NCBI RefSeq assembly: GCF_000737315.1
Contig: NZ_JMCB01000014.1
Location: 296,985-360,984, forward strand
Direction: 5' to 3'
DNA from: Hyalangium minutum
GTDB lineage: Bacteria; Myxococcota; Myxococcia; Myxococcales; Myxococcaceae
Length of the DNA: 64,000 bases
This document shows positions 1-64,000 of the stretch, in pieces. Position 1 is the first letter of the stretch. Each line of letters begins with the position of its first letter. The notes under the pieces are model-generated. The model was given only the letters and a program-made list of their open reading frames with translations. It searched no databases and had not been told where the DNA came from. The translations under genes were made by a program, and so were the position numbers.

Positions 1-789
1 GTGACGCCTCTCGAGGCCGCGCAGGTGCTCTCCGAGGCTCGGTCCGTGCTGGCGCTGACGGGTTCGGGGATCTCGGTCGGTAGTGGCCTGGCCACACGCA
101 AGGAGCTGTGGCAACGCTGGGACCGTGACGCGGCGGTGTCCGTGTTCAGGTTTCGCGAGGACCCTGGCGTGCTCTGGAAGGTGATTGCTGACTTCCTGGG
201 CACGGGACCTCACGCTCCTGCCCCGGGACATCTCGCGCTGGCGGAGTGTCCGAACCTGATCGGCATCGTCACGCAGAACGTGGATGGGCTCCACCAAGCG
301 GCGCACCGCACGGTGCACGGAGAGCAGGTACCGATGCCCTCGGTCATCGAGCTGCATGGCACACTGCTCGAGACCCGGTGCCATACCTGCCACTCCCGAA
401 CCGGCCGGGCCGCCACCTCCTTCCTGGAAGCCCCTCGGGCACATCCGCCCCTCTGTGAGAGCTGCGGCGGCCCGCTGCGGCCGGACGTCGTCCTTTTCGG
501 GGAGAGGGTCTCTTCGGAGCGGATGCTCGAGGCCATCCAGCTCGTTCAGCGATGCGATGTGCTCCTGGTGGTTGGCACGGCCATGGATGTGGCTCCCGCG
601 GCGGACCTTCCTCGGGTCGCTCGCGCGAGAGGGGCGGTTGTGATCGAGCTCAAGCGGACGCCCTCACTTCTGTCACGGAGCCTCGACACGCTGCTCGTGC
701 CGGGAGAGGCGGACGTGGTGCTGCCCGCCCTGATGAGCGCTCTACGCGGTGATAACGCCTCGAAACGCACGCCTCCATCCCACGAGTAG
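1..789 (+). CDS. Sir2/CobB-family NAD-dependent deacylase (begins at window edge, may be 5'-incomplete)
   Basis: TGSGIS NAD-binding loop, TQNVDGLH, ELHG, Zn ribbon CHTC...CESC, RPDVVLFGE, VVGTA motifs. Confidence 0.9.
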   Translation: MTPLEAAQVLSEARSVLALTGSGISVGSGLATRKELWQRWDRDAAVSVFRFREDPGVLWKVIADFLGTGPHAPAPGHLALAECPNLIGIVTQNVDGLHQAAHRTVHGEQVPMPSVIELHGTLLETRCHTCHSRTGRAATSFLEAPRAHPPLCESCGGPLRPDVVLFGERVSSERMLEAIQLVQRCDVLLVVGTAMDVAPAADLPRVARARGAVVIELKRTPSLLSRSLDTLLVPGEADVVLPALMSALRGDNASKRTPPSHE

Positions 790-914
790 CCCACACGAAC
801 CTCCGGCGCTGTCCCTCTCCATGCGCTGAGTCCAACACTGCCCTCGGCCCGAGGCGCACGTGGAACCTCGGGCGCTGCGTGACCAGCCTCGGTGCTGGGC
901 AAGGGGGGCGAATC

Positions 915-2225
915 ATGCGGCAGACCTGGAGAAGGCTCGCGAAGCAGGGGTGGATGCTGGCCGCGATGATGCTCGCGGCCTGTGCCTCCGAGCAGCCTGC
1001 GCCTTCCCTCACCTGGCACCGGGACGTTGCGCCGCTCATGCAGGAGCGGTGTGGAGGCTGCCACGTCGAGGGCGGCATCGCTCCGTTCGCGCTCCAGAGC
1101 CACGCGCAGGTCTTCGAGCGGAGAGCGGAGATCCGCGAGGCCGTGAGCTCGCGCCGCATGCCTCCCTGGCAGCCTGGGCCCGGCTGCGCGGAGTACCTCG
1201 ACGACCTCTCTCTCTCCGAGGAGCAGATCACCCTGATCACCCGCTGGGTAGACGCCGGCGCTCCCGAGGGCAGCGTGCGTGACGCCCGACCCGTTGCGCC
1301 GAGCCCACCGGTGGGACTGTCTCGCGTGGACCTCGAGCTGCGGATGCCCCTCGAGTACACGCCCCAGAAGGCGCCAGATGACTACCGCTGCTTCATCCTC
1401 GACTGGCCCCATGAGCGGGCCCAATACATCACCGGGTTCAACGGCAAGCCCGGCACCCTGGCGGAGATCCACCATCTCATCGCGTACCTGATCCGCCCCG
1501 AGGAGGTGGCCCAGGTGCAGGCCTTGGACAACGCGGAGCCGGGTCCGGGCTACACCTGCTTCGGTGGGCCTGGGGGCAAAGGCGCGCAAGTGTGGCTGGG
1601 AGCCTGGGCGCCCGGAGCCATGGGCGGAGACTACCCCGAGCGGACGGGGCTGGAGATCCAGCCCGGCTCCAAGATCGTCCTTCAGGTCCACTACAACACC
1701 CACAGCGCGGCCCCGAGCCCGGACCGATCCTCGCTGCAGTTCAAGCTGGATGAGCGGGTCGACACCCCCGCGTACATGCTGCTGTGGACCGATGCCTCCT
1801 GGGTCTTGAACAAGACCATGGACATTCCCGCGGGCCAGGCCGATGTCATGCACCGCTGGACGTCCGAGCCCTCCTCGGTGCTGGAGGCCGTGACGCGGGG
1901 GGCGGTGCCCAACGGGGAGCCCCTCACCCTGCACACGGCCGCGCTGCACATGCACACGCTGGGCACGCGCGCGCGGCTGGAGGTGCTCCGCCAGGCGGGA
2001 GGAACGGAGTGCCTGTTGGACATTCCTCGCTGGAACTTCAGTTGGCAGAACAGCTACCGGCTGAGGGAGCCGCGCGAGCTGATGCCTGGAGATCGGCTCA
2101 CCGTCGAGTGCCACTGGGACAACAGCGCTCCAGGCGCGGTGGACACCCACTGGGGCGAAGGCACCCACGACGAGATGTGCCTGGGCATCCTCTATATGAC
2201 ACCCAAGAAGACAACCGTGCGTTGA
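915..2225 (+). CDS. Lipoprotein: PHM/DBH-like copper type II monooxygenase with N-terminal c-type heme motif
   Basis: Lipobox LAAC; CGGCH; HH (IHHLI), VHY, HMH and EMC copper-ligand motifs; ATG 915 chosen within ORF 879-2225. Confidence 0.8.
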   Translation: MRQTWRRLAKQGWMLAAMMLAACASEQPAPSLTWHRDVAPLMQERCGGCHVEGGIAPFALQSHAQVFERRAEIREAVSSRRMPPWQPGPGCAEYLDDLSLSEEQITLITRWVDAGAPEGSVRDARPVAPSPPVGLSRVDLELRMPLEYTPQKAPDDYRCFILDWPHERAQYITGFNGKPGTLAEIHHLIAYLIRPEEVAQVQALDNAEPGPGYTCFGGPGGKGAQVWLGAWAPGAMGGDYPERTGLEIQPGSKIVLQVHYNTHSAAPSPDRSSLQFKLDERVDTPAYMLLWTDASWVLNKTMDIPAGQADVMHRWTSEPSSVLEAVTRGAVPNGEPLTLHTAALHMHTLGTRARLEVLRQAGGTECLLDIPRWNFSWQNSYRLREPRELMPGDRLTVECHWDNSAPGAVDTHWGEGTHDEMCLGILYMTPKKTTVR

Positions 2226-2441
2226 GGTGGGCTCGCTCCACGCACCCCCTCCCCAGACGAGGTGGGCCATTGCAGCTGCCGCTGGAAGTGGTGGCCCAGC
2301 ATCTTCCGCTAGGGCGGCCTTCCTGGCGGCCCGCGTCACGGAGAAAAAATGTGGGGCGACCGATGACTTTTCCCACGGCGAGGAGTCTGAGCTTGAGAAC
2401 CTCATGGGGTGGGCGTGGGCTCACCTGAAAGGAAGCAAGCC

Positions 2442-2861
2442 ATGACGATCCTGACTGCGACTCCCTACCTCATCCTCAACGGCGCCGCCGCGCGCGCCAT
2501 CCCCTTCTATGAGCAGGCGCTGGGAGCCAAGACCACGGCGATGCAGCGCTTCGGCGACGTGAACCAGAGCTGTCCCGAGGCACAGAAGCACCTGGTGATG
2601 CACGCGGAGCTCCGCGTGGGAGAAGCCCGGGTGATGATGAGCGATGGCCCGGGCGAAGGCGCTCTGCCGGTGGGCGGCGCCGTGAGTATCGCGCTGAACT
2701 TCAGTGATGCCGCCCAGCTTCGGCGCTCCTTCGATGCGCTCGCCGCCCAGGGCAAGGTCATCCAGCCGGTCATCGATGCGCCTTGGGGTGACGTGTTCGG
2801 CGTGGTCAGCGATCAGTTCGGCGTGAACTGGATGGTGACCGCACCGATTCCCAAGAGCTGA
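2442..2861 (+). CDS. VOC/PhnB-like glyoxalase family protein
   Basis: PYLILNG-A-AI-FY, VMHAEL, MMSD, WGDVFGVVSDQFGVNWM; ATG 2442 after purine-rich RBS. Confidence 0.88.
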   Translation: MTILTATPYLILNGAAARAIPFYEQALGAKTTAMQRFGDVNQSCPEAQKHLVMHAELRVGEARVMMSDGPGEGALPVGGAVSIALNFSDAAQLRRSFDALAAQGKVIQPVIDAPWGDVFGVVSDQFGVNWMVTAPIPKS

Positions 2862-2907
2862 GTGGAAGCCGCGCTCGACACAGTGAGCGCACTCTCGCCA
2901 GAAGCTC

Positions 2908-2948
2908 GGGCGGCGGGTTCGATTGCCGCCGCTTCCAAGTAGAGCAAC
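2908..2948 (+). other. Degenerate copy of a tmRNA (ssrA) 3' end; att-like scar
   Basis: GGCGGCGGGTTCGATTGCCGCCGCTTCCA resembles the T-arm/acceptor end of tmRNA (GGGTTCGATTCCCGCCGCCTCCA); no 5' half is present. Confidence 0.55.
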
Positions 2949-2962
2949 CCGCCGCTCTCAAG

Positions 2963-2991
2963 GCGCCGCCCTCTAAGAACGGGGGCGGCGC
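2963..2991 (+). terminator. GC-rich hairpin downstream of the ssrA-like fragment
   Basis: GCGCCGCCCTC-TAAGAAC-GGGGGCGGCGC, followed a few bases later by a T run. Confidence 0.5.
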
Positions 2992-2996
2992 TCGCA

Positions 2997-3040
2997 TTTT
3001 TGGGACCCAATCCGGTTTTTGGGACCCCAAAAGGACCAAA
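2997..3040. repeat. Direct repeats TTTTTGGGACCC x2 (possible integrase arm-type sites)
   Basis: Copies at 2997-3008 and 3016-3027, partial GGACCAAA at 3033-3040. Confidence 0.4.
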
Positions 3041-3093
3041 CTGGAGACGGAAACGACATGAGCAAGACGTGGATCGGCAAGTGGAAGCGTATG

Positions 3094-3558
3094 CGTATAG
3101 GCGGGATAGAGGCCATGTGGAGGGTGAGGGCTGGAGCGGAGGTGCCCTGGAGGACCGCTGACGGGGGCCGCCCGAGCAGTGAGCCAAGCGGGTGGAGAAG
3201 CCGCGCAGCCCCTTCGAGTACACGCCGGCCCTGGCCGCCCTCCCATGAGGTGCGCGGCAGGGGCTTGGTTCTCTTGGCCCTGGCGGCTTGAGCCTCAACA
3301 CCCCGCGGCCTGAGGGGGCTCGCGCGCTGGGGCCAGCCTCACACCTGCCGTGGGCAGGCCCAGGTGCTCCAGAATCGCTCGCACTCCTCCCGCCTCGTTC
3401 ACGTACGCCAGCACTCGCCGTCTACCTCCACACCTCACGCAGGCGAACACCTCGAAGTCGAACGTCCTGCTGAGCAACTCGGCCCAGTCTACTCGCGGCC
3501 TCTTCTCCATCAGCGGCTCCTTGCTGGCCGCTGCCTGAGGCGAAGCCAGAGTCGCCAT
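3094..3558 (-). mobile_element. IS91/ISCR-like (Y2 transposase) right-end remnant: transposase C-terminus plus oriIS-like end
   Basis: ORF 3295-3558 PRVDWAELLSRTFDFEVFACVRCGGRRRVLAY...ILEHLGLP matches the C-terminal Zn-ribbon end of this transposase family; CTATCCCGCCTATACG on the minus strand at about 3094-3109 resembles an oriIS terminus. Confidence 0.7.
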
Positions 3559-3830
3559 TCACCTCTGACACGTCACACCGCCGATGATGCGGGCGCTGCC
3601 ACCTCTACAACGCCGGTGATCAGGCGGCCGCCGTCCCCTACGGACGGAGGTGGACGTCCGGCTCCCTCCCCGAAAACAGCCCCAGTGCGCCTCCCTGGAG
3701 GGCATCTCCCTGCGCGCCAATACACACCTGCCTGCCAAGACAGGCAGGGACTGGGATGAGGCTGACGTTCCGCACTGCGAGCCGCTGCATGCGGGACACG
3801 CTCCCGTCGGTTCCTGCTAAGGGGTTCTCC

Positions 3831-4940
3831 ATGGCGCAGAAAGAAAAAACTCCGCAACCTGAGCGGTCCCACACGGACGAAAGCCTGCGCTCGGAGCGGG
3901 AGCACTCCGACCGTGAATACAGTAAGACGCAGAGTGCGACTGAAGAAGCGTCAGACGCCTCTGTCCAGACGGCCCGGGGAATGGCTGATCAGCTTTCCCA
4001 AGAGGCCCGCGACATCGCGGATGTGAAGCTGGCGCGGAGCAAGGCGTCCCCAGAAGCACGTGAGAGCGTTGACCGAGAGCGGGCACACGAGGATGCAGCC
4101 TTGCAGGGGGAGCGTGAGGCTTCTGACGCGGAAATGGAGGCCGAGCGCGTGGAGGGCAAGCGCGCGTTGGCTGCCCTCCTCTGCCTGGAACGAAAGGAAA
4201 CGGATACGCGCCTCCTCTTGGAGCGGGCGCGCTCCGATGAAGGGCTTGCGACGCGGGATGATTTCCTGGGGATGGTCAGCCACGACGCGCGCACGCTTCT
4301 TGCGGGGATCGCTTTGCAGGCGACCCTTCTCAAGCGGAACGTCGCTGAAGATGAGGCGGGCAGGAGGACCGTACAAGGCCTCGAGAAGATCGAGCGCTTC
4401 ACGGCGCGGTTGAACCGGCTGCTCGGAGACTTGATGGATGTGGCCAGTATCGAGGCGGGCAAGCTCCTCGTCGTCCCAGTATTGCAGGATGCAACCGCGC
4501 TTGTGCGGGAGTCAGCCGAGGCGTTCCACCCTCTGGCCACTGCCCAGGGCCTCTCTCTCTCCGTGGAGATCCGCGGGAAGGATTTGAAGGCGAAATTTGA
4601 CCATGAGCGTGTCCTTCAGGTCCTCGCCAACCTGTTGAGCAATGCCATCAAGTTTACCAAGCCAGGAGGCAGGATTTCGATCCGATTGGAGTCTTTGGGC
4701 CACGAGGTTCACTGCTCTGTAACGGACACCGGCGCGGGAATCCCGAGCCATCAACTCGACGCCGTATTCGAGCGTTTCTGGCAAGCCCAAAGCAGGGATC
4801 GGCGAGGGATGGGGCTCGGCCTCTACATCTCCAAGTGCATTGTGGAAGCTCACGGTGGGCGTATCTGGGCCGAGAGTCAGCCGGGCGTGGGCAGCACCTT
4901 CACGTTCACTCTTCAGGGTGCCCCTACCGAGTCGCGGTAG
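3831..4940 (+). CDS. Sensor-less histidine kinase (coiled-coil N-terminus, HisKA, HATPase_c)
   Basis: H-box RDDFLGMVSHD, N-box NLLSNAIKF, DTGAGI, GMGLGL; ERxxTD/SD heptads; ATG 3831. Confidence 0.9.
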   Translation: MAQKEKTPQPERSHTDESLRSEREHSDREYSKTQSATEEASDASVQTARGMADQLSQEARDIADVKLARSKASPEARESVDRERAHEDAALQGEREASDAEMEAERVEGKRALAALLCLERKETDTRLLLERARSDEGLATRDDFLGMVSHDARTLLAGIALQATLLKRNVAEDEAGRRTVQGLEKIERFTARLNRLLGDLMDVASIEAGKLLVVPVLQDATALVRESAEAFHPLATAQGLSLSVEIRGKDLKAKFDHERVLQVLANLLSNAIKFTKPGGRISIRLESLGHEVHCSVTDTGAGIPSHQLDAVFERFWQAQSRDRRGMGLGLYISKCIVEAHGGRIWAESQPGVGSTFTFTLQGAPTESR

Positions 4941-5096
4941 AGCCCTCCGGCTGAGAGAAGAGGATGGCGAGAGGTGTCTGGAGGAGAGCATCCCATCGAG
5001 CGCCGGTCGGCTGCTCACTGCTGGCCAGGCCCCCCGACTTGAGGTGCCCGGAGCCTGTGCGCGTGTTCCTGGGTATTGGCACCTTATTTTCCCAGG

Positions 5097-7169
5097 ATGA
5101 CGACGATGCTGCCCAAGCTCCCAAGACCCAAGCCGGAACGCCAACAGACCGACCGAAGCCTGTACGTCGAGCGTCAAAAGACCGACCAGGAGTTTGGCAG
5201 GCGGGAGGCGTCCATCGTGAAGGACGCGGATGCAGGCGTCCGGGAGGCTCGTGGGCGTGCCGACGAAGCGCTCGACGAGGCGCGGGAGCAGGCGGACGGA
5301 ACGCTGGAGGGGGGTTCTTCGTGGGAACACCTTCGAGCGCTCGGGCAGGAGCGTACCCAGCAGGCTGCCGCCCTTCATCAGGAGCGGCTCACCGTCGATG
5401 AGAAGTTGCTCAGCGAGCGTCAAGAACGGATGCAGGCGCTGGTGAATCTCTTTCTGCGTGAGCGTCAGCAGACGGACGAACGGCTACTGACTGAACTCGG
5501 ACGTGCCGATGCCACCCTGACGGCAAGGGATGACTTCATGGGAATGGTCTTCATGCAGCTGCCCATGCCCATCTGCCTGACGCGGGGGAGCGACCATGTC
5601 TTTGAGCTGGCCAATCCTTCGTACCTGCGGCTGGTGGGCAAGAGGGAGCTGGCGGGCCAGAGCATTCGCAGGGCGCTCCCTGAGCTGGAAGGACAGCCAT
5701 TCTTCGAGCTGATGGACCGCGTCTTCGCCTCAGGAGAGGCCTTTCACGGAAACGAGATGCCCGCTCGGCTCCATATGGGTGAAGGCGAGCTGACGGAGGA
5801 GCGCTTCTTCAACTTCGTCTACCAGCCGCTTCTCGGGCTCGACGGAAAGGTGGATGGCATCGTCACCTTCGCGTTCGAGGTGACAGAGCAGATTCGGGCG
5901 AGACAGAAACTACAGGAGGCCGAACGCCGTGCGCGATTCCTGGGGGAGGCCAGTGCGTTGCTGGGTGCCTCGCTGGAGCTCACCCTCACGCTCAACCGCC
6001 TGGCAAGCCTGGCGCTCCCGAGTCTCGCGGACTTCTGTGTCGTGGACGTGGCCGATGACGAACGACGGATCACTCGCGCAGCGACTGCTCATATTGACGC
6101 GGTCAAGGAGAACCTCCTGCGGGAGCTGGACCGTCGTCAGCCCATGACGTGGGACTCGTCACACCCCGTCCCTCGGGTCTTTCGCACAGGGCAGTCCGAG
6201 TTCCTGCCTGAGACGACTCACGAGGCAATTGCCGCACGACCCCAGGATGCGGAGCACGCCACGCTCATGCGGCAGCTCGGTGTCCGCTCGTACATGGCGG
6301 TGCCCATGCTCGCACGAGGAAGGACCATTGGAGTGCTCAGCTTTGGATTGACGGAGCCGGGGCGGAGGTACACGACTGATGATCTGCTTCTTGCCCAGGA
6401 GCTTGCCGAGCGGGCCGCCCATGCGGTGGACAATGCCCGGCTCTACAGCGAGGCGCAGCAGGCCATCCGCATTCGGGATGAGTTTCTCTCCATTGCCAGT
6501 CACGAACTGAGGACGCCGCTGACTCCCATCCAGCTTCACCTTCAGAGCCTGACCCAGGACGCACGCGAGGAGCGGACGGACAAGTTGGACTCCTCGAAGC
6601 TGAGGCGGAAGCTCGAGACCCTTGGCCGACAGGTCCACCGGCTCAAGTTGCTTGTCTATGGCTTGCTCGATGTTTCCCGGCTCAGTGGCCATGACTTCAA
6701 ACTGGAGATCGAGCGGGTGGACCTCTTGGAGCTCATCTCCGAGGTGACAGCACGATTCCGAGCCGAAGCGGAGCAGACGAAGACACCGCTGGAGGTGAAT
6801 GTGCCCGCCTCGCTGATAGGGGAGTGGGACAGAATTCGCGTGGATCAGATCATGACGAACCTGGTCAGCAATGCCCTGAAGTTCGGCAAAGGGAAGCCGG
6901 TGACGGTCTCCGCCACGAGCGACGGCGAGTCGGCCCTCATCCAGGTTCGGGACCTGGGGATCGGCATCGCCCCGGAGGACCAGGAGCGCATCTTTCAGCG
7001 CTTCGAGCGGGCGGTGCCCACCCGCCATTTCGGAGGCTTTGGGCTCGGGCTGTGGATCGTGCGTCAGATTGTGGAAGCCCTCGGGGGCACCATCTGCGTG
7101 GAGAGCGAGCTGGGGAGGGGCGCCACGTTTACCGTCGAACTTCCGCTTCAGGCGAGGAGGGCCCGTTGA
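5097..7169 (+). CDS. PAS-GAF histidine kinase
   Basis: PAS (FELANPSY...ERFFNFVYQP), GAF (SYMAVPMLARGRTIG...DNARLY), H-box SHELRTPL, NLVSNALKF, DLGIGI, GFGLGL. Confidence 0.93.
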   Translation: MTTMLPKLPRPKPERQQTDRSLYVERQKTDQEFGRREASIVKDADAGVREARGRADEALDEAREQADGTLEGGSSWEHLRALGQERTQQAAALHQERLTVDEKLLSERQERMQALVNLFLRERQQTDERLLTELGRADATLTARDDFMGMVFMQLPMPICLTRGSDHVFELANPSYLRLVGKRELAGQSIRRALPELEGQPFFELMDRVFASGEAFHGNEMPARLHMGEGELTEERFFNFVYQPLLGLDGKVDGIVTFAFEVTEQIRARQKLQEAERRARFLGEASALLGASLELTLTLNRLASLALPSLADFCVVDVADDERRITRAATAHIDAVKENLLRELDRRQPMTWDSSHPVPRVFRTGQSEFLPETTHEAIAARPQDAEHATLMRQLGVRSYMAVPMLARGRTIGVLSFGLTEPGRRYTTDDLLLAQELAERAAHAVDNARLYSEAQQAIRIRDEFLSIASHELRTPLTPIQLHLQSLTQDAREERTDKLDSSKLRRKLETLGRQVHRLKLLVYGLLDVSRLSGHDFKLEIERVDLLELISEVTARFRAEAEQTKTPLEVNVPASLIGEWDRIRVDQIMTNLVSNALKFGKGKPVTVSATSDGESALIQVRDLGIGIAPEDQERIFQRFERAVPTRHFGGFGLGLWIVRQIVEALGGTICVESELGRGATFTVELPLQARRAR

Positions 7170-7201
7170 TGGAGACGATCCTCCACTCTATTCACGAGGG
7201 C

Positions 7202-8395
7202 TCACTGGGGGGTCACCTTCCACAGCTGCCCCGAGACATTGCCTGTCTTGGCGAGGATGGGGATGTTGTTGGCCTTGCCGTCATTGACGATTTCCAGCGA
7301 CATGCCATCGCCCTGCGCCTGGGTCGTCAGCCGGTAGGTGCCGTTGGCCTCCGGAGTCAGCTTCCATCGCTGCTCCGGAACAGCCGCCGAGTTGACGAGG
7401 AGGGGGCGATTGCCGGCGGTGTTGGCCAGGGACAGGCTGGTCCCACGCCACTGGGTCGTCAGTCGGTAGAAGCCGTTGGCCTCCGGAGTCAGCTTCCACA
7501 TCTGTCCCCAGACATTGCGTGTCTTGGCGAGGATGGGCACGTTGTTGGCCTTGCCGTCATAGAAGATGTCCAGCGACATGCCATCGCCCTGCGCCTGGGT
7601 CGTCAGCCGGTAGTAGCAGCGGGCATCGAAGGCGGCGGACACCGGCGGCGGGGTGGGTGTCGTGGGCGGGGTGGGTGTCGTGGGCGTGGGCACCTGCCAC
7701 ACCTGCTGGAGCAGCGCGAGCATGCCCGGGTCGTGCTTGCCCAGCTCTTCATGTGTGAAGGGATAGAAGTCGTTGCGGCCGAAGAGCGCCTCCGAGTTCT
7801 CCGCGAAGAACTCCCACTCGTCGTTCATGGCATAGGCACGCTGGAACGTGTTGGGCACCCCGGGCCCACGCCAGCGCTCCACGCAGTCGTAGCTCTTGCT
7901 TGCAACCGCGCGCGCATAGGCAGCCGCGAGGCCGGCGTGCTCGCCGAGCACCTGGTCGTGATAGGCGTGGCTGAGCTCGTGGAGCACGAACAGGGGCATC
8001 CGCTTGGATTCCTTCTCGAAGATGAAGACGTTCGAGAACTCGATGCTCTTCACCATCGCCCGGGTGCGACCATTCTGGATCATCCAGTCCTCGGCAGCAT
8101 GGTACCGAGCCACCGGCTCCTCGTTGGGATAGGGCGGCGACAGCCACAGCGTCACCTTGCGGAGCTGAGCCACGGGGCCCGCAGGGACGATCCGGACGAT
8201 CTCCTTGAGCTGCGCCGCCAGGATCACCAGGGCCTTGTCCGTCACGGGCTTGTTCGCCGCTGTCAGCAGGCGGTCATCGATGCGAACCGTCCAGCCCTCG
8301 AGGGTCTGGGTCTGGTAGGTGGGAACGGGGCTGGCCGCGGAGGCGACGCAAGCGAATGCCAGGGCGGCCAGGAGGAGCCATTTGGGAGAGTGCAT
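7202..8395 (-). CDS. Secreted zinc metallopeptidase (HExxH...EFFAE) with Pro/Thr linker and C-terminal ricin-B beta-trefoil
   Basis: Signal peptide, HELSHAYH, WEFFAE, PTPTTPTPP linker, three QxW-type repeats. Confidence 0.8.
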   Translation of the reverse strand: MHSPKWLLLAALAFACVASAASPVPTYQTQTLEGWTVRIDDRLLTAANKPVTDKALVILAAQLKEIVRIVPAGPVAQLRKVTLWLSPPYPNEEPVARYHAAEDWMIQNGRTRAMVKSIEFSNVFIFEKESKRMPLFVLHELSHAYHDQVLGEHAGLAAAYARAVASKSYDCVERWRGPGVPNTFQRAYAMNDEWEFFAENSEALFGRNDFYPFTHEELGKHDPGMLALLQQVWQVPTPTTPTPPTTPTPPPVSAAFDARCYYRLTTQAQGDGMSLDIFYDGKANNVPILAKTRNVWGQMWKLTPEANGFYRLTTQWRGTSLSLANTAGNRPLLVNSAAVPEQRWKLTPEANGTYRLTTQAQGDGMSLEIVNDGKANNIPILAKTGNVSGQLWKVTPQ

Positions 8396-8472
8396 GCCTC
8401 ATCCTAATCCCAACCAAGCGCGTCCGTGGCCGAAGGTGGGGCCCCCTCTGATCCCACGGAGCGCCGTCAAGC

Positions 8473-8514
8473 CCGCCGCCTCCAAGGCGAGCAACACCTC
8501 ACGCAGGCGAACAC
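8473..8514. mobile_element. Second ssrA-end-like scar fused to a 21-bp piece of the IS91-like transposase
   Basis: 8473-8495 is 20/23 identical to 2926-2948; 8494-8514 is identical to 3430-3450. Confidence 0.55.
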
Positions 8515-8598
8515 GTTGAGCCTCGTCATCGGCGTGTGACGTAGGGAGCTGGAGGCCTGCCGCCCCCGGGCACGGCCTTCTTCACCTCAGAGTATGTC

Positions 8599-8630
8599 TT
8601 GACACGCATATACTCCATCGGGCATATACC
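8599..8630 (+). promoter_or_regulatory. Sigma70-like promoter overlapped by a GCATATAC direct repeat (probable ArsR operator; near-leaderless mRNA)
   Basis: TTGACA at 8599; GCATATAC at 8606 and 8622; GTG start at 8635. Confidence 0.5.
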
Positions 8631-8634
8631 GCTT

Positions 8635-8970
8635 GTGGAATCTGCCTTCGACATCATCGCCGAGCCAAACCGCCGGGCGATCCTGAGCCTGCTGGCCTCC
8701 TCGGAGAGGTCCGTGGGGGAGATTGAACAGCAGCTCCAGATGCCCCAGCCGTCGGTCTCCAAGCACCTGCGCGTGTTGCGCGAGGCGGGCTTCGTCGAGG
8801 CGCGCGTCGACGCGCAGCGCCGCGTCTACCGGATCCGGCCCGAGCCCCTCATGGAGGTGGACGCCTGGCTGGTTCCCTTCCGGCGCTTCTGGTCCGCCCA
8901 CGTCGATGCACTCGAACGCCACCTGGATCGCATGGATCAGTTGCCGCCCAAGAAAGGGAAGAAGCGATGA
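8635..8970 (+). CDS. ArsR/SmtB family transcriptional regulator
   Basis: AFDIIAEPNRRAIL...VSKHLRVLREAGFV...QRRVY. Confidence 0.92.
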   Translation: MESAFDIIAEPNRRAILSLLASSERSVGEIEQQLQMPQPSVSKHLRVLREAGFVEARVDAQRRVYRIRPEPLMEVDAWLVPFRRFWSAHVDALERHLDRMDQLPPKKGKKR

Positions 8971-9533
8971 ACCGTCGTGAGAAATACACACCGGGTGCCG
9001 CAGCCGGCGCCAAGGTCCAAAAAGAGGGGGAGAAGTGGACGCTCGTGCTCGTCCGAGACCTCCGCCACCCTCCTGCCAAGGTCTGGGAGGCGATCACGGA
9101 CCCCGAGCACCTCCGCGAATGGGCTCCGTTCGATTCGGACCGGAGCCTCGGGGCCGTGGGCACCGCCAGGCTCTCGACCGTGGGGGCGCCAACGCCGATG
9201 GTCTCCGAGACCCAGGTGAAGCGGGCCGATGCGCCCAAGCTGCTGGAGTACAGCTGGGGGGGACAGGACATCCGCTGGGAGCTGGAGCCGCTGGCAGGCC
9301 AAGGCACCCGGCTCACGCTCTGGCACAACATTGATCGCCGCTTCATTGCGATGGGCGCTGCGGGCTGGCACATCTGCCTCGACGTGCTCGATGGGCTCCT
9401 CGCAGGCGAGCCCATCGGCCGCCTCGTCGCCGCCGACGCCCTGAAGTTCGACGGCTGGCAGCGATTGCACGCCGAGTACGCCCAGCAGTTCGGCGTTGAG
9501 ACTCCTGGTTTTCCCCCTCTCCCGCGGACCTGA
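8967..9533 (+). CDS. SRPBCC (AHSA1-like) domain protein
   Basis: LVRDLRHPPAKVWEAITDPEHLREW, GWHICLD; ATGA overlap with arsR. Confidence 0.88.
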   Translation: MNRREKYTPGAAAGAKVQKEGEKWTLVLVRDLRHPPAKVWEAITDPEHLREWAPFDSDRSLGAVGTARLSTVGAPTPMVSETQVKRADAPKLLEYSWGGQDIRWELEPLAGQGTRLTLWHNIDRRFIAMGAAGWHICLDVLDGLLAGEPIGRLVAADALKFDGWQRLHAEYAQQFGVETPGFPPLPRT

Positions 9534-9535
9534 AC

Positions 9536-9937
9536 ATGCCCCGCTCCAAAGGAATGGTCATCGGCTTCTGGATCGCCACCGCGCTCTTCTGCCTGCAGAT
9601 AGGCTTCACCGCCTATGCGCAGTTGCAACTGCCGCAGGTGGCGGAGGCGTTCACCCACCTCGGCTTCCCCGCATACTTCCGGGTGGAGCTCTCGTGGGCC
9701 AAGTTCCTCGGCGTGGCGCTGCTGCTTGCACCAGTGTCGGCGCGGCTCAAGGAGTGGGCCTACGCCGGCTTCGCCATCACCCTCGTCTCCGCGCTCGTTG
9801 CCCACTTCTCGGTGGGCGATGGCCCGCAGGCGTGGGGCTGGGCAGCGGCCACCGGCGTGCTCTGGGGGCTCTCGTACTTCCTCTGGCGCCGCATCCAGGC
9901 CACGCCGGCGAGCGTGCCTGGCCGCGCGGCCGCCTGA
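9536..9937 (+). CDS. DoxX-like membrane protein
   Basis: Four hydrophobic segments; [17 protein letters not shown]. Confidence 0.85.
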
Positions 9938-12900
9938 GAGAAGCTCCACGCGACACGGCCGGTTCGACGTGGACCTGTCGCTCGCAGCGGTCGAGGCCTC
10001 CTTTGGCCTGAGTCCAGGGACTGGGCCCATGCACTGCGTGACTCGTTGCTCGCGAACACGACAGGCGTGCGCCGGCACTGACGGGAGCCCAGCGGGTTGC
10101 GCGGATTGCGCAGAGATAAGGCCAGGAGCACCAAGGCCCAGGTGGCGGGGAGCGCGGGGGCAGTGGTGCACCCCTCCCAGCCGTAATGGCTCTGCTGAGG
10201 AAGGTTGAAACGAGACTGGGAGATGGTGCTGGTATTGCCCGCCGCATCGATGGCGATGGCGGAGAGGGTGTGGTCCCTGAACGCCAACGGGGTGGTCAGC
10301 ATGGAGTGCCAAGTGCCATCAGCGCCCGCGCTGGCCGTCGCGGCCTGCGACTCATCATCATCCAGCCAGAATTTCACCGTGCTGCCCGCCTCTGCAGTGC
10401 CGCCAATGCTGGGGGTGGGGGTATCGACGAAGGCTGCAGGCTCAATCACAGCGGGCGCGGCTGGCGGCACGGTGTCGACTGTGAAGGATCGGCTTGAAGT
10501 GGAGCTGATATGACCGACCATGTCCGTGGCGAAGGTCCTGGCTGAGTAGACTCCGTCGTTGATCGCAGTGCTCAGAGTGAAACTCCAGGCCCCTGTCACG
10601 TCTGCCTTCACGGTGCCGAAAGTCATATCATCCAGAGACACCGTAATCGTGCTCCCAGTCTCAGCCTTGCCGCTAATCGTGAGTCTGGATGTAGAGACGA
10701 AGTTCCCGGGCGAAGTCATCACGGGCGCTGGTGGAGGAGTGGTGTCGACCGTGAAACAGAGTGCCTCGGAGCCAGGGCTGAGATTGCCTGCTTTGTCCCG
10801 GGCGGCGGTCGTGATCAGGTAGGCAGCATCGGGCAAAACCGTGCCCGGGGTGAATCTCCAACTCCCCGTTGCATCCGCCACGGTGGTGCCTGCCATGCTC
10901 CCACCGAGCCACACGGTGACTTGGCTCTCCGCCTCCGCCGTGCCCTCGATGACGGGCAGACCGTTGTTGAAGCCTGCGGGCGGAAGCGTTACCACGGGCG
11001 CTCGAGGGGGCACGGTGTCGACCGTGAAGAAGGAGCTGTTCAAGGCTGGGGGACTGAGATTGCCCGCCGCATCGGTGGCGGTGACTCTGAACAGGTGGAG
11101 TCCATTGACGAGTGCTGGAGGGGTGAAACTCCAAGCTCCCAGGGTATCCACCGGGACGGTGCCTCTCGTCTTGTCTGCATCCAGCGACACCGTGACGGTG
11201 GTGCCGGGCTCGGCCGTACCTGCAATAACAGGGGTGAGTGTGTTAGTGAATGCTCCTGGCGCGGTGATCACGGGTGTTTCTGGCGGGAGGGTGTCCACCG
11301 TGAAACGGTGTTCCTCGCAGTCAGGACCGATGTTGCCTATCGCATCGATTTCGAAGGCCGAGACGCTGTGCGGGCCCTCCGCCAATGCGCTGGCTGGGGT
11401 GACACTCCAAAGGCCCTGTGAGTCGGCCTGAACTGTGCCTGCAAGGCTTCCGTCCAGCCGCACGTCCACCGTGTTATCGGGCCTCGCGGTGCCGCTGATG
11501 GTGGGCTTCGAGGTATTGGCCCAGGAAATAGGTGAGGTAATGGCAGGCGCTGAAGGAGCAGGCCCCGTGATGAGCACCAACTGCCCACCGTGGATGCCAT
11601 TGGCCGTCACGGAGAGGATGTAATGGCCATTCGCAACCCAGGGTGTCCGGAAGGATATTTCCGTGTCAGAGAATAAGTCCAAAGCCTGGATACGCGTCAG
11701 CTTTCCTCCTTCCAGCGCGATAAGGCTGGCGACGGGCGCGTTCGTGGCAGAACTCTGGGTATTACCGCTGCTGGCCTCCGAGAGGCCTCGCAAGAGGCTC
11801 CCACTGATACGGAATTCCTCGCCCGGATGTTGCTCGGCGAGCGGGGTAATGACAGGGCGCCATTCCTGGCGAGCTCCCGTGTCTTCATACACCTCCGCGC
11901 TGGCCAGGGAAGGGCCCCAGCTATACCCCCCGGTGACGAGGACTTTTCCGGAGGGCAACAGGGTCGCCGTGTGGAGATAGCGAGCGGAGGCCATGGAGGT
12001 GGTGGAGTTCCAGGCGCCCGTGGCCGGGTCGTACACCTCCGCGCTGGCGGGGCCGCTGCCTCCTGTGACGAGGACCTTTCCGGAGGGCAACAAGGTCGCC
12101 GTATGGCGATAGCGAGCGGAGGACATGGAGATGGTGGAACTCCAGGTGCCCGTGGCCGGGTCGTACACCTCCGCGCTGGCGGGGCGGTGGGTGGGGTCAC
12201 TGCCTCCTGTGACGAGGACCTTTCCGGAGGGCAACAAGGTCGCCGTGTGGAACTCGCGCGTGGAGGCCATGGAGGTGGTGGAACTCCAGGCGCCCGTGGT
12301 CGGGTCGTACACCTCCGCGCTCGCCAGAGGGATGTTGTCGTTATCTCCCCCGGTGACGAGGACTTTTCCGGAGGGCAACAGGGTCGCCGTGTGGCTAGAG
12401 CGAGCGGAGGCCATGGAGGTGGTGGAACGCCAGGTGCCCGTGGCCGGGTCGTACACCTCCGCGCTGGCCAGGGTGCTGTTGTCACGAAAGCCCCCGGTGA
12501 CGAGGACTTTTCCGGAGGGCAACAGGGTCGCCGTGTGGCGACAGCGAGCAGAGGCCAAGGAGGCAGTGGAACTCCAGATGCCCGTGGCCGGGTCGTACAC
12601 CTCCGCGCTCGCCAAGTATGAGGTGGCGCCATAGCCCCCGGTGACGAGGACCTTTCCAGAGGGCAACAGGGTCGCCGTGTGGTGAGAGCGAGCAGAGGCC
12701 ATGGAGGCGGTGGAACTCCAGACGCCCGTGGCCGGGTCGTACACCTCCGCGCTGACCGGGAAACCGTACCCGGTGACGAGGACCTTTCCGGAGGGCAACA
12801 GGGTCGCCGTGTGGAACTCGCGCGTGGAGGCCATGGAGGTGGTGGAACTCCAGGCGCCCGTGGCCGGGGCGTGCACCTCCGCGGTTGCCCAGAGGCCATT

Positions 12901-14094
12901 GCCGCCATATCCCCCGGTGACGAGAACTCCTCCGGAAGGCAACAGGGTCGCCGTGTGAAACTCGCGCGTGGAGGCCATGGAGGTGGTGGAACTCCAGGTG
13001 CCCGTGACCGGGTCGTACACCTCCGCGCTGGCCAGGGTGCCGTCGCTGCCAATCCCCCCGGTGACGAAAACCCCTCCAGAGGGCAACAGGGTTGCCGTGT
13101 GGCCATAGCGAGCGGAGGCCATGGAGGTGGTGGAACGCCAGGTGCCTGTGGCCGGGTCGTACACCTCCGCGCTGGCCAGAGGGCTGTTGCCAAATCTCCC
13201 TCCGGTGACGAGGACCTTTCCGGAGGGCAACAGGGTCGCCGTGTGGCCATAGCGAGCGGAGGCCATGGAGGTGATGGAACTCCAGGTGCCCGTGGCCGGG
13301 TCGTACACCTCCGCGCTGGCTATAGGGCTGTTGTCGATATCTCCCCCGGTGACGAGGACTTTTCCGGAGGGCAACAGGGTCGCCGTGTGGCGACAGCGAG
13401 CAGAGGCCAAGGAGGCAGTGGAACTCCAGGTGCCTGTGGCCGGGTCGTACACCTCCGCGCTGGCCAAGCAGGAGGTGGCGTCATAGCCCCCGGTGACGAG
13501 GACCTTTCCGGAGGGCAACAGGGTCACCGTGTGGTGAGAGCGAGCAAAGGCCATGGAGGCGGTGGAATTCCAGGTGCCCGTGGCTGGGTCGTACACCTCC
13601 GCGCTGGCCAGGGTGTTGTAGACAAATCCCCCTCCGGTGACGAGGACCTTCCCGGAGGGCAATACGGTCGCCGTGTGGAACTCGCGTATGGCGGCCATGG
13701 AGGCGGTGGAACTCCAGACGCCCGTGGCCGGGTCGTACACCTCTGCGCTGGCCAGGTTGGCGATGCTGCCATATCCCCCGGTGATGAGGACTTTTCCGGA
13801 TGGTAACAGGGTCGCCGTGTGGCCATAGCGAGCGGAGGCCATATCCCCCGTGTAATTCCACTGTCCAGAGGAGAGCGCCTGTGCCTGCAGATGCCTCGGA
13901 GGCAGCACTTGACCTCCAGCCTGCGGTGCCTCACTGCAAGCAAGCCACAGCCATACCGAGGCCAGGGCAAGCCACGCCACGTGCTTCAGTTCGGAACGAG
14001 GTGAGGCGAGCAAAGCGGGCGGCCTGGAACGAGAGAGGGAACTGCGGTTGCTGCTGAAACCTGAGCCGCGGGGAGGGGAGGGAAAATCGGTCAC
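9760..14094 (-). CDS. Large surface lipoprotein: 14 Kelch repeats, galactose-oxidase-like Ig domain, about 5 bacterial Ig-like repeats, MYXO-CTERM sorting signal (true start may be GTG 13980)
   Basis: Repeat SMASAR[17 protein letters not shown]...[12 protein letters not shown]; DT-PP-AP...D-AGN Ig repeats; [25 protein letters not shown]; lipobox WLAC. Confidence 0.88.
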
Positions 14095-14258
14095 GGGAGT
14101 CCGCTAAAAGCCAGAGGGCGAGTTCATCCTCCGTGAATGCAAGCGATGGACCTGGGGTGCCCATGCTCCGCGAACAGCAGTTCGGGGCTTATCGGCTCGG
14201 CACTGGGCGCCAGGGGATCCCCCGCTTCGGGCTGGGCTCGGAGGCGCCCGGACACAAC

Positions 14259-14321
14259 TGACGCGCCAATTGACGCGCCAGCGCGCTCGTTGACGCGCCA
14301 GCGCGCTCGTTGACGCGTCAA
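14259..14321. repeat. Short tandem repeat of TGACGCGCCA(GCGCGCTCGT) ending in the palindrome TTGACGCGTCAA
   Basis: Cores at 14259, 14271, 14291 and 14311. Confidence 0.75.
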
Positions 14322-14459
14322 CCGCTCGGAGTCTCGGAGGTGCGAGAGCCTTGAGACATGCGCCGCTGCAGGTGGGGGGCCAGATGCCTCAACGTTAAGA
14401 CACGGGGTCCGCGCCGAGTACCTCCAGGCTTGGCTTCCGTCCACCTACTCGTGAGGGAG

Positions 14460-14560
14460 TCTACGGGAGCCTCACAGCCAGGACTCGCGAACACGTCCAA
14501 CGCCAAGGTGCGACGCAGCAACCCCGCCCCATCCAGCCCAGGCTTGCGCCCCTTCTTCGA
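14460..14560 (-). mobile_element. Third, decayed IS91-like transposase fragment
   Basis: LDGAGLLRRTLALDVFAS corresponds to VDWAELLSRTFDFEVFAC of the 3295-3558 ORF. Confidence 0.55.
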
Positions 14561-14813
14561 GCTGACGCCGAGCCCGGACATCCAGGGGGACTGGTCCCCG
14601 GCACCGGCCACCATCGAGGTCAACGGCGTGGCGGCCGCCGGCTCGCTATTGATGGACACCGGCGTCCCCTCCATGTTCCTCAGGCCACCGGAGGACACTT
14701 CGCAGGTGCCCCCCAAGCCCGTCCTCGTGCCCGCTCAGCCCGTCCCCAATGGCACCGAGGAGTGGACGCGTGGAGCCAAGGCGGAGTTCAGTGGCGTGGT
14801 ACCCAGCAAGTAG
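14560..14813 (+). pseudogene. 3' fragment of an unknown gene with a DTG aspartyl-protease-like motif
   Basis: IEVNG...GSLLMDTGVPSMFL in coding-like sequence; 5' part replaced by the IS scar. Confidence 0.3.
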
Positions 14814-14837
14814 TTCAGCCCTGAGGAGCGAGGACTC

Positions 14838-16994
14838 CTACCGATAGACCTCGATGTAGTCGAGCTCTGTGAACTGGGCCCCTTTCGTGAAACGGATCGT
14901 GTTGGTGCCCGCGTTGAGGTTCACGGTGGTGGTGGCCGCCGTCCAGACATCGACGCCATTGTTGGCATAGCTCTGGCTGAAGGAAGCGCCTCCATTGACC
15001 GAGATGTTGTGGCTGCTGCTCCCCCAGCCATTGCTGTAGAGCGTGCGCAGGGTATAGGTGCCCGCGCTGGGGACATTGACCCGGAACTCCACGAAACTGT
15101 CCGCGTAGTCGATGTAGCCGACCTTCTGGCCGTTCGACGCGCTGGCGTGGGAGGCGATCGCGGCGCGAGAGATCGTCGCGTTCTCGGCCTCGTAGCGGGG
15201 CAGCTCGAGGTAGTCCAGCTCGGTGAAGTTGCTGCCCTTCGTGAAGGAGAGCGTGTTGTTCCCAGCGTTCAGGGGGACCTGCAGCGTTAGCGACGTCCAG
15301 ACATCCACGCCGTTGTTGGCATAGTTCACGCTGAAGGGCACACCCCCGTTGACCGAGACATTGTGGCTGCTAGCGCCCCAGCCATTGCCATAACGCACGG
15401 TCACCGCGTGCGTGCCGGCCTTGGGGACGTTGACGGTGAAGCGCACCGCGCTGTCCGCGGAGTCGATGTACCCAGCCTTCTGCCCATTCGACGCGCTCGC
15501 GATGGCGGCGACACGGGCATTCGTCAACTGCGCGTGCTCGGCCTCGTACCGGGTGGCGTCGGTCGCGCTGGCGCTGATGTCGACCCGATCGATCGTGAGG
15601 TAGTAGCCACCGGAGGCCCCATTCTTGGTGCCGGTGACACGGAGCTTGAGCGTGTGCGGGCCAGGGCTGAGCACGGGGCTGATGTACATGGCCTGATGGC
15701 CCTGGCGCGGTGACTGGTAGAAGTCCACGAGCGTCTCCGGCCCCCCATCGATCGAGACCGCCCCGATGCCGTGGGAGGGATCCTTCGCGCCATAGAGGAC
15801 GATCTGCGTGCCGTTGAAGCGCACCTGCACGGAGGCGTTGGCGGTGTTGGAGTAGTGATCATCCCCCTGATAGCAGCCGACCCCGCAGGAAGGTCCGTAG
15901 TTCCAACTCCCGGTGTACTCGAACTGCTGGAGGCCCGTGCCGGTGGCGTTGTCGTTCAGCGTGATGGGGCTGGGCCCGTTGTCTCCCGAGGGCTTGGTCA
16001 GCGTGGCGCCGAGAGACACCGGGCTGCCGAGGTTCGGCGTCCCGTCGGAGTTCCAGGTGATGCGCTGCGCGCGGGTCGTGCGGCCGTTGTACGTGAACTC
16101 GGCGGTGGTCTTCGCGTGATAGATGATCCAGTCCTCGGTCCCATCGGGCGACTTGAAAAACCCATGGTGCCCGGGCCCGAAGGCCCCGTTGGCATCGTTG
16201 CGCTGGAACACCGGGACGGCCGTCTGTGTCCAGGAGGCGGGGTTCATCACGTTGCTGCTCTCGTTGGCGGTGAGCATGCCGAGCCTGTAGTCCGGCTTGC
16301 CCGTATCGCAGGCGGAGTAGGTCAGGAAGATCCGGCCGTTGCGCTGGAGAACCACCGGGCCTTCACGCACCTCGGTGCATCCAAAGCCAGACGCGGGGAG
16401 GTTGGCCCGGGCGCCGCTGATGGTCCACGGGTTGCTCATCGGTGCGATGTAGAGCAGGTGCCCCGGGTGCCCGGCCCATAGGAAGTACAGCGAGCCGTCG
16501 CTCTTGCGCAGGACACTGCCGTCGATGGCGTAGTACTGGTTGTTGGGATCAGTCGCGATCCGGCCCTTGTCCGTGTAGGGGCCGAGCGGATCCGTCCCGC
16601 TGCTCTCCAGGACATACATGCGGTGGTTGACGTCAACCCCGTCGTCCTTGGTGTAGTAGAGGTACCAGCGGAGGCCGTTGGGACCATTGAGCAGGTGGAA
16701 CTCGGCTGCCCAGACGTTGCAGCACCCGGTCCACACGGTCGTCGGAGAGGCTGTCAGCAGGCCCGAGATCGACGCCGCCTTCCAGATCTTGATCGAGCTC
16801 CCCTGGGTGGTGGCCAGGTAGTAGTAGCCATTGTGGTACTGCATCCACGGGTCCGCGCTGGTGTTCAGCGGGTTGACGAACGTCCCCGATGCGTGGGCAC
16901 GCGGCGCGATGAGCAAGAATAGGCCGCACACCATCACGTGCAGCAGCACAGCGGCCTTCCACGAGGTGGCTTGAAGGCGCGAGGGGATCACCAT
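14838..16994 (-). CDS. Secreted GH43 glycoside hydrolase (arabinofuranosidase/xylosidase-like) with a jelly-roll domain and two CBM6/35-like modules
   Basis: ADPW, WAAE, AIDG, EGP, GPGH five-blade propeller motifs; two YEAE modules; ATG 16994. Confidence 0.9.
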   Translation of the reverse strand: MVIPSRLQATSWKAAVLLHVMVCGLFLLIAPRAHASGTFVNPLNTSADPWMQYHNGYYYLATTQGSSIKIWKAASISGLLTASPTTVWTGCCNVWAAEFHLLNGPNGLRWYLYYTKDDGVDVNHRMYVLESSGTDPLGPYTDKGRIATDPNNQYYAIDGSVLRKSDGSLYFLWAGHPGHLLYIAPMSNPWTISGARANLPASGFGCTEVREGPVVLQRNGRIFLTYSACDTGKPDYRLGMLTANESSNVMNPASWTQTAVPVFQRNDANGAFGPGHHGFFKSPDGTEDWIIYHAKTTAEFTYNGRTTRAQRITWNSDGTPNLGSPVSLGATLTKPSGDNGPSPITLNDNATGTGLQQFEYTGSWNYGPSCGVGCYQGDDHYSNTANASVQVRFNGTQIVLYGAKDPSHGIGAVSIDGGPETLVDFYQSPRQGHQAMYISPVLSPGPHTLKLRVTGTKNGASGGYYLTIDRVDISASATDATRYEAEHAQLTNARVAAIASASNGQKAGYIDSADSAVRFTVNVPKAGTHAVTVRYGNGWGASSHNVSVNGGVPFSVNYANNGVDVWTSLTLQVPLNAGNNTLSFTKGSNFTELDYLELPRYEAENATISRAAIASHASASNGQKVGYIDYADSFVEFRVNVPSAGTYTLRTLYSNGWGSSSHNISVNGGASFSQSYANNGVDVWTAATTTVNLNAGTNTIRFTKGAQFTELDYIEVYR

Positions 16995-17188
16995 GGGAGT
17001 CCTCCTGGAGAGGCGCCCATCGAAGAGCAAATCCGGGTGCCACGTCAATCAAAACAAGAAAAACAAGACATCATAGAAACCCAGGTTTGGAGACCCTGCC
17101 CCTGGGCTGGCCAGCAAGCGGCGCCGCGGACGCGGGTCACAGGCGCGGAGAGGCGACTCCGGCGAGGAAAACCCTCACGGAGCCCCGC

Positions 17189-18028
17189 ATGCCCTCTCTT
17201 CGTATCGTCTCGTGGAACAGCACTGGCGAGAGCCAGCAGAAGGCCGTCGAGCTCCAGGCGGTCCAACCGGTCCTGGCCGGACTCTATCCGGCGGCCCCAG
17301 ACGTGGATGTCTTCCTGGTCCAGGAGGCCCAGCAAGCGGCGGGTGGTTCCATCTCGAGCATGCTCGATACGGACCCCGCGACGCCCGCGACGGGGGTCAG
17401 CGTCGGCCCAGCCTACCAGCGCCCGGCGGCCCACCAGCCCGAGCTGACCACGGGAGGAGGGGCTGGCCACATCTGCCTGGTGCACAACGGCGTCGTGGTG
17501 AACACGCCGCTGACCCTCTGGGACTACGCCACGGATCCCGCGCTCAACGGATGGATCGCCAGCTTGCCCGGGCATCTCCAGGCCACGGCGCAGACTGCGA
17601 CGACGCACCGGCCGCCGGCCTACGCGGTCCTCACAGTGGGTGGCTCCACGGCCATGCTGATCACCTGGCATGCGCCCTTGGGAGTACCCGCGCTGGCGCC
17701 AGGCTATACCATGCCGGGAAATGGGCTGATTGATGCCTACCTGGTGATGGAGAACAGCGGCCTGCTGCAGCAGGCCCAGGCCCAGGTGCTCGCCACGGAT
17801 GGGGTGGTGATCATCGCCGGGGATCTCAACACCACGTCCCAGGGGCTGGCCGCCAACTACCCGATCGCCACCGGCTACAACCCGCTGCCGGACTTCGTCG
17901 GCTTCAGCGACAACGTCAGCCACATCCTGGCCTGGCGGCCCAGCGGCAATGTGGTGACCGTCCAAGAGGGCCACAGCACGGACAGCTCCAGCGTGCACCG
18001 CATCATCTCGGCACGCGTCTCCTGGTGA
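17189..18028 (+). CDS. Endonuclease/exonuclease/phosphatase (DNase I-like) fold protein
   Basis: IVSWN, FLVQE, ITWHAP, IIAGDLN, terminal SVH in place of SDH; ATG 17189. Confidence 0.7.
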   Translation: MPSLRIVSWNSTGESQQKAVELQAVQPVLAGLYPAAPDVDVFLVQEAQQAAGGSISSMLDTDPATPATGVSVGPAYQRPAAHQPELTTGGGAGHICLVHNGVVVNTPLTLWDYATDPALNGWIASLPGHLQATAQTATTHRPPAYAVLTVGGSTAMLITWHAPLGVPALAPGYTMPGNGLIDAYLVMENSGLLQQAQAQVLATDGVVIIAGDLNTTSQGLAANYPIATGYNPLPDFVGFSDNVSHILAWRPSGNVVTVQEGHSTDSSSVHRIISARVSW

Positions 18029-18104
18029 GCGGCGTCACAACGGACTCGAGCGGTCTCTGTGATTTTTGAGGCCGGTTTTCTTCACCGGCCCGGGGACAGA
18101 ACTC

Positions 18105-19421
18105 ATGACTCACGCTCACGATCTTCCCGCTGCGGTGCAGTGGCACGAAGGGATGTTGCTCGCGCCTCAGCACTTTCAGCAGCAGGACCGCCGCCACGAG
18201 GCCCTCCTTCAGCTCCACCTCAGCCTGGCCATGCCCTTCCACTGGGGCGTGCGCCAGCTCCAGTATGATCGCTCGCTGTTGGCCGCAGGCACGCTCCAGT
18301 TGCAGGAGCTGGAGGCGGTGCTTCCGGATGGGCTCATCCTCTCCCACCGGATGGGCGAGGCGGGCGAGCTGCGGCTGGCGCTCCATGGCCTGCAGGGGGT
18401 GGACTGGCAGCGTCCCATACGCCTGCATGTCGCGGTGGCCTCCGAGAGAGGCAGCGCCCCCGGCCCCAGCCGCTTCATCTCCACCACGAGCGAGCCGCTC
18501 GCCGACGAGAGCACAGGCAGCCTGCCGCTGCGCATTGCTCAGCTCCAGCCACGGCTCGCGCTGTTCGCGGGCCCGCCTCCCGCCGGCTACTGCGCGCTCC
18601 CGCTGCTCGAGGTCCGCCGCGAGCACGAAGCCTTCGCCGTGGAGGACTACCTGCCCCCGCTGCTGACGGTGCCCTTCGACTCTCCGCTGGCGGAGGGGTG
18701 TGATCGGCTCGCCCTGCGCATCCGGCAGAAGGCCACCAGCCTGGTGGAGCAGCTCCACACCCAGGAGGCCGAGTCCGCGCAGCTCGCCGGGGGCCCGCAC
18801 CTGCTGCGCTGGCTCGTGGCCGGGCTCCCGGCCTTCGAGGCCGTGCTCCGCACGGGCACCGCCCATCCCTTCAGCCTCTACCTGGCGCTGTGCGCGCTGG
18901 CCGGACACCTCGCCCCCCTGAGCGAGGGCCGCATCCCTCCGGCCTTCCCCGCCTACGAGCACCTGGACCTCCGGCGCTCCTTCCAGGCGGTCCTCTCCTT
19001 CATCGAGAGCACGCTGGAGCAAGGCGTCTCGGAGGCCTACACCCGCGTCCAGCTCACGCCCGAGGGTGGCGGCTTCAGCACGCGCATCCTGCCCCAGTGG
19101 ACGGACCGCGAGCTGGTGCTCGAGGTGCACGGCCGGGCGGGGACGACGCGCCAGCAGGTGCTCGGGTGGATGGCGGGGTGCCGCATCGGCTCGGAGAGCC
19201 GCCACCGGGTGATGCGGGAGACGCGCACGCTCGGGGCCCGCCGCGAGCTCATCGACAGCCGGCCGGGCCTGGTGCCCCGCTCCGGCACGCTCCTGTTCTC
19301 CCTGGAGTCCAGCTCCGCCTTCATCCGCCCGGATGAGCGGCTGGTGCTCGAGAACATCCTCGAGCCGGGCGAAGTGCATGCCCCCGCCGAGGTCTTCCTG
19401 CTCATTCGCAACGACAGGTAA
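18105..19421 (+). CDS. tssK: T6SS baseplate subunit TssK
   Basis: VQWHEGMLLAPQHFQQQ, HPF-LY..L, Y-H-DL..SF. Confidence 0.92.
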   Translation: MTHAHDLPAAVQWHEGMLLAPQHFQQQDRRHEALLQLHLSLAMPFHWGVRQLQYDRSLLAAGTLQLQELEAVLPDGLILSHRMGEAGELRLALHGLQGVDWQRPIRLHVAVASERGSAPGPSRFISTTSEPLADESTGSLPLRIAQLQPRLALFAGPPPAGYCALPLLEVRREHEAFAVEDYLPPLLTVPFDSPLAEGCDRLALRIRQKATSLVEQLHTQEAESAQLAGGPHLLRWLVAGLPAFEAVLRTGTAHPFSLYLALCALAGHLAPLSEGRIPPAFPAYEHLDLRRSFQAVLSFIESTLEQGVSEAYTRVQLTPEGGGFSTRILPQWTDRELVLEVHGRAGTTRQQVLGWMAGCRIGSESRHRVMRETRTLGARRELIDSRPGLVPRSGTLLFSLESSSAFIRPDERLVLENILEPGEVHAPAEVFLLIRNDR

Positions 19422-19426
19422 ACGCC

Positions 19427-20212
19427 ATGACACACTCTGCCCTGCCCACCGGCGCCGAGGCGCTCGGAGCCTCTCCTCTTGTCTCGAGAGCCCGCGAGCT
19501 GTTCGCGGAGCTCCTTCAGCTGCGCCAGCAACTCCAGGCGCTGTCCGTCCCCAGCCGCTTCACGGCCAAGGCTCCGCCGGGCCCCAGCATCGACGAGATC
19601 TGGCGAAGGCTGCGGGAGCGCATCCAGGAGCAGACGGGCCTCGCGGGCGCTCCCCGCGGCTCGCTGCTGGAGCGCCACCTCGAGGAGTGCCGCTATGTGC
19701 TCACCTCCTTCGCCGACGAGCTGCTCGTCCACACGGAGTGGTACGGCCGGGAAGCGTGGCAGCAGCACCTGCTGGAGGATGAGCTCTTCGGCACGCACGA
19801 GGCCGGTGATCGCATCTTCGCGGACGTGGAGCGGCTGCTGCGAGAGCGGGATCCCGCGCGCGCCGAGCTCGCAGGGGTGTACCTGATGGCGCTCTCGCTG
19901 GGCTTCGAGGGCCGGTACCGAGGGCTCGGCAGCGAGGCCCTTCTCCAGGATCTGCAGCGCCAGCTCTTCGCGCTCGTCTTCCAGCGGCCGCCCGAGCCGG
20001 ACACCCGCCCCCAGCACCTGGTGGACGAGGCCTACGCCCACACCCGGGACGAGCGGACGGATCGGCGGTTCGCGCGCCGGTGGCCCTGGGCCGCGGCCAT
20101 CGCCACCGTGCTCGTGGGCGCCGTCTCCACCAGCCTGGTGCTGGCGCTCTCCCCGTCCTCGCCTCCTTCCCCCACGGCCATTTCCTCCTCTCTCCCGGAG
20201 ACGCACCCATGA
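19427..20212 (+). CDS. tssL: T6SS inner-membrane protein TssL/DotU (no OmpA domain)
   Basis: FADELL...W...LLEDELFGTHEAGDRIF...LSLGFEGRY; C-terminal TM. Confidence 0.9.
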   Translation: MTHSALPTGAEALGASPLVSRARELFAELLQLRQQLQALSVPSRFTAKAPPGPSIDEIWRRLRERIQEQTGLAGAPRGSLLERHLEECRYVLTSFADELLVHTEWYGREAWQQHLLEDELFGTHEAGDRIFADVERLLRERDPARAELAGVYLMALSLGFEGRYRGLGSEALLQDLQRQLFALVFQRPPEPDTRPQHLVDEAYAHTRDERTDRRFARRWPWAAAIATVLVGAVSTSLVLALSPSSPPSPTAISSSLPETHP

Positions 20213-21465
20213 GCGCACCTTCCACCTCTCTCCACACGGCGCTGCAACGGCTGGGCGCCACCGGCAAGCACCGCGAGCGCCGCTACCAGGTGCCCTGGCT
20301 GATGCTCGTGGGCGAGCCGGGCTCGGGCCGCACCTCGCTGGCGGCGGGTGCCCACCTGCGCCGCCCCTATGGCTCTCCTACGCGCAAGGAGCTGGAGGCC
20401 GGCGGCTGGGGCGTCTGGCTCTTCGACCAGGGCGTGGTGCTCGACATGCCCGGCCTCACGGAGCAACCCACGCCAGAGTGGCAGGACGCCCTCCGGAGCC
20501 TGAAGCAGCTCCGGGGCCAGCGGCCCGTGGACGGGCTGATGCTGACGGTGCCCGCCTCGCGCCTGACGGGCCCGCAGGCCCTGGATGACGTGGGGCTGGA
20601 GCGCATGGCGCAGGGCCTCTTCGAGAGACTGCAAGCCCTGCGCAGCGAGCTGGGCGTGCGCGCGCCCGTGTATGTCGTCATCACCCAGTCGGATCTGATC
20701 CCCGGCTTCGCCGCCTTCTGCCGCACCCTGCCGCCGCACAGGCGGGACGAGATGCTCGGCTGGTCCAGCCCCGCCTCGCCCCAGGAGCCCTACTCTCCCG
20801 CCTGGGTGGACACGGCCTTCCAGGTCATCCACCAAGAGCTCTGCGCCCTCCAGCTCGAGCTGCTCGCAGCGGGGCAAGGAGCGCAGGCGGACCGGGAGTC
20901 CGCGTTCCTCTTCCCCTCCGAGCTGCGCGCGCTCGCGCGGCCGGTGAGCCGGCTGCTCGACGTCCTCTTCCAATCCTCCACCTTCGCCCAGCCGGCCCTG
21001 CTGCGAGGGATCTACTTCTGCGGCGACCCCGTGCCGCAAGGCGCCGCCGGGCTGGGTGGGGCTCCTCGCACGCCCGCTTTCATCACCCACCTGCTGGAGC
21101 GCAAGGCCTTCCCCGAGAGCGGCTTGGCCAGCCCGGATGCCGAGGCCGCGCGCCGCAACCGGAGGGGTGTGGGCCTGCTGCAGGGCGCGCTCGCCGTCTG
21201 CGTGCTGCTGGCGGCGCTCGTGCTGGGCCTGCTGTGGAAGAGCACGCGTGCTCCTAAGCCGCTCCCGGAACCGCCCCCCGCAGTCACTGTGGCAAGCCCC
21301 CCTGAAGTCTCCGAGCCGCCCCCACCGCAGAAGCCGGCTCAAGCCCGGCGCCGCCCAGGCCGCACGCTCGGCAAGGCCCTCGCCTTCGACGACGCCCCTC
21401 CGCCCCAGCCGATCCGCAACGGCGCCTCGACCTTCGATGACGCGCCCCCTCCTCCCACCCATTGA
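20209..21465 (+). CDS. tssM: Short TssM/IcmF-like protein (cytoplasmic NTPase-like domain, one TM, Pro-rich tail)
   Basis: PWLMLVGEPGSGRTS, DMPG, PVDGLML, PVYVVITQSDLIPGF, LRGIYFCG; about 418 aa. Confidence 0.85.
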   Translation: MSAPSTSLHTALQRLGATGKHRERRYQVPWLMLVGEPGSGRTSLAAGAHLRRPYGSPTRKELEAGGWGVWLFDQGVVLDMPGLTEQPTPEWQDALRSLKQLRGQRPVDGLMLTVPASRLTGPQALDDVGLERMAQGLFERLQALRSELGVRAPVYVVITQSDLIPGFAAFCRTLPPHRRDEMLGWSSPASPQEPYSPAWVDTAFQVIHQELCALQLELLAAGQGAQADRESAFLFPSELRALARPVSRLLDVLFQSSTFAQPALLRGIYFCGDPVPQGAAGLGGAPRTPAFITHLLERKAFPESGLASPDAEAARRNRRGVGLLQGALAVCVLLAALVLGLLWKSTRAPKPLPEPPPAVTVASPPEVSEPPPPQKPAQARRRPGRTLGKALAFDDAPPPQPIRNGASTFDDAPPPPTH

Positions 21466-21481
21466 GCCCCGAGCCTCCGCC

Positions 21482-22585
21482 ATGGCCGACGTTCTCCCCT
21501 CTCCTGCACCGGACCTCGAGCCGCTCCTGCGGCCGATCTCTCCCGAAGCGCCCTCGGGCCGCAGCCTGCGCTATGAGCCCCTCTACGATCAGCTCCGGGA
21601 GGCCCGGCGCGAGGATGACCCCACGCTGCCCCAAGGCGTGTGGCAGGCCCCCCTCAAGCGGGCCAACTGGGCCCAAGTGGTGGAGCTCTGCCAGCACGCG
21701 CTGACGCGCGACTCGAAGGATCTGCAGCTGGCCGCATGGCTCACGGAGGCCTGGGGGTTTCAGCAGGGCTTCGCGGGGCTGGCGCGCGGGCTGTGGCTGA
21801 CCCGCGCGCTGGTGGAGCGCTTCTGGGACTCGCTCTGGCCCGCTCTCGAGGAGGGGGACGCGGAGGCCCGGCTCGCCCCTTTGACGTGGCTCGATGACAG
21901 GCTCCCCACGGTCCTCGGCCAGGTCCCGCTCGTCCGAACCCAGGGCCCCAACGCCGTGAGCCACGGCTTCGCGGATTGGCAGCAGATCCTCCACCAGGAG
22001 AAGCGCGGCGGAGCCCCGAAGGCCGCGTCCGATGAGGAGGAAGAGGCCGACAGCGCCGAGGAAGGCCCGCTGACGCGGGAGCGCTTCCTGGACATCGCCT
22101 CCCAGATGCCGGCCGTGGGCCTTGGCACGCTCGCGCGGGAGATGGACGCCTTGCTGAAGGCCAGCTCCGCGCTGGAACAGGCACTCGACGCCAAGCTGGG
22201 GCGCGCCAGCGCGCTGCTGCGCCGCACCCGCGAGGTCCTCGGAGGCCTCCAGGCCCTGGCCACCACGCTGCGCGCCAGCTCCGCGAAGGAGGAACCAGGG
22301 GCGGTGGCGGGCACCCCGGCGGATGGAGAATCTCCCGAGCTCCCTACGGGCCCGGGGACGAACCCGCGCGCCATCCGCAGCCGGGAAGAGGCCTACCAAT
22401 GGCTGAGCCTCGCCTCGGACTACCTGCGGCGCACCGAGCCACACAGCCCCGTCCCCTACCTGGTCAAGCGCGCCGTGCTCTGGGGGCAGTTGCCTCTCGA
22501 GCAGCTCCTCCAGGAGCTGATCCCCAACGCCTCCCACCTGGAGGCCATCCACTCCCTGCTCGGAATGAAGCTGGAGAAGAAGTGA
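21482..22585 (+). CDS. tssA: T6SS TssA (ImpA family)
   Basis: LL-PIS..P.G..LRY, SKDLQLAAWL, EPHSPVPYLVKRA..WG. Confidence 0.92.
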   Translation: MADVLPSPAPDLEPLLRPISPEAPSGRSLRYEPLYDQLREARREDDPTLPQGVWQAPLKRANWAQVVELCQHALTRDSKDLQLAAWLTEAWGFQQGFAGLARGLWLTRALVERFWDSLWPALEEGDAEARLAPLTWLDDRLPTVLGQVPLVRTQGPNAVSHGFADWQQILHQEKRGGAPKAASDEEEEADSAEEGPLTRERFLDIASQMPAVGLGTLAREMDALLKASSALEQALDAKLGRASALLRRTREVLGGLQALATTLRASSAKEEPGAVAGTPADGESPELPTGPGTNPRAIRSREEAYQWLSLASDYLRRTEPHSPVPYLVKRAVLWGQLPLEQLLQELIPNASHLEAIHSLLGMKLEKK

Positions 22586-22591
22586 GGCGAC

Positions 22592-23056
22592 ATGTCCCGA
22601 GACAACCAGACCTCCGGATTCGCGGCGCCCCTGCTGGACAGGCTCACGGACACAGAGAGCGTGTCCTGGCTCGATGAAGAACAGCTGCGCGCCTCGGTGA
22701 GGCGCGAGGTGGCGCACGCGTTGAGCACCCGCTGCACGCTCACCTTGGAGCAGGCCGGCGCGCTCGAGCCTCATGAGCGCTCGGCCCTGGACTATGGGCT
22801 ACCGGACCTGCGGCCACTCGGGACAACCGCCGCCGAGGCCCTGCACCTGGAGCGGCTCATCGCCCATGCGGTCGAGGCCTACGAGCCACGCCTGCGGCAG
22901 ATCCAGGTCTCCGTCCAGCTTCCTCCCGAGGAGGAGGGCTCCCCCGTCGCGCTGATCACCGCCCGGCTGGTTCAGAGCCCAATCAACGAGTCCATCTCCC
23001 TCCCGCTGCGGCTGGACCGGAGCGGGAGGCTGGTGGAGGTGGAGCACGAGCGCTGA
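22592..23056 (+). CDS. tssE: T6SS baseplate TssE (gp25-like)
   Basis: LLDRL, LDYGLPD, YEPRL. Confidence 0.88.
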   Translation: MSRDNQTSGFAAPLLDRLTDTESVSWLDEEQLRASVRREVAHALSTRCTLTLEQAGALEPHERSALDYGLPDLRPLGTTAAEALHLERLIAHAVEAYEPRLRQIQVSVQLPPEEEGSPVALITARLVQSPINESISLPLRLDRSGRLVEVEHER

Positions 23057-23117
23057 TCACATCCGGCGGCGCCCGGCTCCATCCCACGAACCCCAACCCT
23101 CTCGAAGGAGAGACGAC

Positions 23118-23627
23118 ATGCCCGCGAAGGAAAGCACTCAACACATCCTGACCCGGATCCGGCCCCCTCGGGTGCAGATCACCTACGACGTGGAGATCGG
23201 TGACGCGGTGGAGCAGAAGGAGCTGCCGCTGGTGGTCGGCATCCTGGCGGATCTGGCAGGGCAGCAGCAGGAGCTCCCGCGGCTGAAGGAACGCAAGTTC
23301 GTCGAGATCGACCGCGACAACTTCGACGAGGTGATGGCCGCCACCGGGCCGAGGCTGCGGCTGTCCGTGCCGGACAAGCTCCGCGAGGACGGCGGCAGCA
23401 TGGCCGTGGAGCTGCGATTCCAAAGCATGGACTCGTTCCACCCGCGCCAGCTCGTCGAGCAGATCGAGCCGCTGCGCAAGCTCCTGGAGTCGCGCCAGCG
23501 GCTGGTGGACCTGCTGGCCAAGCTGGACGGCAACGACGCGCTGGCGGAGCTGCTGCGGTCCGTGCTGGCGGACAAGTCCCGCCTCCAGGCGCTCGAGGCC
23601 GAGCTGAAGGCTCCCACGGAGCACTGA
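23118..23627 (+). CDS. tssB: T6SS sheath small subunit TssB
   Basis: RPPRVQITYDVE, KELPLVVGILAD, F.SMDSFHP. Confidence 0.95.
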   Translation: MPAKESTQHILTRIRPPRVQITYDVEIGDAVEQKELPLVVGILADLAGQQQELPRLKERKFVEIDRDNFDEVMAATGPRLRLSVPDKLREDGGSMAVELRFQSMDSFHPRQLVEQIEPLRKLLESRQRLVDLLAKLDGNDALAELLRSVLADKSRLQALEAELKAPTEH

Positions 23628-23667
23628 CCCCTGAAGCCCAACCCCCAAACCTGAAACGGAGGAAGTG

Positions 23668-25176
23668 ATGTTCGAGGAAGGCACGCAAGAAGCCACGCAG
23701 GAACCCCCGCGGCAGCAACAGACGCAGACCCTGCAGCCAGAGCAAGGGCTGCTCACGCGCATCATCGAGGAGGGCCGGCTGGCGCGAGAGGACGGCCAGC
23801 AGCCTCGCGCCCGGGAGCTGGTGGGCGAGTTCGTGGAGCAGGCCCTCACCCAAGACTCCGTCTCGCCCGAGGCGGATCTGGTGGCGCTCATCCACCAGCG
23901 CATCGCGCGCATCGACGAGCTGCTGGGCGCGCAGCTGGACGAGGTGCTCCACGCCGAGCCCTTCCAGCGGCTGGAGGCCTCGTGGCGGGGCCTGCACCTG
24001 ATGGTCCACGACACGGAGACGGGGACAAACCTGAAGCTCCGGGTGCTCCACGCCACGAAGAAGGAGCTGCTTGAGGATCTGGAGCGGGCACCCGAGTTCG
24101 ATCAGAGCGCCCTCTTCAAGAAGCTCTACGAGGAGGAGTACGGCACCTTCGGCGGGCAGCCATACGGGGTCCTCCTCGGCGACTACGAGTTCGGCCGGAG
24201 CCCGCGGGACGTGGCGCTGCTGGAAGGAATCTCCCACGTGGCCGCCGCCGCGCACGCGCCCTTCATCTCCGCGGCCAGTCCCTCGCTGTTCGATCTGGAC
24301 AGCTTCACGGACATCGGGGCGCCGAGGGATCTGGCGCGCACCTTCGAGAGCACGGAGCTCATCCGCTACCGCAGCTTCCGGGACTCGGAGGACGCGCGGT
24401 ACGTGGGGCTGGTGCTGCCCCACGTGCTGATGCGGTTGCCCTACGGCGAGGACACGGCGCCGGTGGAGGGCTTCGGCTACCGCGAGGACGTGGACGGTCG
24501 CGATCACCACAAGTACCTGTGGGGCAACGCGGCCTATGCGCTGGGCCTGCGCATCACCCACGCCTTCGCGCAGTACCAGTGGTGCGCCAACATCCGCGGG
24601 GTAGAGAGCGGCGGCATCGTCCAGGGGCTGCCCACGCACACCTTCCGCACGGACGAGGGAGACATCGCCCAGAAGTGCCCCACGGAGGTGGCCATCACCG
24701 ACCGGCGCGAAAAGGAGCTCAGCGATCTGGGCTTCATCACCCTGTGCCACAGCAAGGGCACCGACTACGCGGCCTTCTTCGGCGCGCAGACGGCCCACAA
24801 GCCCCGCCGCTACGACACGCCCCAGGCCAACGCCAACGCGGAGCTGTCCTCGCAGCTGCCGTACATCCTGGCCTCGTCGCGCTTCGCGCACTACCTCAAG
24901 GTCATCATGCGCGACAAGGTGGGCGGCTTCGCTTCCAGCCAGGAAATCTCCGCCTTCCTCAACCGGTGGATCAGCCAGTACGTGCAGACCAACGAGAACG
25001 CCTCCTTCTCCATCAAGGCCCGCCAGCCGCTGCGCGAGGCCCGGGTGGACGTGGCCGAGGTCCCTGGCCACCCTGGCACGTACCGGGCGGTGGTGTTCCT
25101 GCGCCCCCACTTCCAGCTCAACGAGCTGACCGCCTCGATCCGCCTGGTGGCGGAGCTGCCCCAGCCGGCCGCATGA
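23668..25176 (+). CDS. tssC: T6SS sheath large subunit TssC
   Basis: FQRLEASWRGL, YEEEYGTFGG, AAAAHAPF, YLWGNAA, LPYI, RPHFQL. Confidence 0.97.
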   Translation: MFEEGTQEATQEPPRQQQTQTLQPEQGLLTRIIEEGRLAREDGQQPRARELVGEFVEQALTQDSVSPEADLVALIHQRIARIDELLGAQLDEVLHAEPFQRLEASWRGLHLMVHDTETGTNLKLRVLHATKKELLEDLERAPEFDQSALFKKLYEEEYGTFGGQPYGVLLGDYEFGRSPRDVALLEGISHVAAAAHAPFISAASPSLFDLDSFTDIGAPRDLARTFESTELIRYRSFRDSEDARYVGLVLPHVLMRLPYGEDTAPVEGFGYREDVDGRDHHKYLWGNAAYALGLRITHAFAQYQWCANIRGVESGGIVQGLPTHTFRTDEGDIAQKCPTEVAITDRREKELSDLGFITLCHSKGTDYAAFFGAQTAHKPRRYDTPQANANAELSSQLPYILASSRFAHYLKVIMRDKVGGFASSQEISAFLNRWISQYVQTNENASFSIKARQPLREARVDVAEVPGHPGTYRAVVFLRPHFQLNELTASIRLVAELPQPAA

Positions 25177-25241
25177 GGCGGGCCCACCCCCACTCGTCAC
25201 ATCTCATCCCTTCACCCCTCTCTCACGCGAGGCCATAGACC

Positions 25242-25700
25242 ATGCCAGAAAGCATTTATCTGAAGATCGCCAAGGCGCCGGGCAGCTCCAAGGTGCAGGC
25301 TTATTCGGGCCAGATCGAAGTCCTCTCCTACCGCTACGGGCTGACCTTCCCCATGACGCTCAATGAGCGCTCCAACGATGGGGAGATCAAGCGCCAGGGA
25401 CGTCCCAACCACGGAGAGTTCCAGATCACCAAGTTGGTGGATAAGGCCTCCCCCAACCTCTACCTGTCCTGCAGCAAAGGCGAGAGCGTGGGCAACGCCA
25501 CCCTCACCGTCGCCGGCAGCGATGACAGCGTCATCTTCACGTACGAGCTGACCGAAGTCGTCATCACGTCGATCTCCGTCGCGGGAGGCGCCCGGGGAGA
25601 CCCCGTCGAGACGGTGTCGCTCGACTACGCGACCATCGAGTGGAAAGAGGGCGCGAGCAACTCGACGAAGTGGGATCGCAAGACCAACAAGACGGCCTGA
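25242..25700 (+). CDS. hcp: Hcp tube protein (TssD)
   Basis: YLKI..G.S, IEVLSY, ITKLVDKASPNL, ETVSLDYA.IEW. Confidence 0.92.
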   Translation: MPESIYLKIAKAPGSSKVQAYSGQIEVLSYRYGLTFPMTLNERSNDGEIKRQGRPNHGEFQITKLVDKASPNLYLSCSKGESVGNATLTVAGSDDSVIFTYELTEVVITSISVAGGARGDPVETVSLDYATIEWKEGASNSTKWDRKTNKTA

Positions 25701-25721
25701 GCCAGCGGACGGAGGAGCGCG

Positions 25722-27539
25722 ATGGGCACCCAACAGGATGAACTGCTCCAGGCCTACCAGCGGGAACTGGCCTGGCTGCGCGGGGAAGGGGCGGAGTTCG
25801 CCGCCCACTACCCCAAGCTGGCCGCGAGGCTGCGTTTAGGAGCGAGCGAGGTGGGCGATCCCCACGTGGAGCGCCTCATCGAGTCGTTCGCATTCCTCAC
25901 CGCGCGCGTCCAGCACGCCTTCGACAGCGATCTGCCGGAGCTCTCCACCACACTGCTGGGCCTGCTGGCCCCTCACCTGGTGGAGCCCCTGCCCTCGCTG
26001 TCCATCGCCTGCTTCGAGGTGGATACGGCGGCGGGCCTGCCCCTCGCGGGCCACCGCATCGAGCGCGGCACGCAGCTGCTGGCCGAGCCGCGCCCGGGGC
26101 AGACCTGCCGCTTCCGCACCTGCTCACCGGTGACCCTCTGGCCGCTGAAGGTGGCGGAAGCGAGCCTGGAGTCCCCGCTCTCCTTCAGCTGGCTGCGCAC
26201 GCGGCGGGACGTGTCCGCGGTGCTGCGGCTCCGGCTGGAGGCGCGCGGAGCCCAGCTGGCGGAGCTGCAGCTGGACCGGCTCCAGTTCTTCCTCGACGGC
26301 CCTCCCGAGGTGGCCTTCCGCCTCTACGAGCTGCTCACCTGCCAGGCCCGAGGCGTGGCGCTTGCGCCGGACAGCGCACCGGATGAGCCTCACCTCCAGC
26401 CCATGGACAGCCTGCGTCAGCTCGGCTTCGGCCCCGAGGAGGCAGTGCTGCCCTCCCCTCCGCACCTGCACCGCGGCTACCGCCTGCTGCAGGAGTACTT
26501 CGCCTTCCCCGAGAAGTTCCTCTTCTTCGAGCTGGCGCTGGAGCGCGCGTGCCTCCAGGCCTCCCAGCAAGCGCTCGAGGTCTACGTGCTGCTGGAAGGC
26601 GCGCCCAGCGAGGGCCTCGCGCTCACGCCCGAGACGTTCCGGCTGGGCTGCACCCCCATCATCAACCTCTTCCCCAAGCTGGCCGAGCCCGTCCGGCTGG
26701 ATCAGCGCCGCACCGAGTATCCGCTGGTGCCCGACTACCGCCGCCCGAGGGAGCTGGAGCTCCACTCCATCCTCTCGGTCACCGCTGCCACGGAGGGAGC
26801 CGGGAGCACGAGGGAAGTCGATCCCCTCTTCTCCTGGAGCCACGGGGAGGACGGAGAGGAGCCGCGCGCCTTCTGGTACACCCGGCGCCAGCCCACCGGC
26901 CGAGCGGGGGGACAGGGCTCGCAGGTGCTGCTGTCCTTCGTGGATCTGGAGCTCGATCCCCACCTGCCCGCGGAGCAGACGCTGCACGTGCACACGCTGT
27001 GCACCAACGGGGAGCTGCCCGTGCAGTTGGCGCCCGGCTCGGCGCTGCAGGTGGAGGAGCGGGTCCCCGTGGGCGCCATCCGCTGCCTGCGCCGCCCCAC
27101 GCCTCCCCGCGAGCCTCCGGACAAGGGCCCCGTGCTGTGGCAGCTCGTCTCGTTGCTGTCGTTGAACCACCTCTCGCTCGCCACCGGCCCGCGGGCGCTG
27201 GAGGCGCTCGAGGAGCTGCTGCGGCTGCATGACTGCTCCGGCGGCCAGGTGTCCGTGCAGCAACTCCAGGGGCTGACAGGGCTGGAGAGCCGCCCGGTGG
27301 TGCGCCAGCGAGGCTGGGAGGCCTGGCGAGGCTTCTGCCGGGGCCTGGAGATCACCCTCACCTTCGACGAGTCCCGCTACGTGGGCGGCAGCGCCCTGCT
27401 GCTCGCGGCGGTGCTCCACCACTTCCTCGGCCTGTACGCCCCGGTGGATTCCTTTACCCAGCTCGTCGCGAGGAGCGAGCAGCGGGAGGACACATGGAAG
27501 CGATGGCCCCCCATGGCCGGCGACGCGCCCCTGGTGTAG
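25722..27539 (+). CDS. tssF: T6SS baseplate TssF
   Basis: YQRELAWLR, DPHVERLIESFAFL, YRLLQEYFAFPEKF, LGCTPIINLF, LSLNHLSL. Confidence 0.96.
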   Translation: MGTQQDELLQAYQRELAWLRGEGAEFAAHYPKLAARLRLGASEVGDPHVERLIESFAFLTARVQHAFDSDLPELSTTLLGLLAPHLVEPLPSLSIACFEVDTAAGLPLAGHRIERGTQLLAEPRPGQTCRFRTCSPVTLWPLKVAEASLESPLSFSWLRTRRDVSAVLRLRLEARGAQLAELQLDRLQFFLDGPPEVAFRLYELLTCQARGVALAPDSAPDEPHLQPMDSLRQLGFGPEEAVLPSPPHLHRGYRLLQEYFAFPEKFLFFELALERACLQASQQALEVYVLLEGAPSEGLALTPETFRLGCTPIINLFPKLAEPVRLDQRRTEYPLVPDYRRPRELELHSILSVTAATEGAGSTREVDPLFSWSHGEDGEEPRAFWYTRRQPTGRAGGQGSQVLLSFVDLELDPHLPAEQTLHVHTLCTNGELPVQLAPGSALQVEERVPVGAIRCLRRPTPPREPPDKGPVLWQLVSLLSLNHLSLATGPRALEALEELLRLHDCSGGQVSVQQLQGLTGLESRPVVRQRGWEAWRGFCRGLEITLTFDESRYVGGSALLLAAVLHHFLGLYAPVDSFTQLVARSEQREDTWKRWPPMAGDAPLV

Positions 27540-28513
27540 CGCAGGAGCTCTTCGAGTCCGGCCACCGCTTCGACTTCTTCCAGGCGATGCGCCTGCTGCG
27601 GCGGCTGCGCCCCGAGGCACCGGTGCGCCTGCGCTCCTCGGGAGACATGGCCTTTCCCCCCAGCGACATCGTCCAGGTGAAGCCACCCGCGCGGCCGGGA
27701 GAGGCGCCGGAGCTGACGGTGGCCTTCCTCGGGCTGGGCGGGGTGCAGGGGCCGCTGCCGAGGCCCTTCGCCCAACAGCTCCGGGACCGGACGCGCGCGG
27801 GGGACACGGGGCTGCGCGACTTCCTGGACATCTTCCACCACCGGCTGCTGTCGCTGCTGTACCAGGGGCGGGTGCTGCGCCGGGTGTGGCTGGAGCCGGG
27901 CCCGCCTGAGGCCCACGCCGTGGCCCGCTACCTGTACGCGTGGATGGGGCTGGGCACCCGGGGGACGCGAGGACGGCTGGAAGTCGAAGATCGCATGCTG
28001 CTGCGCTACGCGGGGCTGCTCGCGCACCGGCCCGTGTCCCTGGAAGCGCTGCGGGCCCTGATCTCGGACGCGCTGAGCGTGGGGGTGAGGCCGAGAGCGC
28101 CCCAGGGTGCGTGGCTGCCGCTGGAGGCGGAGCAGTGGACGCGGCTGGGCCTCACCGGCGGCAACCAGCGGCTCGGCCAGGACGCGGTGCTGGGCACGCG
28201 CGCGTGGCTGGAGCAGGCGGGTGTGGAGCTGGAGCTGGGGCCTCTCTCGTGGCGCCGCTACGTGGAGCTGCTGCCGGGGAGCCGGGGCCTGGGCACCCTG
28301 CGCTCGCTCACCCGGTTCGCGCTGGGTCCGGGCCTCGAGGTGCGGCTGGTGCTGTCCGTGCGCGCCGCGGAGATCCCCGCGCAGCCCCTAAGCGCTCCGA
28401 GCGGCCCACGCCTGGGGTGGACTTCCTGGCTGCGCGCCAGCCCCGGCCGACAGGGAGTCCAGACGGTGGCGCTCGCACCCCATCACCTGGCCGCACACGA
28501 GGAGGGACCATGA
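27503..28513 (+). CDS. tssG: T6SS baseplate TssG
   Basis: FDFFQAMRLL, FLGL.G.QGPLP, DFLDIFHHRLL, LG..A.LG. Confidence 0.93.
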   Translation: MAPHGRRRAPGVAQELFESGHRFDFFQAMRLLRRLRPEAPVRLRSSGDMAFPPSDIVQVKPPARPGEAPELTVAFLGLGGVQGPLPRPFAQQLRDRTRAGDTGLRDFLDIFHHRLLSLLYQGRVLRRVWLEPGPPEAHAVARYLYAWMGLGTRGTRGRLEVEDRMLLRYAGLLAHRPVSLEALRALISDALSVGVRPRAPQGAWLPLEAEQWTRLGLTGGNQRLGQDAVLGTRAWLEQAGVELELGPLSWRRYVELLPGSRGLGTLRSLTRFALGPGLEVRLVLSVRAAEIPAQPLSAPSGPRLGWTSWLRASPGRQGVQTVALAPHHLAAHEEGP

Positions 28514-30360
28514 GGTCGGGATTCACGCAGGATCAGGTTTATCTCTCCGTCACCACGCCGATGGGCAAGGACGTGCTGCGGCTGCACGGCTTCCAGGGCG
28601 AGGAGGCCTTATCGCAGCCCTTCCACTTCACCCTGGAGCTGCACTCCGAGCGGCTCGACGTGGACTTCTCGCGGCTGGTGGGCCAGGGCGCGGCCATCTC
28701 CCTGGTGCTGCGCGACGGTACCGAGCGGTGCTTCCATGGACTCGTCACCCGCTTCGTCCAGGCCGGCACCTTCTCGGACTTCACCCGGTACATCGCCGAG
28801 CTGCGCCCCTGGCTGTGGCTGCTCACGCTCACCCGCGACAGCCGCATCTTCCAGAACCTGACGGTGCCGGAGCTCCTCCAGCAGCTCTTCCGGGAGCAGG
28901 GCTTCAGCGACTTCCGGCTGGCGCTGCGGCGCAGCTACACCCCTCGCGAGTACTGCGTGCAGCACCAGGAGTCCGCGTTCGACTTCGCCTCGCGGCTCAT
29001 GGAGGACGAGGGCATCTTCTACTTCTTCGAGCACACGAAGGACCGGCACACGCTGGTGCTAGCGGACGATGCGGCGGCCCATCTGCCCTGCCCGGGGCCG
29101 GGGGTGGCCCGCGTGCAGGGCCATCAAGGCGCGGCGCGGACGGACGATGCCGTGACGGGGTGCCAGATGGAACAGCAGGTGGTGCCCGGGCGCTACGCGT
29201 TGGGGGACTACTCCTTCCAGACGCCCTCGACGCGGCTCCAGGCGCGGGTGAGCGGCCCGGAGGCGCGCCTCGAGCAGTACGAGTACCCGGGGACCTTCAC
29301 CCGCCAGGACCAGGGCGAGCAGCGCGGCCGCATCCGCCTGGAGGCCCACGAGGTGCAGTCCCGGGCGCTGCGAGGCCAGAGCCACGTGCGTTGGTTCATC
29401 CCCGGCTACCGCTTCACCCTCGCCGAGCACGAGCGCAAGGACATCAATGCGGAGTACGTGCTGCGCTGGGTGTCCCACGCGGCCACGGTGGAGGGGTACA
29501 CCAACAGCTTCGAGGCCTTCCCGGCTGCCACGCCCTTCCGTCCGCCCCGAGTGACGCCCCGGCCGATGGCCACCGGCGTGCAGAGCGCCCGCGTGGTGGG
29601 CAAGGCGGGTGAGGAGATCTGGACGGATCAGTTTGGCCGGGTGAAGGTCCAGTTCCACTGGGATCGCCAGGGCCGGAAGGACGAGCGCAGCTCGTGCTGG
29701 ATCCGGGTGGCGCAGGGCCAGGCCGGCAAGGGCTGGGGGAACTTCTTCCTGCCCCACGTGGGCCAGGAGGTGCTGGTCACCTTCCTGGATGGAGATCCGG
29801 ATCGGCCCATCATCACCGGCTCCGTCTACAACGCCGAGCAGCAGGTGCCGTACCCGCTGCCTGCGGGGCAAACGCGGAGCACGGTGCGCGGCGATGCCTC
29901 GGGCGAGGGCCCGCCCAATGAGCTGTCCTTCGAGGACAAGAAGGGGGCGGAGGAGCTCGCCCTGCACGCCCGCCGGGACATGAAAGTCTCGGTGCAGCGC
30001 GACAGCGTGACGGAGATCCAGGGCAACTGCACGATCCGGGTGCGGGGCAACCTCACCCTGGACGTCCGGGGCTCCATCAACCTCAAGGCGGGGAGGAACT
30101 TCACCCAGCGGGCGGGGATGTCGCTCACGAGCCTGGCTGGGACGAACCTGACGCAGAAGGCCCAGCTCGTGCTGGAGAGCTCGGCGGGGACGATGATGCG
30201 GCACACGTCCGGCCTGGCGATGCTGGCCGACGCCCAGACGATGGTCACCAACGCCCGGCTCGTGCACATGCTCAAGGCAACGCCGCTCATCATCCAGGGG
30301 CCGATGATCATGCAGCCCATGGGGGGGCCGCCGCTCCCACCGATGCCGCCCACAGGCTGA
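28510..30360 (+). CDS. vgrG: VgrG spike protein (TssI), about 616 aa
   Basis: EALSQPF, REYCVQHQESAFDF..RLMEDEGIFY, GRVKVQFHWD, WIRVAQ, FLDGDPDRP; ATGA overlap with tssG. Confidence 0.95.
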   Translation: MRSGFTQDQVYLSVTTPMGKDVLRLHGFQGEEALSQPFHFTLELHSERLDVDFSRLVGQGAAISLVLRDGTERCFHGLVTRFVQAGTFSDFTRYIAELRPWLWLLTLTRDSRIFQNLTVPELLQQLFREQGFSDFRLALRRSYTPREYCVQHQESAFDFASRLMEDEGIFYFFEHTKDRHTLVLADDAAAHLPCPGPGVARVQGHQGAARTDDAVTGCQMEQQVVPGRYALGDYSFQTPSTRLQARVSGPEARLEQYEYPGTFTRQDQGEQRGRIRLEAHEVQSRALRGQSHVRWFIPGYRFTLAEHERKDINAEYVLRWVSHAATVEGYTNSFEAFPAATPFRPPRVTPRPMATGVQSARVVGKAGEEIWTDQFGRVKVQFHWDRQGRKDERSSCWIRVAQGQAGKGWGNFFLPHVGQEVLVTFLDGDPDRPIITGSVYNAEQQVPYPLPAGQTRSTVRGDASGEGPPNELSFEDKKGAEELALHARRDMKVSVQRDSVTEIQGNCTIRVRGNLTLDVRGSINLKAGRNFTQRAGMSLTSLAGTNLTQKAQLVLESSAGTMMRHTSGLAMLADAQTMVTNARLVHMLKATPLIIQGPMIMQPMGGPPLPPMPPTG

Positions 30361-30393
30361 GCGCACCACCACGAAGACAACGGGGGGAGAACC

Positions 30394-30954
30394 ATGCCGA
30401 GGGAATACACGGAGACGGACGAGCGGGCGCGGGTGCGCGAGCGCTTCACCCTGGATGACGAGGGGCGGCTGGAGGGCGTGGCCACCACCTATGACGAAGC
30501 GGGCCGGCGCATCCAGGAGTCGACCTGGCACGCGGGCACGCTGCACGGTCCCACGATCCACTACGGCCCGGACGGTCAGGTGGTGCAGCGGGTGACGTTC
30601 GTTTCAGGCCAGCTCAAGGGACCGGCGGAGCTTCAAGGCGAAGAGGGGCGCCTCCGTCTCCAGTTGGGCTTCCACGAGGGCCGGCTGCATGGCGAGCTGC
30701 ACGCTTGGCAGGACGGCCAGCCCTTGATGAAGCACACCCTGGCAGAGGGCACCCCCGAGGGTCCGCTCGAGCTCTACGAGGCAGGCCGGCTCACCCGCCG
30801 GGTGCTCTTCCAGCAGGGACATCCTCTTGAGGAGAACACAGGGCCACATGAACAGCAGGCCCCTGGGGCCACGCCTGAGGAGAAAGCAGCCCCGGACCGC
30901 GCGCCCCTCTCCTCCTGGCTGCAGGGCTGGCTCCAGGGGAGCCACGGCACCTGA
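30394..30954 (+). CDS. MORN-variant repeat protein (YwqK-like)
   Basis: Repeated G.LEG/G.LHG...Y/W..G motifs. Confidence 0.75.
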   Translation: MPREYTETDERARVRERFTLDDEGRLEGVATTYDEAGRRIQESTWHAGTLHGPTIHYGPDGQVVQRVTFVSGQLKGPAELQGEEGRLRLQLGFHEGRLHGELHAWQDGQPLMKHTLAEGTPEGPLELYEAGRLTRRVLFQQGHPLEENTGPHEQQAPGATPEEKAAPDRAPLSSWLQGWLQGSHGT

Positions 30955-31024
30955 GTCACATCGGCCCTCGGAACACTCCAATGGATGGGGAGCCTCACCT
31001 TTCACCTTCTCAAGGAGACACACG

Positions 31025-31534
31025 ATGCGCCGGATGCTGTCCCTGGCAATGATTGCCGCCGTGACTTGGGGCTCGAGTGCGCTGGCGCGCGCCGAGCCCA
31101 CCCCTCTCGCTATCACCCGCAAGGACAGCCCCCAGGTGCTGACGCTGGGCGGCGGGCCCGAGGGAAAGGACGGAGCGGCGATCCTGCTGTCCCCCAACAA
31201 GGCCCTGCCCGGCCAGAACTTCTCGCTCAAGCCGGTGGGCAAGCCTGAGGATCAGACGTTCAACATCGTCTCCCAGCAGAGCCCATGGTGCGTCGACGTC
31301 GAGCGAGGGAGCACCGAGGACGGTGCCGCGATCGTCCAGAAGCCATGCAACGGCGCGACGTGCCAGGTGTTCCGGGTGAGCGACCGGGGCGCCGATGGCC
31401 ACCGCGAGCTCCGCAATGAGCTCAGCGGCAAGTGCCTGTCGGCGCCGCAGAGCAAGGACTCCGGGCTGATCCAGGCCACGTGCACCGGTAAGGACGAGCA
31501 ACGCTTCCGCATCAGCCCCCAGCGCGACGGCTGA
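31025..31534 (+). CDS. Secreted ricin-B (RICIN) lectin-domain protein
   Basis: Signal peptide; CVDV, QKPCNGATCQVF, SGKCL, QRF; ATG 31025. Confidence 0.8.
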   Translation: MRRMLSLAMIAAVTWGSSALARAEPTPLAITRKDSPQVLTLGGGPEGKDGAAILLSPNKALPGQNFSLKPVGKPEDQTFNIVSQQSPWCVDVERGSTEDGAAIVQKPCNGATCQVFRVSDRGADGHRELRNELSGKCLSAPQSKDSGLIQATCTGKDEQRFRISPQRDG

Positions 31535-31571
31535 CCCAGCGCAAAGCGTTTTCAACGTCGCCGCGTGCGCG

Positions 31572-32492
31572 TCAGCGGAAGGGCTGGGCGAGATAGTGGG
31601 CGCCCAGCTCCGTCACCGTGCCCGGAGCGCCGAGCAGGCTCGCGAAGCACGGATCATTCGTCCACCGCCCCGTGAACCAGGCGTAGCGGAACACGTCCTC
31701 CCGGCTCTCGCAGACGGCGACCATCTCTGTCATCTGCGCCTTCTGCTTGGCCACCGAGTCGATCTGCGCGCCATCCCTCTGGGTGTGGCAGTTGGCGAAC
31801 TCGGTGACCCAGAACGGCTTGCCGTACTTCTTGAGCCGGTCCAGCTGCTGCGCCAGCCCATAGTCGTACCAGTGGAACGCGAGGTAATCGATCCGCGGAT
31901 CTCGGTTCCCATTCGCCGAGCGATAGGCCGCATAGAAGGCGTCGAGCCAGACGATCGGATCCGCGTAGCCGGGATAGGTGCCCCAGGTGATGGCGGGGCC
32001 TACGAGTTTCACCCCGGTGTTCGCGGCGACGCTCTCGTACCGAGGCCACAACTGCGCGGCGGCCTGGGGCGACATGTTGGCCTGATCCGTCAGGTTGGGC
32101 TCGTTGAGGAGCAGCAGGTACTGGACGGAGGGATGGGCCTTCAGAAAGGCCTCGATGCTGGCGGCGTCGAAGTTCCCGTTCCAGAGCATGGGAATGAAGT
32201 CCATGCCGTAACGGGACCGATAGTCCGTGGGCACCCCCGCATGGGGCCGAGGGCTCCAGTTGTACCACCAGCTCACCCCCGAAGAGACGGCCGCCATGTC
32301 CTCGGGAGTGGCCAGATCGAAGGCAATCCCCCGCTTGGCACTCTTGGGCGGAGGCTGCGGCTGAGTGCCTCCATCCGTCGGAGTCTCCGTGCCTCCGTCC
32401 CCCGGAAGCTCGGGGCCCGTGTCCGGCTTGCTGGACCCACACCCCAGCAGCAGCAGCGCGGTGATGCACAACGCTTTCACGCGAGGGCTCAT
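31572..32492 (-). CDS. GH128-type beta-1,3-glucanase lipoprotein
   Basis: Lipobox LLGC; KRG, SWWYNW, FIPMLW, LLNEPN, AFHWY, PFWVTEFA. Confidence 0.85.
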   Translation of the reverse strand: MSPRVKALCITALLLLGCGSSKPDTGPELPGDGGTETPTDGGTQPQPPPKSAKRGIAFDLATPEDMAAVSSGVSWWYNWSPRPHAGVPTDYRSRYGMDFIPMLWNGNFDAASIEAFLKAHPSVQYLLLLNEPNLTDQANMSPQAAAQLWPRYESVAANTGVKLVGPAITWGTYPGYADPIVWLDAFYAAYRSANGNRDPRIDYLAFHWYDYGLAQQLDRLKKYGKPFWVTEFANCHTQRDGAQIDSVAKQKAQMTEMVAVCESREDVFRYAWFTGRWTNDPCFASLLGAPGTVTELGAHYLAQPFR

Positions 32493-32552
32493 CGGTCTCC
32501 ATCTCTTCCCAGCAGGCACTTGTGCCCATCTGAAAACGCCATCACAGGAAAC

Positions 32553-32569
32553 TCAAGGAATTCTTGACT
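32553..32569. promoter_or_regulatory. TCAAG-N5-CTTGA inverted repeat overlapping a TTGACT -35-like hexamer between the divergent GH128 and GH30 genes
   Basis: TCAAGGAATTCTTGACT seen directly. Confidence 0.4.
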
Positions 32570-32621
32570 ATCACACAGCCAGGAGCGTACTTCCCCGAGA
32601 CTCGCCAAGAAGGAGCCCGCC

Positions 32622-34544
32622 ATGACGCACCACACTCGCTCACTGGGGAAGCGCCTCTCGTTGTCTTCGAAGGGCCTGAGGATGGCCTGTCTCGCCCTGG
32701 GACTGCTCGCCGGGATGACGGCCTCGGCAGGTCCCACGGTGCAGGTCGTCTGGTCGTCCGAGAAAAACCCGGGCGATGGGGCCTGGTTCAACGGGCCGAT
32801 GTCGTCTCCCTATGCGCTGAGCCAGCAGGCCTCGAGCGCCTTCACTGACCCGACCTCCACGTCCGCCACCTCGATCGCCGTGGATCCCTCGGTGCAGTAC
32901 CAGAGCATCCTCGGCATCGGCACGTCGCTGGAGGAGTCGACGATCTTCAACCTGGCGCGGATGTCCTCGGCGAAGCGGACGGAGGTGCTGCAGAAGCTGC
33001 TGTCGCCCTCCACCGGCGCGGGCATGAATCTGGTGCGCATCACCTTTGGCACGTCTGACTTCACGGGCCGCACGTTCTACACCTATGACGACCGGCCCTA
33101 TGGGCAGACGGACCCGAGCCTGACGTACTTCTCCATCCAGAAGGACATCGACTACAACATCATCTCCACGCTCAAGCAGGCGCTGGCGGTCAATCCCAAC
33201 CTGAAGATCTTCGCGAGCCCCTGGAGCCCGCCGGCGTGGATGAAGGACAACCAGAGCCTCATCGGCGGCAAGCTGCTGACGCAGCACATCCCGGTGCTCG
33301 CCACGTACTACCGCAAGGCGATCCAGGCCTACCAGGCGCAGGGCATCCCCATCTACGGGCTCACGGTGCAGAACGAGCCGTTGTACACGGCGCCGGACTA
33401 CCCGAGCACCCACGTCACCGCGGACCAGGAGCGCCAGCTCATCATTGCCGTGCGCAACGAGCTGAACGCCAACGGCCTGAGCGGGGTGAAGATCTGGGCG
33501 TATGACCACAACTTCGACTCGGCGGCGGCGTACATGGCGCCCATCATGAGCGACGCCACGGCGAACGCGGCGGTGGACGGGGTGGCCTTCCACGACTACG
33601 CGGGCGACCCGAGCACCATGACCACGGTGCACAACTCCTATCCCAGCAAGAACATGCTGATGACGGAGCGCTCCTGGTGGGGCACCTCGGGGGCAGATCG
33701 GATGGCGCAGTACTTCCGCAACTGGGCGGTCAGCTACAACGCCTGGGTGACGATGCTCGACAGCACCATCAAGCCCGAGCAGTGGACGGGAACGCCCGGC
33801 CCGACGATGGTCATTCAGAACGCGTACACCTATGACACGTACTGGCTGCTGCCCGAGTACTACCTGATTGCCCAGTACTCCAAGTTCGTGCAGCCGGGGG
33901 CCAAGCGCATCTCGAGCACCTATGGCTCCAGCGGCACGGTGACGAACGTGTCCTTCCTCAACCCGGACAACACGATTGTCTCGGTCATCATCAACCAGAC
34001 GGGCTCGAGCCAGACGTTCAAGCTCACGAGCGAGGGCCAGGAGCTGGTCGCCACGATTCCCGCGAAGACGGTGGGCACGTACAAGTGGACGCGTCAGGGC
34101 ACGGGCACGCCGGCGAACCTGCTGACCAACCCGGGCTTCGAGACGGGCACTGCGTCGAGCTGGACGAGCGAGTGGCACAACGCGGTGCTGGCCTACAAGG
34201 TGGACACGGACTACCCCTACCTGGGCTCGTACAAGCTCACCCTCTTCGAGGTGGGGGCCTATCAGCAGGTCCTGGGGCAGGTGAAGTCGGTGGCCAACGG
34301 CACGTACACGGCCAGCGTGTACGTGCGCTCAGGCGGCGGCCAGCGGGTGCTGCGCCTGTACGCGAAGAACTATGGGGGCGCGGAGAAGACGGCGGAGATC
34401 GGCTCCAGCGCCGTCACCAACTACACCCAGTACACGATCACCGGCATCCAGGTGACCAACGGATCCATCGAGATCGGCGTGTACACGGACGCCAACGCCT
34501 ACAACTGGGCGGCGTTCGACAACTTCGAGCTGGTGAAGAACTGA
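32622..34544 (+). CDS. Secreted GH30 glycoside hydrolase (glucosylceramidase/beta-1,6-glucanase-like) with C-terminal CBM
   Basis: GTSDF, ASPWSPPAWMK, VQNEP, FHDY, MTE; NLLTNPGFETG CBM start. Confidence 0.9.
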   Translation: MTHHTRSLGKRLSLSSKGLRMACLALGLLAGMTASAGPTVQVVWSSEKNPGDGAWFNGPMSSPYALSQQASSAFTDPTSTSATSIAVDPSVQYQSILGIGTSLEESTIFNLARMSSAKRTEVLQKLLSPSTGAGMNLVRITFGTSDFTGRTFYTYDDRPYGQTDPSLTYFSIQKDIDYNIISTLKQALAVNPNLKIFASPWSPPAWMKDNQSLIGGKLLTQHIPVLATYYRKAIQAYQAQGIPIYGLTVQNEPLYTAPDYPSTHVTADQERQLIIAVRNELNANGLSGVKIWAYDHNFDSAAAYMAPIMSDATANAAVDGVAFHDYAGDPSTMTTVHNSYPSKNMLMTERSWWGTSGADRMAQYFRNWAVSYNAWVTMLDSTIKPEQWTGTPGPTMVIQNAYTYDTYWLLPEYYLIAQYSKFVQPGAKRISSTYGSSGTVTNVSFLNPDNTIVSVIINQTGSSQTFKLTSEGQELVATIPAKTVGTYKWTRQGTGTPANLLTNPGFETGTASSWTSEWHNAVLAYKVDTDYPYLGSYKLTLFEVGAYQQVLGQVKSVANGTYTASVYVRSGGGQRVLRLYAKNYGGAEKTAEIGSSAVTNYTQYTITGIQVTNGSIEIGVYTDANAYNWAAFDNFELVKN

Positions 34545-34605
34545 CGGGCTATCGAAGCGAGCCGGTGTTGGAGACGTAGGCCGTCTTTCCATCCGAAGAC
34601 GCAAC

Positions 34606-34624
34606 CCCCGCCAGGGTGGCGGGG
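34606..34624. terminator. Hairpin between the convergent GH30 and MCP genes
   Basis: CCCCGCCA-GGG-TGGCGGGG. Confidence 0.5.
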
Positions 34625-34722
34625 TCCACAATCGCCAGCGTGTGGGTGGTCTTCGAGACGATGAGCAGAGAGCGCTTCGGCGTGGGCTCCGCGGCGCTCT
34701 GCTCCCACCGCGACACAGATCA

Positions 34723-36291
34723 TCAGGGTGCGATCCAGTTGGACTGCACCCGGGTGGGGGCAGCCAGGGAAGGGGCCTCCGGACCGGACGACACCTGGAA
34801 GAAGGACACGAGGCGCCGGAGCGTCTCGGCTTGGGCCGACATCTCCTCGGCCGTCGAGGACAGCTCTTCGGCCGCCGAGGCGTTGCGCTGCGTGACTCGG
34901 TCCACCTGCTTCATCGCCTCATTCATCTGGGTCACCCCGGAGGCCTGCATGGTGGAACTGGAGACCACCTCCTGCACCAGCTCCGACGTCCTCCGGATGG
35001 AGGGCACCAACGCCTCGAGCAGGGTTCCCGAGCGCTCGGCCACCTTCACGCTCTGGAAGGCCATGGTGCCAATCTCTCGCGCCGCGCCCTGGGCGCGCTC
35101 GGCCAGCTTGCGCACCTCGGTCGCCACCACCGAGAAGCCCCGGCCGTGCTCACTGGCCCGCGCCGCCTCGATGGCCGCGTTCAGGGCCAGCAGGTTCGTC
35201 TGGTAGGCCATCTCCTCGATGATGGAGATCCGCTCGGCGATGGCACTCATCGCCTGCACCGTCTCCTTCACCGCATGGCCGCTCTCGGACGCCTCGGCGG
35301 CCCCCTGGAGGGCCATCTGCGCCATCTGCCGGCTGTGGTTGCCATTCTCATGGATGCTGGCGCTCATCCTCTCCAGGCCGGCGGTCGTCGCCTCCACGCT
35401 GCTGGCCTGCTCGCTGGTGCCCTGCGACAGCGACTGAGAGGCTGCCGCCACCTGCGCCGACGCCGAGGCCAGCGCCCGGGCGCCCTGGAGCACCTCGCGC
35501 AGCGTCTGCTCCAGCCGCTGCACCATGCGCTTCATGGCCGCCAGCATCTGGCCCGCCTCATCCCGGGTGGCCGCCTCGATGTGCACGGTGAGCTCGCCCT
35601 CGGCGATGCGGTCCGCGACACGGACCGCCTCCGCGAGAGGACGGATGATGCTCCGGGCCACGGCCAGGCAGAGCAGCGCCCCCAGCAAGAAGCTGGAGAA
35701 CATCACGGCGAGGATCCACCGCCGGGCGGACTCGTGAACCGCGGCGGCCTGAGCGGTCGCCTGGCGCGCGCCTCCGATGAAGGAGCCCACCAGCGTGTTC
35801 AGCCGTTCCGAGACGGCTTTGAAGGACTCCTCCGTCTGGAGCTGGAGCGACGCCATACTTGGATCCCCCTTGGTTCGCCGGGAGAGTTCGAGCAAGCGCT
35901 GGTGCTGCTCGAGGTAGCTCGCCCAGTGCCTCTGGAGCTCGTCGACGGCCGCGCGCTCGGACTCCTTGCGTGAGGCCTGCTGGTAGGCCTGCAGGGACTG
36001 CGCGAAGTCCTCTCGGGCCTGCTTCGCCTCGCGTTCGAAGCGCTCCATCCTCTCGGGGGACGAGGCCACGAGGTGGCTCAGCTCAGAGGTGCGCAGCCGG
36101 TACAGGCTGCTGCGCAGCCTCGAGAGGTGTTGGACACTGGGGCCCCATTGGTTGGCCGCGTCGTCCGCCGCCTGGCGGAGCTGATCAATCACACCGAGGG
36201 CGAAAACCCCCAGCCCCGAGGACAGGAGCAGCAAGGAGAGGAAGGCCACCAGGAGCTTGGTGGTGATCTTGAGGTTCTGGAACCACGCCAT
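34723..36291 (-). CDS. Methyl-accepting chemotaxis protein (4HB sensor, HAMP, signalling domain)
   Basis: Two TMs; [31 protein letters not shown]; ATG 36291. Confidence 0.95.
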
Positions 36292-36511
36292 GCAGACCTC
36301 GCGTGCGGAGGGCGGGATCTTCATGCGGAGCGGGGGGGTGTCCAGATTACGCGCTTCCCTGGGGCACAATGCCCCATCTGGAGCCAAAGACGGCGGGCGC
36401 ACCGCTGGCTTCAGGAGGCGCCCCCCGGGTTGTCATCGCTGTCCACGCCGTTGACACCTCAGCGCCTGGGCCCAAAGTCAGGCACAAAGGTTTCGCGCCC
36501 TTACACGGTGG

Positions 36512-36527
36512 CTGTGCAGTTGCACAG
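36512..36527. promoter_or_regulatory. Palindromic operator-like site CTGTGCA-GT-TGCACAG, 10 bp before the start at 36537
   Basis: Perfect 7-bp inverted repeat; TTGACA at about 36450. Confidence 0.45.
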
Positions 36528-36536
36528 GGCCTGCGC

Positions 36537-37709
36537 ATGAGCGCCTCCTTCTATCTGTTGCTCGCGATCGGCCTGCTCGGGGCATTTGACGTCGTCTACT
36601 TCCACATCTACCGCTGTCGCCTGCACTCGAGGCCGGAGTGCAGACGCGAGGTGCTCTGGCACACCGTTCGTCATCTCGTGTACACGCTGCAGCTCTTCTG
36701 GGTGCCGCACCTGCGCTTCCATGGAGCAGCGCTCCTGATGCTGGGGGTGCTGTACGCCGCGGATGTCTTTGTCGCCTGGGCGGACGTCTGGGAGGAGCGG
36801 GACAGCCGTGCGCCTCAGGGCGGTTTGCCTCGGGGCGAGTACTTCATGCACGTGGTGCTCAGCTTGCTCGTGGGCCTCTACCTCATGACCACCTTCCAGG
36901 CCGTGTGGCCAGACCGGCTGCTGCCCACTGCGATCCGCGTGGAGCCCCCCGCGGTTCCCGTCGTGCTGCGGGCCTTCATGACGCTCATGGGCGCAGTGAC
37001 GCTGGCGGCCTTCGTTCATGATCTCCGCCGGTGGATCTCTCGTCCTGCCGCACCGGCCGCCACGAACCACGAACTCCTCGCGCGCCGCATCGTGGTGGAG
37101 GCACTCATCCCTGCCCCCATTGAGCGTGTCTGGGAGCGCTCCCAAGATCCGGACTTGCACACGGGCTGGGATCTGCGCTTCTCCGCCATCCGCTACCTCC
37201 CCGGCCAAGACGCGCGCGGATTCCAGCTCATGGAGTACCGCACGCGCCTCGGCTTTGGGCTCGAAGTGACAGGGTGGGGCCGCTACCTGCAGAACGTCCC
37301 TCTCGAGCGCTCGACCTTCGAGTTTGGCTCGGAGGATCCGAAGAGCCTCATCACCCATGGGCGGGGAGTGTGGCTCTACGAGCGCCGGCCCGAAGGGACT
37401 TTCTTCAAGACGGTGTTCGACTACGAGACGCGCCACGGTGTGGTGGGCGAGCTGCTCGACTTCTGCCTCTTCCGCCCCCTGATGCAGCTGGCAACCGAGT
37501 GGAGCTTCGAGACGCTACGGAGGTGGTGCGAAGGGGACGAGCAGGCTGTGGCCCACCGGCGCTCACGCTGGCGCTTCCTCTGCTTCCTCCTGACGCGCGC
37601 GCTGGGCCGCAAGCCCGGGTCCGGAGCTGCGCGGAGCTGGTTGGGCTCAGGCCGAGCGTTTCCCCACCCGGCGCCTGTCGCCCACCCCATCGCGGAGGTG
37701 ACGCCATGA
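36537..37709 (+). CDS. Membrane protein with His-containing TM domain fused to an SRPBCC-like domain (resembles Bacillus YndG-type proteins)
   Basis: TM segments with HTVRH and EYFMH; VWERSQDPDLH..WDLRFS.I.YLP, FRPLM..ATEWSFE. Confidence 0.6.
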   Translation: MSASFYLLLAIGLLGAFDVVYFHIYRCRLHSRPECRREVLWHTVRHLVYTLQLFWVPHLRFHGAALLMLGVLYAADVFVAWADVWEERDSRAPQGGLPRGEYFMHVVLSLLVGLYLMTTFQAVWPDRLLPTAIRVEPPAVPVVLRAFMTLMGAVTLAAFVHDLRRWISRPAAPAATNHELLARRIVVEALIPAPIERVWERSQDPDLHTGWDLRFSAIRYLPGQDARGFQLMEYRTRLGFGLEVTGWGRYLQNVPLERSTFEFGSEDPKSLITHGRGVWLYERRPEGTFFKTVFDYETRHGVVGELLDFCLFRPLMQLATEWSFETLRRWCEGDEQAVAHRRSRWRFLCFLLTRALGRKPGSGAARSWLGSGRAFPHPAPVAHPIAEVTP

Positions 37710-39142
37710 GCATGCTCGCTTTGGGCACGGAGACAGCATGGGAGGGACCGGAACCCGCGGAGCTTGCCGAAGCGCGCGCCTACTCCCCCGAGGCCTCGGC
37801 CCAGGAGCTAGCTGCCTTCGTGTTCCGGCAGCGGAACTGCCGCCAGAGCCTGGCGGCGATGGAGTCCTTCTATCGCGCGCACCCGTGCCGCATGTCGCGC
37901 GTGCACCTGCTGGCTGCCAGCGCGGTGACACTGGGACGATTCTGGGGAGTCTCCTCCCCCTTCGCCCAGCTGGGAGCGGCAGTCATGCCGGTGGATACCT
38001 CGGGCCAGCCGCGGACCCAGGCTTGGGCGGCCTATGCGCGCGCGTGCGCGGAGGGACTCCCCTGGGAGGTGCGCGACGAGTGTTGGATCGACGCCCACAT
38101 GCGTGACGTGGCTGGGGCCCGGGAGGCGGGGCTCGAGGCCGCCTTCCTCACCGAGGCACGGGCGCACGCGGAGGAGCCCCTGTGGCGGCTGCTCGTGCAG
38201 CACCTGGAGATGACGTTGGGAGCGCGCCTGTTCGATCAGCCAGCACTTGCCGGGGCGGTGCCAGGAGAGACCGCCATCGCCCACGGCATGGCTCTCGCGC
38301 TCGGGAGGTTGCTGCGTGCGGGCTGGAGCCTGCTGCGCCATTACGCGTGGGCCACAGCGCGGGGCCTGCTCAGCCCTCGGGGAGCGCGGCACGCGGGGTT
38401 GCTCGGCGATCGGCAGGTGGCGTGGGTGCTGCTCTCCAGCTTCCTCACCGCATGGACGGCCGCACGGGTCTACCGGCGGGGAGTACGCATGCTGCATCGC
38501 GGCCAGCAGGTAGCTTGCACCGATGGCTGGCCGCTCCTGGCTGCAACCCTGAGAGCGGACGTAAGCCAAGTGGACCCACGAGTCGTCCGCTTCTACTCCA
38601 ACCCTGGGGCCTACGCGGTGCGAGCATCGGTAGATCTGCGGGGATGGGGCGCACGCCTCCTCGCCTGGATCGCCATCCGGCTCCTCGGCCAAGGAGTGTT
38701 CGACTGTGGTGCAAGGACATTCCCTGCGCGCTTCCGCACCTTCCGTCGTGCCGATGGCTCCATGCACTTCATCCGAGAGCTGTACTGCGACGGGCTGCTG
38801 AGGGTGTTCGACTCGGACTTCGTTGTGAGGAACGGCACCCTCTACGAGGTCTTCATCGAACAGGGTCTGGAGGTGGAGTTGGAGGTGCGTGCACTCGAGA
38901 GAGGCGGCGTATCGATTCGTGGTCGGCGCGTGCGCTGGCGGGGGTTGCCACTGCCTACCTTTGGGCTGGGAGTCGAGTTCCGCGCATTCCCAGATGGGAA
39001 CGGAGCGGAGTGCGTCAGCATCACCGGGCTGCTGCTGCGGGAGGCGCGCGCGGGCGCACAGACACCACCCCAGGTACTGGGGATTCTTCGCTATCAGGCC
39101 TCGCATGAGTCCAAGGATAGGATTTGTGTTGACAAAACGTAG
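37706..39142 (+). CDS. Hypothetical protein with DUF4166/YndH-like C-terminal region
   Basis: ATGA overlap with the previous gene; DPRVVRFY, HFIREL..., RVFDS. Confidence 0.5.
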   Translation: MSMLALGTETAWEGPEPAELAEARAYSPEASAQELAAFVFRQRNCRQSLAAMESFYRAHPCRMSRVHLLAASAVTLGRFWGVSSPFAQLGAAVMPVDTSGQPRTQAWAAYARACAEGLPWEVRDECWIDAHMRDVAGAREAGLEAAFLTEARAHAEEPLWRLLVQHLEMTLGARLFDQPALAGAVPGETAIAHGMALALGRLLRAGWSLLRHYAWATARGLLSPRGARHAGLLGDRQVAWVLLSSFLTAWTAARVYRRGVRMLHRGQQVACTDGWPLLAATLRADVSQVDPRVVRFYSNPGAYAVRASVDLRGWGARLLAWIAIRLLGQGVFDCGARTFPARFRTFRRADGSMHFIRELYCDGLLRVFDSDFVVRNGTLYEVFIEQGLEVELEVRALERGGVSIRGRRVRWRGLPLPTFGLGVEFRAFPDGNGAECVSITGLLLREARAGAQTPPQVLGILRYQASHESKDRICVDKT

Positions 39143-39369
39143 GCGGATGGAGTACACGTCTACACATTCGCCGCTGATAAAGCTGCGAACAGCGCGCAGA
39201 GTTCGCCCACCTTGGGGGTCGCGCTTTACAAAACTACCCTCTAAGCAGTGGAAGGTGGGCCGTCTCGCACGCAGGTGCGGAACGGCCTTCGTGCTTCTAC
39301 GGCCGATGAGTGGGCGTTGCAGTCCCGTCGGAGCTGTAACCGTTCAACCGCCGAGCCTTTAGCCCTTCA

Positions 39370-40056
39370 GTGGGCAGGGAGAAGCACATGTGCAGCCACA
39401 CCGGTAGTTCCTCGCAGCTCACGCCGTTGCAGCCGTTATCCAACTCCCAGCAGGGTTCCTTGCCCATAGACAAGCAGTGGGATTTCGAGCTGCAAGTCGC
39501 AGTCGCTAGACGCGGTGGTTCTGGGGAGCGACAGTGCTGGAAAAAACTCTATGAGGATGCGTACAAGTACGCGAAAAGTGGGCATTGGAGTCTGGCTGCT
39601 GCCAACTTCCAAGCGGCCTGCAACGCTCTGACGGTGGGTACAGAGGCGGATGCCGGTAGCAACGAACCGCCTCATCCATACATGATCATGCCCGTCCTCG
39701 GGCTCGCATACATTGTTGACAAGGTCAACGGCGGACATAACCCCTTGGAAGTACACCGCCGTCTGGTCCTCCTCTGTTTCCGCCTCATGCCTCTCTTCGC
39801 AGCTTGGGAGGAACTCGATGCCAAGCAGCATCGGCGTGATTTGCAACAGATTGCGCGTGAGATTGCTGAGACGAAAGAGCGTCTGGAACTGGCGCAACAG
39901 AGTCTTGAGCCCAATCAGCGCTTCGGGCCTGACACCGAAACCTCGAAGAAGCACGTCCGTGAGATTGCAGAGAAGTTGTTGAATCGCTTGGACGAGGCGA
40001 GAAAACAAGATGTTCCGCTCTCAAGCCTACAGACTGACCCGCGCATGAACGAGTAG
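39370..40056 (+). CDS. Hypothetical helical protein in a lower-GC segment (start uncertain)
   Basis: 228-aa ORF with atypical codon usage; upstream TTGACA at about 39129; downstream hairpin. Confidence 0.5.
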   Translation: MGREKHMCSHTGSSSQLTPLQPLSNSQQGSLPIDKQWDFELQVAVARRGGSGERQCWKKLYEDAYKYAKSGHWSLAAANFQAACNALTVGTEADAGSNEPPHPYMIMPVLGLAYIVDKVNGGHNPLEVHRRLVLLCFRLMPLFAAWEELDAKQHRRDLQQIAREIAETKERLELAQQSLEPNQRFGPDTETSKKHVREIAEKLLNRLDEARKQDVPLSSLQTDPRMNE

Positions 40057-40175
40057 CGCCCCTCCGGGGCGAAGTGAGCCGGGCTGATGAGCGCCCGGCT
40101 CCGTCTCTCCGCCACAGCTTTAAGACCAGCGAGCGGCCTCAACTCACCTCATGGCGCAAGACAGACAGGGAGGAC

Positions 40176-40667
40176 TCACCGGAAGGCGTCCACGACGTAG
40201 GCCGCCGCAGTAGAGCCATCGAGGATCGCCATCCCGGGCTTGGACTCGGGGAGTTTGCGCATCTGGTCGTAGCTGAGCCGGGCTACCGCGCAGATAGGGA
40301 TTTTCTCACTGTCCGGCGGATGCGCCTCATACCACCGGACAACCACCTGCGTGCCGGCCGTCCAAACCTGCCCGTACAAGCGAGTCGTTGCTTCAAGCGT
40401 GCCGAGTTCGTCCTTGAGCATGCTCTCAATCGGCCCGTCGTACAGGGTAATGCGCCGCGCGCTGATCTGGTTGGCGTCGAGTTCCACCCAAGCAGCATCC
40501 CCAACGTGCATTCTCAGGTAGCGCATCGCCTTCTTGGCTTCCTCCGGGCATTCCTGCGGCCCCGGCGTGCCGTCGGGTCGCAGCGACAATCCCCCGGCTG
40601 TGGTGCAGCTGAAAGACGTGGCGACAAAGATTCCCGAGCAGAACACAAGGGCTTTGAGGGCGGACAT
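40176..40667 (-). CDS. Myxobacterial putative lipoprotein resembling the extracellular C-terminal domain of DUF2381-linked Ser/Thr kinases
   Basis: SFSC lipobox-like; PGPQECPEEA..AM..L, VVVRW, PICAVA. Confidence 0.65.
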   Translation of the reverse strand: MSALKALVFCSGIFVATSFSCTTAGGLSLRPDGTPGPQECPEEAKKAMRYLRMHVGDAAWVELDANQISARRITLYDGPIESMLKDELGTLEATTRLYGQVWTAGTQVVVRWYEAHPPDSEKIPICAVARLSYDQMRKLPESKPGMAILDGSTAAAYVVDAFR

Positions 40668-40678
40668 GCGGGGCGGTT

Positions 40679-41623
40679 CTACTGACGAATAAGCGAGGCT
40701 TCCAGTACCGCAGCCACCTGGAGGAGACCATCTCCACGGAAGATCTGAAGGGCAAGATCGGTCATGCCGCCGTCCTTCGTCTCGAACGCGCTCTTGTCCA
40801 CGACTACCGCGATCTTCCCAGTCTGCCCAGGAGCAATGGTGGACCGATCCAAGCGGAGCGCAAAGGGCCGTGCCGTAAAGCTGGTGTAGTCACGGGTCAC
40901 AAAGGCACCATCGAAGCTCCACGGTTCGCCGGAGTCGCCGTAGTAGGTGTTCGAGAGGTGAACCAAGACCGCTGCCTTTCCAGGCCCTGAGAAGAGCTCG
41001 ACCGCGATGTCCATGTCCTCGTTTTTCGAGCGCCAAAATTTCTCTCGGCGGAACGGCGTCTTCTTCTGCTGACCGTTGGCAAGCAGCGTCGCATAGGCGT
41101 GATCAATGGAGCTCTCTTCCTCCCTGAGCCGCTGGTTCTCCTCTCGAAGCTTGCGCTCCTTTTTCAGGGAGTCATAGAGGGCCGACACCACCGCGTTGTA
41201 GCTGTCGGGATCCTTGAACACGTTGACCTGATGGTCCGTCCATCCCCACTTCTCGAAACTCCGCGGCTTCACGATGAACGGAATCTCGGTCCCGTCCACG
41301 AGCGTGACGAGCAAGGGAACCATCTCATCGCGGTAGAGTTCCCGGAGCGGCTCGATGACCACCTTCTTGCTCCCTACGAGCAGCGGCTCGAACCGCCCCT
41401 CCCAAGCCAACAGCTTCGTCTTCAATGGATCAACGTCCTGCTCGAAGCGGAGGACGGTGGCCACCTGACCAGAGACGTAGACAGTGCTCGTTGAGTTCTC
41501 TGGGTGCTCCGAGATCTTCTCGGTTCGGATGACTCCCTTGTCGTAGGGGTCCCGGGCCATTGCCACGCAGGGCACGAGCATCACAAGCAGGACACACCGG
41601 CAGGGTAGCAAGTCGCGCATCAC
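40679..41623 (-). CDS. DUF2381 family protein
   Basis: VYVSGQVATVLRF, LLVTL.DGTE.PF, VNVF, I.PG..G.IAVV.D. Confidence 0.8.
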   Translation of the reverse strand: MMRDLLPCRCVLLVMLVPCVAMARDPYDKGVIRTEKISEHPENSTSTVYVSGQVATVLRFEQDVDPLKTKLLAWEGRFEPLLVGSKKVVIEPLRELYRDEMVPLLVTLVDGTEIPFIVKPRSFEKWGWTDHQVNVFKDPDSYNAVVSALYDSLKKERKLREENQRLREEESSIDHAYATLLANGQQKKTPFRREKFWRSKNEDMDIAVELFSGPGKAAVLVHLSNTYYGDSGEPWSFDGAFVTRDYTSFTARPFALRLDRSTIAPGQTGKIAVVVDKSAFETKDGGMTDLALQIFRGDGLLQVAAVLEASLIRQ

Positions 41624-41776
41624 GCACCCAACGTACTAGGATGGGTGAACGGCACACAACCTCCACCATCGCAGGCGCTGCATGGGACACTTCTGACGCC
41701 GGAGGGTTGGTCGGAATCGAGGGTCCGGGCCGGTCAGTAGGATGGTTCCCTGCGCGCCCTCTGCCGAGGAATCACC

Positions 41777-41919
41777 GGTCGTCAGGGCTCACTGGTGAGC
41801 CTTGGCCGCCGAGGGCTTCTCCCGGGCGTTCGGTCGTCAGGGCTCACTGGTGAGCCTTGGCCGCCGGGAGCTTCTCTAGGGCGTCTGGTCGTCAGGGCTC
41901 ACCGGTGAGCCTTGGCCGC
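41777..41919. repeat. Three 55-bp-period repeats with a 33-bp palindromic core
   Basis: GGTCGTCAGGGCTCAC(T/C)GGTGAGCCTTGGCCGC at 41777, 41832 and 41887. Confidence 0.9.
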
Positions 41920-42038
41920 TCGCTCTACCCTGTCGTGTGTGGATTCTGCTCACCCGTGGCAGCTCAGGAGTTGACCAGGCCCTCCTCACTCCTCGTTTTC
42001 GGACGGTCCCCTCTCTTGATTAGGGTAGCCCCACCCCC

Positions 42039-42407
42039 ATGAGTGCCTCCAAGCGCCGCCGCGTCCTGGACATCATCGCCACGGACAACACCTTCGAGCG
42101 CACCGACTTCCGGGGCCGCGAGGTCTGGCTCGGAAAGTGCCTACACTGCAACGCCCACCTCATGGTGGACCTGAACGGCGACCCCATCAGCCGGGCCACC
42201 ATCGAGCACATCATCCCCCGCACCCATGGGGGAACCGATGCCCTGGAGAACCTCGGGCTGGCCTGTGCTCGGTGCAACCAGGGCAAGGGCTCCCGGCATG
42301 ACCCCCGCTATAATAAGGATGCGCGCGCCCAGGAGCTGGTCGCCCGCCTCCAAGCCCGCCGCCGTGAGCGTTGGCGGATCCCCGAGGCCCCGGACTCCGA
42401 GGACTGA
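42039..42407 (+). CDS. HNH endonuclease (McrA-like, Zn-binding)
   Basis: CLHC...TIEHIIP...GG.D..NL.LAC.RCN..KG. Confidence 0.92.
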   Translation: MSASKRRRVLDIIATDNTFERTDFRGREVWLGKCLHCNAHLMVDLNGDPISRATIEHIIPRTHGGTDALENLGLACARCNQGKGSRHDPRYNKDARAQELVARLQARRRERWRIPEAPDSED

Positions 42408-42880
42408 GGGCCGCTCTCTCATGGGCCGCATCACCCCGGCTGCTGCCCTCTGTTCCTTTGGACATGGCGCGGGCCCTGATCCGGCGCCGGTTCACCGCCA
42501 CTTGGGACTCGTAGAAGAGAACGTCATCGCCAGGGCCCCCACGGCCGCGCCCTGCTAACCGCGCTGTGGTATTTGCGCAACTGCACGGGTGGGGCGCGCA
42601 ACGAAAGAAGGTTGACAGTCAGGAGTTGATGGTCGATGGTCGCGCGCCGCGTTGGGACGGGAGCAGGAGGAGGGACCCGCCCGCGGCATCTCTCTTAGGG
42701 ATTCGGGTCGTCGACTTTGATCGTGATTGCCATGCCTTGCGTGCGCTCCAAGCGTCGCCGTGACAGCTCCGATGCGGTGCGGCCCCCTCTTTTCCTGACC
42801 TCCGACGTCCTCCGCCCCAACGGAACGCTTTCCTCCTTGTCGCATTCCCCTGCTGTCCCCTGCTTGCCCCTGGTCCTGGT

Positions 42881-43539
42881 ATGAGCGGCCCACTCTTTCC
42901 TCGCTGGACGAACACGGTCTCGCGGTTCTCCGCCGCGGGTCTCCTCGCCGTGCCCGCAATCGCCATCGGTGGCCTGATGGCTTACGTACGCTCGCCGTAC
43001 GGCACGAACATGCAGCGCCCCTACGAGCAGCCGATCGAGTTCGACCACCGCCACCACGCCGGTGACGAGCAGATCGACTGTCGCTACTGTCACTGGTCGG
43101 TGGAGAAGTCGCCCTCGGCGGGCATCCCCTCCACCACCGTGTGCATGAGCTGCCACGCGCAGATCTGGAACAAGAGCCCGTACCTCACCGAGGTGCGCAA
43201 GGCCTTCTTCGCGGACCAGCCCATCCCCTGGGTGCGCGTCCACAACCTGCCGGACTTCGTCTACTTCAACCACGCCATCCACGTGAACAAGGGCGTCGGC
43301 TGCGTGAGCTGCCACGGCCGCGTGGACGAGATGGCGGCCATTGAGCAGAAGAAGCCCCTCACCATGGGCTGGTGCCTGGAGTGCCACCGCGATCCGAAGT
43401 CGCAGCTGCGGCCGCTCGAGTACATCACCAGCATGACCTGGACCCCGCCTGCTGACCCCAAAGAGGCTGCCGCCCTCGGGGAGAAGCTGGCGCAGGACTA
43501 CGACGTTCACTCGCGGACGAGCTGCTCCACATGCCACCG

Positions 43540-43543
<4 letters not shown>
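42881..43543 (+). CDS. actA: Alternative complex III pentaheme cytochrome c
   Basis: Five CxxCH motifs; N-terminal TM. Confidence 0.92.
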
Positions 43544-46818
<3,275 letters not shown>

Positions 46819-46820
46819 CC

Positions 46821-48269
<1,449 letters not shown>

Positions 48270-48272
48270 GTC

Positions 48273-48818
48273 ATGGACGCCCCTGTCCTCGATAGCTGGG
48301 TGCTGGCGGAGTTCGCCACGCCCGACGATCTGGTGAAGGCCACCAACGAGATGCGCCTGAAGGGTTTTCAGGGCATGGACACCTACTCCCCGTACCCGCT
48401 GCACGGCGGGTCCGAGGCGCTGGGCCTGCCCCCCTCGCGAGTGCCGTTCATCGCCCTGGGCGGCACCATCACCGGTGCCTTCACGGCGCTGGCCATGCAG
48501 ACGTACATGAACACCATCGACTACCCGCTCAACGTGGGTGGCCGCCCGCTGCTGAGCCTGCCGGCGTGGATTCCCATCACGTTCGAGCTGGCGGTGCTCC
48601 TCACGGCCTTTGGCGTGTTCTTTGGCGTGCTGGGCCTGAGCCGGCTGCCGCAGCCGTACCACCCGGTCTTCGAGCACGAGGCGTTCCGCTCGGCCTCCAC
48701 GCACGGCTACTGGCTGAGCGTGCCGAAGCTGGCGGGCGTCAATGTGGATGACGTGCAGACCCAGCTCCAGTCCCTGGGTGCCACCCAGGTGACGGTCGTT
48801 TCGGGAGAGAAGGAATGA
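48273..48818 (+). CDS. actD: ACIII ActD (DUF3341)
   Basis: YSPYPLHG, LNVGGRP, PITFEL. Confidence 0.92.
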   Translation: MDAPVLDSWVLAEFATPDDLVKATNEMRLKGFQGMDTYSPYPLHGGSEALGLPPSRVPFIALGGTITGAFTALAMQTYMNTIDYPLNVGGRPLLSLPAWIPITFELAVLLTAFGVFFGVLGLSRLPQPYHPVFEHEAFRSASTHGYWLSVPKLAGVNVDDVQTQLQSLGATQVTVVSGEKE

Positions 48819-49378
48819 GGAAGCTCATCCCCGCCGTCGGGCTCCTGGCCCTGACTGGCTGTGAAATCCCGTCCGAGTTCCTGCAGCGGATGGAAGTGCA
48901 GTCCAAGTACGAGTACTACGAGACGTCCGAGTTCTGGGCGGACGGCCGCGCCATGCGCACCCCGCCCGAGGGCACCATTCCTCGCGAGGCGAAGGTGGGC
49001 AACCCGGGAATGACTTCGGGCCGCGTCAACGGCGCGCTGGTGGCCACCATCCCGGTGCAGGTGGACAAGGCCCTGCTGCAGCTGGGCCAGAAGAAGTACT
49101 CCATCGTCTGCGCGCAGTGCCACGGCACGCTCGGCGACGGCAACAGCATCGTCGCGGAGAACATGGGCCTGCGCCTGCCGCCGAGCCTGCTCGAGCTGTC
49201 GGACCGGCCTGCCGGCCACTTCTACACCGCCATCAACGAGGGCTATGGCGTGATGCCCTCGTTCAGCGGCGAGCTGGACACCCAGGAGCGCTGGGCCGTG
49301 GTGGCCTACGTGCGCGCGCTCCAGGCCGCCCGCGGTACCCGCGCGGGTGGTGAGAACCTTCCTCAGGAGAACCGATGA
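48815..49378 (+). CDS. actE: ACIII monoheme cytochrome c lipoprotein
   Basis: Lipobox LTGC, CAQCH, ERWAVVAYVRALQ. Confidence 0.9.
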   Translation: MRKLIPAVGLLALTGCEIPSEFLQRMEVQSKYEYYETSEFWADGRAMRTPPEGTIPREAKVGNPGMTSGRVNGALVATIPVQVDKALLQLGQKKYSIVCAQCHGTLGDGNSIVAENMGLRLPPSLLELSDRPAGHFYTAINEGYGVMPSFSGELDTQERWAVVAYVRALQAARGTRAGGENLPQENR

Positions 49379-50577
49379 TTGCCGAAGTGCAGCGTTACAG
49401 CGGAACGCCCAGGCTGATGGTGCCGGCCTTCGGCCTCGGCGCTCTCGGGCTCGCGGCCACCGCCGCGGGGGCCTTCGTGGACCCGCGCGCCACCGCGCAC
49501 AGCTACCTCATCGCCTTTGCCTACTGGGTGGGCATCGCCGTGGCCTCGCTCATCATGGTGGCCATCTTCCACACGGCCAAGGCCAAGTGGATGACGGTGC
49601 TGCGCCGGGCCATGGAGAGCATGGCTGTCTCCATCCCCATCTTCGTGGTGCTCTTCATCGGCGTGGCCCTGGGCCTCAAGCACCTGTACCCCTGGGTGCC
49701 GGGCTCGGAGCTGGCCAAGGAGTTCACCGAGGTGGAGCTGGGCCACCTGGGCCACAAGCAGCACGGCTACCTGAACACCCCCTTCTTCTTCATCCGCCAG
49801 GCCATCTACTTCGGCGTGTGGATCTTCGTCAGCCAGCGGCTGCACAGCTGGAGCACCCAGCAGGACGAGGGCGGCCAGCTGGAGCTCACCGTCAAGCAGC
49901 GCTTCCTGTCCCCGGGCTCCCTGCCCTTCCTTGCGCTCACCATTACTTTTGCTGCGTTCGACTGGATGATGAGCCTCACGCCGCTCTGGCAGTCGACGAT
50001 CTACGGCGTGTATTACTTCGCCGGCAGCTTCCTGGCGGCCTTCTGCGTGCTGACGCTCGCGACGATCAACGCCCAGGGTGACAAGAACCTGTACGGCAAC
50101 CTGGTGACCACGGCGCACTACCACAACCTGGGCAAGCTGATGCTGGCCTTCGTGTCCTTCTGGGCCTACATCGCCTTCTCCCAGTTCCTGCTCGTCTGGA
50201 TCGCCAACCTCCCCGAGGAGGCGCCCTGGTACCATGTGCGCATCTTCGGCGGCTGGCAGAACCTGTCCGTGGCGCTGTTCTTCCTCCAGTTCCTGTTCCC
50301 GTTCGCCGTGCTGCTGTCGCGCAACTTCAAGCTGAAGCAGCGCAACCTGGCCGTCATGGCCGTGTACCTGCTCACCATCCACCTGGTGGACCTGTACTGG
50401 CTGGTGTGGCCGGCCTACAACGACCACGGCCCGAGCTTCCACTGGACGCTCATCACCGCCTTCGTGGGCGTGGGTGGCACCTCCGTGGGGTTCGCCCTCT
50501 TCCGCGCCCGCGGCAAGTACACCGTCCCCGTGAAGGACCCGTACATCGCTGACTCGCTGAGGTACGTGCAGCCATGA
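49375..50577 (+). CDS. actF: ACIII membrane subunit ActF
   Basis: FAAFDWMMSL.P.W.STIYG, HNLGKL, WIANLPEE. Confidence 0.92.
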   Translation: MIAEVQRYSGTPRLMVPAFGLGALGLAATAAGAFVDPRATAHSYLIAFAYWVGIAVASLIMVAIFHTAKAKWMTVLRRAMESMAVSIPIFVVLFIGVALGLKHLYPWVPGSELAKEFTEVELGHLGHKQHGYLNTPFFFIRQAIYFGVWIFVSQRLHSWSTQQDEGGQLELTVKQRFLSPGSLPFLALTITFAAFDWMMSLTPLWQSTIYGVYYFAGSFLAAFCVLTLATINAQGDKNLYGNLVTTAHYHNLGKLMLAFVSFWAYIAFSQFLLVWIANLPEEAPWYHVRIFGGWQNLSVALFFLQFLFPFAVLLSRNFKLKQRNLAVMAVYLLTIHLVDLYWLVWPAYNDHGPSFHWTLITAFVGVGGTSVGFALFRARGKYTVPVKDPYIADSLRYVQP

Positions 50578-51044
50578 AGAAGACCCAGGTCGAGCAGGAG
50601 TCGCGCGTCATCGTCGGCGCGCACGGAGTGGCGGCCGAGGAGGACCACCTGGTCCTCGGCAAGGTCGTCCGCGTGGGCCTCATCTCGCTGTTCATCTTCG
50701 CGGTGGGCGCCGTGTGGGCCTGGCGGTTCCAGGTCTCCATCGAGCGCGAGCTGCAGCCGGACGGCCCTCCGCCCAAGCCGATGGCCATCGGCCAGTACGA
50801 GATTGGCATCGTCAACCAGCGCATGTTCGAGCAGGACTCGCACGCCGCGGAGAAGATCGCTTCTCAGCAGCAGGCGCTGAAGAACGGCTGGGGTGACAAG
50901 CCGGGCGTGGCCGCCCACCCGACGATCGAGCAGGCCATGGACCGCGTCATCGCGGACGCCCAGAAGCCGCCTCCGCCGCCCCCGGCTCCCGCGCCCCAGA
51001 CGGCGCCCGCTCCGGCTCCCACTTCTCCCACCCCTCACAAGTAG
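50574..51044 (+). CDS. Small membrane-anchored protein (ActG-like position)
   Basis: Single TM; PTIEQAM motif; translationally coupled in the operon. Confidence 0.65.
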   Translation: MKKTQVEQESRVIVGAHGVAAEEDHLVLGKVVRVGLISLFIFAVGAVWAWRFQVSIERELQPDGPPPKPMAIGQYEIGIVNQRMFEQDSHAAEKIASQQQALKNGWGDKPGVAAHPTIEQAMDRVIADAQKPPPPPPAPAPQTAPAPAPTSPTPHK

Positions 51045-51055
51045 GCTCGCTTCCG

Positions 51056-51937
51056 ATGTCGATGTACTCCCCCCACCTCTTCTTTGGCTCGCGCGCCGGC
51101 TGGCGCCTGGGGCTTGCCGTGGCGGCGCTCGTGCTGGGCGCCTCGCTGCCGGCGTCCGCCCTGCCCGGAGGAGGCAAGACGCCCCAGGCCATCGTGAACG
51201 CGGACCAGCCTCCGCAGGTCCAGGGCGTGGACGTGGAGGAGCACCTCGGGGAGCCTGTGCCCCTGGCGGCCCGCTTCACGGATGAGACGGGCCGCGAGGT
51301 GACACTCGGCCAGCTGTTGCCCAAGGACAAACCGTCCCTGGTGACACTGGTGTATTACGAGTGCCCCATGCTCTGTAACCTCGTCATCAATGGCCAGGTG
51401 GCCGCCATGCGCGAGGTGGGGCTGGAGCTGGGCAAGGACTACGAGGCCATCACGGTGAGCATTGACCCCAAGGACACTCCGGCCCAGAGCGAGGCGCGGC
51501 GCCGCCGCCACCTGCAGGCCATGGGCAAGCCGGAGAGCGCTCCCTGGCACTTCCTCACGGGCACCGAGGAGAACATCCGCCTGCTCACCGAGGCCGTGGG
51601 CTTCAAGTACAAGTACGACGAGAGCACCAAGCAGTACGCCCACCCCGCGGTGGTGCATGTCATTACCCCGGAAGGCAGCGTGTCCCGCTACCTGTACGGC
51701 ACGAGCTTCCCCGCCAAGGACATGAAGCTGGCCCTGGTGGAGGCCAGCAGCGGGCGGGTGGGGACGAGCTTCGACCGAGTGGTTCTGTCCTGTTTCAAGT
51801 ATGACGCCGCCATGCGGCGGTACAGCTTCTACGTGTTTGGGTTCATCCGGACGGGGGCGCTGATGGTGTTAACCGCGCTCTCGGGGATGCTGATCTATTT
51901 CTGGAGGCGCGAGCTGAAGAAAGGCGCTGCGGCATGA
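51056..51937 (+). CDS. SCO1/SenC copper chaperone
   Basis: YYECPMLC, YAHP. Confidence 0.92.
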   Translation: MSMYSPHLFFGSRAGWRLGLAVAALVLGASLPASALPGGGKTPQAIVNADQPPQVQGVDVEEHLGEPVPLAARFTDETGREVTLGQLLPKDKPSLVTLVYYECPMLCNLVINGQVAAMREVGLELGKDYEAITVSIDPKDTPAQSEARRRRHLQAMGKPESAPWHFLTGTEENIRLLTEAVGFKYKYDESTKQYAHPAVVHVITPEGSVSRYLYGTSFPAKDMKLALVEASSGRVGTSFDRVVLSCFKYDAAMRRYSFYVFGFIRTGALMVLTALSGMLIYFWRRELKKGAAA

Positions 51938-52963
51938 GCAACTTCGCTGACAAAATCCTCTTCCTTCCGGAGCGCGCGTCGACGTTCGCGGAGAAGGTCG
52001 ACCAGCTCCACTATTTCGTCGTCGGCGTCACCATGGTGTCGTCGATCGCGGTGGGCCTGGCGGCGATCTTCATGTTCTTCCGCTACCGCCGCCGGGTGCC
52101 CAACCAGCACACCGAGTACGTGGTGCCGAACCTGCCCACGGAGTTCCTCTTCGTCTCCGTGCCGCTGGTGTTCTTCCTGCTCTGGTTCGCCATCGGCTTC
52201 CGGGACTTCGTCTTCTACACCACGCCTCCCAAGGACACGTACGACGTGTACGTGATGGGCAAGCAGTGGATGTGGAAGTTCGCGTACCCGGAGGGCCCCA
52301 ACGGCGTGAACGTGCTGCACGTTCCCGCGGGCCGCCCGGTGCGCCTGCTCATCACCTCGCGTGATGTGCTCCACTCCTTCTACGTGCCGGCCTTCCGCAT
52401 CAAGATGGATGCGCTCCCGGGCCGCTACACGCAGGCGTGGTTCGAGGCCACCAAGCCCGGCACCTACCAGGTGCTGTGCACGGAGTACTGCGGCCTCTCC
52501 CACTCGAAGATGCTGGCGGAGGTGGTGGTGCTCTCGCCGGAGGACTTCGAGGAGTGGCTGAAGGAGCAGAAGCGGGGCCGGCTGGCGGGCCGCCAGGACG
52601 CGCTGGCGGACACCTCGCTGGTGCCGCCGGTGGCGCGCATGGCCGAGCAGGGCCAGCGGCTGGCCGGTACCCAGGGTTGCTTCAAGTGCCACACCATGAC
52701 GGGTGAGCCGCACATCGGCCCTACCTTCCTGGGGATGTACAACCGGGAGGAGAAGCTCGAGGACGGGAAGACGATCCGCGTGGACGAGGCCTACATCACC
52801 CAGTCGATGATGGACCCGGGGGCGCATATCGTGTCCGGGTACAAGAACGTGATGCCGACCTTCCAGGGCAAGCTGCAAGGCGCGGAGACGGCCGCCATCG
52901 TCGAGTTCATCAAGTCGCTGCGCACGCCGAACGTGCGCGAGGGCGCTTCTCAGGGACCTGCTT

Positions 52964-52980
<17 letters not shown>
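51934..52980 (+). CDS. coxB: Cytochrome c oxidase subunit II with fused cytochrome c (caa3)
   Basis: DVLHSF, CTEYCGLSH.KM (CuA), CFKCH. Confidence 0.96.
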
Positions 52981-54629
<1,649 letters not shown>

Positions 54630-54640
<11 letters not shown>

Positions 54641-55295
54641 TGCTCACAGTGCGGCGGCCTCGCCGGGGGTTCCCCGGCTGGCGCAGCACTTTGCCTCGAT
54701 CGAGGTGCAGAACCACGCGGCCCGCCTGGGCATGTGGCTCTTCCTCTCGACGGAAATCCTGCTCTTCGCGGGCCTGTTCGTCTGCTACGGCTGCTACCGC
54801 TACCTCTTCCCCGAGGCGTTCGCGGCGGCCAGCCGGCACCTCGACTTGACGATGGGCACCGTGAACACGGTGGTGCTCATCACCTCCTCGCTGACGGCGG
54901 CGCTCGCGGTGCACTACGCGAAGGAGGGCAAGAACGGCGTGGTGGCGCTGATGTTCGCGCTGACCATCGGTATGGCGTGCATCTTCCTCGTCATCAAGGG
55001 CTTCGAGTACAGCCACAAGTTCGCCGAGGGCGCGCTGCCGGGTCCGTACTACCGCATGGAGGCGGTGCAGCTGCCGGGCGTGCCGCTGTACTTCACCATC
55101 TACTTCCTGGCCACGGGCCTACACGCCTTCCACGTGGTTGTGGGCATGAGCGTGCTGGTGTGGCTGATGTTCAAGGCGATGCGTGAGAAGAACTTCGGCC
55201 CCAACAACTACGTCGCCGTCGAGCTGGGCAGCATGTACTGGCACCTCGTGGACCTGGTGTGGATCTTCCTCTTCCCGCTGCTGTACCTCATCTAG
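54630..55295 (+). CDS. coxC: Cytochrome c oxidase subunit III
   Basis: LGMWLFLSTEILLF, TGLHAFHV, YWHLVDLVWIFLFP. Confidence 0.95.
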
Positions 55296-55307
55296 GAGTG
55301 CTTCATC

Positions 55308-55757
55308 ATGGCTGTTGCGAATGAGTCTTCTCAGGAAGCGCACAACATGGAGCACCATGGCGCGGGCCGTTACTACGTCGTGTGGGGCGCGCTCCTGGTC
55401 CTCACGGTTGTGACGGTGGTCACCGGCAGCGTGCACATCCCCAACTTCGCGCTGGCGTTGGCGCTGCTCATCGCCACTGTGAAGGGATCGCTGGTGCTGC
55501 TGTTCTTCATGCACCTGACTGACCACAAGGGCGCCAACCGGCTGGTGATGGCGGTGTCGTTCCTGTTCGTCATCATGATGCTGATCATGCCCATGGCGGA
55601 CTTCGCCACGCGCTTCCGTCCGGCGAACCCGGCGGGCTCGCACCTGAGCGATCTGCCGGACCTGAACTTCATCGAGGGCAAGACGTCCACCCACGGTGGC
55701 ACGGGTGGCGCGCACGGCGCTCAGGGCGGCGCTCACGGGACCCCCAGCGGGCACTGA
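55308..55757 (+). CDS. coxD: Cytochrome c oxidase subunit IV
   Basis: LLVLTVVT, IATVKGSLV.LFFMHL. Confidence 0.9.
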   Translation: MAVANESSQEAHNMEHHGAGRYYVVWGALLVLTVVTVVTGSVHIPNFALALALLIATVKGSLVLLFFMHLTDHKGANRLVMAVSFLFVIMMLIMPMADFATRFRPANPAGSHLSDLPDLNFIEGKTSTHGGTGGAHGAQGGAHGTPSGH

Positions 55758-55786
55758 GCCTCCCCCACCCTTCTCTGAAGTCTCCG

Positions 55787-55817
55787 CGCGGCGCCGAGGG
55801 TTCTCCCCGGCGCCGCG
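55787..55817 (+). terminator. Hairpin after the act-cox operon
   Basis: CGCGGCGCCG-AGGGTTCTCCC-CGGCGCCGCG. Confidence 0.55.
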
Positions 55818-55859
55818 TGGCGTTTGCGGGGCCATGGGATTGAGGACCGGGGGTTGCAG

Positions 55860-57092
55860 ATGCGGCTCGTGACGTGTGGCCATTCCTGGCCAAAGTGGAT
55901 TCGCGCAGTGAGTGGGCTTGCGCTGCTGGCGTGGCTCACCGCGTGTGCGGCTCCACCTTCCCGAGCCAGTCCTCGGTGGTACGCGCAGGCCGGCCCCGGG
56001 CAGTCCTCCATTGAGGTGGACTTCGAGGCACCCTCTCCAGCGCAGCAGGATGTCCTGCGGCAGCGTGGCATCCGCCTGCCGCAGAGCGCACAGGGCCTCG
56101 CTGACCCGCGAGCACACCGGGATTTTGTCGACCTCCGCGTCACGTCCGTGGGCTTCGGCATCAGCGAGGGTGGGTGGATTCTGTTCTGCGAGGGACTGCC
56201 CCTGCCCATCCTCGTCCCCGAGAACCAGGTCGACCTGGGGCTCACCCGCGCCCAGCCGTTGAATGCCTCCATCTACCCGGATCGGGAGGCAGCGCTGGCG
56301 GAGCTGTCCGCAGGTGGATCTGGAGCCACCCGCGCAAGCTACGCCTATTACCGCGGAGCGGACGGAGCCCTCGTCGTACCCACCGTCTTCTCACCGGCCA
56401 CCACGCCTCGCATTGCCCGGACGATGCTCGAAGTGCGCAAGGACCTGTCGCAGACGGTCGAGCGCGACCTGAAGGTCGCGCTGTTGACCCTGACGGGGAC
56501 CCAAGTCCTGCGGGGCGTCTTCTCGAGGGTGGTGCGGGCAGCCCCGGAGCCACAGGCTCCCTCTTTTTCCCCTCAGCAGGGCCTCAGGGGGGAAGCTCCA
56601 GCGCGGCCACCACCGGAGCCCCGAGCTGGCCCACCGGCTCCAGAACCTGCGCCGGCACCAGCCCCTCCAGCACCGGGCCGCCTCGCACCGTCGCCGGGAC
56701 TGGTTGAAGCGCTCAGCGGAAAGAACCCAACGACGCCGGTTGCTCCTAGGCCGCGCTTACCTCAGGACGCCGCTGTCAGCCCCGCGGTGCCTGGAGAACT
56801 GCCGCGTAACCGTCCCATCAGCCGCAGTCCCAGCCAGAACGCGCAACTCCAGGTGGACATCAAGTACTTGCAAGGGCTCGGTGCCAAGAACATCCGCGTC
56901 AACCAGCAACAACTCACGTCGGAGAACCACTCGCGCGTGGGAATCAACCGGCCTGATCTGCAATTCGACTATAAGGACCGCCGATACTCCGTGGAGTACG
57001 ACTCCCCTGCGTCGGGCCGTGGCTCTAGCCACCAGTCGCGCCTCACCTCCAATGACCCGGACGCGGAGATCATTCTTTTGATCGTCCCCTGA
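55860..57092 (+). CDS. Lipoprotein with Pro-rich linker and C-terminal PD-(D/E)xK-like putative nuclease toxin (SitA-like)
   Basis: Lipobox LTAC; RVGINRPDLQF...VEYD...RG..H..R..NDP. Confidence 0.65.
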   Translation: MRLVTCGHSWPKWIRAVSGLALLAWLTACAAPPSRASPRWYAQAGPGQSSIEVDFEAPSPAQQDVLRQRGIRLPQSAQGLADPRAHRDFVDLRVTSVGFGISEGGWILFCEGLPLPILVPENQVDLGLTRAQPLNASIYPDREAALAELSAGGSGATRASYAYYRGADGALVVPTVFSPATTPRIARTMLEVRKDLSQTVERDLKVALLTLTGTQVLRGVFSRVVRAAPEPQAPSFSPQQGLRGEAPARPPPEPRAGPPAPEPAPAPAPPAPGRLAPSPGLVEALSGKNPTTPVAPRPRLPQDAAVSPAVPGELPRNRPISRSPSQNAQLQVDIKYLQGLGAKNIRVNQQQLTSENHSRVGINRPDLQFDYKDRRYSVEYDSPASGRGSSHQSRLTSNDPDAEIILLIVP

Positions 57093-57109
57093 GGCATGAG
57101 GCACTCCTG

Positions 57110-57838
57110 ATGACCCAAGACATGAAGGGGCTGCTCCTAGAGGACCGCTGGGCTCCTGTCACTTCAGAGATGGGCTTCCTAGAGCTCAGCGCGGAGCAAG
57201 CGGCCCGTGGCTTCGCCACCTGGCAGCAAGCATTGGAGGCTGATCGTGGCGTCACCGTGGGGGTGCGCCCCGTCTCGGGCTCTCTGCAGCAGGTTCTCTC
57301 CAGCCTGTTGCCCCTGACCGGTGGAGAGTCGCGGCGGTACCTCTTCATTCCGACCCACAGCGCCTGGACAGCGTACGTCGAGAGCCAGTGGACCGGGACC
57401 GACGCCTCGAGCGCCATGGGCTACCTGTCCCGGACTCTGGGCTGCCGGGGCCTGCGGGTCGTCGCGGTGCCCCATACACTCCGCAAAGGCCAGGGTCGCT
57501 ACGGAGCTGTCATCCTTGAGGTCTATGCCCCCTACGACATGGCTGGGCTCAACTACCTGCGCACCCTTTATGCGGCGAATGACGGGGGCCGCTGGGTCTT
57601 CGGCCAGTCTGGCGAACCCTTCCCCTTCGAGAAGCCCGAGCACTACCAGGCGCACCGGGTCAGGGACCGCTTCACCTTCGACATGCTCAAGGACTACCTG
57701 CGCCACCTGGGGCTGTCCCCCTTCGAGGAGGATTTCTACCTGCCGAAGGGGGCACCTGCGCTCCTTGTGGAGAAGACGGGCCCCACCTACCCCACCTACA
57801 GGGAATACACCTTGGAGCAGGCCCGCGAACGCCTGTGA
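57110..57838 (+). CDS. Putative cognate immunity protein
   Basis: Cytoplasmic gene 17 bp downstream of the toxin-like lipoprotein; no signal peptide. Confidence 0.5.
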   Translation: MTQDMKGLLLEDRWAPVTSEMGFLELSAEQAARGFATWQQALEADRGVTVGVRPVSGSLQQVLSSLLPLTGGESRRYLFIPTHSAWTAYVESQWTGTDASSAMGYLSRTLGCRGLRVVAVPHTLRKGQGRYGAVILEVYAPYDMAGLNYLRTLYAANDGGRWVFGQSGEPFPFEKPEHYQAHRVRDRFTFDMLKDYLRHLGLSPFEEDFYLPKGAPALLVEKTGPTYPTYREYTLEQARERL

Positions 57839-57845
57839 CGGAGGC

Positions 57846-58814
57846 TTAGAAGGACACCTGGACGTTGGCCGCGAGGGCCGTGTCCGTGGAGACCTTCCCC
57901 GACGGCGGCGAGCTGTCGTACTGGAGCACGAAGCTGGTGCCCACCGAGAGGCTGTCCGTCAGCCCCACCGTGAGCTTCGAGGTGCTGTTCACCAACAGGC
58001 GGGACTCCCCCAGCACGTTGGGGATGGCCTCAGCCTCCTCCGTGAACACGGTGTCCTTGGACAGGCCGTAGCTGAACGACACGCCCACGCGCGGGCCGCC
58101 GAGGTCCACGTCCTCCAGGTCCAGCCGCGTCGGGTAGTACTGGAAGCGCGTCTCACGGAAGTAGCGGAACGCCAGGTCCGTGCGCAGCGAGGTGAACTTC
58201 CCATCCGCGCTCTTCTCGTCCCACCAGGAGATGCCCGCTCCGGCCTCGCCGGTGCCTCGCACCTCCACGCTCTTCACGTGGTCCGTCAGTGCACCGGCCA
58301 GCACGTAGCCACTGATGACCGGGGTGAAGCGCCGATCCACGCGGATGTCCGCGTTGGCGCCCAGGGCCACCACCTCGGTGCGCTCCGCCTCCGTCTCCGT
58401 GGCCGGGAGCCGGCTGCGGCCGTACACGGCCTGCGCCTTCACGCCGTAGATCCACCCCTCCGACTTGCGCTCGGCCGAGGCCAGACCGTTGAAGGTCAGC
58501 GTCGAGGAATTCCCCGAGAGCGCGATGAGCCCCAGTCCCACGCTCCCCTTCCACAGGTCCTCCTTGGGAGCCTCCTCCTTCTTCTCAGCGGCGGCCTCGG
58601 GCGCCGCAGCAGGGGTTTTCCCCAAGGCCTCGGTCAGCTTCTCCACGGCGGTGGCCATGCGAGCGCTGGCGTCCGCAGCCTTCTCGGCGGCGGCAGCGGC
58701 CTTCTCAGCGGCGGCGGCGGCGCGCTCGGTGGTGGCCTCGGCGGCCGGAGGCGGCGGCGGGGGAGGAGGAGTCTGGGCTTGGAGCGACGTCGCGACGATA
58801 AAGGCGGTCAACAT
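57846..58814 (-). CDS. DUF481-family outer-membrane beta-barrel protein
   Basis: GNSSTLT, alternating beta strands, terminal F; Pro/Ala-rich N-terminus; ATG 58814. Confidence 0.8.
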   Translation of the reverse strand: MLTAFIVATSLQAQTPPPPPPPPAAEATTERAAAAAEKAAAAAEKAADASARMATAVEKLTEALGKTPAAAPEAAAEKKEEAPKEDLWKGSVGLGLIALSGNSSTLTFNGLASAERKSEGWIYGVKAQAVYGRSRLPATETEAERTEVVALGANADIRVDRRFTPVISGYVLAGALTDHVKSVEVRGTGEAGAGISWWDEKSADGKFTSLRTDLAFRYFRETRFQYYPTRLDLEDVDLGGPRVGVSFSYGLSKDTVFTEEAEAIPNVLGESRLLVNSTSKLTVGLTDSLSVGTSFVLQYDSSPPSGKVSTDTALAANVQVSF

Positions 58815-58914
58815 AGGTTCTGGCGAGATGGGGTGAGAGTGTGCCCATCGGATTCCCGGCGGGCTTGGCCGTTGCATACCACCAGCGACAGCGGCGGCTC
58901 GACCCTTCTACGCT

Positions 58915-59634
58915 ATGAAACCGCTCCCGAAGTACCTCCGGAGGCTCCTGCCCATGAAGCTCGTCCCCCTGGCCCTGCTGTGCTGGCTGCTGCTGCCCGG
59001 TGTCGCGTCGGCCCAACGAACCGTGACAGCCCCAGTGGACGTGGGCATTGGCCCTGCGGCCTTCTTCTTCTTCGGACCGGTGTTCGACGACCAGCCGATT
59101 CATACCGGGCTGAAGCTCAATGTGGAGGCGGTGCTCGACAAGGAGTGGCTGCGCAAGAACCAGGCCCTCATCCCGCGCAAGTACCGGAGCCAGGCCCTCA
59201 AGTCGGGGGAGATCCGCTTCTCTCCCGCCGTGCTCGCCCTCATCCCGGACTCGCTGATCATCTCACCGAAGTACCGGAACACGGGCATGTACGGGGCCAC
59301 GTGGAAGCCGCTGGGCATCGGCTTGCCGCTCAGCTCCAGCCCCGTGCGCTTCTCAGTCGACGCGGGGCTGCTGCTGACCTACGCGTACATCTACTCGGAC
59401 CTGGACACCCTCGGCACCACCCACTTCCTGCGGCCGGGGCTCCAGCTCGGAGCGGATCTGGAGTTCCAGCTCAGCAAGAGCTTCCTGATCAGCATCGGGT
59501 GGGACTCGGCGCTCTATGTCCCCCAGCGGCTCAACACCTTCAGCGAGACGAAGCCCCTGCGCGAGTCCATCTTCCACGTGGGGCAGGCCTACCTCATGCT
59601 CCACTTCCGCTTCCCCTACACCACCCGGCTGTGA
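58915..59634 (+). CDS. Secreted or outer-membrane hypothetical protein
   Basis: Signal peptide (VASA/Q); amphipathic beta strands. Confidence 0.7.
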   Translation: MKPLPKYLRRLLPMKLVPLALLCWLLLPGVASAQRTVTAPVDVGIGPAAFFFFGPVFDDQPIHTGLKLNVEAVLDKEWLRKNQALIPRKYRSQALKSGEIRFSPAVLALIPDSLIISPKYRNTGMYGATWKPLGIGLPLSSSPVRFSVDAGLLLTYAYIYSDLDTLGTTHFLRPGLQLGADLEFQLSKSFLISIGWDSALYVPQRLNTFSETKPLRESIFHVGQAYLMLHFRFPYTTRL

Positions 59635-59637
59635 GCC

Positions 59638-60594
59638 ATGCGCCTCGTCCTCGCCAACGCTGAAGAACAAGTCTCTCGGGATGCCGTCACCTACTCCGCG
59701 TGGGGCTCTCCGCTCACCCGCGAGGGCTACCTCCAGCGCGAGAACCGGCTCCGCACCCACGCCTGGTCCCGCGCCGAGCTGAAGATGTGGCTGCTGTGCG
59801 AGGCGCCGGGCGAGGTGCTCGCCTCGTGCGAGACGTACCGGACGGACAGCTTCCTCCGCGCTCCGGACGGGACGCTCTCCGCCGGGGACAGCTACGCCAT
59901 CGCCAGCGTCTTCACCGAGGAGCGGCTGCGCGGGCGCGGCTACGCCACGAAGCTGATGGACCTGCTGGCCGCGGAGCTCGAACGGGCCTCGCCGCGCGTC
60001 CACAGCGCCATCCTGTTCTCGGACGTGGGCGCTCCGCTCTACCAGCGCTCGGGCTATCGGGAGACACCCGCCTGGGACTGGCGCTTCAGCCCCGAGCCGG
60101 GCGAGCCCTCCGCGCTCGTAGACCGGCTGCTCCAGGACACGGACGTGGGCGCCACGCTCGCCCGGATGCGCCGGCCCGACGCTCCCTTCTTCTACTGGCC
60201 CACCGCCGAGCAAGTGGACTGGCACATCGAGCGCGAGCGCATCTACGCGGAGCTGATGCCCCGCCCGCGTCCCGAGGCCAACGGCGCCATCGCCGGAGAC
60301 TCCACCGCGCTCTGGTACATGATGGGCCGCACCGGCACATTGATGGTGCTGATGCTCGACGCGCGGACGGCCGAGCAGGCGGCGGCGCTGCTCGGGACGG
60401 CCCGGCGGGTGGCACACCGAGCAGGCCTCTCGAAGGTGGTGCTGTGGGAGGAGCCCGCGACGGCCCCGCTGGTGGCAAAGGTGACGGGGGGAACGCGGGA
60501 GCTCCGGGACGGCTCGCTGCCGATGATCCGGCCACTGCGGCCGGGCCTTCCCTCCCCCGAGCTCACGCCCATTCCCCGAGCCCTCTGGGTCTGA
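59638..60594 (+). CDS. GNAT-family N-acetyltransferase
   Basis: IASVFTEERLRGRGYA, LFSDVG..LYQRSGY. Confidence 0.88.
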   Translation: MRLVLANAEEQVSRDAVTYSAWGSPLTREGYLQRENRLRTHAWSRAELKMWLLCEAPGEVLASCETYRTDSFLRAPDGTLSAGDSYAIASVFTEERLRGRGYATKLMDLLAAELERASPRVHSAILFSDVGAPLYQRSGYRETPAWDWRFSPEPGEPSALVDRLLQDTDVGATLARMRRPDAPFFYWPTAEQVDWHIERERIYAELMPRPRPEANGAIAGDSTALWYMMGRTGTLMVLMLDARTAEQAAALLGTARRVAHRAGLSKVVLWEEPATAPLVAKVTGGTRELRDGSLPMIRPLRPGLPSPELTPIPRALWV

Positions 60595-60619
60595 GGCCCG
60601 CAGGAGGTAGGATGGGGCC

Positions 60620-61768
60620 ATGGCCAAGCGCATCCGGATCATCGAGGGCACGTGGAACTGCACCTCGTGCGACACGAAGAACATCCCTGCCCGGCACAAG
60701 AAGTGCCCCACGTGCAACAACCCGCGCGAGCTGACGGGCAAGGAGTCCGAGTTCCAGTTCGCCGGGGAGGATGCGGCCACGGGCAGGTCGCTCGGCGAGA
60801 GCGTGACGGACGAGAGAGCGCTGGAGATGGCCAACGCGGGCGCGGACTGGTTCTGCGCCTACTGCGGTGCCTCGAACCGAGGCGACCAGCCCATCTGCAA
60901 GAACTGCAAGGCCGAGCGCACGGATGACTCCAAGGCGCTCCAGGAGGAGGAGGATCCAGGCCTACCGCCGCCTCGGCCGCAGGCACCGCCTCCGAAGAAG
61001 CGAAGCTGGGGGAAGATCGCCCTGGGCCTCTTCGGCGGCATGTTCTTCTGCTGCGGCGGAACCATTCTTTACTCCATCTGGTCGGCGATTCCGCACGACA
61101 CCACGGGAGAGATCACCGGCACCGAGTGGAAGCGCTCCATCGCGCAGGAGCGCTTCACGCCGGTGACGGAGGAGGGCTGGCAGGACGAGCTGCGCCTCGA
61201 GTCCCCGCGAATGCCGGTGAACGGCTCGGGCGAGGTGGCGGGTGTGCAGAACATCCGGAGCTGCGTGTCGCGGCAGCGCACCACGCGGAAGGTGGCGGAC
61301 GGCACGCAGCGGGTGTGCGAGAACAAGACGCGCAAGACGCAGTGCGGAACCGAGGAGAAGTGCCGCACGCGCAACAAGGGCAACGGCTTCAAGGAGGAGA
61401 TCTGCGAGGACGTGCCGAAGTACTGCAGCGAGTCCTACGAGGACTGCCACACGGAGACGCGCTACCGGAACGAGCCCGTGTACTCGCAGAAGTGCAGCTA
61501 CGACACGTACCTGTGGAAGGAGCTGGCCAAGCGCGAGCTGTCGGGGCGGGACGGCGAGCCGCCGCGCTGGCCGGAGCTGGTGGCGGGCCCGGCGGACCGG
61601 CTCAAGCGCGCGGAGCAGTACGTCATCCACGTCGCGTACGACAAGGGCGAGGAGAAGACGAAGCTCGAGCCCAAGACGGAGCAGGAGTACCTCGTCTGGA
61701 AGAAGGGCCAGCAGGTCGCCCTGACGGTGACGAACGGCGGGGAAATCAAGAAGATCGAGCCGCGTTAG
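60620..61768 (+). CDS. Membrane protein with N-terminal double zinc ribbon and Cys-rich extracytoplasmic domain
   Basis: WNCTSC...CPTC, WFCAYC...CKNC; one TM. Confidence 0.75.
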   Translation: MAKRIRIIEGTWNCTSCDTKNIPARHKKCPTCNNPRELTGKESEFQFAGEDAATGRSLGESVTDERALEMANAGADWFCAYCGASNRGDQPICKNCKAERTDDSKALQEEEDPGLPPPRPQAPPPKKRSWGKIALGLFGGMFFCCGGTILYSIWSAIPHDTTGEITGTEWKRSIAQERFTPVTEEGWQDELRLESPRMPVNGSGEVAGVQNIRSCVSRQRTTRKVADGTQRVCENKTRKTQCGTEEKCRTRNKGNGFKEEICEDVPKYCSESYEDCHTETRYRNEPVYSQKCSYDTYLWKELAKRELSGRDGEPPRWPELVAGPADRLKRAEQYVIHVAYDKGEEKTKLEPKTEQEYLVWKKGQQVALTVTNGGEIKKIEPR

Positions 61769-61779
61769 AAAGAGCCCTC

Positions 61780-62076
61780 ATGGAGTGCACCCGCTGTGGC
61801 GCCTGCTGCGTGGCGCCGGACATCGCCGCGCTGGACAAGCCCCTGGGGATGCGCTGCCCGCACCTCACGCCGGAGAACCTGTGCTCGGTGTATGACCGGA
61901 GGCCCCAGGTGTGCCGGAGCTACGAGCCGGACGAGGTCTGCAAGCTCATCGAGGCGCCCACGCTGGAGGAGCGCGTCCAAAAGTACCTGGCCCTCTTCGG
62001 CCTGAGCGCCGAGGCCGAGGCCACGCGCCAGACGGGCTGCGCCTCCATGCGCCAGGCTCGCGGCACGAAACCGTGA
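61780..62076 (+). CDS. YkgJ-family cysteine-cluster protein
   Basis: CTRCGACC, CPHL, CSVYDRRPQVC. Confidence 0.85.
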   Translation: MECTRCGACCVAPDIAALDKPLGMRCPHLTPENLCSVYDRRPQVCRSYEPDEVCKLIEAPTLEERVQKYLALFGLSAEAEATRQTGCASMRQARGTKP

Positions 62077-62151
62077 GCCCGCTGGCAGGCCGCTGAACTT
62101 CCCACCTGACAGGGCCTTGTCTCAGCCGGGCGCGGGGGTTATCGCGGGGCC

Positions 62152-63135
62152 GTGCGCTTTCAACCGACCGACTCCTTTGTCCCCGCCGCGGGCCTGGGCT
62201 CGCCCAACGCGCAGACCATCTTCGCGGCGTTGGCCCGCCCCACGCGCCTGCCGCCACTGCGGCGCGAGCGGCTCGAGCTGCCCGATGGTGACTTCGTCGA
62301 TCTGGACACCTTCGACGGTGCGTCCGGAGCCCCTCACGTCCTGGCGCTCCACGGGCTGGAGGGCTCCTCGCAGGCCGGCTACGTCACTGCCATCCTCCGA
62401 GGCGCGGCGGAGAGAGGCTGGGGCGCCACGGCACTCAACTTCCGCTCGTGCAGCGGCGAGCCGAACCGCCTGGCGCGCTCGTACCACTCGGGAGAGATCG
62501 GCGATGCCCTCGCGGTGATGAACCACCTGAAGTCCCGGCTCACCGGCCCGCTGTACGCGGTGGGCTTCTCGCTGGGCGCCAATGTGCTCTGCCGCCTGCT
62601 GGAGGAGACCGGAGCGGACGCGCCGGTGAAGGCCGCCGCCGCCATGAGCGCGCCGTATGACCTGGACGCCTGCTGCCGCAAGCTCGATGGGAAAGGCCCC
62701 TTCCAGTTGCTCTACCGAGAGCGCTTCCTGCGCACGCTCAAGCAGAAGGCGCGCGAGAAGCTCCGGCGCTTCCCCGACGCGTTCGATCGCAAGGCGATGG
62801 AGTCCGCTCGCAGCATCCGCGCGTTCGATGACTCGGTGACGGCGCCGCTGCACGGCTTCCGGGACGCAGGCCACTACTACGCGGAGGCCTCGTCGGGGCC
62901 TCGGCTCCACGCCATCCAGCGGCCCACGCTGCTGCTGAGCGCCAAGGATGATCCGATGTTGGAGGATCCCGTCATCCCGCCCAGCGCCGCGGACAATGCG
63001 AACCTGAGCATCGTGCTGACCGAGTACGGCGGCCACGTGGGCTTCGTCTCGGGCCGGGTGCACGCGCCGCGCTTCTGGGGCGAGGCACAGATGCTGGCGT
63101 TCTTCGACGCCGTGGGTGCCGCTCAACCGAAGTAG
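62152..63135 (+). CDS. YheT-family alpha/beta hydrolase
   Basis: HGLEGSS, NFRSC, GFSLGAN, AKDDP, GGHVGF. Confidence 0.92.
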   Translation: MRFQPTDSFVPAAGLGSPNAQTIFAALARPTRLPPLRRERLELPDGDFVDLDTFDGASGAPHVLALHGLEGSSQAGYVTAILRGAAERGWGATALNFRSCSGEPNRLARSYHSGEIGDALAVMNHLKSRLTGPLYAVGFSLGANVLCRLLEETGADAPVKAAAAMSAPYDLDACCRKLDGKGPFQLLYRERFLRTLKQKAREKLRRFPDAFDRKAMESARSIRAFDDSVTAPLHGFRDAGHYYAEASSGPRLHAIQRPTLLLSAKDDPMLEDPVIPPSAADNANLSIVLTEYGGHVGFVSGRVHAPRFWGEAQMLAFFDAVGAAQPK

Positions 63136-63731
63136 AGAACCAGCCCCAGCTTGGCGGACGGCATCATGTAGAGAAAGCGTCCGCCCTGGGCACCGGACTC
63201 GCCCAGGCGCGCGCGGAAGGCCTCGTCGAGCGACTCCACGTTGGGCACGTCGAGCTCCACCCAGCTCACACCCGCGCGCACGAAGAACATGAAGCCCGAG
63301 GGGTCACCGAACTCGAACCCCAGGTGGGTGCTCGCGTAGGAGTACCCCACGCGCTCCATGGACTGCAGCGGCGGCAGCGAGGTGTCCGCCATCCTGCGCG
63401 CCAGCCGGTCCACGTCTCCGGCGAGGGCATGCCCCAGCTCGAAGGTCACCGACGGCGTGTACGTGCCCGGCTTCGGAAGCAACGTGATGCCAGCCCGGCC
63501 CCCCAACCGCAGACCATTGTGCGTGGCGCCCACATGCAGCCTCACGGCCTTGTTGGGCCGGAACGCCGCGGACAACCCCGCTCCATCCGGGACGCCCGCG
63601 TCGAGCAACAGCCCGAACGGCGCCAGCTTCTCCGGATCCTGCTTCTGACCCTTCACTTCCGGGGCTGCGGCCCATACCGCCGGTCCCCCCAGCATGAGCC
63701 CTGCCACCAGAAGCGTGCACACCGAACTCAT
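63123..63731 (-). CDS. Secreted or outer-membrane beta-barrel hypothetical protein
   Basis: Signal peptide; DAGVPDG; C-terminal LGLVLYFG; ATG 63731. Confidence 0.7.
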   Translation of the reverse strand: MSSVCTLLVAGLMLGGPAVWAAAPEVKGQKQDPEKLAPFGLLLDAGVPDGAGLSAAFRPNKAVRLHVGATHNGLRLGGRAGITLLPKPGTYTPSVTFELGHALAGDVDRLARRMADTSLPPLQSMERVGYSYASTHLGFEFGDPSGFMFFVRAGVSWVELDVPNVESLDEAFRARLGESGAQGGRFLYMMPSAKLGLVLYFG

Positions 63732-63869
63732 GCCCGCCTCCCCCCCACGTTTCACCTCAGGGCAGCCGGCCCGGCGCGGACTCCCGCCGGCACCGGCTCT
63801 CTTCGCCGCCCCCACTCCCACTCCCCCAGAGCCGTTCCAACCCAGCGCGTGCCTACGAGGTGCTCCGCC

Positions 63870-64000
63870 GTGCCTTCCCGCCCGTCCTCGCCCTGCCCCA
63901 ACCCGCCCTTCGGTACCGCTCCCTGCCCGCCCTACCCACCCTACGGACCGCCCTACCCCTACCCGCCCTACCCACTCCCACGCCCTTCCCCACCCCGTAC
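63870..64000. repeat. C-rich low-complexity (CCGCCCTAC-like) repeats
   Basis: Repeated CCCTAC/CCGCCC units up to the window edge. Confidence 0.6.

Follow-up and report, generated by a model that had tools for sequence, protein, structure and literature searches.

A reduced type VI secretion cluster with a TssM lacking its periplasmic domain in Hyalangium minutum and other Archangiaceae

The cluster of type VI secretion system (T6SS) genes of Hyalangium minutum described here encodes a complete cytoplasmic contractile machine (TssA, TssB, TssC, TssE, TssF, TssG, TssK, Hcp and VgrG). Its TssM is reduced to an NTPase-like cytoplasmic domain with arginine in place of the Walker A lysine, one transmembrane (TM) helix and a disordered periplasmic tail of about 70 residues. 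The TssJ-TssL-TssM complex is regarded as an essential and defining part of T6SS-i, in which it is held to provide the anchor and a gated passage across the periplasm and the outer membrane. On balance, judged from its sequence and its relatives, the cluster appears to be a vertically inherited, selectively maintained and reduced T6SS-i of the Archangiaceae, functional and docked to the inner membrane only.

Organization of the cluster

The window is a 64-kb stretch of contig JMCB01000014.1. At positions 18105-30954, Pfam and NCBIfam profiles identify the gene order tssK-L-M-A-E-B-C-hcp-F-G-vgrG, followed by a MORN-like gene (Table 1), as in the first-pass annotation of this DNA. TssE, TssF, TssG, TssK and TssA each exceed the cut-off of their NCBIfam equivalog. 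The cluster has the TssB/TssC sheath, the Hcp tube and VgrG spike, the baseplate with TssA and the TssL anchor of a T6SS-i; it does not have a full-length TssM or, within the 64-kb window, TssJ and ClpV. VgrG carries no toxin extension, and its C terminus is short and proline-rich. The other open reading frames (ORFs) of the window that were scanned have no relation to T6SS.

Table 1. Features of the T6SS cluster and its flanks, in window coordinates
Feature	Length	Position	Strand	Evidence or remark
Endonuclease/exonuclease/phosphatase (EEP)-fold-like protein, divergent	279 aa	17189..18028	+	PF03372 E=0.009, below cut-off
tssK, baseplate	438 aa	18105..19421	+	PF05936 4e-49; TIGR03353 236 bits, cut-off 100
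tssL (DotU)	261 aa	19427..20212	+	PF09850 about 2e-30, sole Pfam family
tssM, short	418 aa	20209..21465	+	PF14331 only; TIGR03348 partial
tssM TM helix	residues 321-339	21169..21225	+	Hydropathy scan
tssM, two FDDAPPP motifs	residues 393-399 and 409-415	21385..21453	+	Pro-rich tail of TssM
tssA	367 aa	21482..22585	+	PF06812; TIGR03363 301 bits, cut-off 161
tssE (gp25-like)	154 aa	22592..23056	+	PF04965; TIGR03357
tssB, small sheath subunit	169 aa	23118..23627	+	PF05591; TIGR03358 190 bits, above cut-off
tssC, large sheath subunit	502 aa	23668..25176	+	PF05943 and PF18945; TIGR03355 697 bits, above cut-off
hcp (tssD)	152 aa	25242..25700	+	PF05638 1.5e-29
tssF	605 aa	25722..27539	+	PF05947 4e-202
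tssG	339 aa	27494..28513	+	PF06996; ATGA overlap with vgrG
vgrG (tssI)	616 aa	28510..30360	+	PF05954, PF04717, PF22178; TIGR03361 606 bits
MORN-repeat-like protein, no signal peptide	186 aa	30394..30954	+	MORN_2 E=0.0015
Ricin-type lectin, secreted	169 aa	31025..31534	+	PF14200 and PF00652; Sec signal peptide

TssL and the short TssM

TssL has a single C-terminal TM helix (residues 223-241) followed by a 20-residue tail. Pfam and TM scans find no peptidoglycan-binding domain, the DotU domain being the sole Pfam family, and the score against TIGR03349 is borderline (89.8 against a cut-off of 89.95). TssM consists of a cytoplasmic IcmF N-domain (residues 1 to about 315), the TM helix and the periplasmic tail. 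The match to PF14331 (IcmF-related N-terminal, NTPase-like; 4.6e-51) covers positions 5-251 of 259, and that to TIGR03348 covers positions 89-450 of 1168, scoring 166 bits where the cut-off is 388. N-terminal TM segments are absent, and the in-frame upstream extension lacks hydrophobicity. In a multiple alignment the single helix lines up with the second TM segment of the long TssMs, and it corresponds to TM3 of canonical TssM. The length of about 418 residues, the IcmF N-terminal domain, the absence of N-terminal TM segments, the single TM helix and the two FDDAPPP motifs are as first annotated, as is the want of a peptidoglycan-binding domain in TssL.

The Walker A sequence, GEPGSGRT, departs from the canonical GxxxxGK[ST]. 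All 21 members of the short-TssM clade have GxxxxGRT, while the ClpV-containing relatives have lysine. An AF2 model (pLDDT 63, moderate confidence) shows an alpha/beta core, a helix spanning residues 309-346 and disorder from 347 to 418. With this model Foldseek gives no match below 1e-3 and a vague likeness to P-loop GTPases only. PDB sequence searches with single short and long TssM queries give nothing significant, and a profile of long TssMs gives only weak matches to the C terminus of EAEC TssM (E=0.009 and 0.05).

The two FDDAPPP motifs are spaced 16 residues apart in a tail whose surrounding sequence is barely alignable. Of the 18 short TssMs without a lectin tail, 16 have motifs of the (F/W)DDAPPP type, in one to three copies; the motif is kept among these proteins, unlike the remainder of the tail. 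Lectin and LysM modules replace the repeats in Melittangium and Vitiosangium (LysM, 8.7e-10, and B_lectin in Melittangium).

The tssL/tssM junction is an ATGA overlap, and 16 bp separate the tssM stop codon from the tssA ATG. A local HMM of the periplasmic part of TssM gives no match in any reading frame of the 64-kb window or in any Archangiaceae locus, in keeping with the earlier remark that the junction leaves no room for a decayed remainder.

Conservation and selection

Short TssMs of 409-542 residues and 54-81% identity are encoded in Archangium, Cystobacter, Hyalangium, Melittangium, Vitiosangium and metagenomes. The operon with tssG abutting vgrG is found in A. gephyra, A. violaceum, A. 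minus, M. boletus, H. versicolor, Vitiosangium and a metagenome (L090), and in Archangium the locus occupies one constant chromosomal site, adjoining rtcR/rtcB. Some of the short TssMs are labelled 'IcmF/TssM N-terminal domain-containing protein' at NCBI; full-text literature searches gave no description of a short-TssM form of T6SS, nor did the supplementary data of a T6SS survey from 2026. When 1.84e9 representatives were searched exhaustively with a profile, only two true short-TssM clusters came out (694 and 651 bits), and the next match is a 1040-residue form with 460 bits. Other apparently short matches (P0148, P0167, P0229 and similar) have ends that resemble frameshift junk or contig truncation, and they were not accepted as independent short forms. 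The 433-residue TssM ORF of Tunturiibacter (L007), which is followed by 2.9 kb of unassigned DNA, was rejected as a short form because tssK and tssF are also split there.

The core genes of the H. minutum cluster are under purifying selection. Between H. minutum and H. versicolor, dN/dS is 0.13-0.33 for 11 of 11 core genes and 0.27 for TssM as a whole (N-domain 0.25, TM helix 0.17, tail 0.32); at a GC3 of about 90% these values are inflated or uncertain, and they are evidence of constraint, not of secretion. The first-pass annotation would have been undermined by close relatives with a long tssM, pointing to a recent deletion. The short form makes up one clade of at least five genera and evolves under purifying selection, so that a recent deletion does not account for it.

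It is most improbable that the cluster is a decaying, non-functional remnant. Three core functions are absent or truncated, tssE has been relocated, and in Vitiosangium the tssKLM module has been replaced, leaving fragments, all of which could be read as decay. However, all 12 ORFs are intact in H. minutum and likewise in at least seven other genomes across five genera, the dN/dS values are low, and translational coupling through ATGA overlaps is preserved. In Vitiosangium a complete second tssKLM module adjoins the fragments of the first, so the module is apparently needed.

Stepwise reduction

In a neighbour-joining tree of TssB+C+F+G, the short-TssM loci form one monophyletic clade (bootstrap 100), and its sister, with support 100, is a metagenome locus (L087/P0144). 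The L087 TssM has 1044 residues and covers positions 19-655 of the 925-position periplasmic profile, the C-terminal domain being absent. In E. coli TssM, this C-terminal domain binds TssJ and forms the outer-membrane tip. Beyond L087 branch L086 of Corallococcus, with a full TssM of 1364 residues, together with L088, and then L005. The gene clpV is absent from L087, L086, L088 and L005 as well as from the short-TssM clade; this ClpV-less clade is wider than the Archangiaceae and takes in loci from other phyla. The lipoprotein adjacent to tssK is absent from those ClpV-less loci in which the region upstream of tssK is visible (L087 and the short-TssM clade).

Loss of the envelope-spanning portion of the membrane complex was stepwise. 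TssM lost its C-terminal domain before it lost, as the last step, the N-terminal TM hairpin and the periplasmic domain as a whole; no order relative to these truncations is claimed for the losses of the lipoprotein and clpV. Corallococcus sp. BB11-1 (L086) and L087 have in common the order K-L-M-A-B-C-hcp-E-F-G-vgrG-(MORN)-(DUF4280). They are the nearest to the short-TssM clade in the tree and resemble it in having no clpV and in replacing the Walker A lysine with R or Q, but they keep the periplasmic region of TssM, complete in L086 and with the helical part only in L087.

ClpV, TssJ and PAAR

A BLASTP search finds clpV between tssG and vgrG in 60 of 91 related loci. Outside the ClpV-less clade, most loci in which this interval is covered carry clpV there, including a Pseudomonas T6SS locus (BLASTP), and a lipobox lipoprotein adjoins tssK in most loci that cover the tssK region (52 loci). 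This lipoprotein family has no sequence match in Pfam or the PDB. In H. minutum the overlap of tssG and vgrG leaves no space for clpV between them, and BLASTP finds no ClpV- or ClpB-like ORF in the 64-kb window. No homologue of the lipoprotein, which takes the TssJ position in the subfamily, is present among the six-frame ORFs of the window in an HMM search, and T6SS-SciN has no match among the window ORFs scanned. The 64-kb window also has no DUF4280 PAAR-like ORF. The reported absence of tssJ, ClpV and PAAR thus holds for the cluster and extends to the window. For PAAR it weighs less than was implied, as a DUF4280 PAAR-like gene lies immediately after vgrG in sister loci and the H. minutum genome has 8 PAAR and 9 vgrG genes in a published survey (PMC8651086 Data Set S1).

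The N-terminal helix of TssC, window GLLTRIIEEGRLAR, is retained in an N-terminal alignment, and we take it to be the ClpV-binding helix, as in V. cholerae VipB. In Francisella the sheath is recycled by ClpB. With this precedent and the helix retained, the earlier suggestion that a machine without clpV is single-use does not follow.

The retained helix would also suit a cluster that borrows its envelope and recycling parts, either from a second, canonical T6SS with a long TssM, TssJ and ClpV or, through the (F/W)DDAPPP tail, from a non-homologous conduit. We consider such borrowing rather unlikely. The short linear motif conserved in the disordered tail on the periplasmic side does resemble a partner docking site, but no conserved uncharacterised gene was found to accompany the cluster across genera. 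Contacts among TssK, TssL and TssM are usually system-specific, which speaks against borrowing, and the ClpV-less state is common to a much wider clade that includes other phyla. As for a split tssM gene, a probe from the periplasmic part of L087 matched itself alone and gave no separate fragment in any Archangiaceae, the word index being insensitive and the domain fast-evolving. On the side of borrowing, Archangiaceae genomes of 10-13 Mb are rich in paralogues, and a canonical cluster like that of M. xanthus (PMC5801462) may coexist and could be the one that uses the orphan vgrG and PAAR genes, the survey counts being those given above; the TssF homology search for a second T6SS covered the best 120 matches, down to about 49% identity.

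Accessory genes and candidate cargo

The EEP-fold-like gene lies immediately 5' of tssK. A homologue with 43% identity is located directly upstream of vgrG in a Pseudomonas T6SS locus (L054) and passes the PF03372 cut-off with 30.8 bits; in other Archangiaceae the gene has no conserved adjacency to the cluster. Its product is a candidate T6SS cargo or effector at the head of the operon. The 8 PAAR and 9 vgrG genes speak for a genome that invests in T6SS cargo. The MORN_2 match of the 186-residue protein is below the Pfam cut-off, and its homologues match MORN-type families more strongly; BLASTP gives 94 alignments, several per locus, with ORFs after vgrG in many loci of this T6SS subfamily, including those of Pseudomonas, beta-proteobacteria and Corallococcus. 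The MORN-like gene is dispensable, because it is missing after vgrG in L085, L090 and L091. In H. versicolor a gene for a 191-residue protein separates tssE from tssB; considered as a relocated MORN-like gene, it is a different one that also occurs in Vitiosangium. A. gephyra, A. minus and A. violaceum have orthologues of the Ricin-type lectin 3' of the cluster, and the lectin may or may not belong to the T6SS.

Comparison with other contractile systems

The H. minutum cluster shares TssA, TssB, TssC, TssE, TssF, TssG, TssK, Hcp, VgrG and TssL with canonical T6SS-i (E. coli EAEC Sci-1; M. xanthus MXAN_4800-4813). Its TssM shares the cytoplasmic domain and the last TM helix, but is without the TM hairpin at the N terminus and the entire periplasmic part, some 700 residues long, and neither tssJ nor clpV is present in the cluster or the 64-kb window. 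In M. xanthus, of the sister family, the canonical cluster has 13 genes, including tssJ (MXAN_4801) and clpV (MXAN_4813) (PMC5801462).

The nearest TssC relatives have the order (A-M-L-K-lipoprotein)|(B-C-hcp-E-F-G-clpV-vgrG), and from the gene order of P. aeruginosa H3 we take them to be of the H3-T6SS-like subtype (group 4B / i4b-type). Such clusters, in Pseudomonas, other Proteobacteria, Acidobacteria and Nitrospirota, are 59-70% identical in TssC and 50-66% in TssB, and have in common the blocks J-K-L-M-A and B-C-hcp-E-F-G and the MORN-like gene after vgrG. They differ in having a TssM of 1200-1500 residues, the tssK-adjacent lipoprotein and clpV between tssG and vgrG.

No recognisable TssJ is known from the T6SS-i of Acinetobacter. 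The same is true of the group 5 T6SS-i of Agrobacterium (PMC5813230). Unlike H. minutum, both keep ClpV and a full-length TssM with its periplasmic domain. The Francisella T6SS-ii cluster also has no ClpV (PMC5813230), but has a long IcmF-family protein (PdpB), an outer-membrane lipoprotein (IglE) and very divergent core proteins. A TssJ-TssM channel of the proteobacterial kind is not found in the T6SS-iii of Bacteroidota or in the T6SS-iv of Amoebophilus and the cytoplasmic contractile injection systems (PMC10781749, PMC6450956, PMC5813230). In these systems, however, TssL and TssM are wholly absent, with TssN/O/P/Q/R as substitutes in T6SS-iii, whereas H. minutum keeps TssL and the cytoplasmic half of TssM. 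Since TssK, TssL and the TssM N-domain are present and conserved, the cluster falls outside T6SS-iii, T6SS-iv and the extracellular contractile injection systems.

Cytoplasmic contractile injection systems are reported to act inside the producer or after its lysis, and myxobacteria undergo programmed lysis during development. A non-secreting or lysis-coupled device, anchored to the inner membrane from its cytoplasmic side, would be in keeping with this lysis, with the missing channel, with the degenerate Walker A motif and with the absence of clpV, as one firing would suffice. It is nevertheless improbable, for the membrane-docking module of TssL, TssM and TssK is kept under purifying selection, and the PAAR-like DUF4280 protein after the sister-locus VgrG and the linked candidate effectors are typical of a delivery system. 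The LysM and lectin modules gained by the periplasmic tail in some lineages likewise point to a machine that engages the envelope.

Proposed mechanism

A contractile system tethered to the inner membrane alone, as was first suggested, is the best-supported interpretation, to be read as a proposal from gene content. TssL and the short TssM would make up a dock, confined to the inner membrane, that receives the TssK/F/G/E baseplate, and contraction of the sheath would push Hcp and VgrG across the peptidoglycan and the outer membrane with no pre-formed TssJ-TssM channel. The (F/W)DDAPPP repeats may link the dock with the cell wall or with some periplasmic or outer-membrane partner, a role that the lectin+LysM module would serve in Melittangium and Vitiosangium. 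Recycling of contracted sheaths could fall to ClpB or another general unfoldase, or to a ClpV whose gene lies elsewhere. The most specific form of this proposal, which we offer tentatively and with some doubt, is a channel-free T6SS-i in which an NTPase-dead, tail-anchored TssM stump and TssL would hold the baseplate, the tail or the lectin+LysM module would hook the dock to the wall or to a non-homologous outer-membrane component, and each shot would breach the cell's own envelope. We know of no precedent for a T6SS-i that fires through its own outer membrane without a channel.

Significance

The lack of a periplasmic TssM domain sets the cluster apart, as the first-pass annotation recognized in calling it a candidate new T6SS architecture, although it is better described as a derived, reduced variant of the T6SS-i lineage. 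It represents a conserved natural lineage without the envelope passage in which everything else is kept under selection. If the system depends on a partner that the (F/W)DDAPPP tail recruits, this would be a T6SS envelope component of a new type. Because several carriers, A. gephyra, M. boletus and C. fuscus among them, are culturable and have complete genomes, how the envelope is crossed can be tested directly. The series of TssMs from 1364 to 1044 to about 420 residues would, if the proposal is true, be natural material for dissecting the roles of the TssM domains, and should the cluster fire, T6SS-i would have no mechanistic need of the TssJ-TssM conduit.

Gene cluster and the short TssM

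The window belongs to contig JMCB01000014.1 (assembly GCA_000737315.1, given as Hyalangium minutum in a preprint). Eleven of the twelve tightly packed genes in the cluster (see the table) were assigned with Pfam and NCBIfam to tssK, tssL, tssM, tssA, tssE, tssB, tssC, hcp, tssF, tssG and vgrG, and nearly all eleven products exceed the curated NCBIfam equivalog cut-offs. The 186-aa protein encoded after vgrG has a weak match to the MORN repeat. The tssL and tssM genes overlap in an ATGA and 16 bp separate tssM from tssA, just as read in the first-pass annotation; tssG and vgrG also overlap in an ATGA. TssL consists of a DotU domain and one C-terminal transmembrane helix (TM), with no further domain in the Pfam and TM scans. 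The sheath, tube, spike, baseplate, TssA and TssL are those of a T6SS-i, and three textbook features of that type, a full-length TssM, TssJ and ClpV, are missing from the window.

The tssM product has 418 aa, and its only Pfam match is the IcmF N-terminal domain (PF14331, 4.6e-51). In the TssM equivalog model of 1168 positions it aligns to positions 89-450 and reaches 166 bits where the cut-off is 388. By hydropathy the only TM lies at residues 321-339, with no such segment near the N-terminus; the in-frame extension upstream of the gene is hydrophilic and overlaps tssL. An AlphaFold2 model built with 18 homologues as input (mean pLDDT 63) combines an alpha/beta core with a single long helix at 309-346, and residues 347-418 form a disordered tail. 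The Walker A motif, GEPGSGRT in H. minutum, has a lysine in ClpV-containing relatives, a position taken by arginine or glutamine in all members of the ClpV-less myxobacterial clade. In long TssMs from Pseudomonas and Citrobacter (L011, L021, L031) it is fully degenerate, e.g. GDPLLGER, so the nucleotide-binding motif has been lost outside the clade with short TssM as well.

Searches of the six-frame ORFs from all 64 kb found neither a ClpV- nor a ClpB-like protein, nor any homologue of the lipoprotein adjoining tssK in related loci. A DUF4280 PAAR-like protein and remains of a TssM periplasmic domain were likewise not found. Since all these searches were negative, and family matches and gene junctions agree, the earlier observation of a short TssM in a cluster without tssJ, clpV or PAAR holds for the window.

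Conservation and selection

A homology search finds 21 close relatives of the short TssM (409-542 aa, 54-81% identity) in four named species of Archangium, two of Cystobacter, Hyalangium versicolor, Melittangium boletus, Vitiosangium and soil metagenomes. At each locus read (A. gephyra, A. violaceum, A. minus, M. boletus, H. versicolor, Vitiosangium and one metagenome contig), the order runs from tssK, tssL and the short tssM through tssA to tssF, tssG and vgrG, with tssG abutting vgrG. In Archangium the cluster occupies a fixed chromosomal site adjoining rtcR/rtcBA. The short-TssM state appears to have been kept across at least five genera.

Between H. minutum and H. versicolor, all eleven core genes have a dN/dS (Nei-Gojobori) of 0.13-0.33, ratios that are if anything overestimates because a GC3 near 90% compresses dS. 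The value for TssM, 0.27 (N-domain 0.25, TM 0.17, tail 0.32), shows no greater relaxation than those for TssK, TssL or TssA. With 21 relatives sharing it and the core genes constrained, the short tssM is not a recent accident, the recent deletion that had been named as a counter-case. That the cluster is decaying is very improbable, given its intact ORFs, selective constraint and coupling, and given that Vitiosangium keeps a complete tssKLM module beside fragments of an older one. These fragments, of tssK and tssM, lie upstream of tssA in Vitiosangium sp. GDMCC 1.1324 (L002), and the complete module is inverted and of the Melittangium type; the docking module there looks to have been replaced by recombination.

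A profile of the short clade, run exhaustively with HMMER against 1.84 billion representative proteins, picked out true short forms in two representative clusters only (694 and 651 bits). The next match, at 460 bits, is a protein of 1040 aa, and after it come thousands of TssMs with lengths of 1150-1550 aa. The few other short matches look like frameshifted or truncated fragments.

Relatives and probable stepwise reduction

Among the matches listed, the nearest relatives of the sheath come from Pseudomonas, beta-proteobacteria, Acidobacteria, Nitrospirota and other phyla (TssC 59-70% identical), and nearly all of those showing the region have a TssM of 1200-1500 aa. In 60 related loci clpV lies between tssG and vgrG. 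In 52, a lipobox lipoprotein of ~150 aa adjoins tssK. The gene order of these relatives resembles that of the P. aeruginosa H3-T6SS (group 4B/i4b), a candidate label for the subfamily. The lipoprotein (lipobox L-[AS]-[GA]-C) sits at the TssJ position in L004, L007, L008, L010, L012, L016, L017, L019 and ~44 Pseudomonas-type loci, and neither Pfam (T6SS-SciN included) nor NCBIfam nor PDB sequence searches recognise it. The periplasmic half of the long TssMs of the subfamily likewise has no Pfam or NCBIfam match, so that automated surveys may under-call tssJ and mis-score tssM. Because the long TssMs have common C-terminal motifs, e.g. LAGRFPF and LRWAKDAP, and their profile weakly matches crystal fragments of the E. 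coli TssM C-terminus (4Y7M and 4Y7L, E = 0.009 and 0.05), the sequences point to homology between their C-terminus and that of canonical TssM.

Intermediate forms were supplied by a TssF search, among the matches listed, and placed on a neighbour-joining tree of TssB, TssC, TssF and TssG with 100 bootstraps. The short-TssM clade has support 100, as does its sister, a metagenome contig (L087) whose TssM of 1044 aa has a helical periplasmic part that ends just before the LAGRFPF region, aligning to positions 19-655 of the 925 in the periplasmic profile of long TssMs. Next outward come Corallococcus sp. BB11-1 (L086), with a complete TssM of 1364 aa, and L088, and then L005, each step with support 100. 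At the loci examined, clpV is missing from every member of this larger clade (short clade, L087, L086, L088 and L005), and the lipoprotein is missing from L087 and the short clade wherever the upstream region is visible. We infer that TssM lost its C-terminal domain before the rest of its periplasmic region and the N-terminal TMs; clpV and the lipoprotein may have been lost earlier still.

Several loci of the subfamily from outside the myxobacteria (L005, L008, L012 and L013, from a Pseudomonadota MAG, Acidobacteria and Nitrospirales) also have no clpV in the region covered: tssG abuts vgrG in L005 and L008, a toxin gene separates them in L012, and in L013 both genes sit side by side on the opposite strand. 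No clpV is seen in L007, a locus that looks frameshifted. ClpV-less clusters of the subfamily may be widespread. Two separate ClpV-less myxobacterial loci encode the sheath subunits TssB and TssC as one fused protein. A 191-aa gene without any family match stands between tssE and tssB in H. versicolor and Vitiosangium; it is unrelated to the MORN-like gene, which rules out a relocated copy.

Features in the window and in comparison loci (Lnnn, numbered T6SS loci of other genomes and metagenomes)
Sequence	Position	Strand	Feature	Remarks
Window	9760-14094	-	Kelch/Ig protein, ~1440 aa (stop-to-stop ORF; 1382 aa in source record)	~ten Kelch, five bacterial Ig-like domains
Window	17189-18028	+	Divergent endonuclease/exonuclease/phosphatase (EEP)-fold protein, 279 aa	directly upstream of tssK; PF03372 E = 0.009
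Window	18105-30954	+	T6SS cluster	
Window	31025-31534	+	Secreted Ricin-type lectin	Sec signal peptide; just downstream of cluster
Window	37808-40685		ORFs	no family match
Window	40679-41623	-	DUF2381 protein	2e-77
Window	42039-42407	+	HNH endonuclease	GC of stretch about 62-64% vs about 67-71%
Window	42881-55757	+	Respiratory operon	multihaem cytochrome c, alternative complex III (molybdopterin-like/FeS subunit, NrfD-like, ActD, cytochrome c), SCO1, cytochrome c oxidase II, I, IV
L054 (Pseudomonas)	19001-19894		EEP-fold homologue	43% identical; immediately upstream of vgrG; above PF03372 cut-off
L082/L083	~20854		Lectin orthologue	
L003	18958-19578		Lectin orthologue	
L085	20744-21301		Lectin orthologue	
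L084 (M. boletus CP022163)	12686-14737		TssB-TssC fusion, 651 aa	one ORF, no stop between
L086	6677-8968		TssB-TssC fusion, 763 aa	one ORF, no stop between
L091 (H. versicolor)	12901-13476		191-aa gene	63% identical to L002 gene
L002	8784-9356		191-aa gene	
L002	6476-7151		tssK (208 aa, 82% identical) and tssM (78 aa) fragments	
L002	18444-21487		tssK-L-M, lectin/LysM TssM	downstream of MORN-like gene

The TssM tail and neighbouring genes

The tail of H. minutum TssM contains FDDAPPP twice, at a spacing of 16 residues. Across the clade the tail spans ~70-100 residues and is barely alignable apart from one to three copies of (F/W)DDAPPP, found in 16 of the 18 short TssMs without a lectin tail. 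Melittangium and Vitiosangium have instead a B_lectin-like region and a LysM domain (8.7e-10); in a related metagenome protein the lectin-like region occurs but LysM does not. Since LysM modules bind peptidoglycan, its presence places the tail in the periplasm. These domains suggest that the tail tethers TssM to the wall, and the (F/W)DDAPPP motif may do the same via a partner.

Orthologues of the lectin encoded downstream of the cluster occur in A. gephyra, A. minus and A. violaceum. The gene is missing in Melittangium and Vitiosangium, whose TssM tail carries lectin and LysM; as it is also missing in H. versicolor and the metagenome locus L090, its link to the T6SS is only suggestive. The EEP-fold protein, with its Pseudomonas homologue, is a candidate T6SS effector, and no immunity gene was identified for it. 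Other genes scanned are unrelated to T6SS, among them glycoside hydrolases, lectins, a chemoreceptor, histidine kinases, the Kelch/Ig protein and the operon for alternative complex III and cytochrome oxidase.

Possible mode of action

The cytoplasmic side of the machine is complete, its TssL/TssM stump is both conserved and under constraint, and the window encodes no channel-forming part. TssL and the short TssM would dock the baseplate at the inner membrane, sheath contraction would push Hcp and VgrG across the wall and the outer membrane with no TssJ-TssM conduit, and recycling, if any, would fall to ClpB or to a ClpV encoded elsewhere; we hold this scheme as a whole with slightly better than even confidence. 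The N-terminal TssC helix LLxRIIxEGRxAR, in V. cholerae VipB the helix that binds ClpV, is kept in loci with and without clpV alike and says little either way on recycling. An armed system is supported by the EEP-fold gene, by DUF4280 PAAR-like genes after vgrG in sister loci and by the 8 PAAR and 9 vgrG genes of the H. minutum genome (PMC8651086 Data Set S1).

The cluster could instead need components from other loci, be it those of a second, canonical T6SS or a conduit of unknown kind. M. xanthus does have a canonical cluster with tssJ and clpV (PMC5801462); we consider such dependence possible though rather unlikely. An intracellular or lysis-coupled device would also fit a machine without a channel-forming part, and seems quite doubtful.

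Systems that lack some of these parts are known: TssJ in Agrobacterium group 5 and ClpV in Francisella and Amoebophilus (PMC5813230), and TssJLM altogether in Bacteroidota and Amoebophilus (PMC10781749, PMC6450956). Judged from its genes, the machine would work like a T6SS-i that has kept TssL and the cytoplasmic half of TssM but lost the periplasmic half, an arrangement for which our literature search found no report. The first-pass annotation had proposed a contractile system tethered only to the inner membrane, a reading that finds partial support here. Its mechanistic part stays a proposal drawn from the gene content, and the reduced cluster with its short TssM is real, conserved and unusual.
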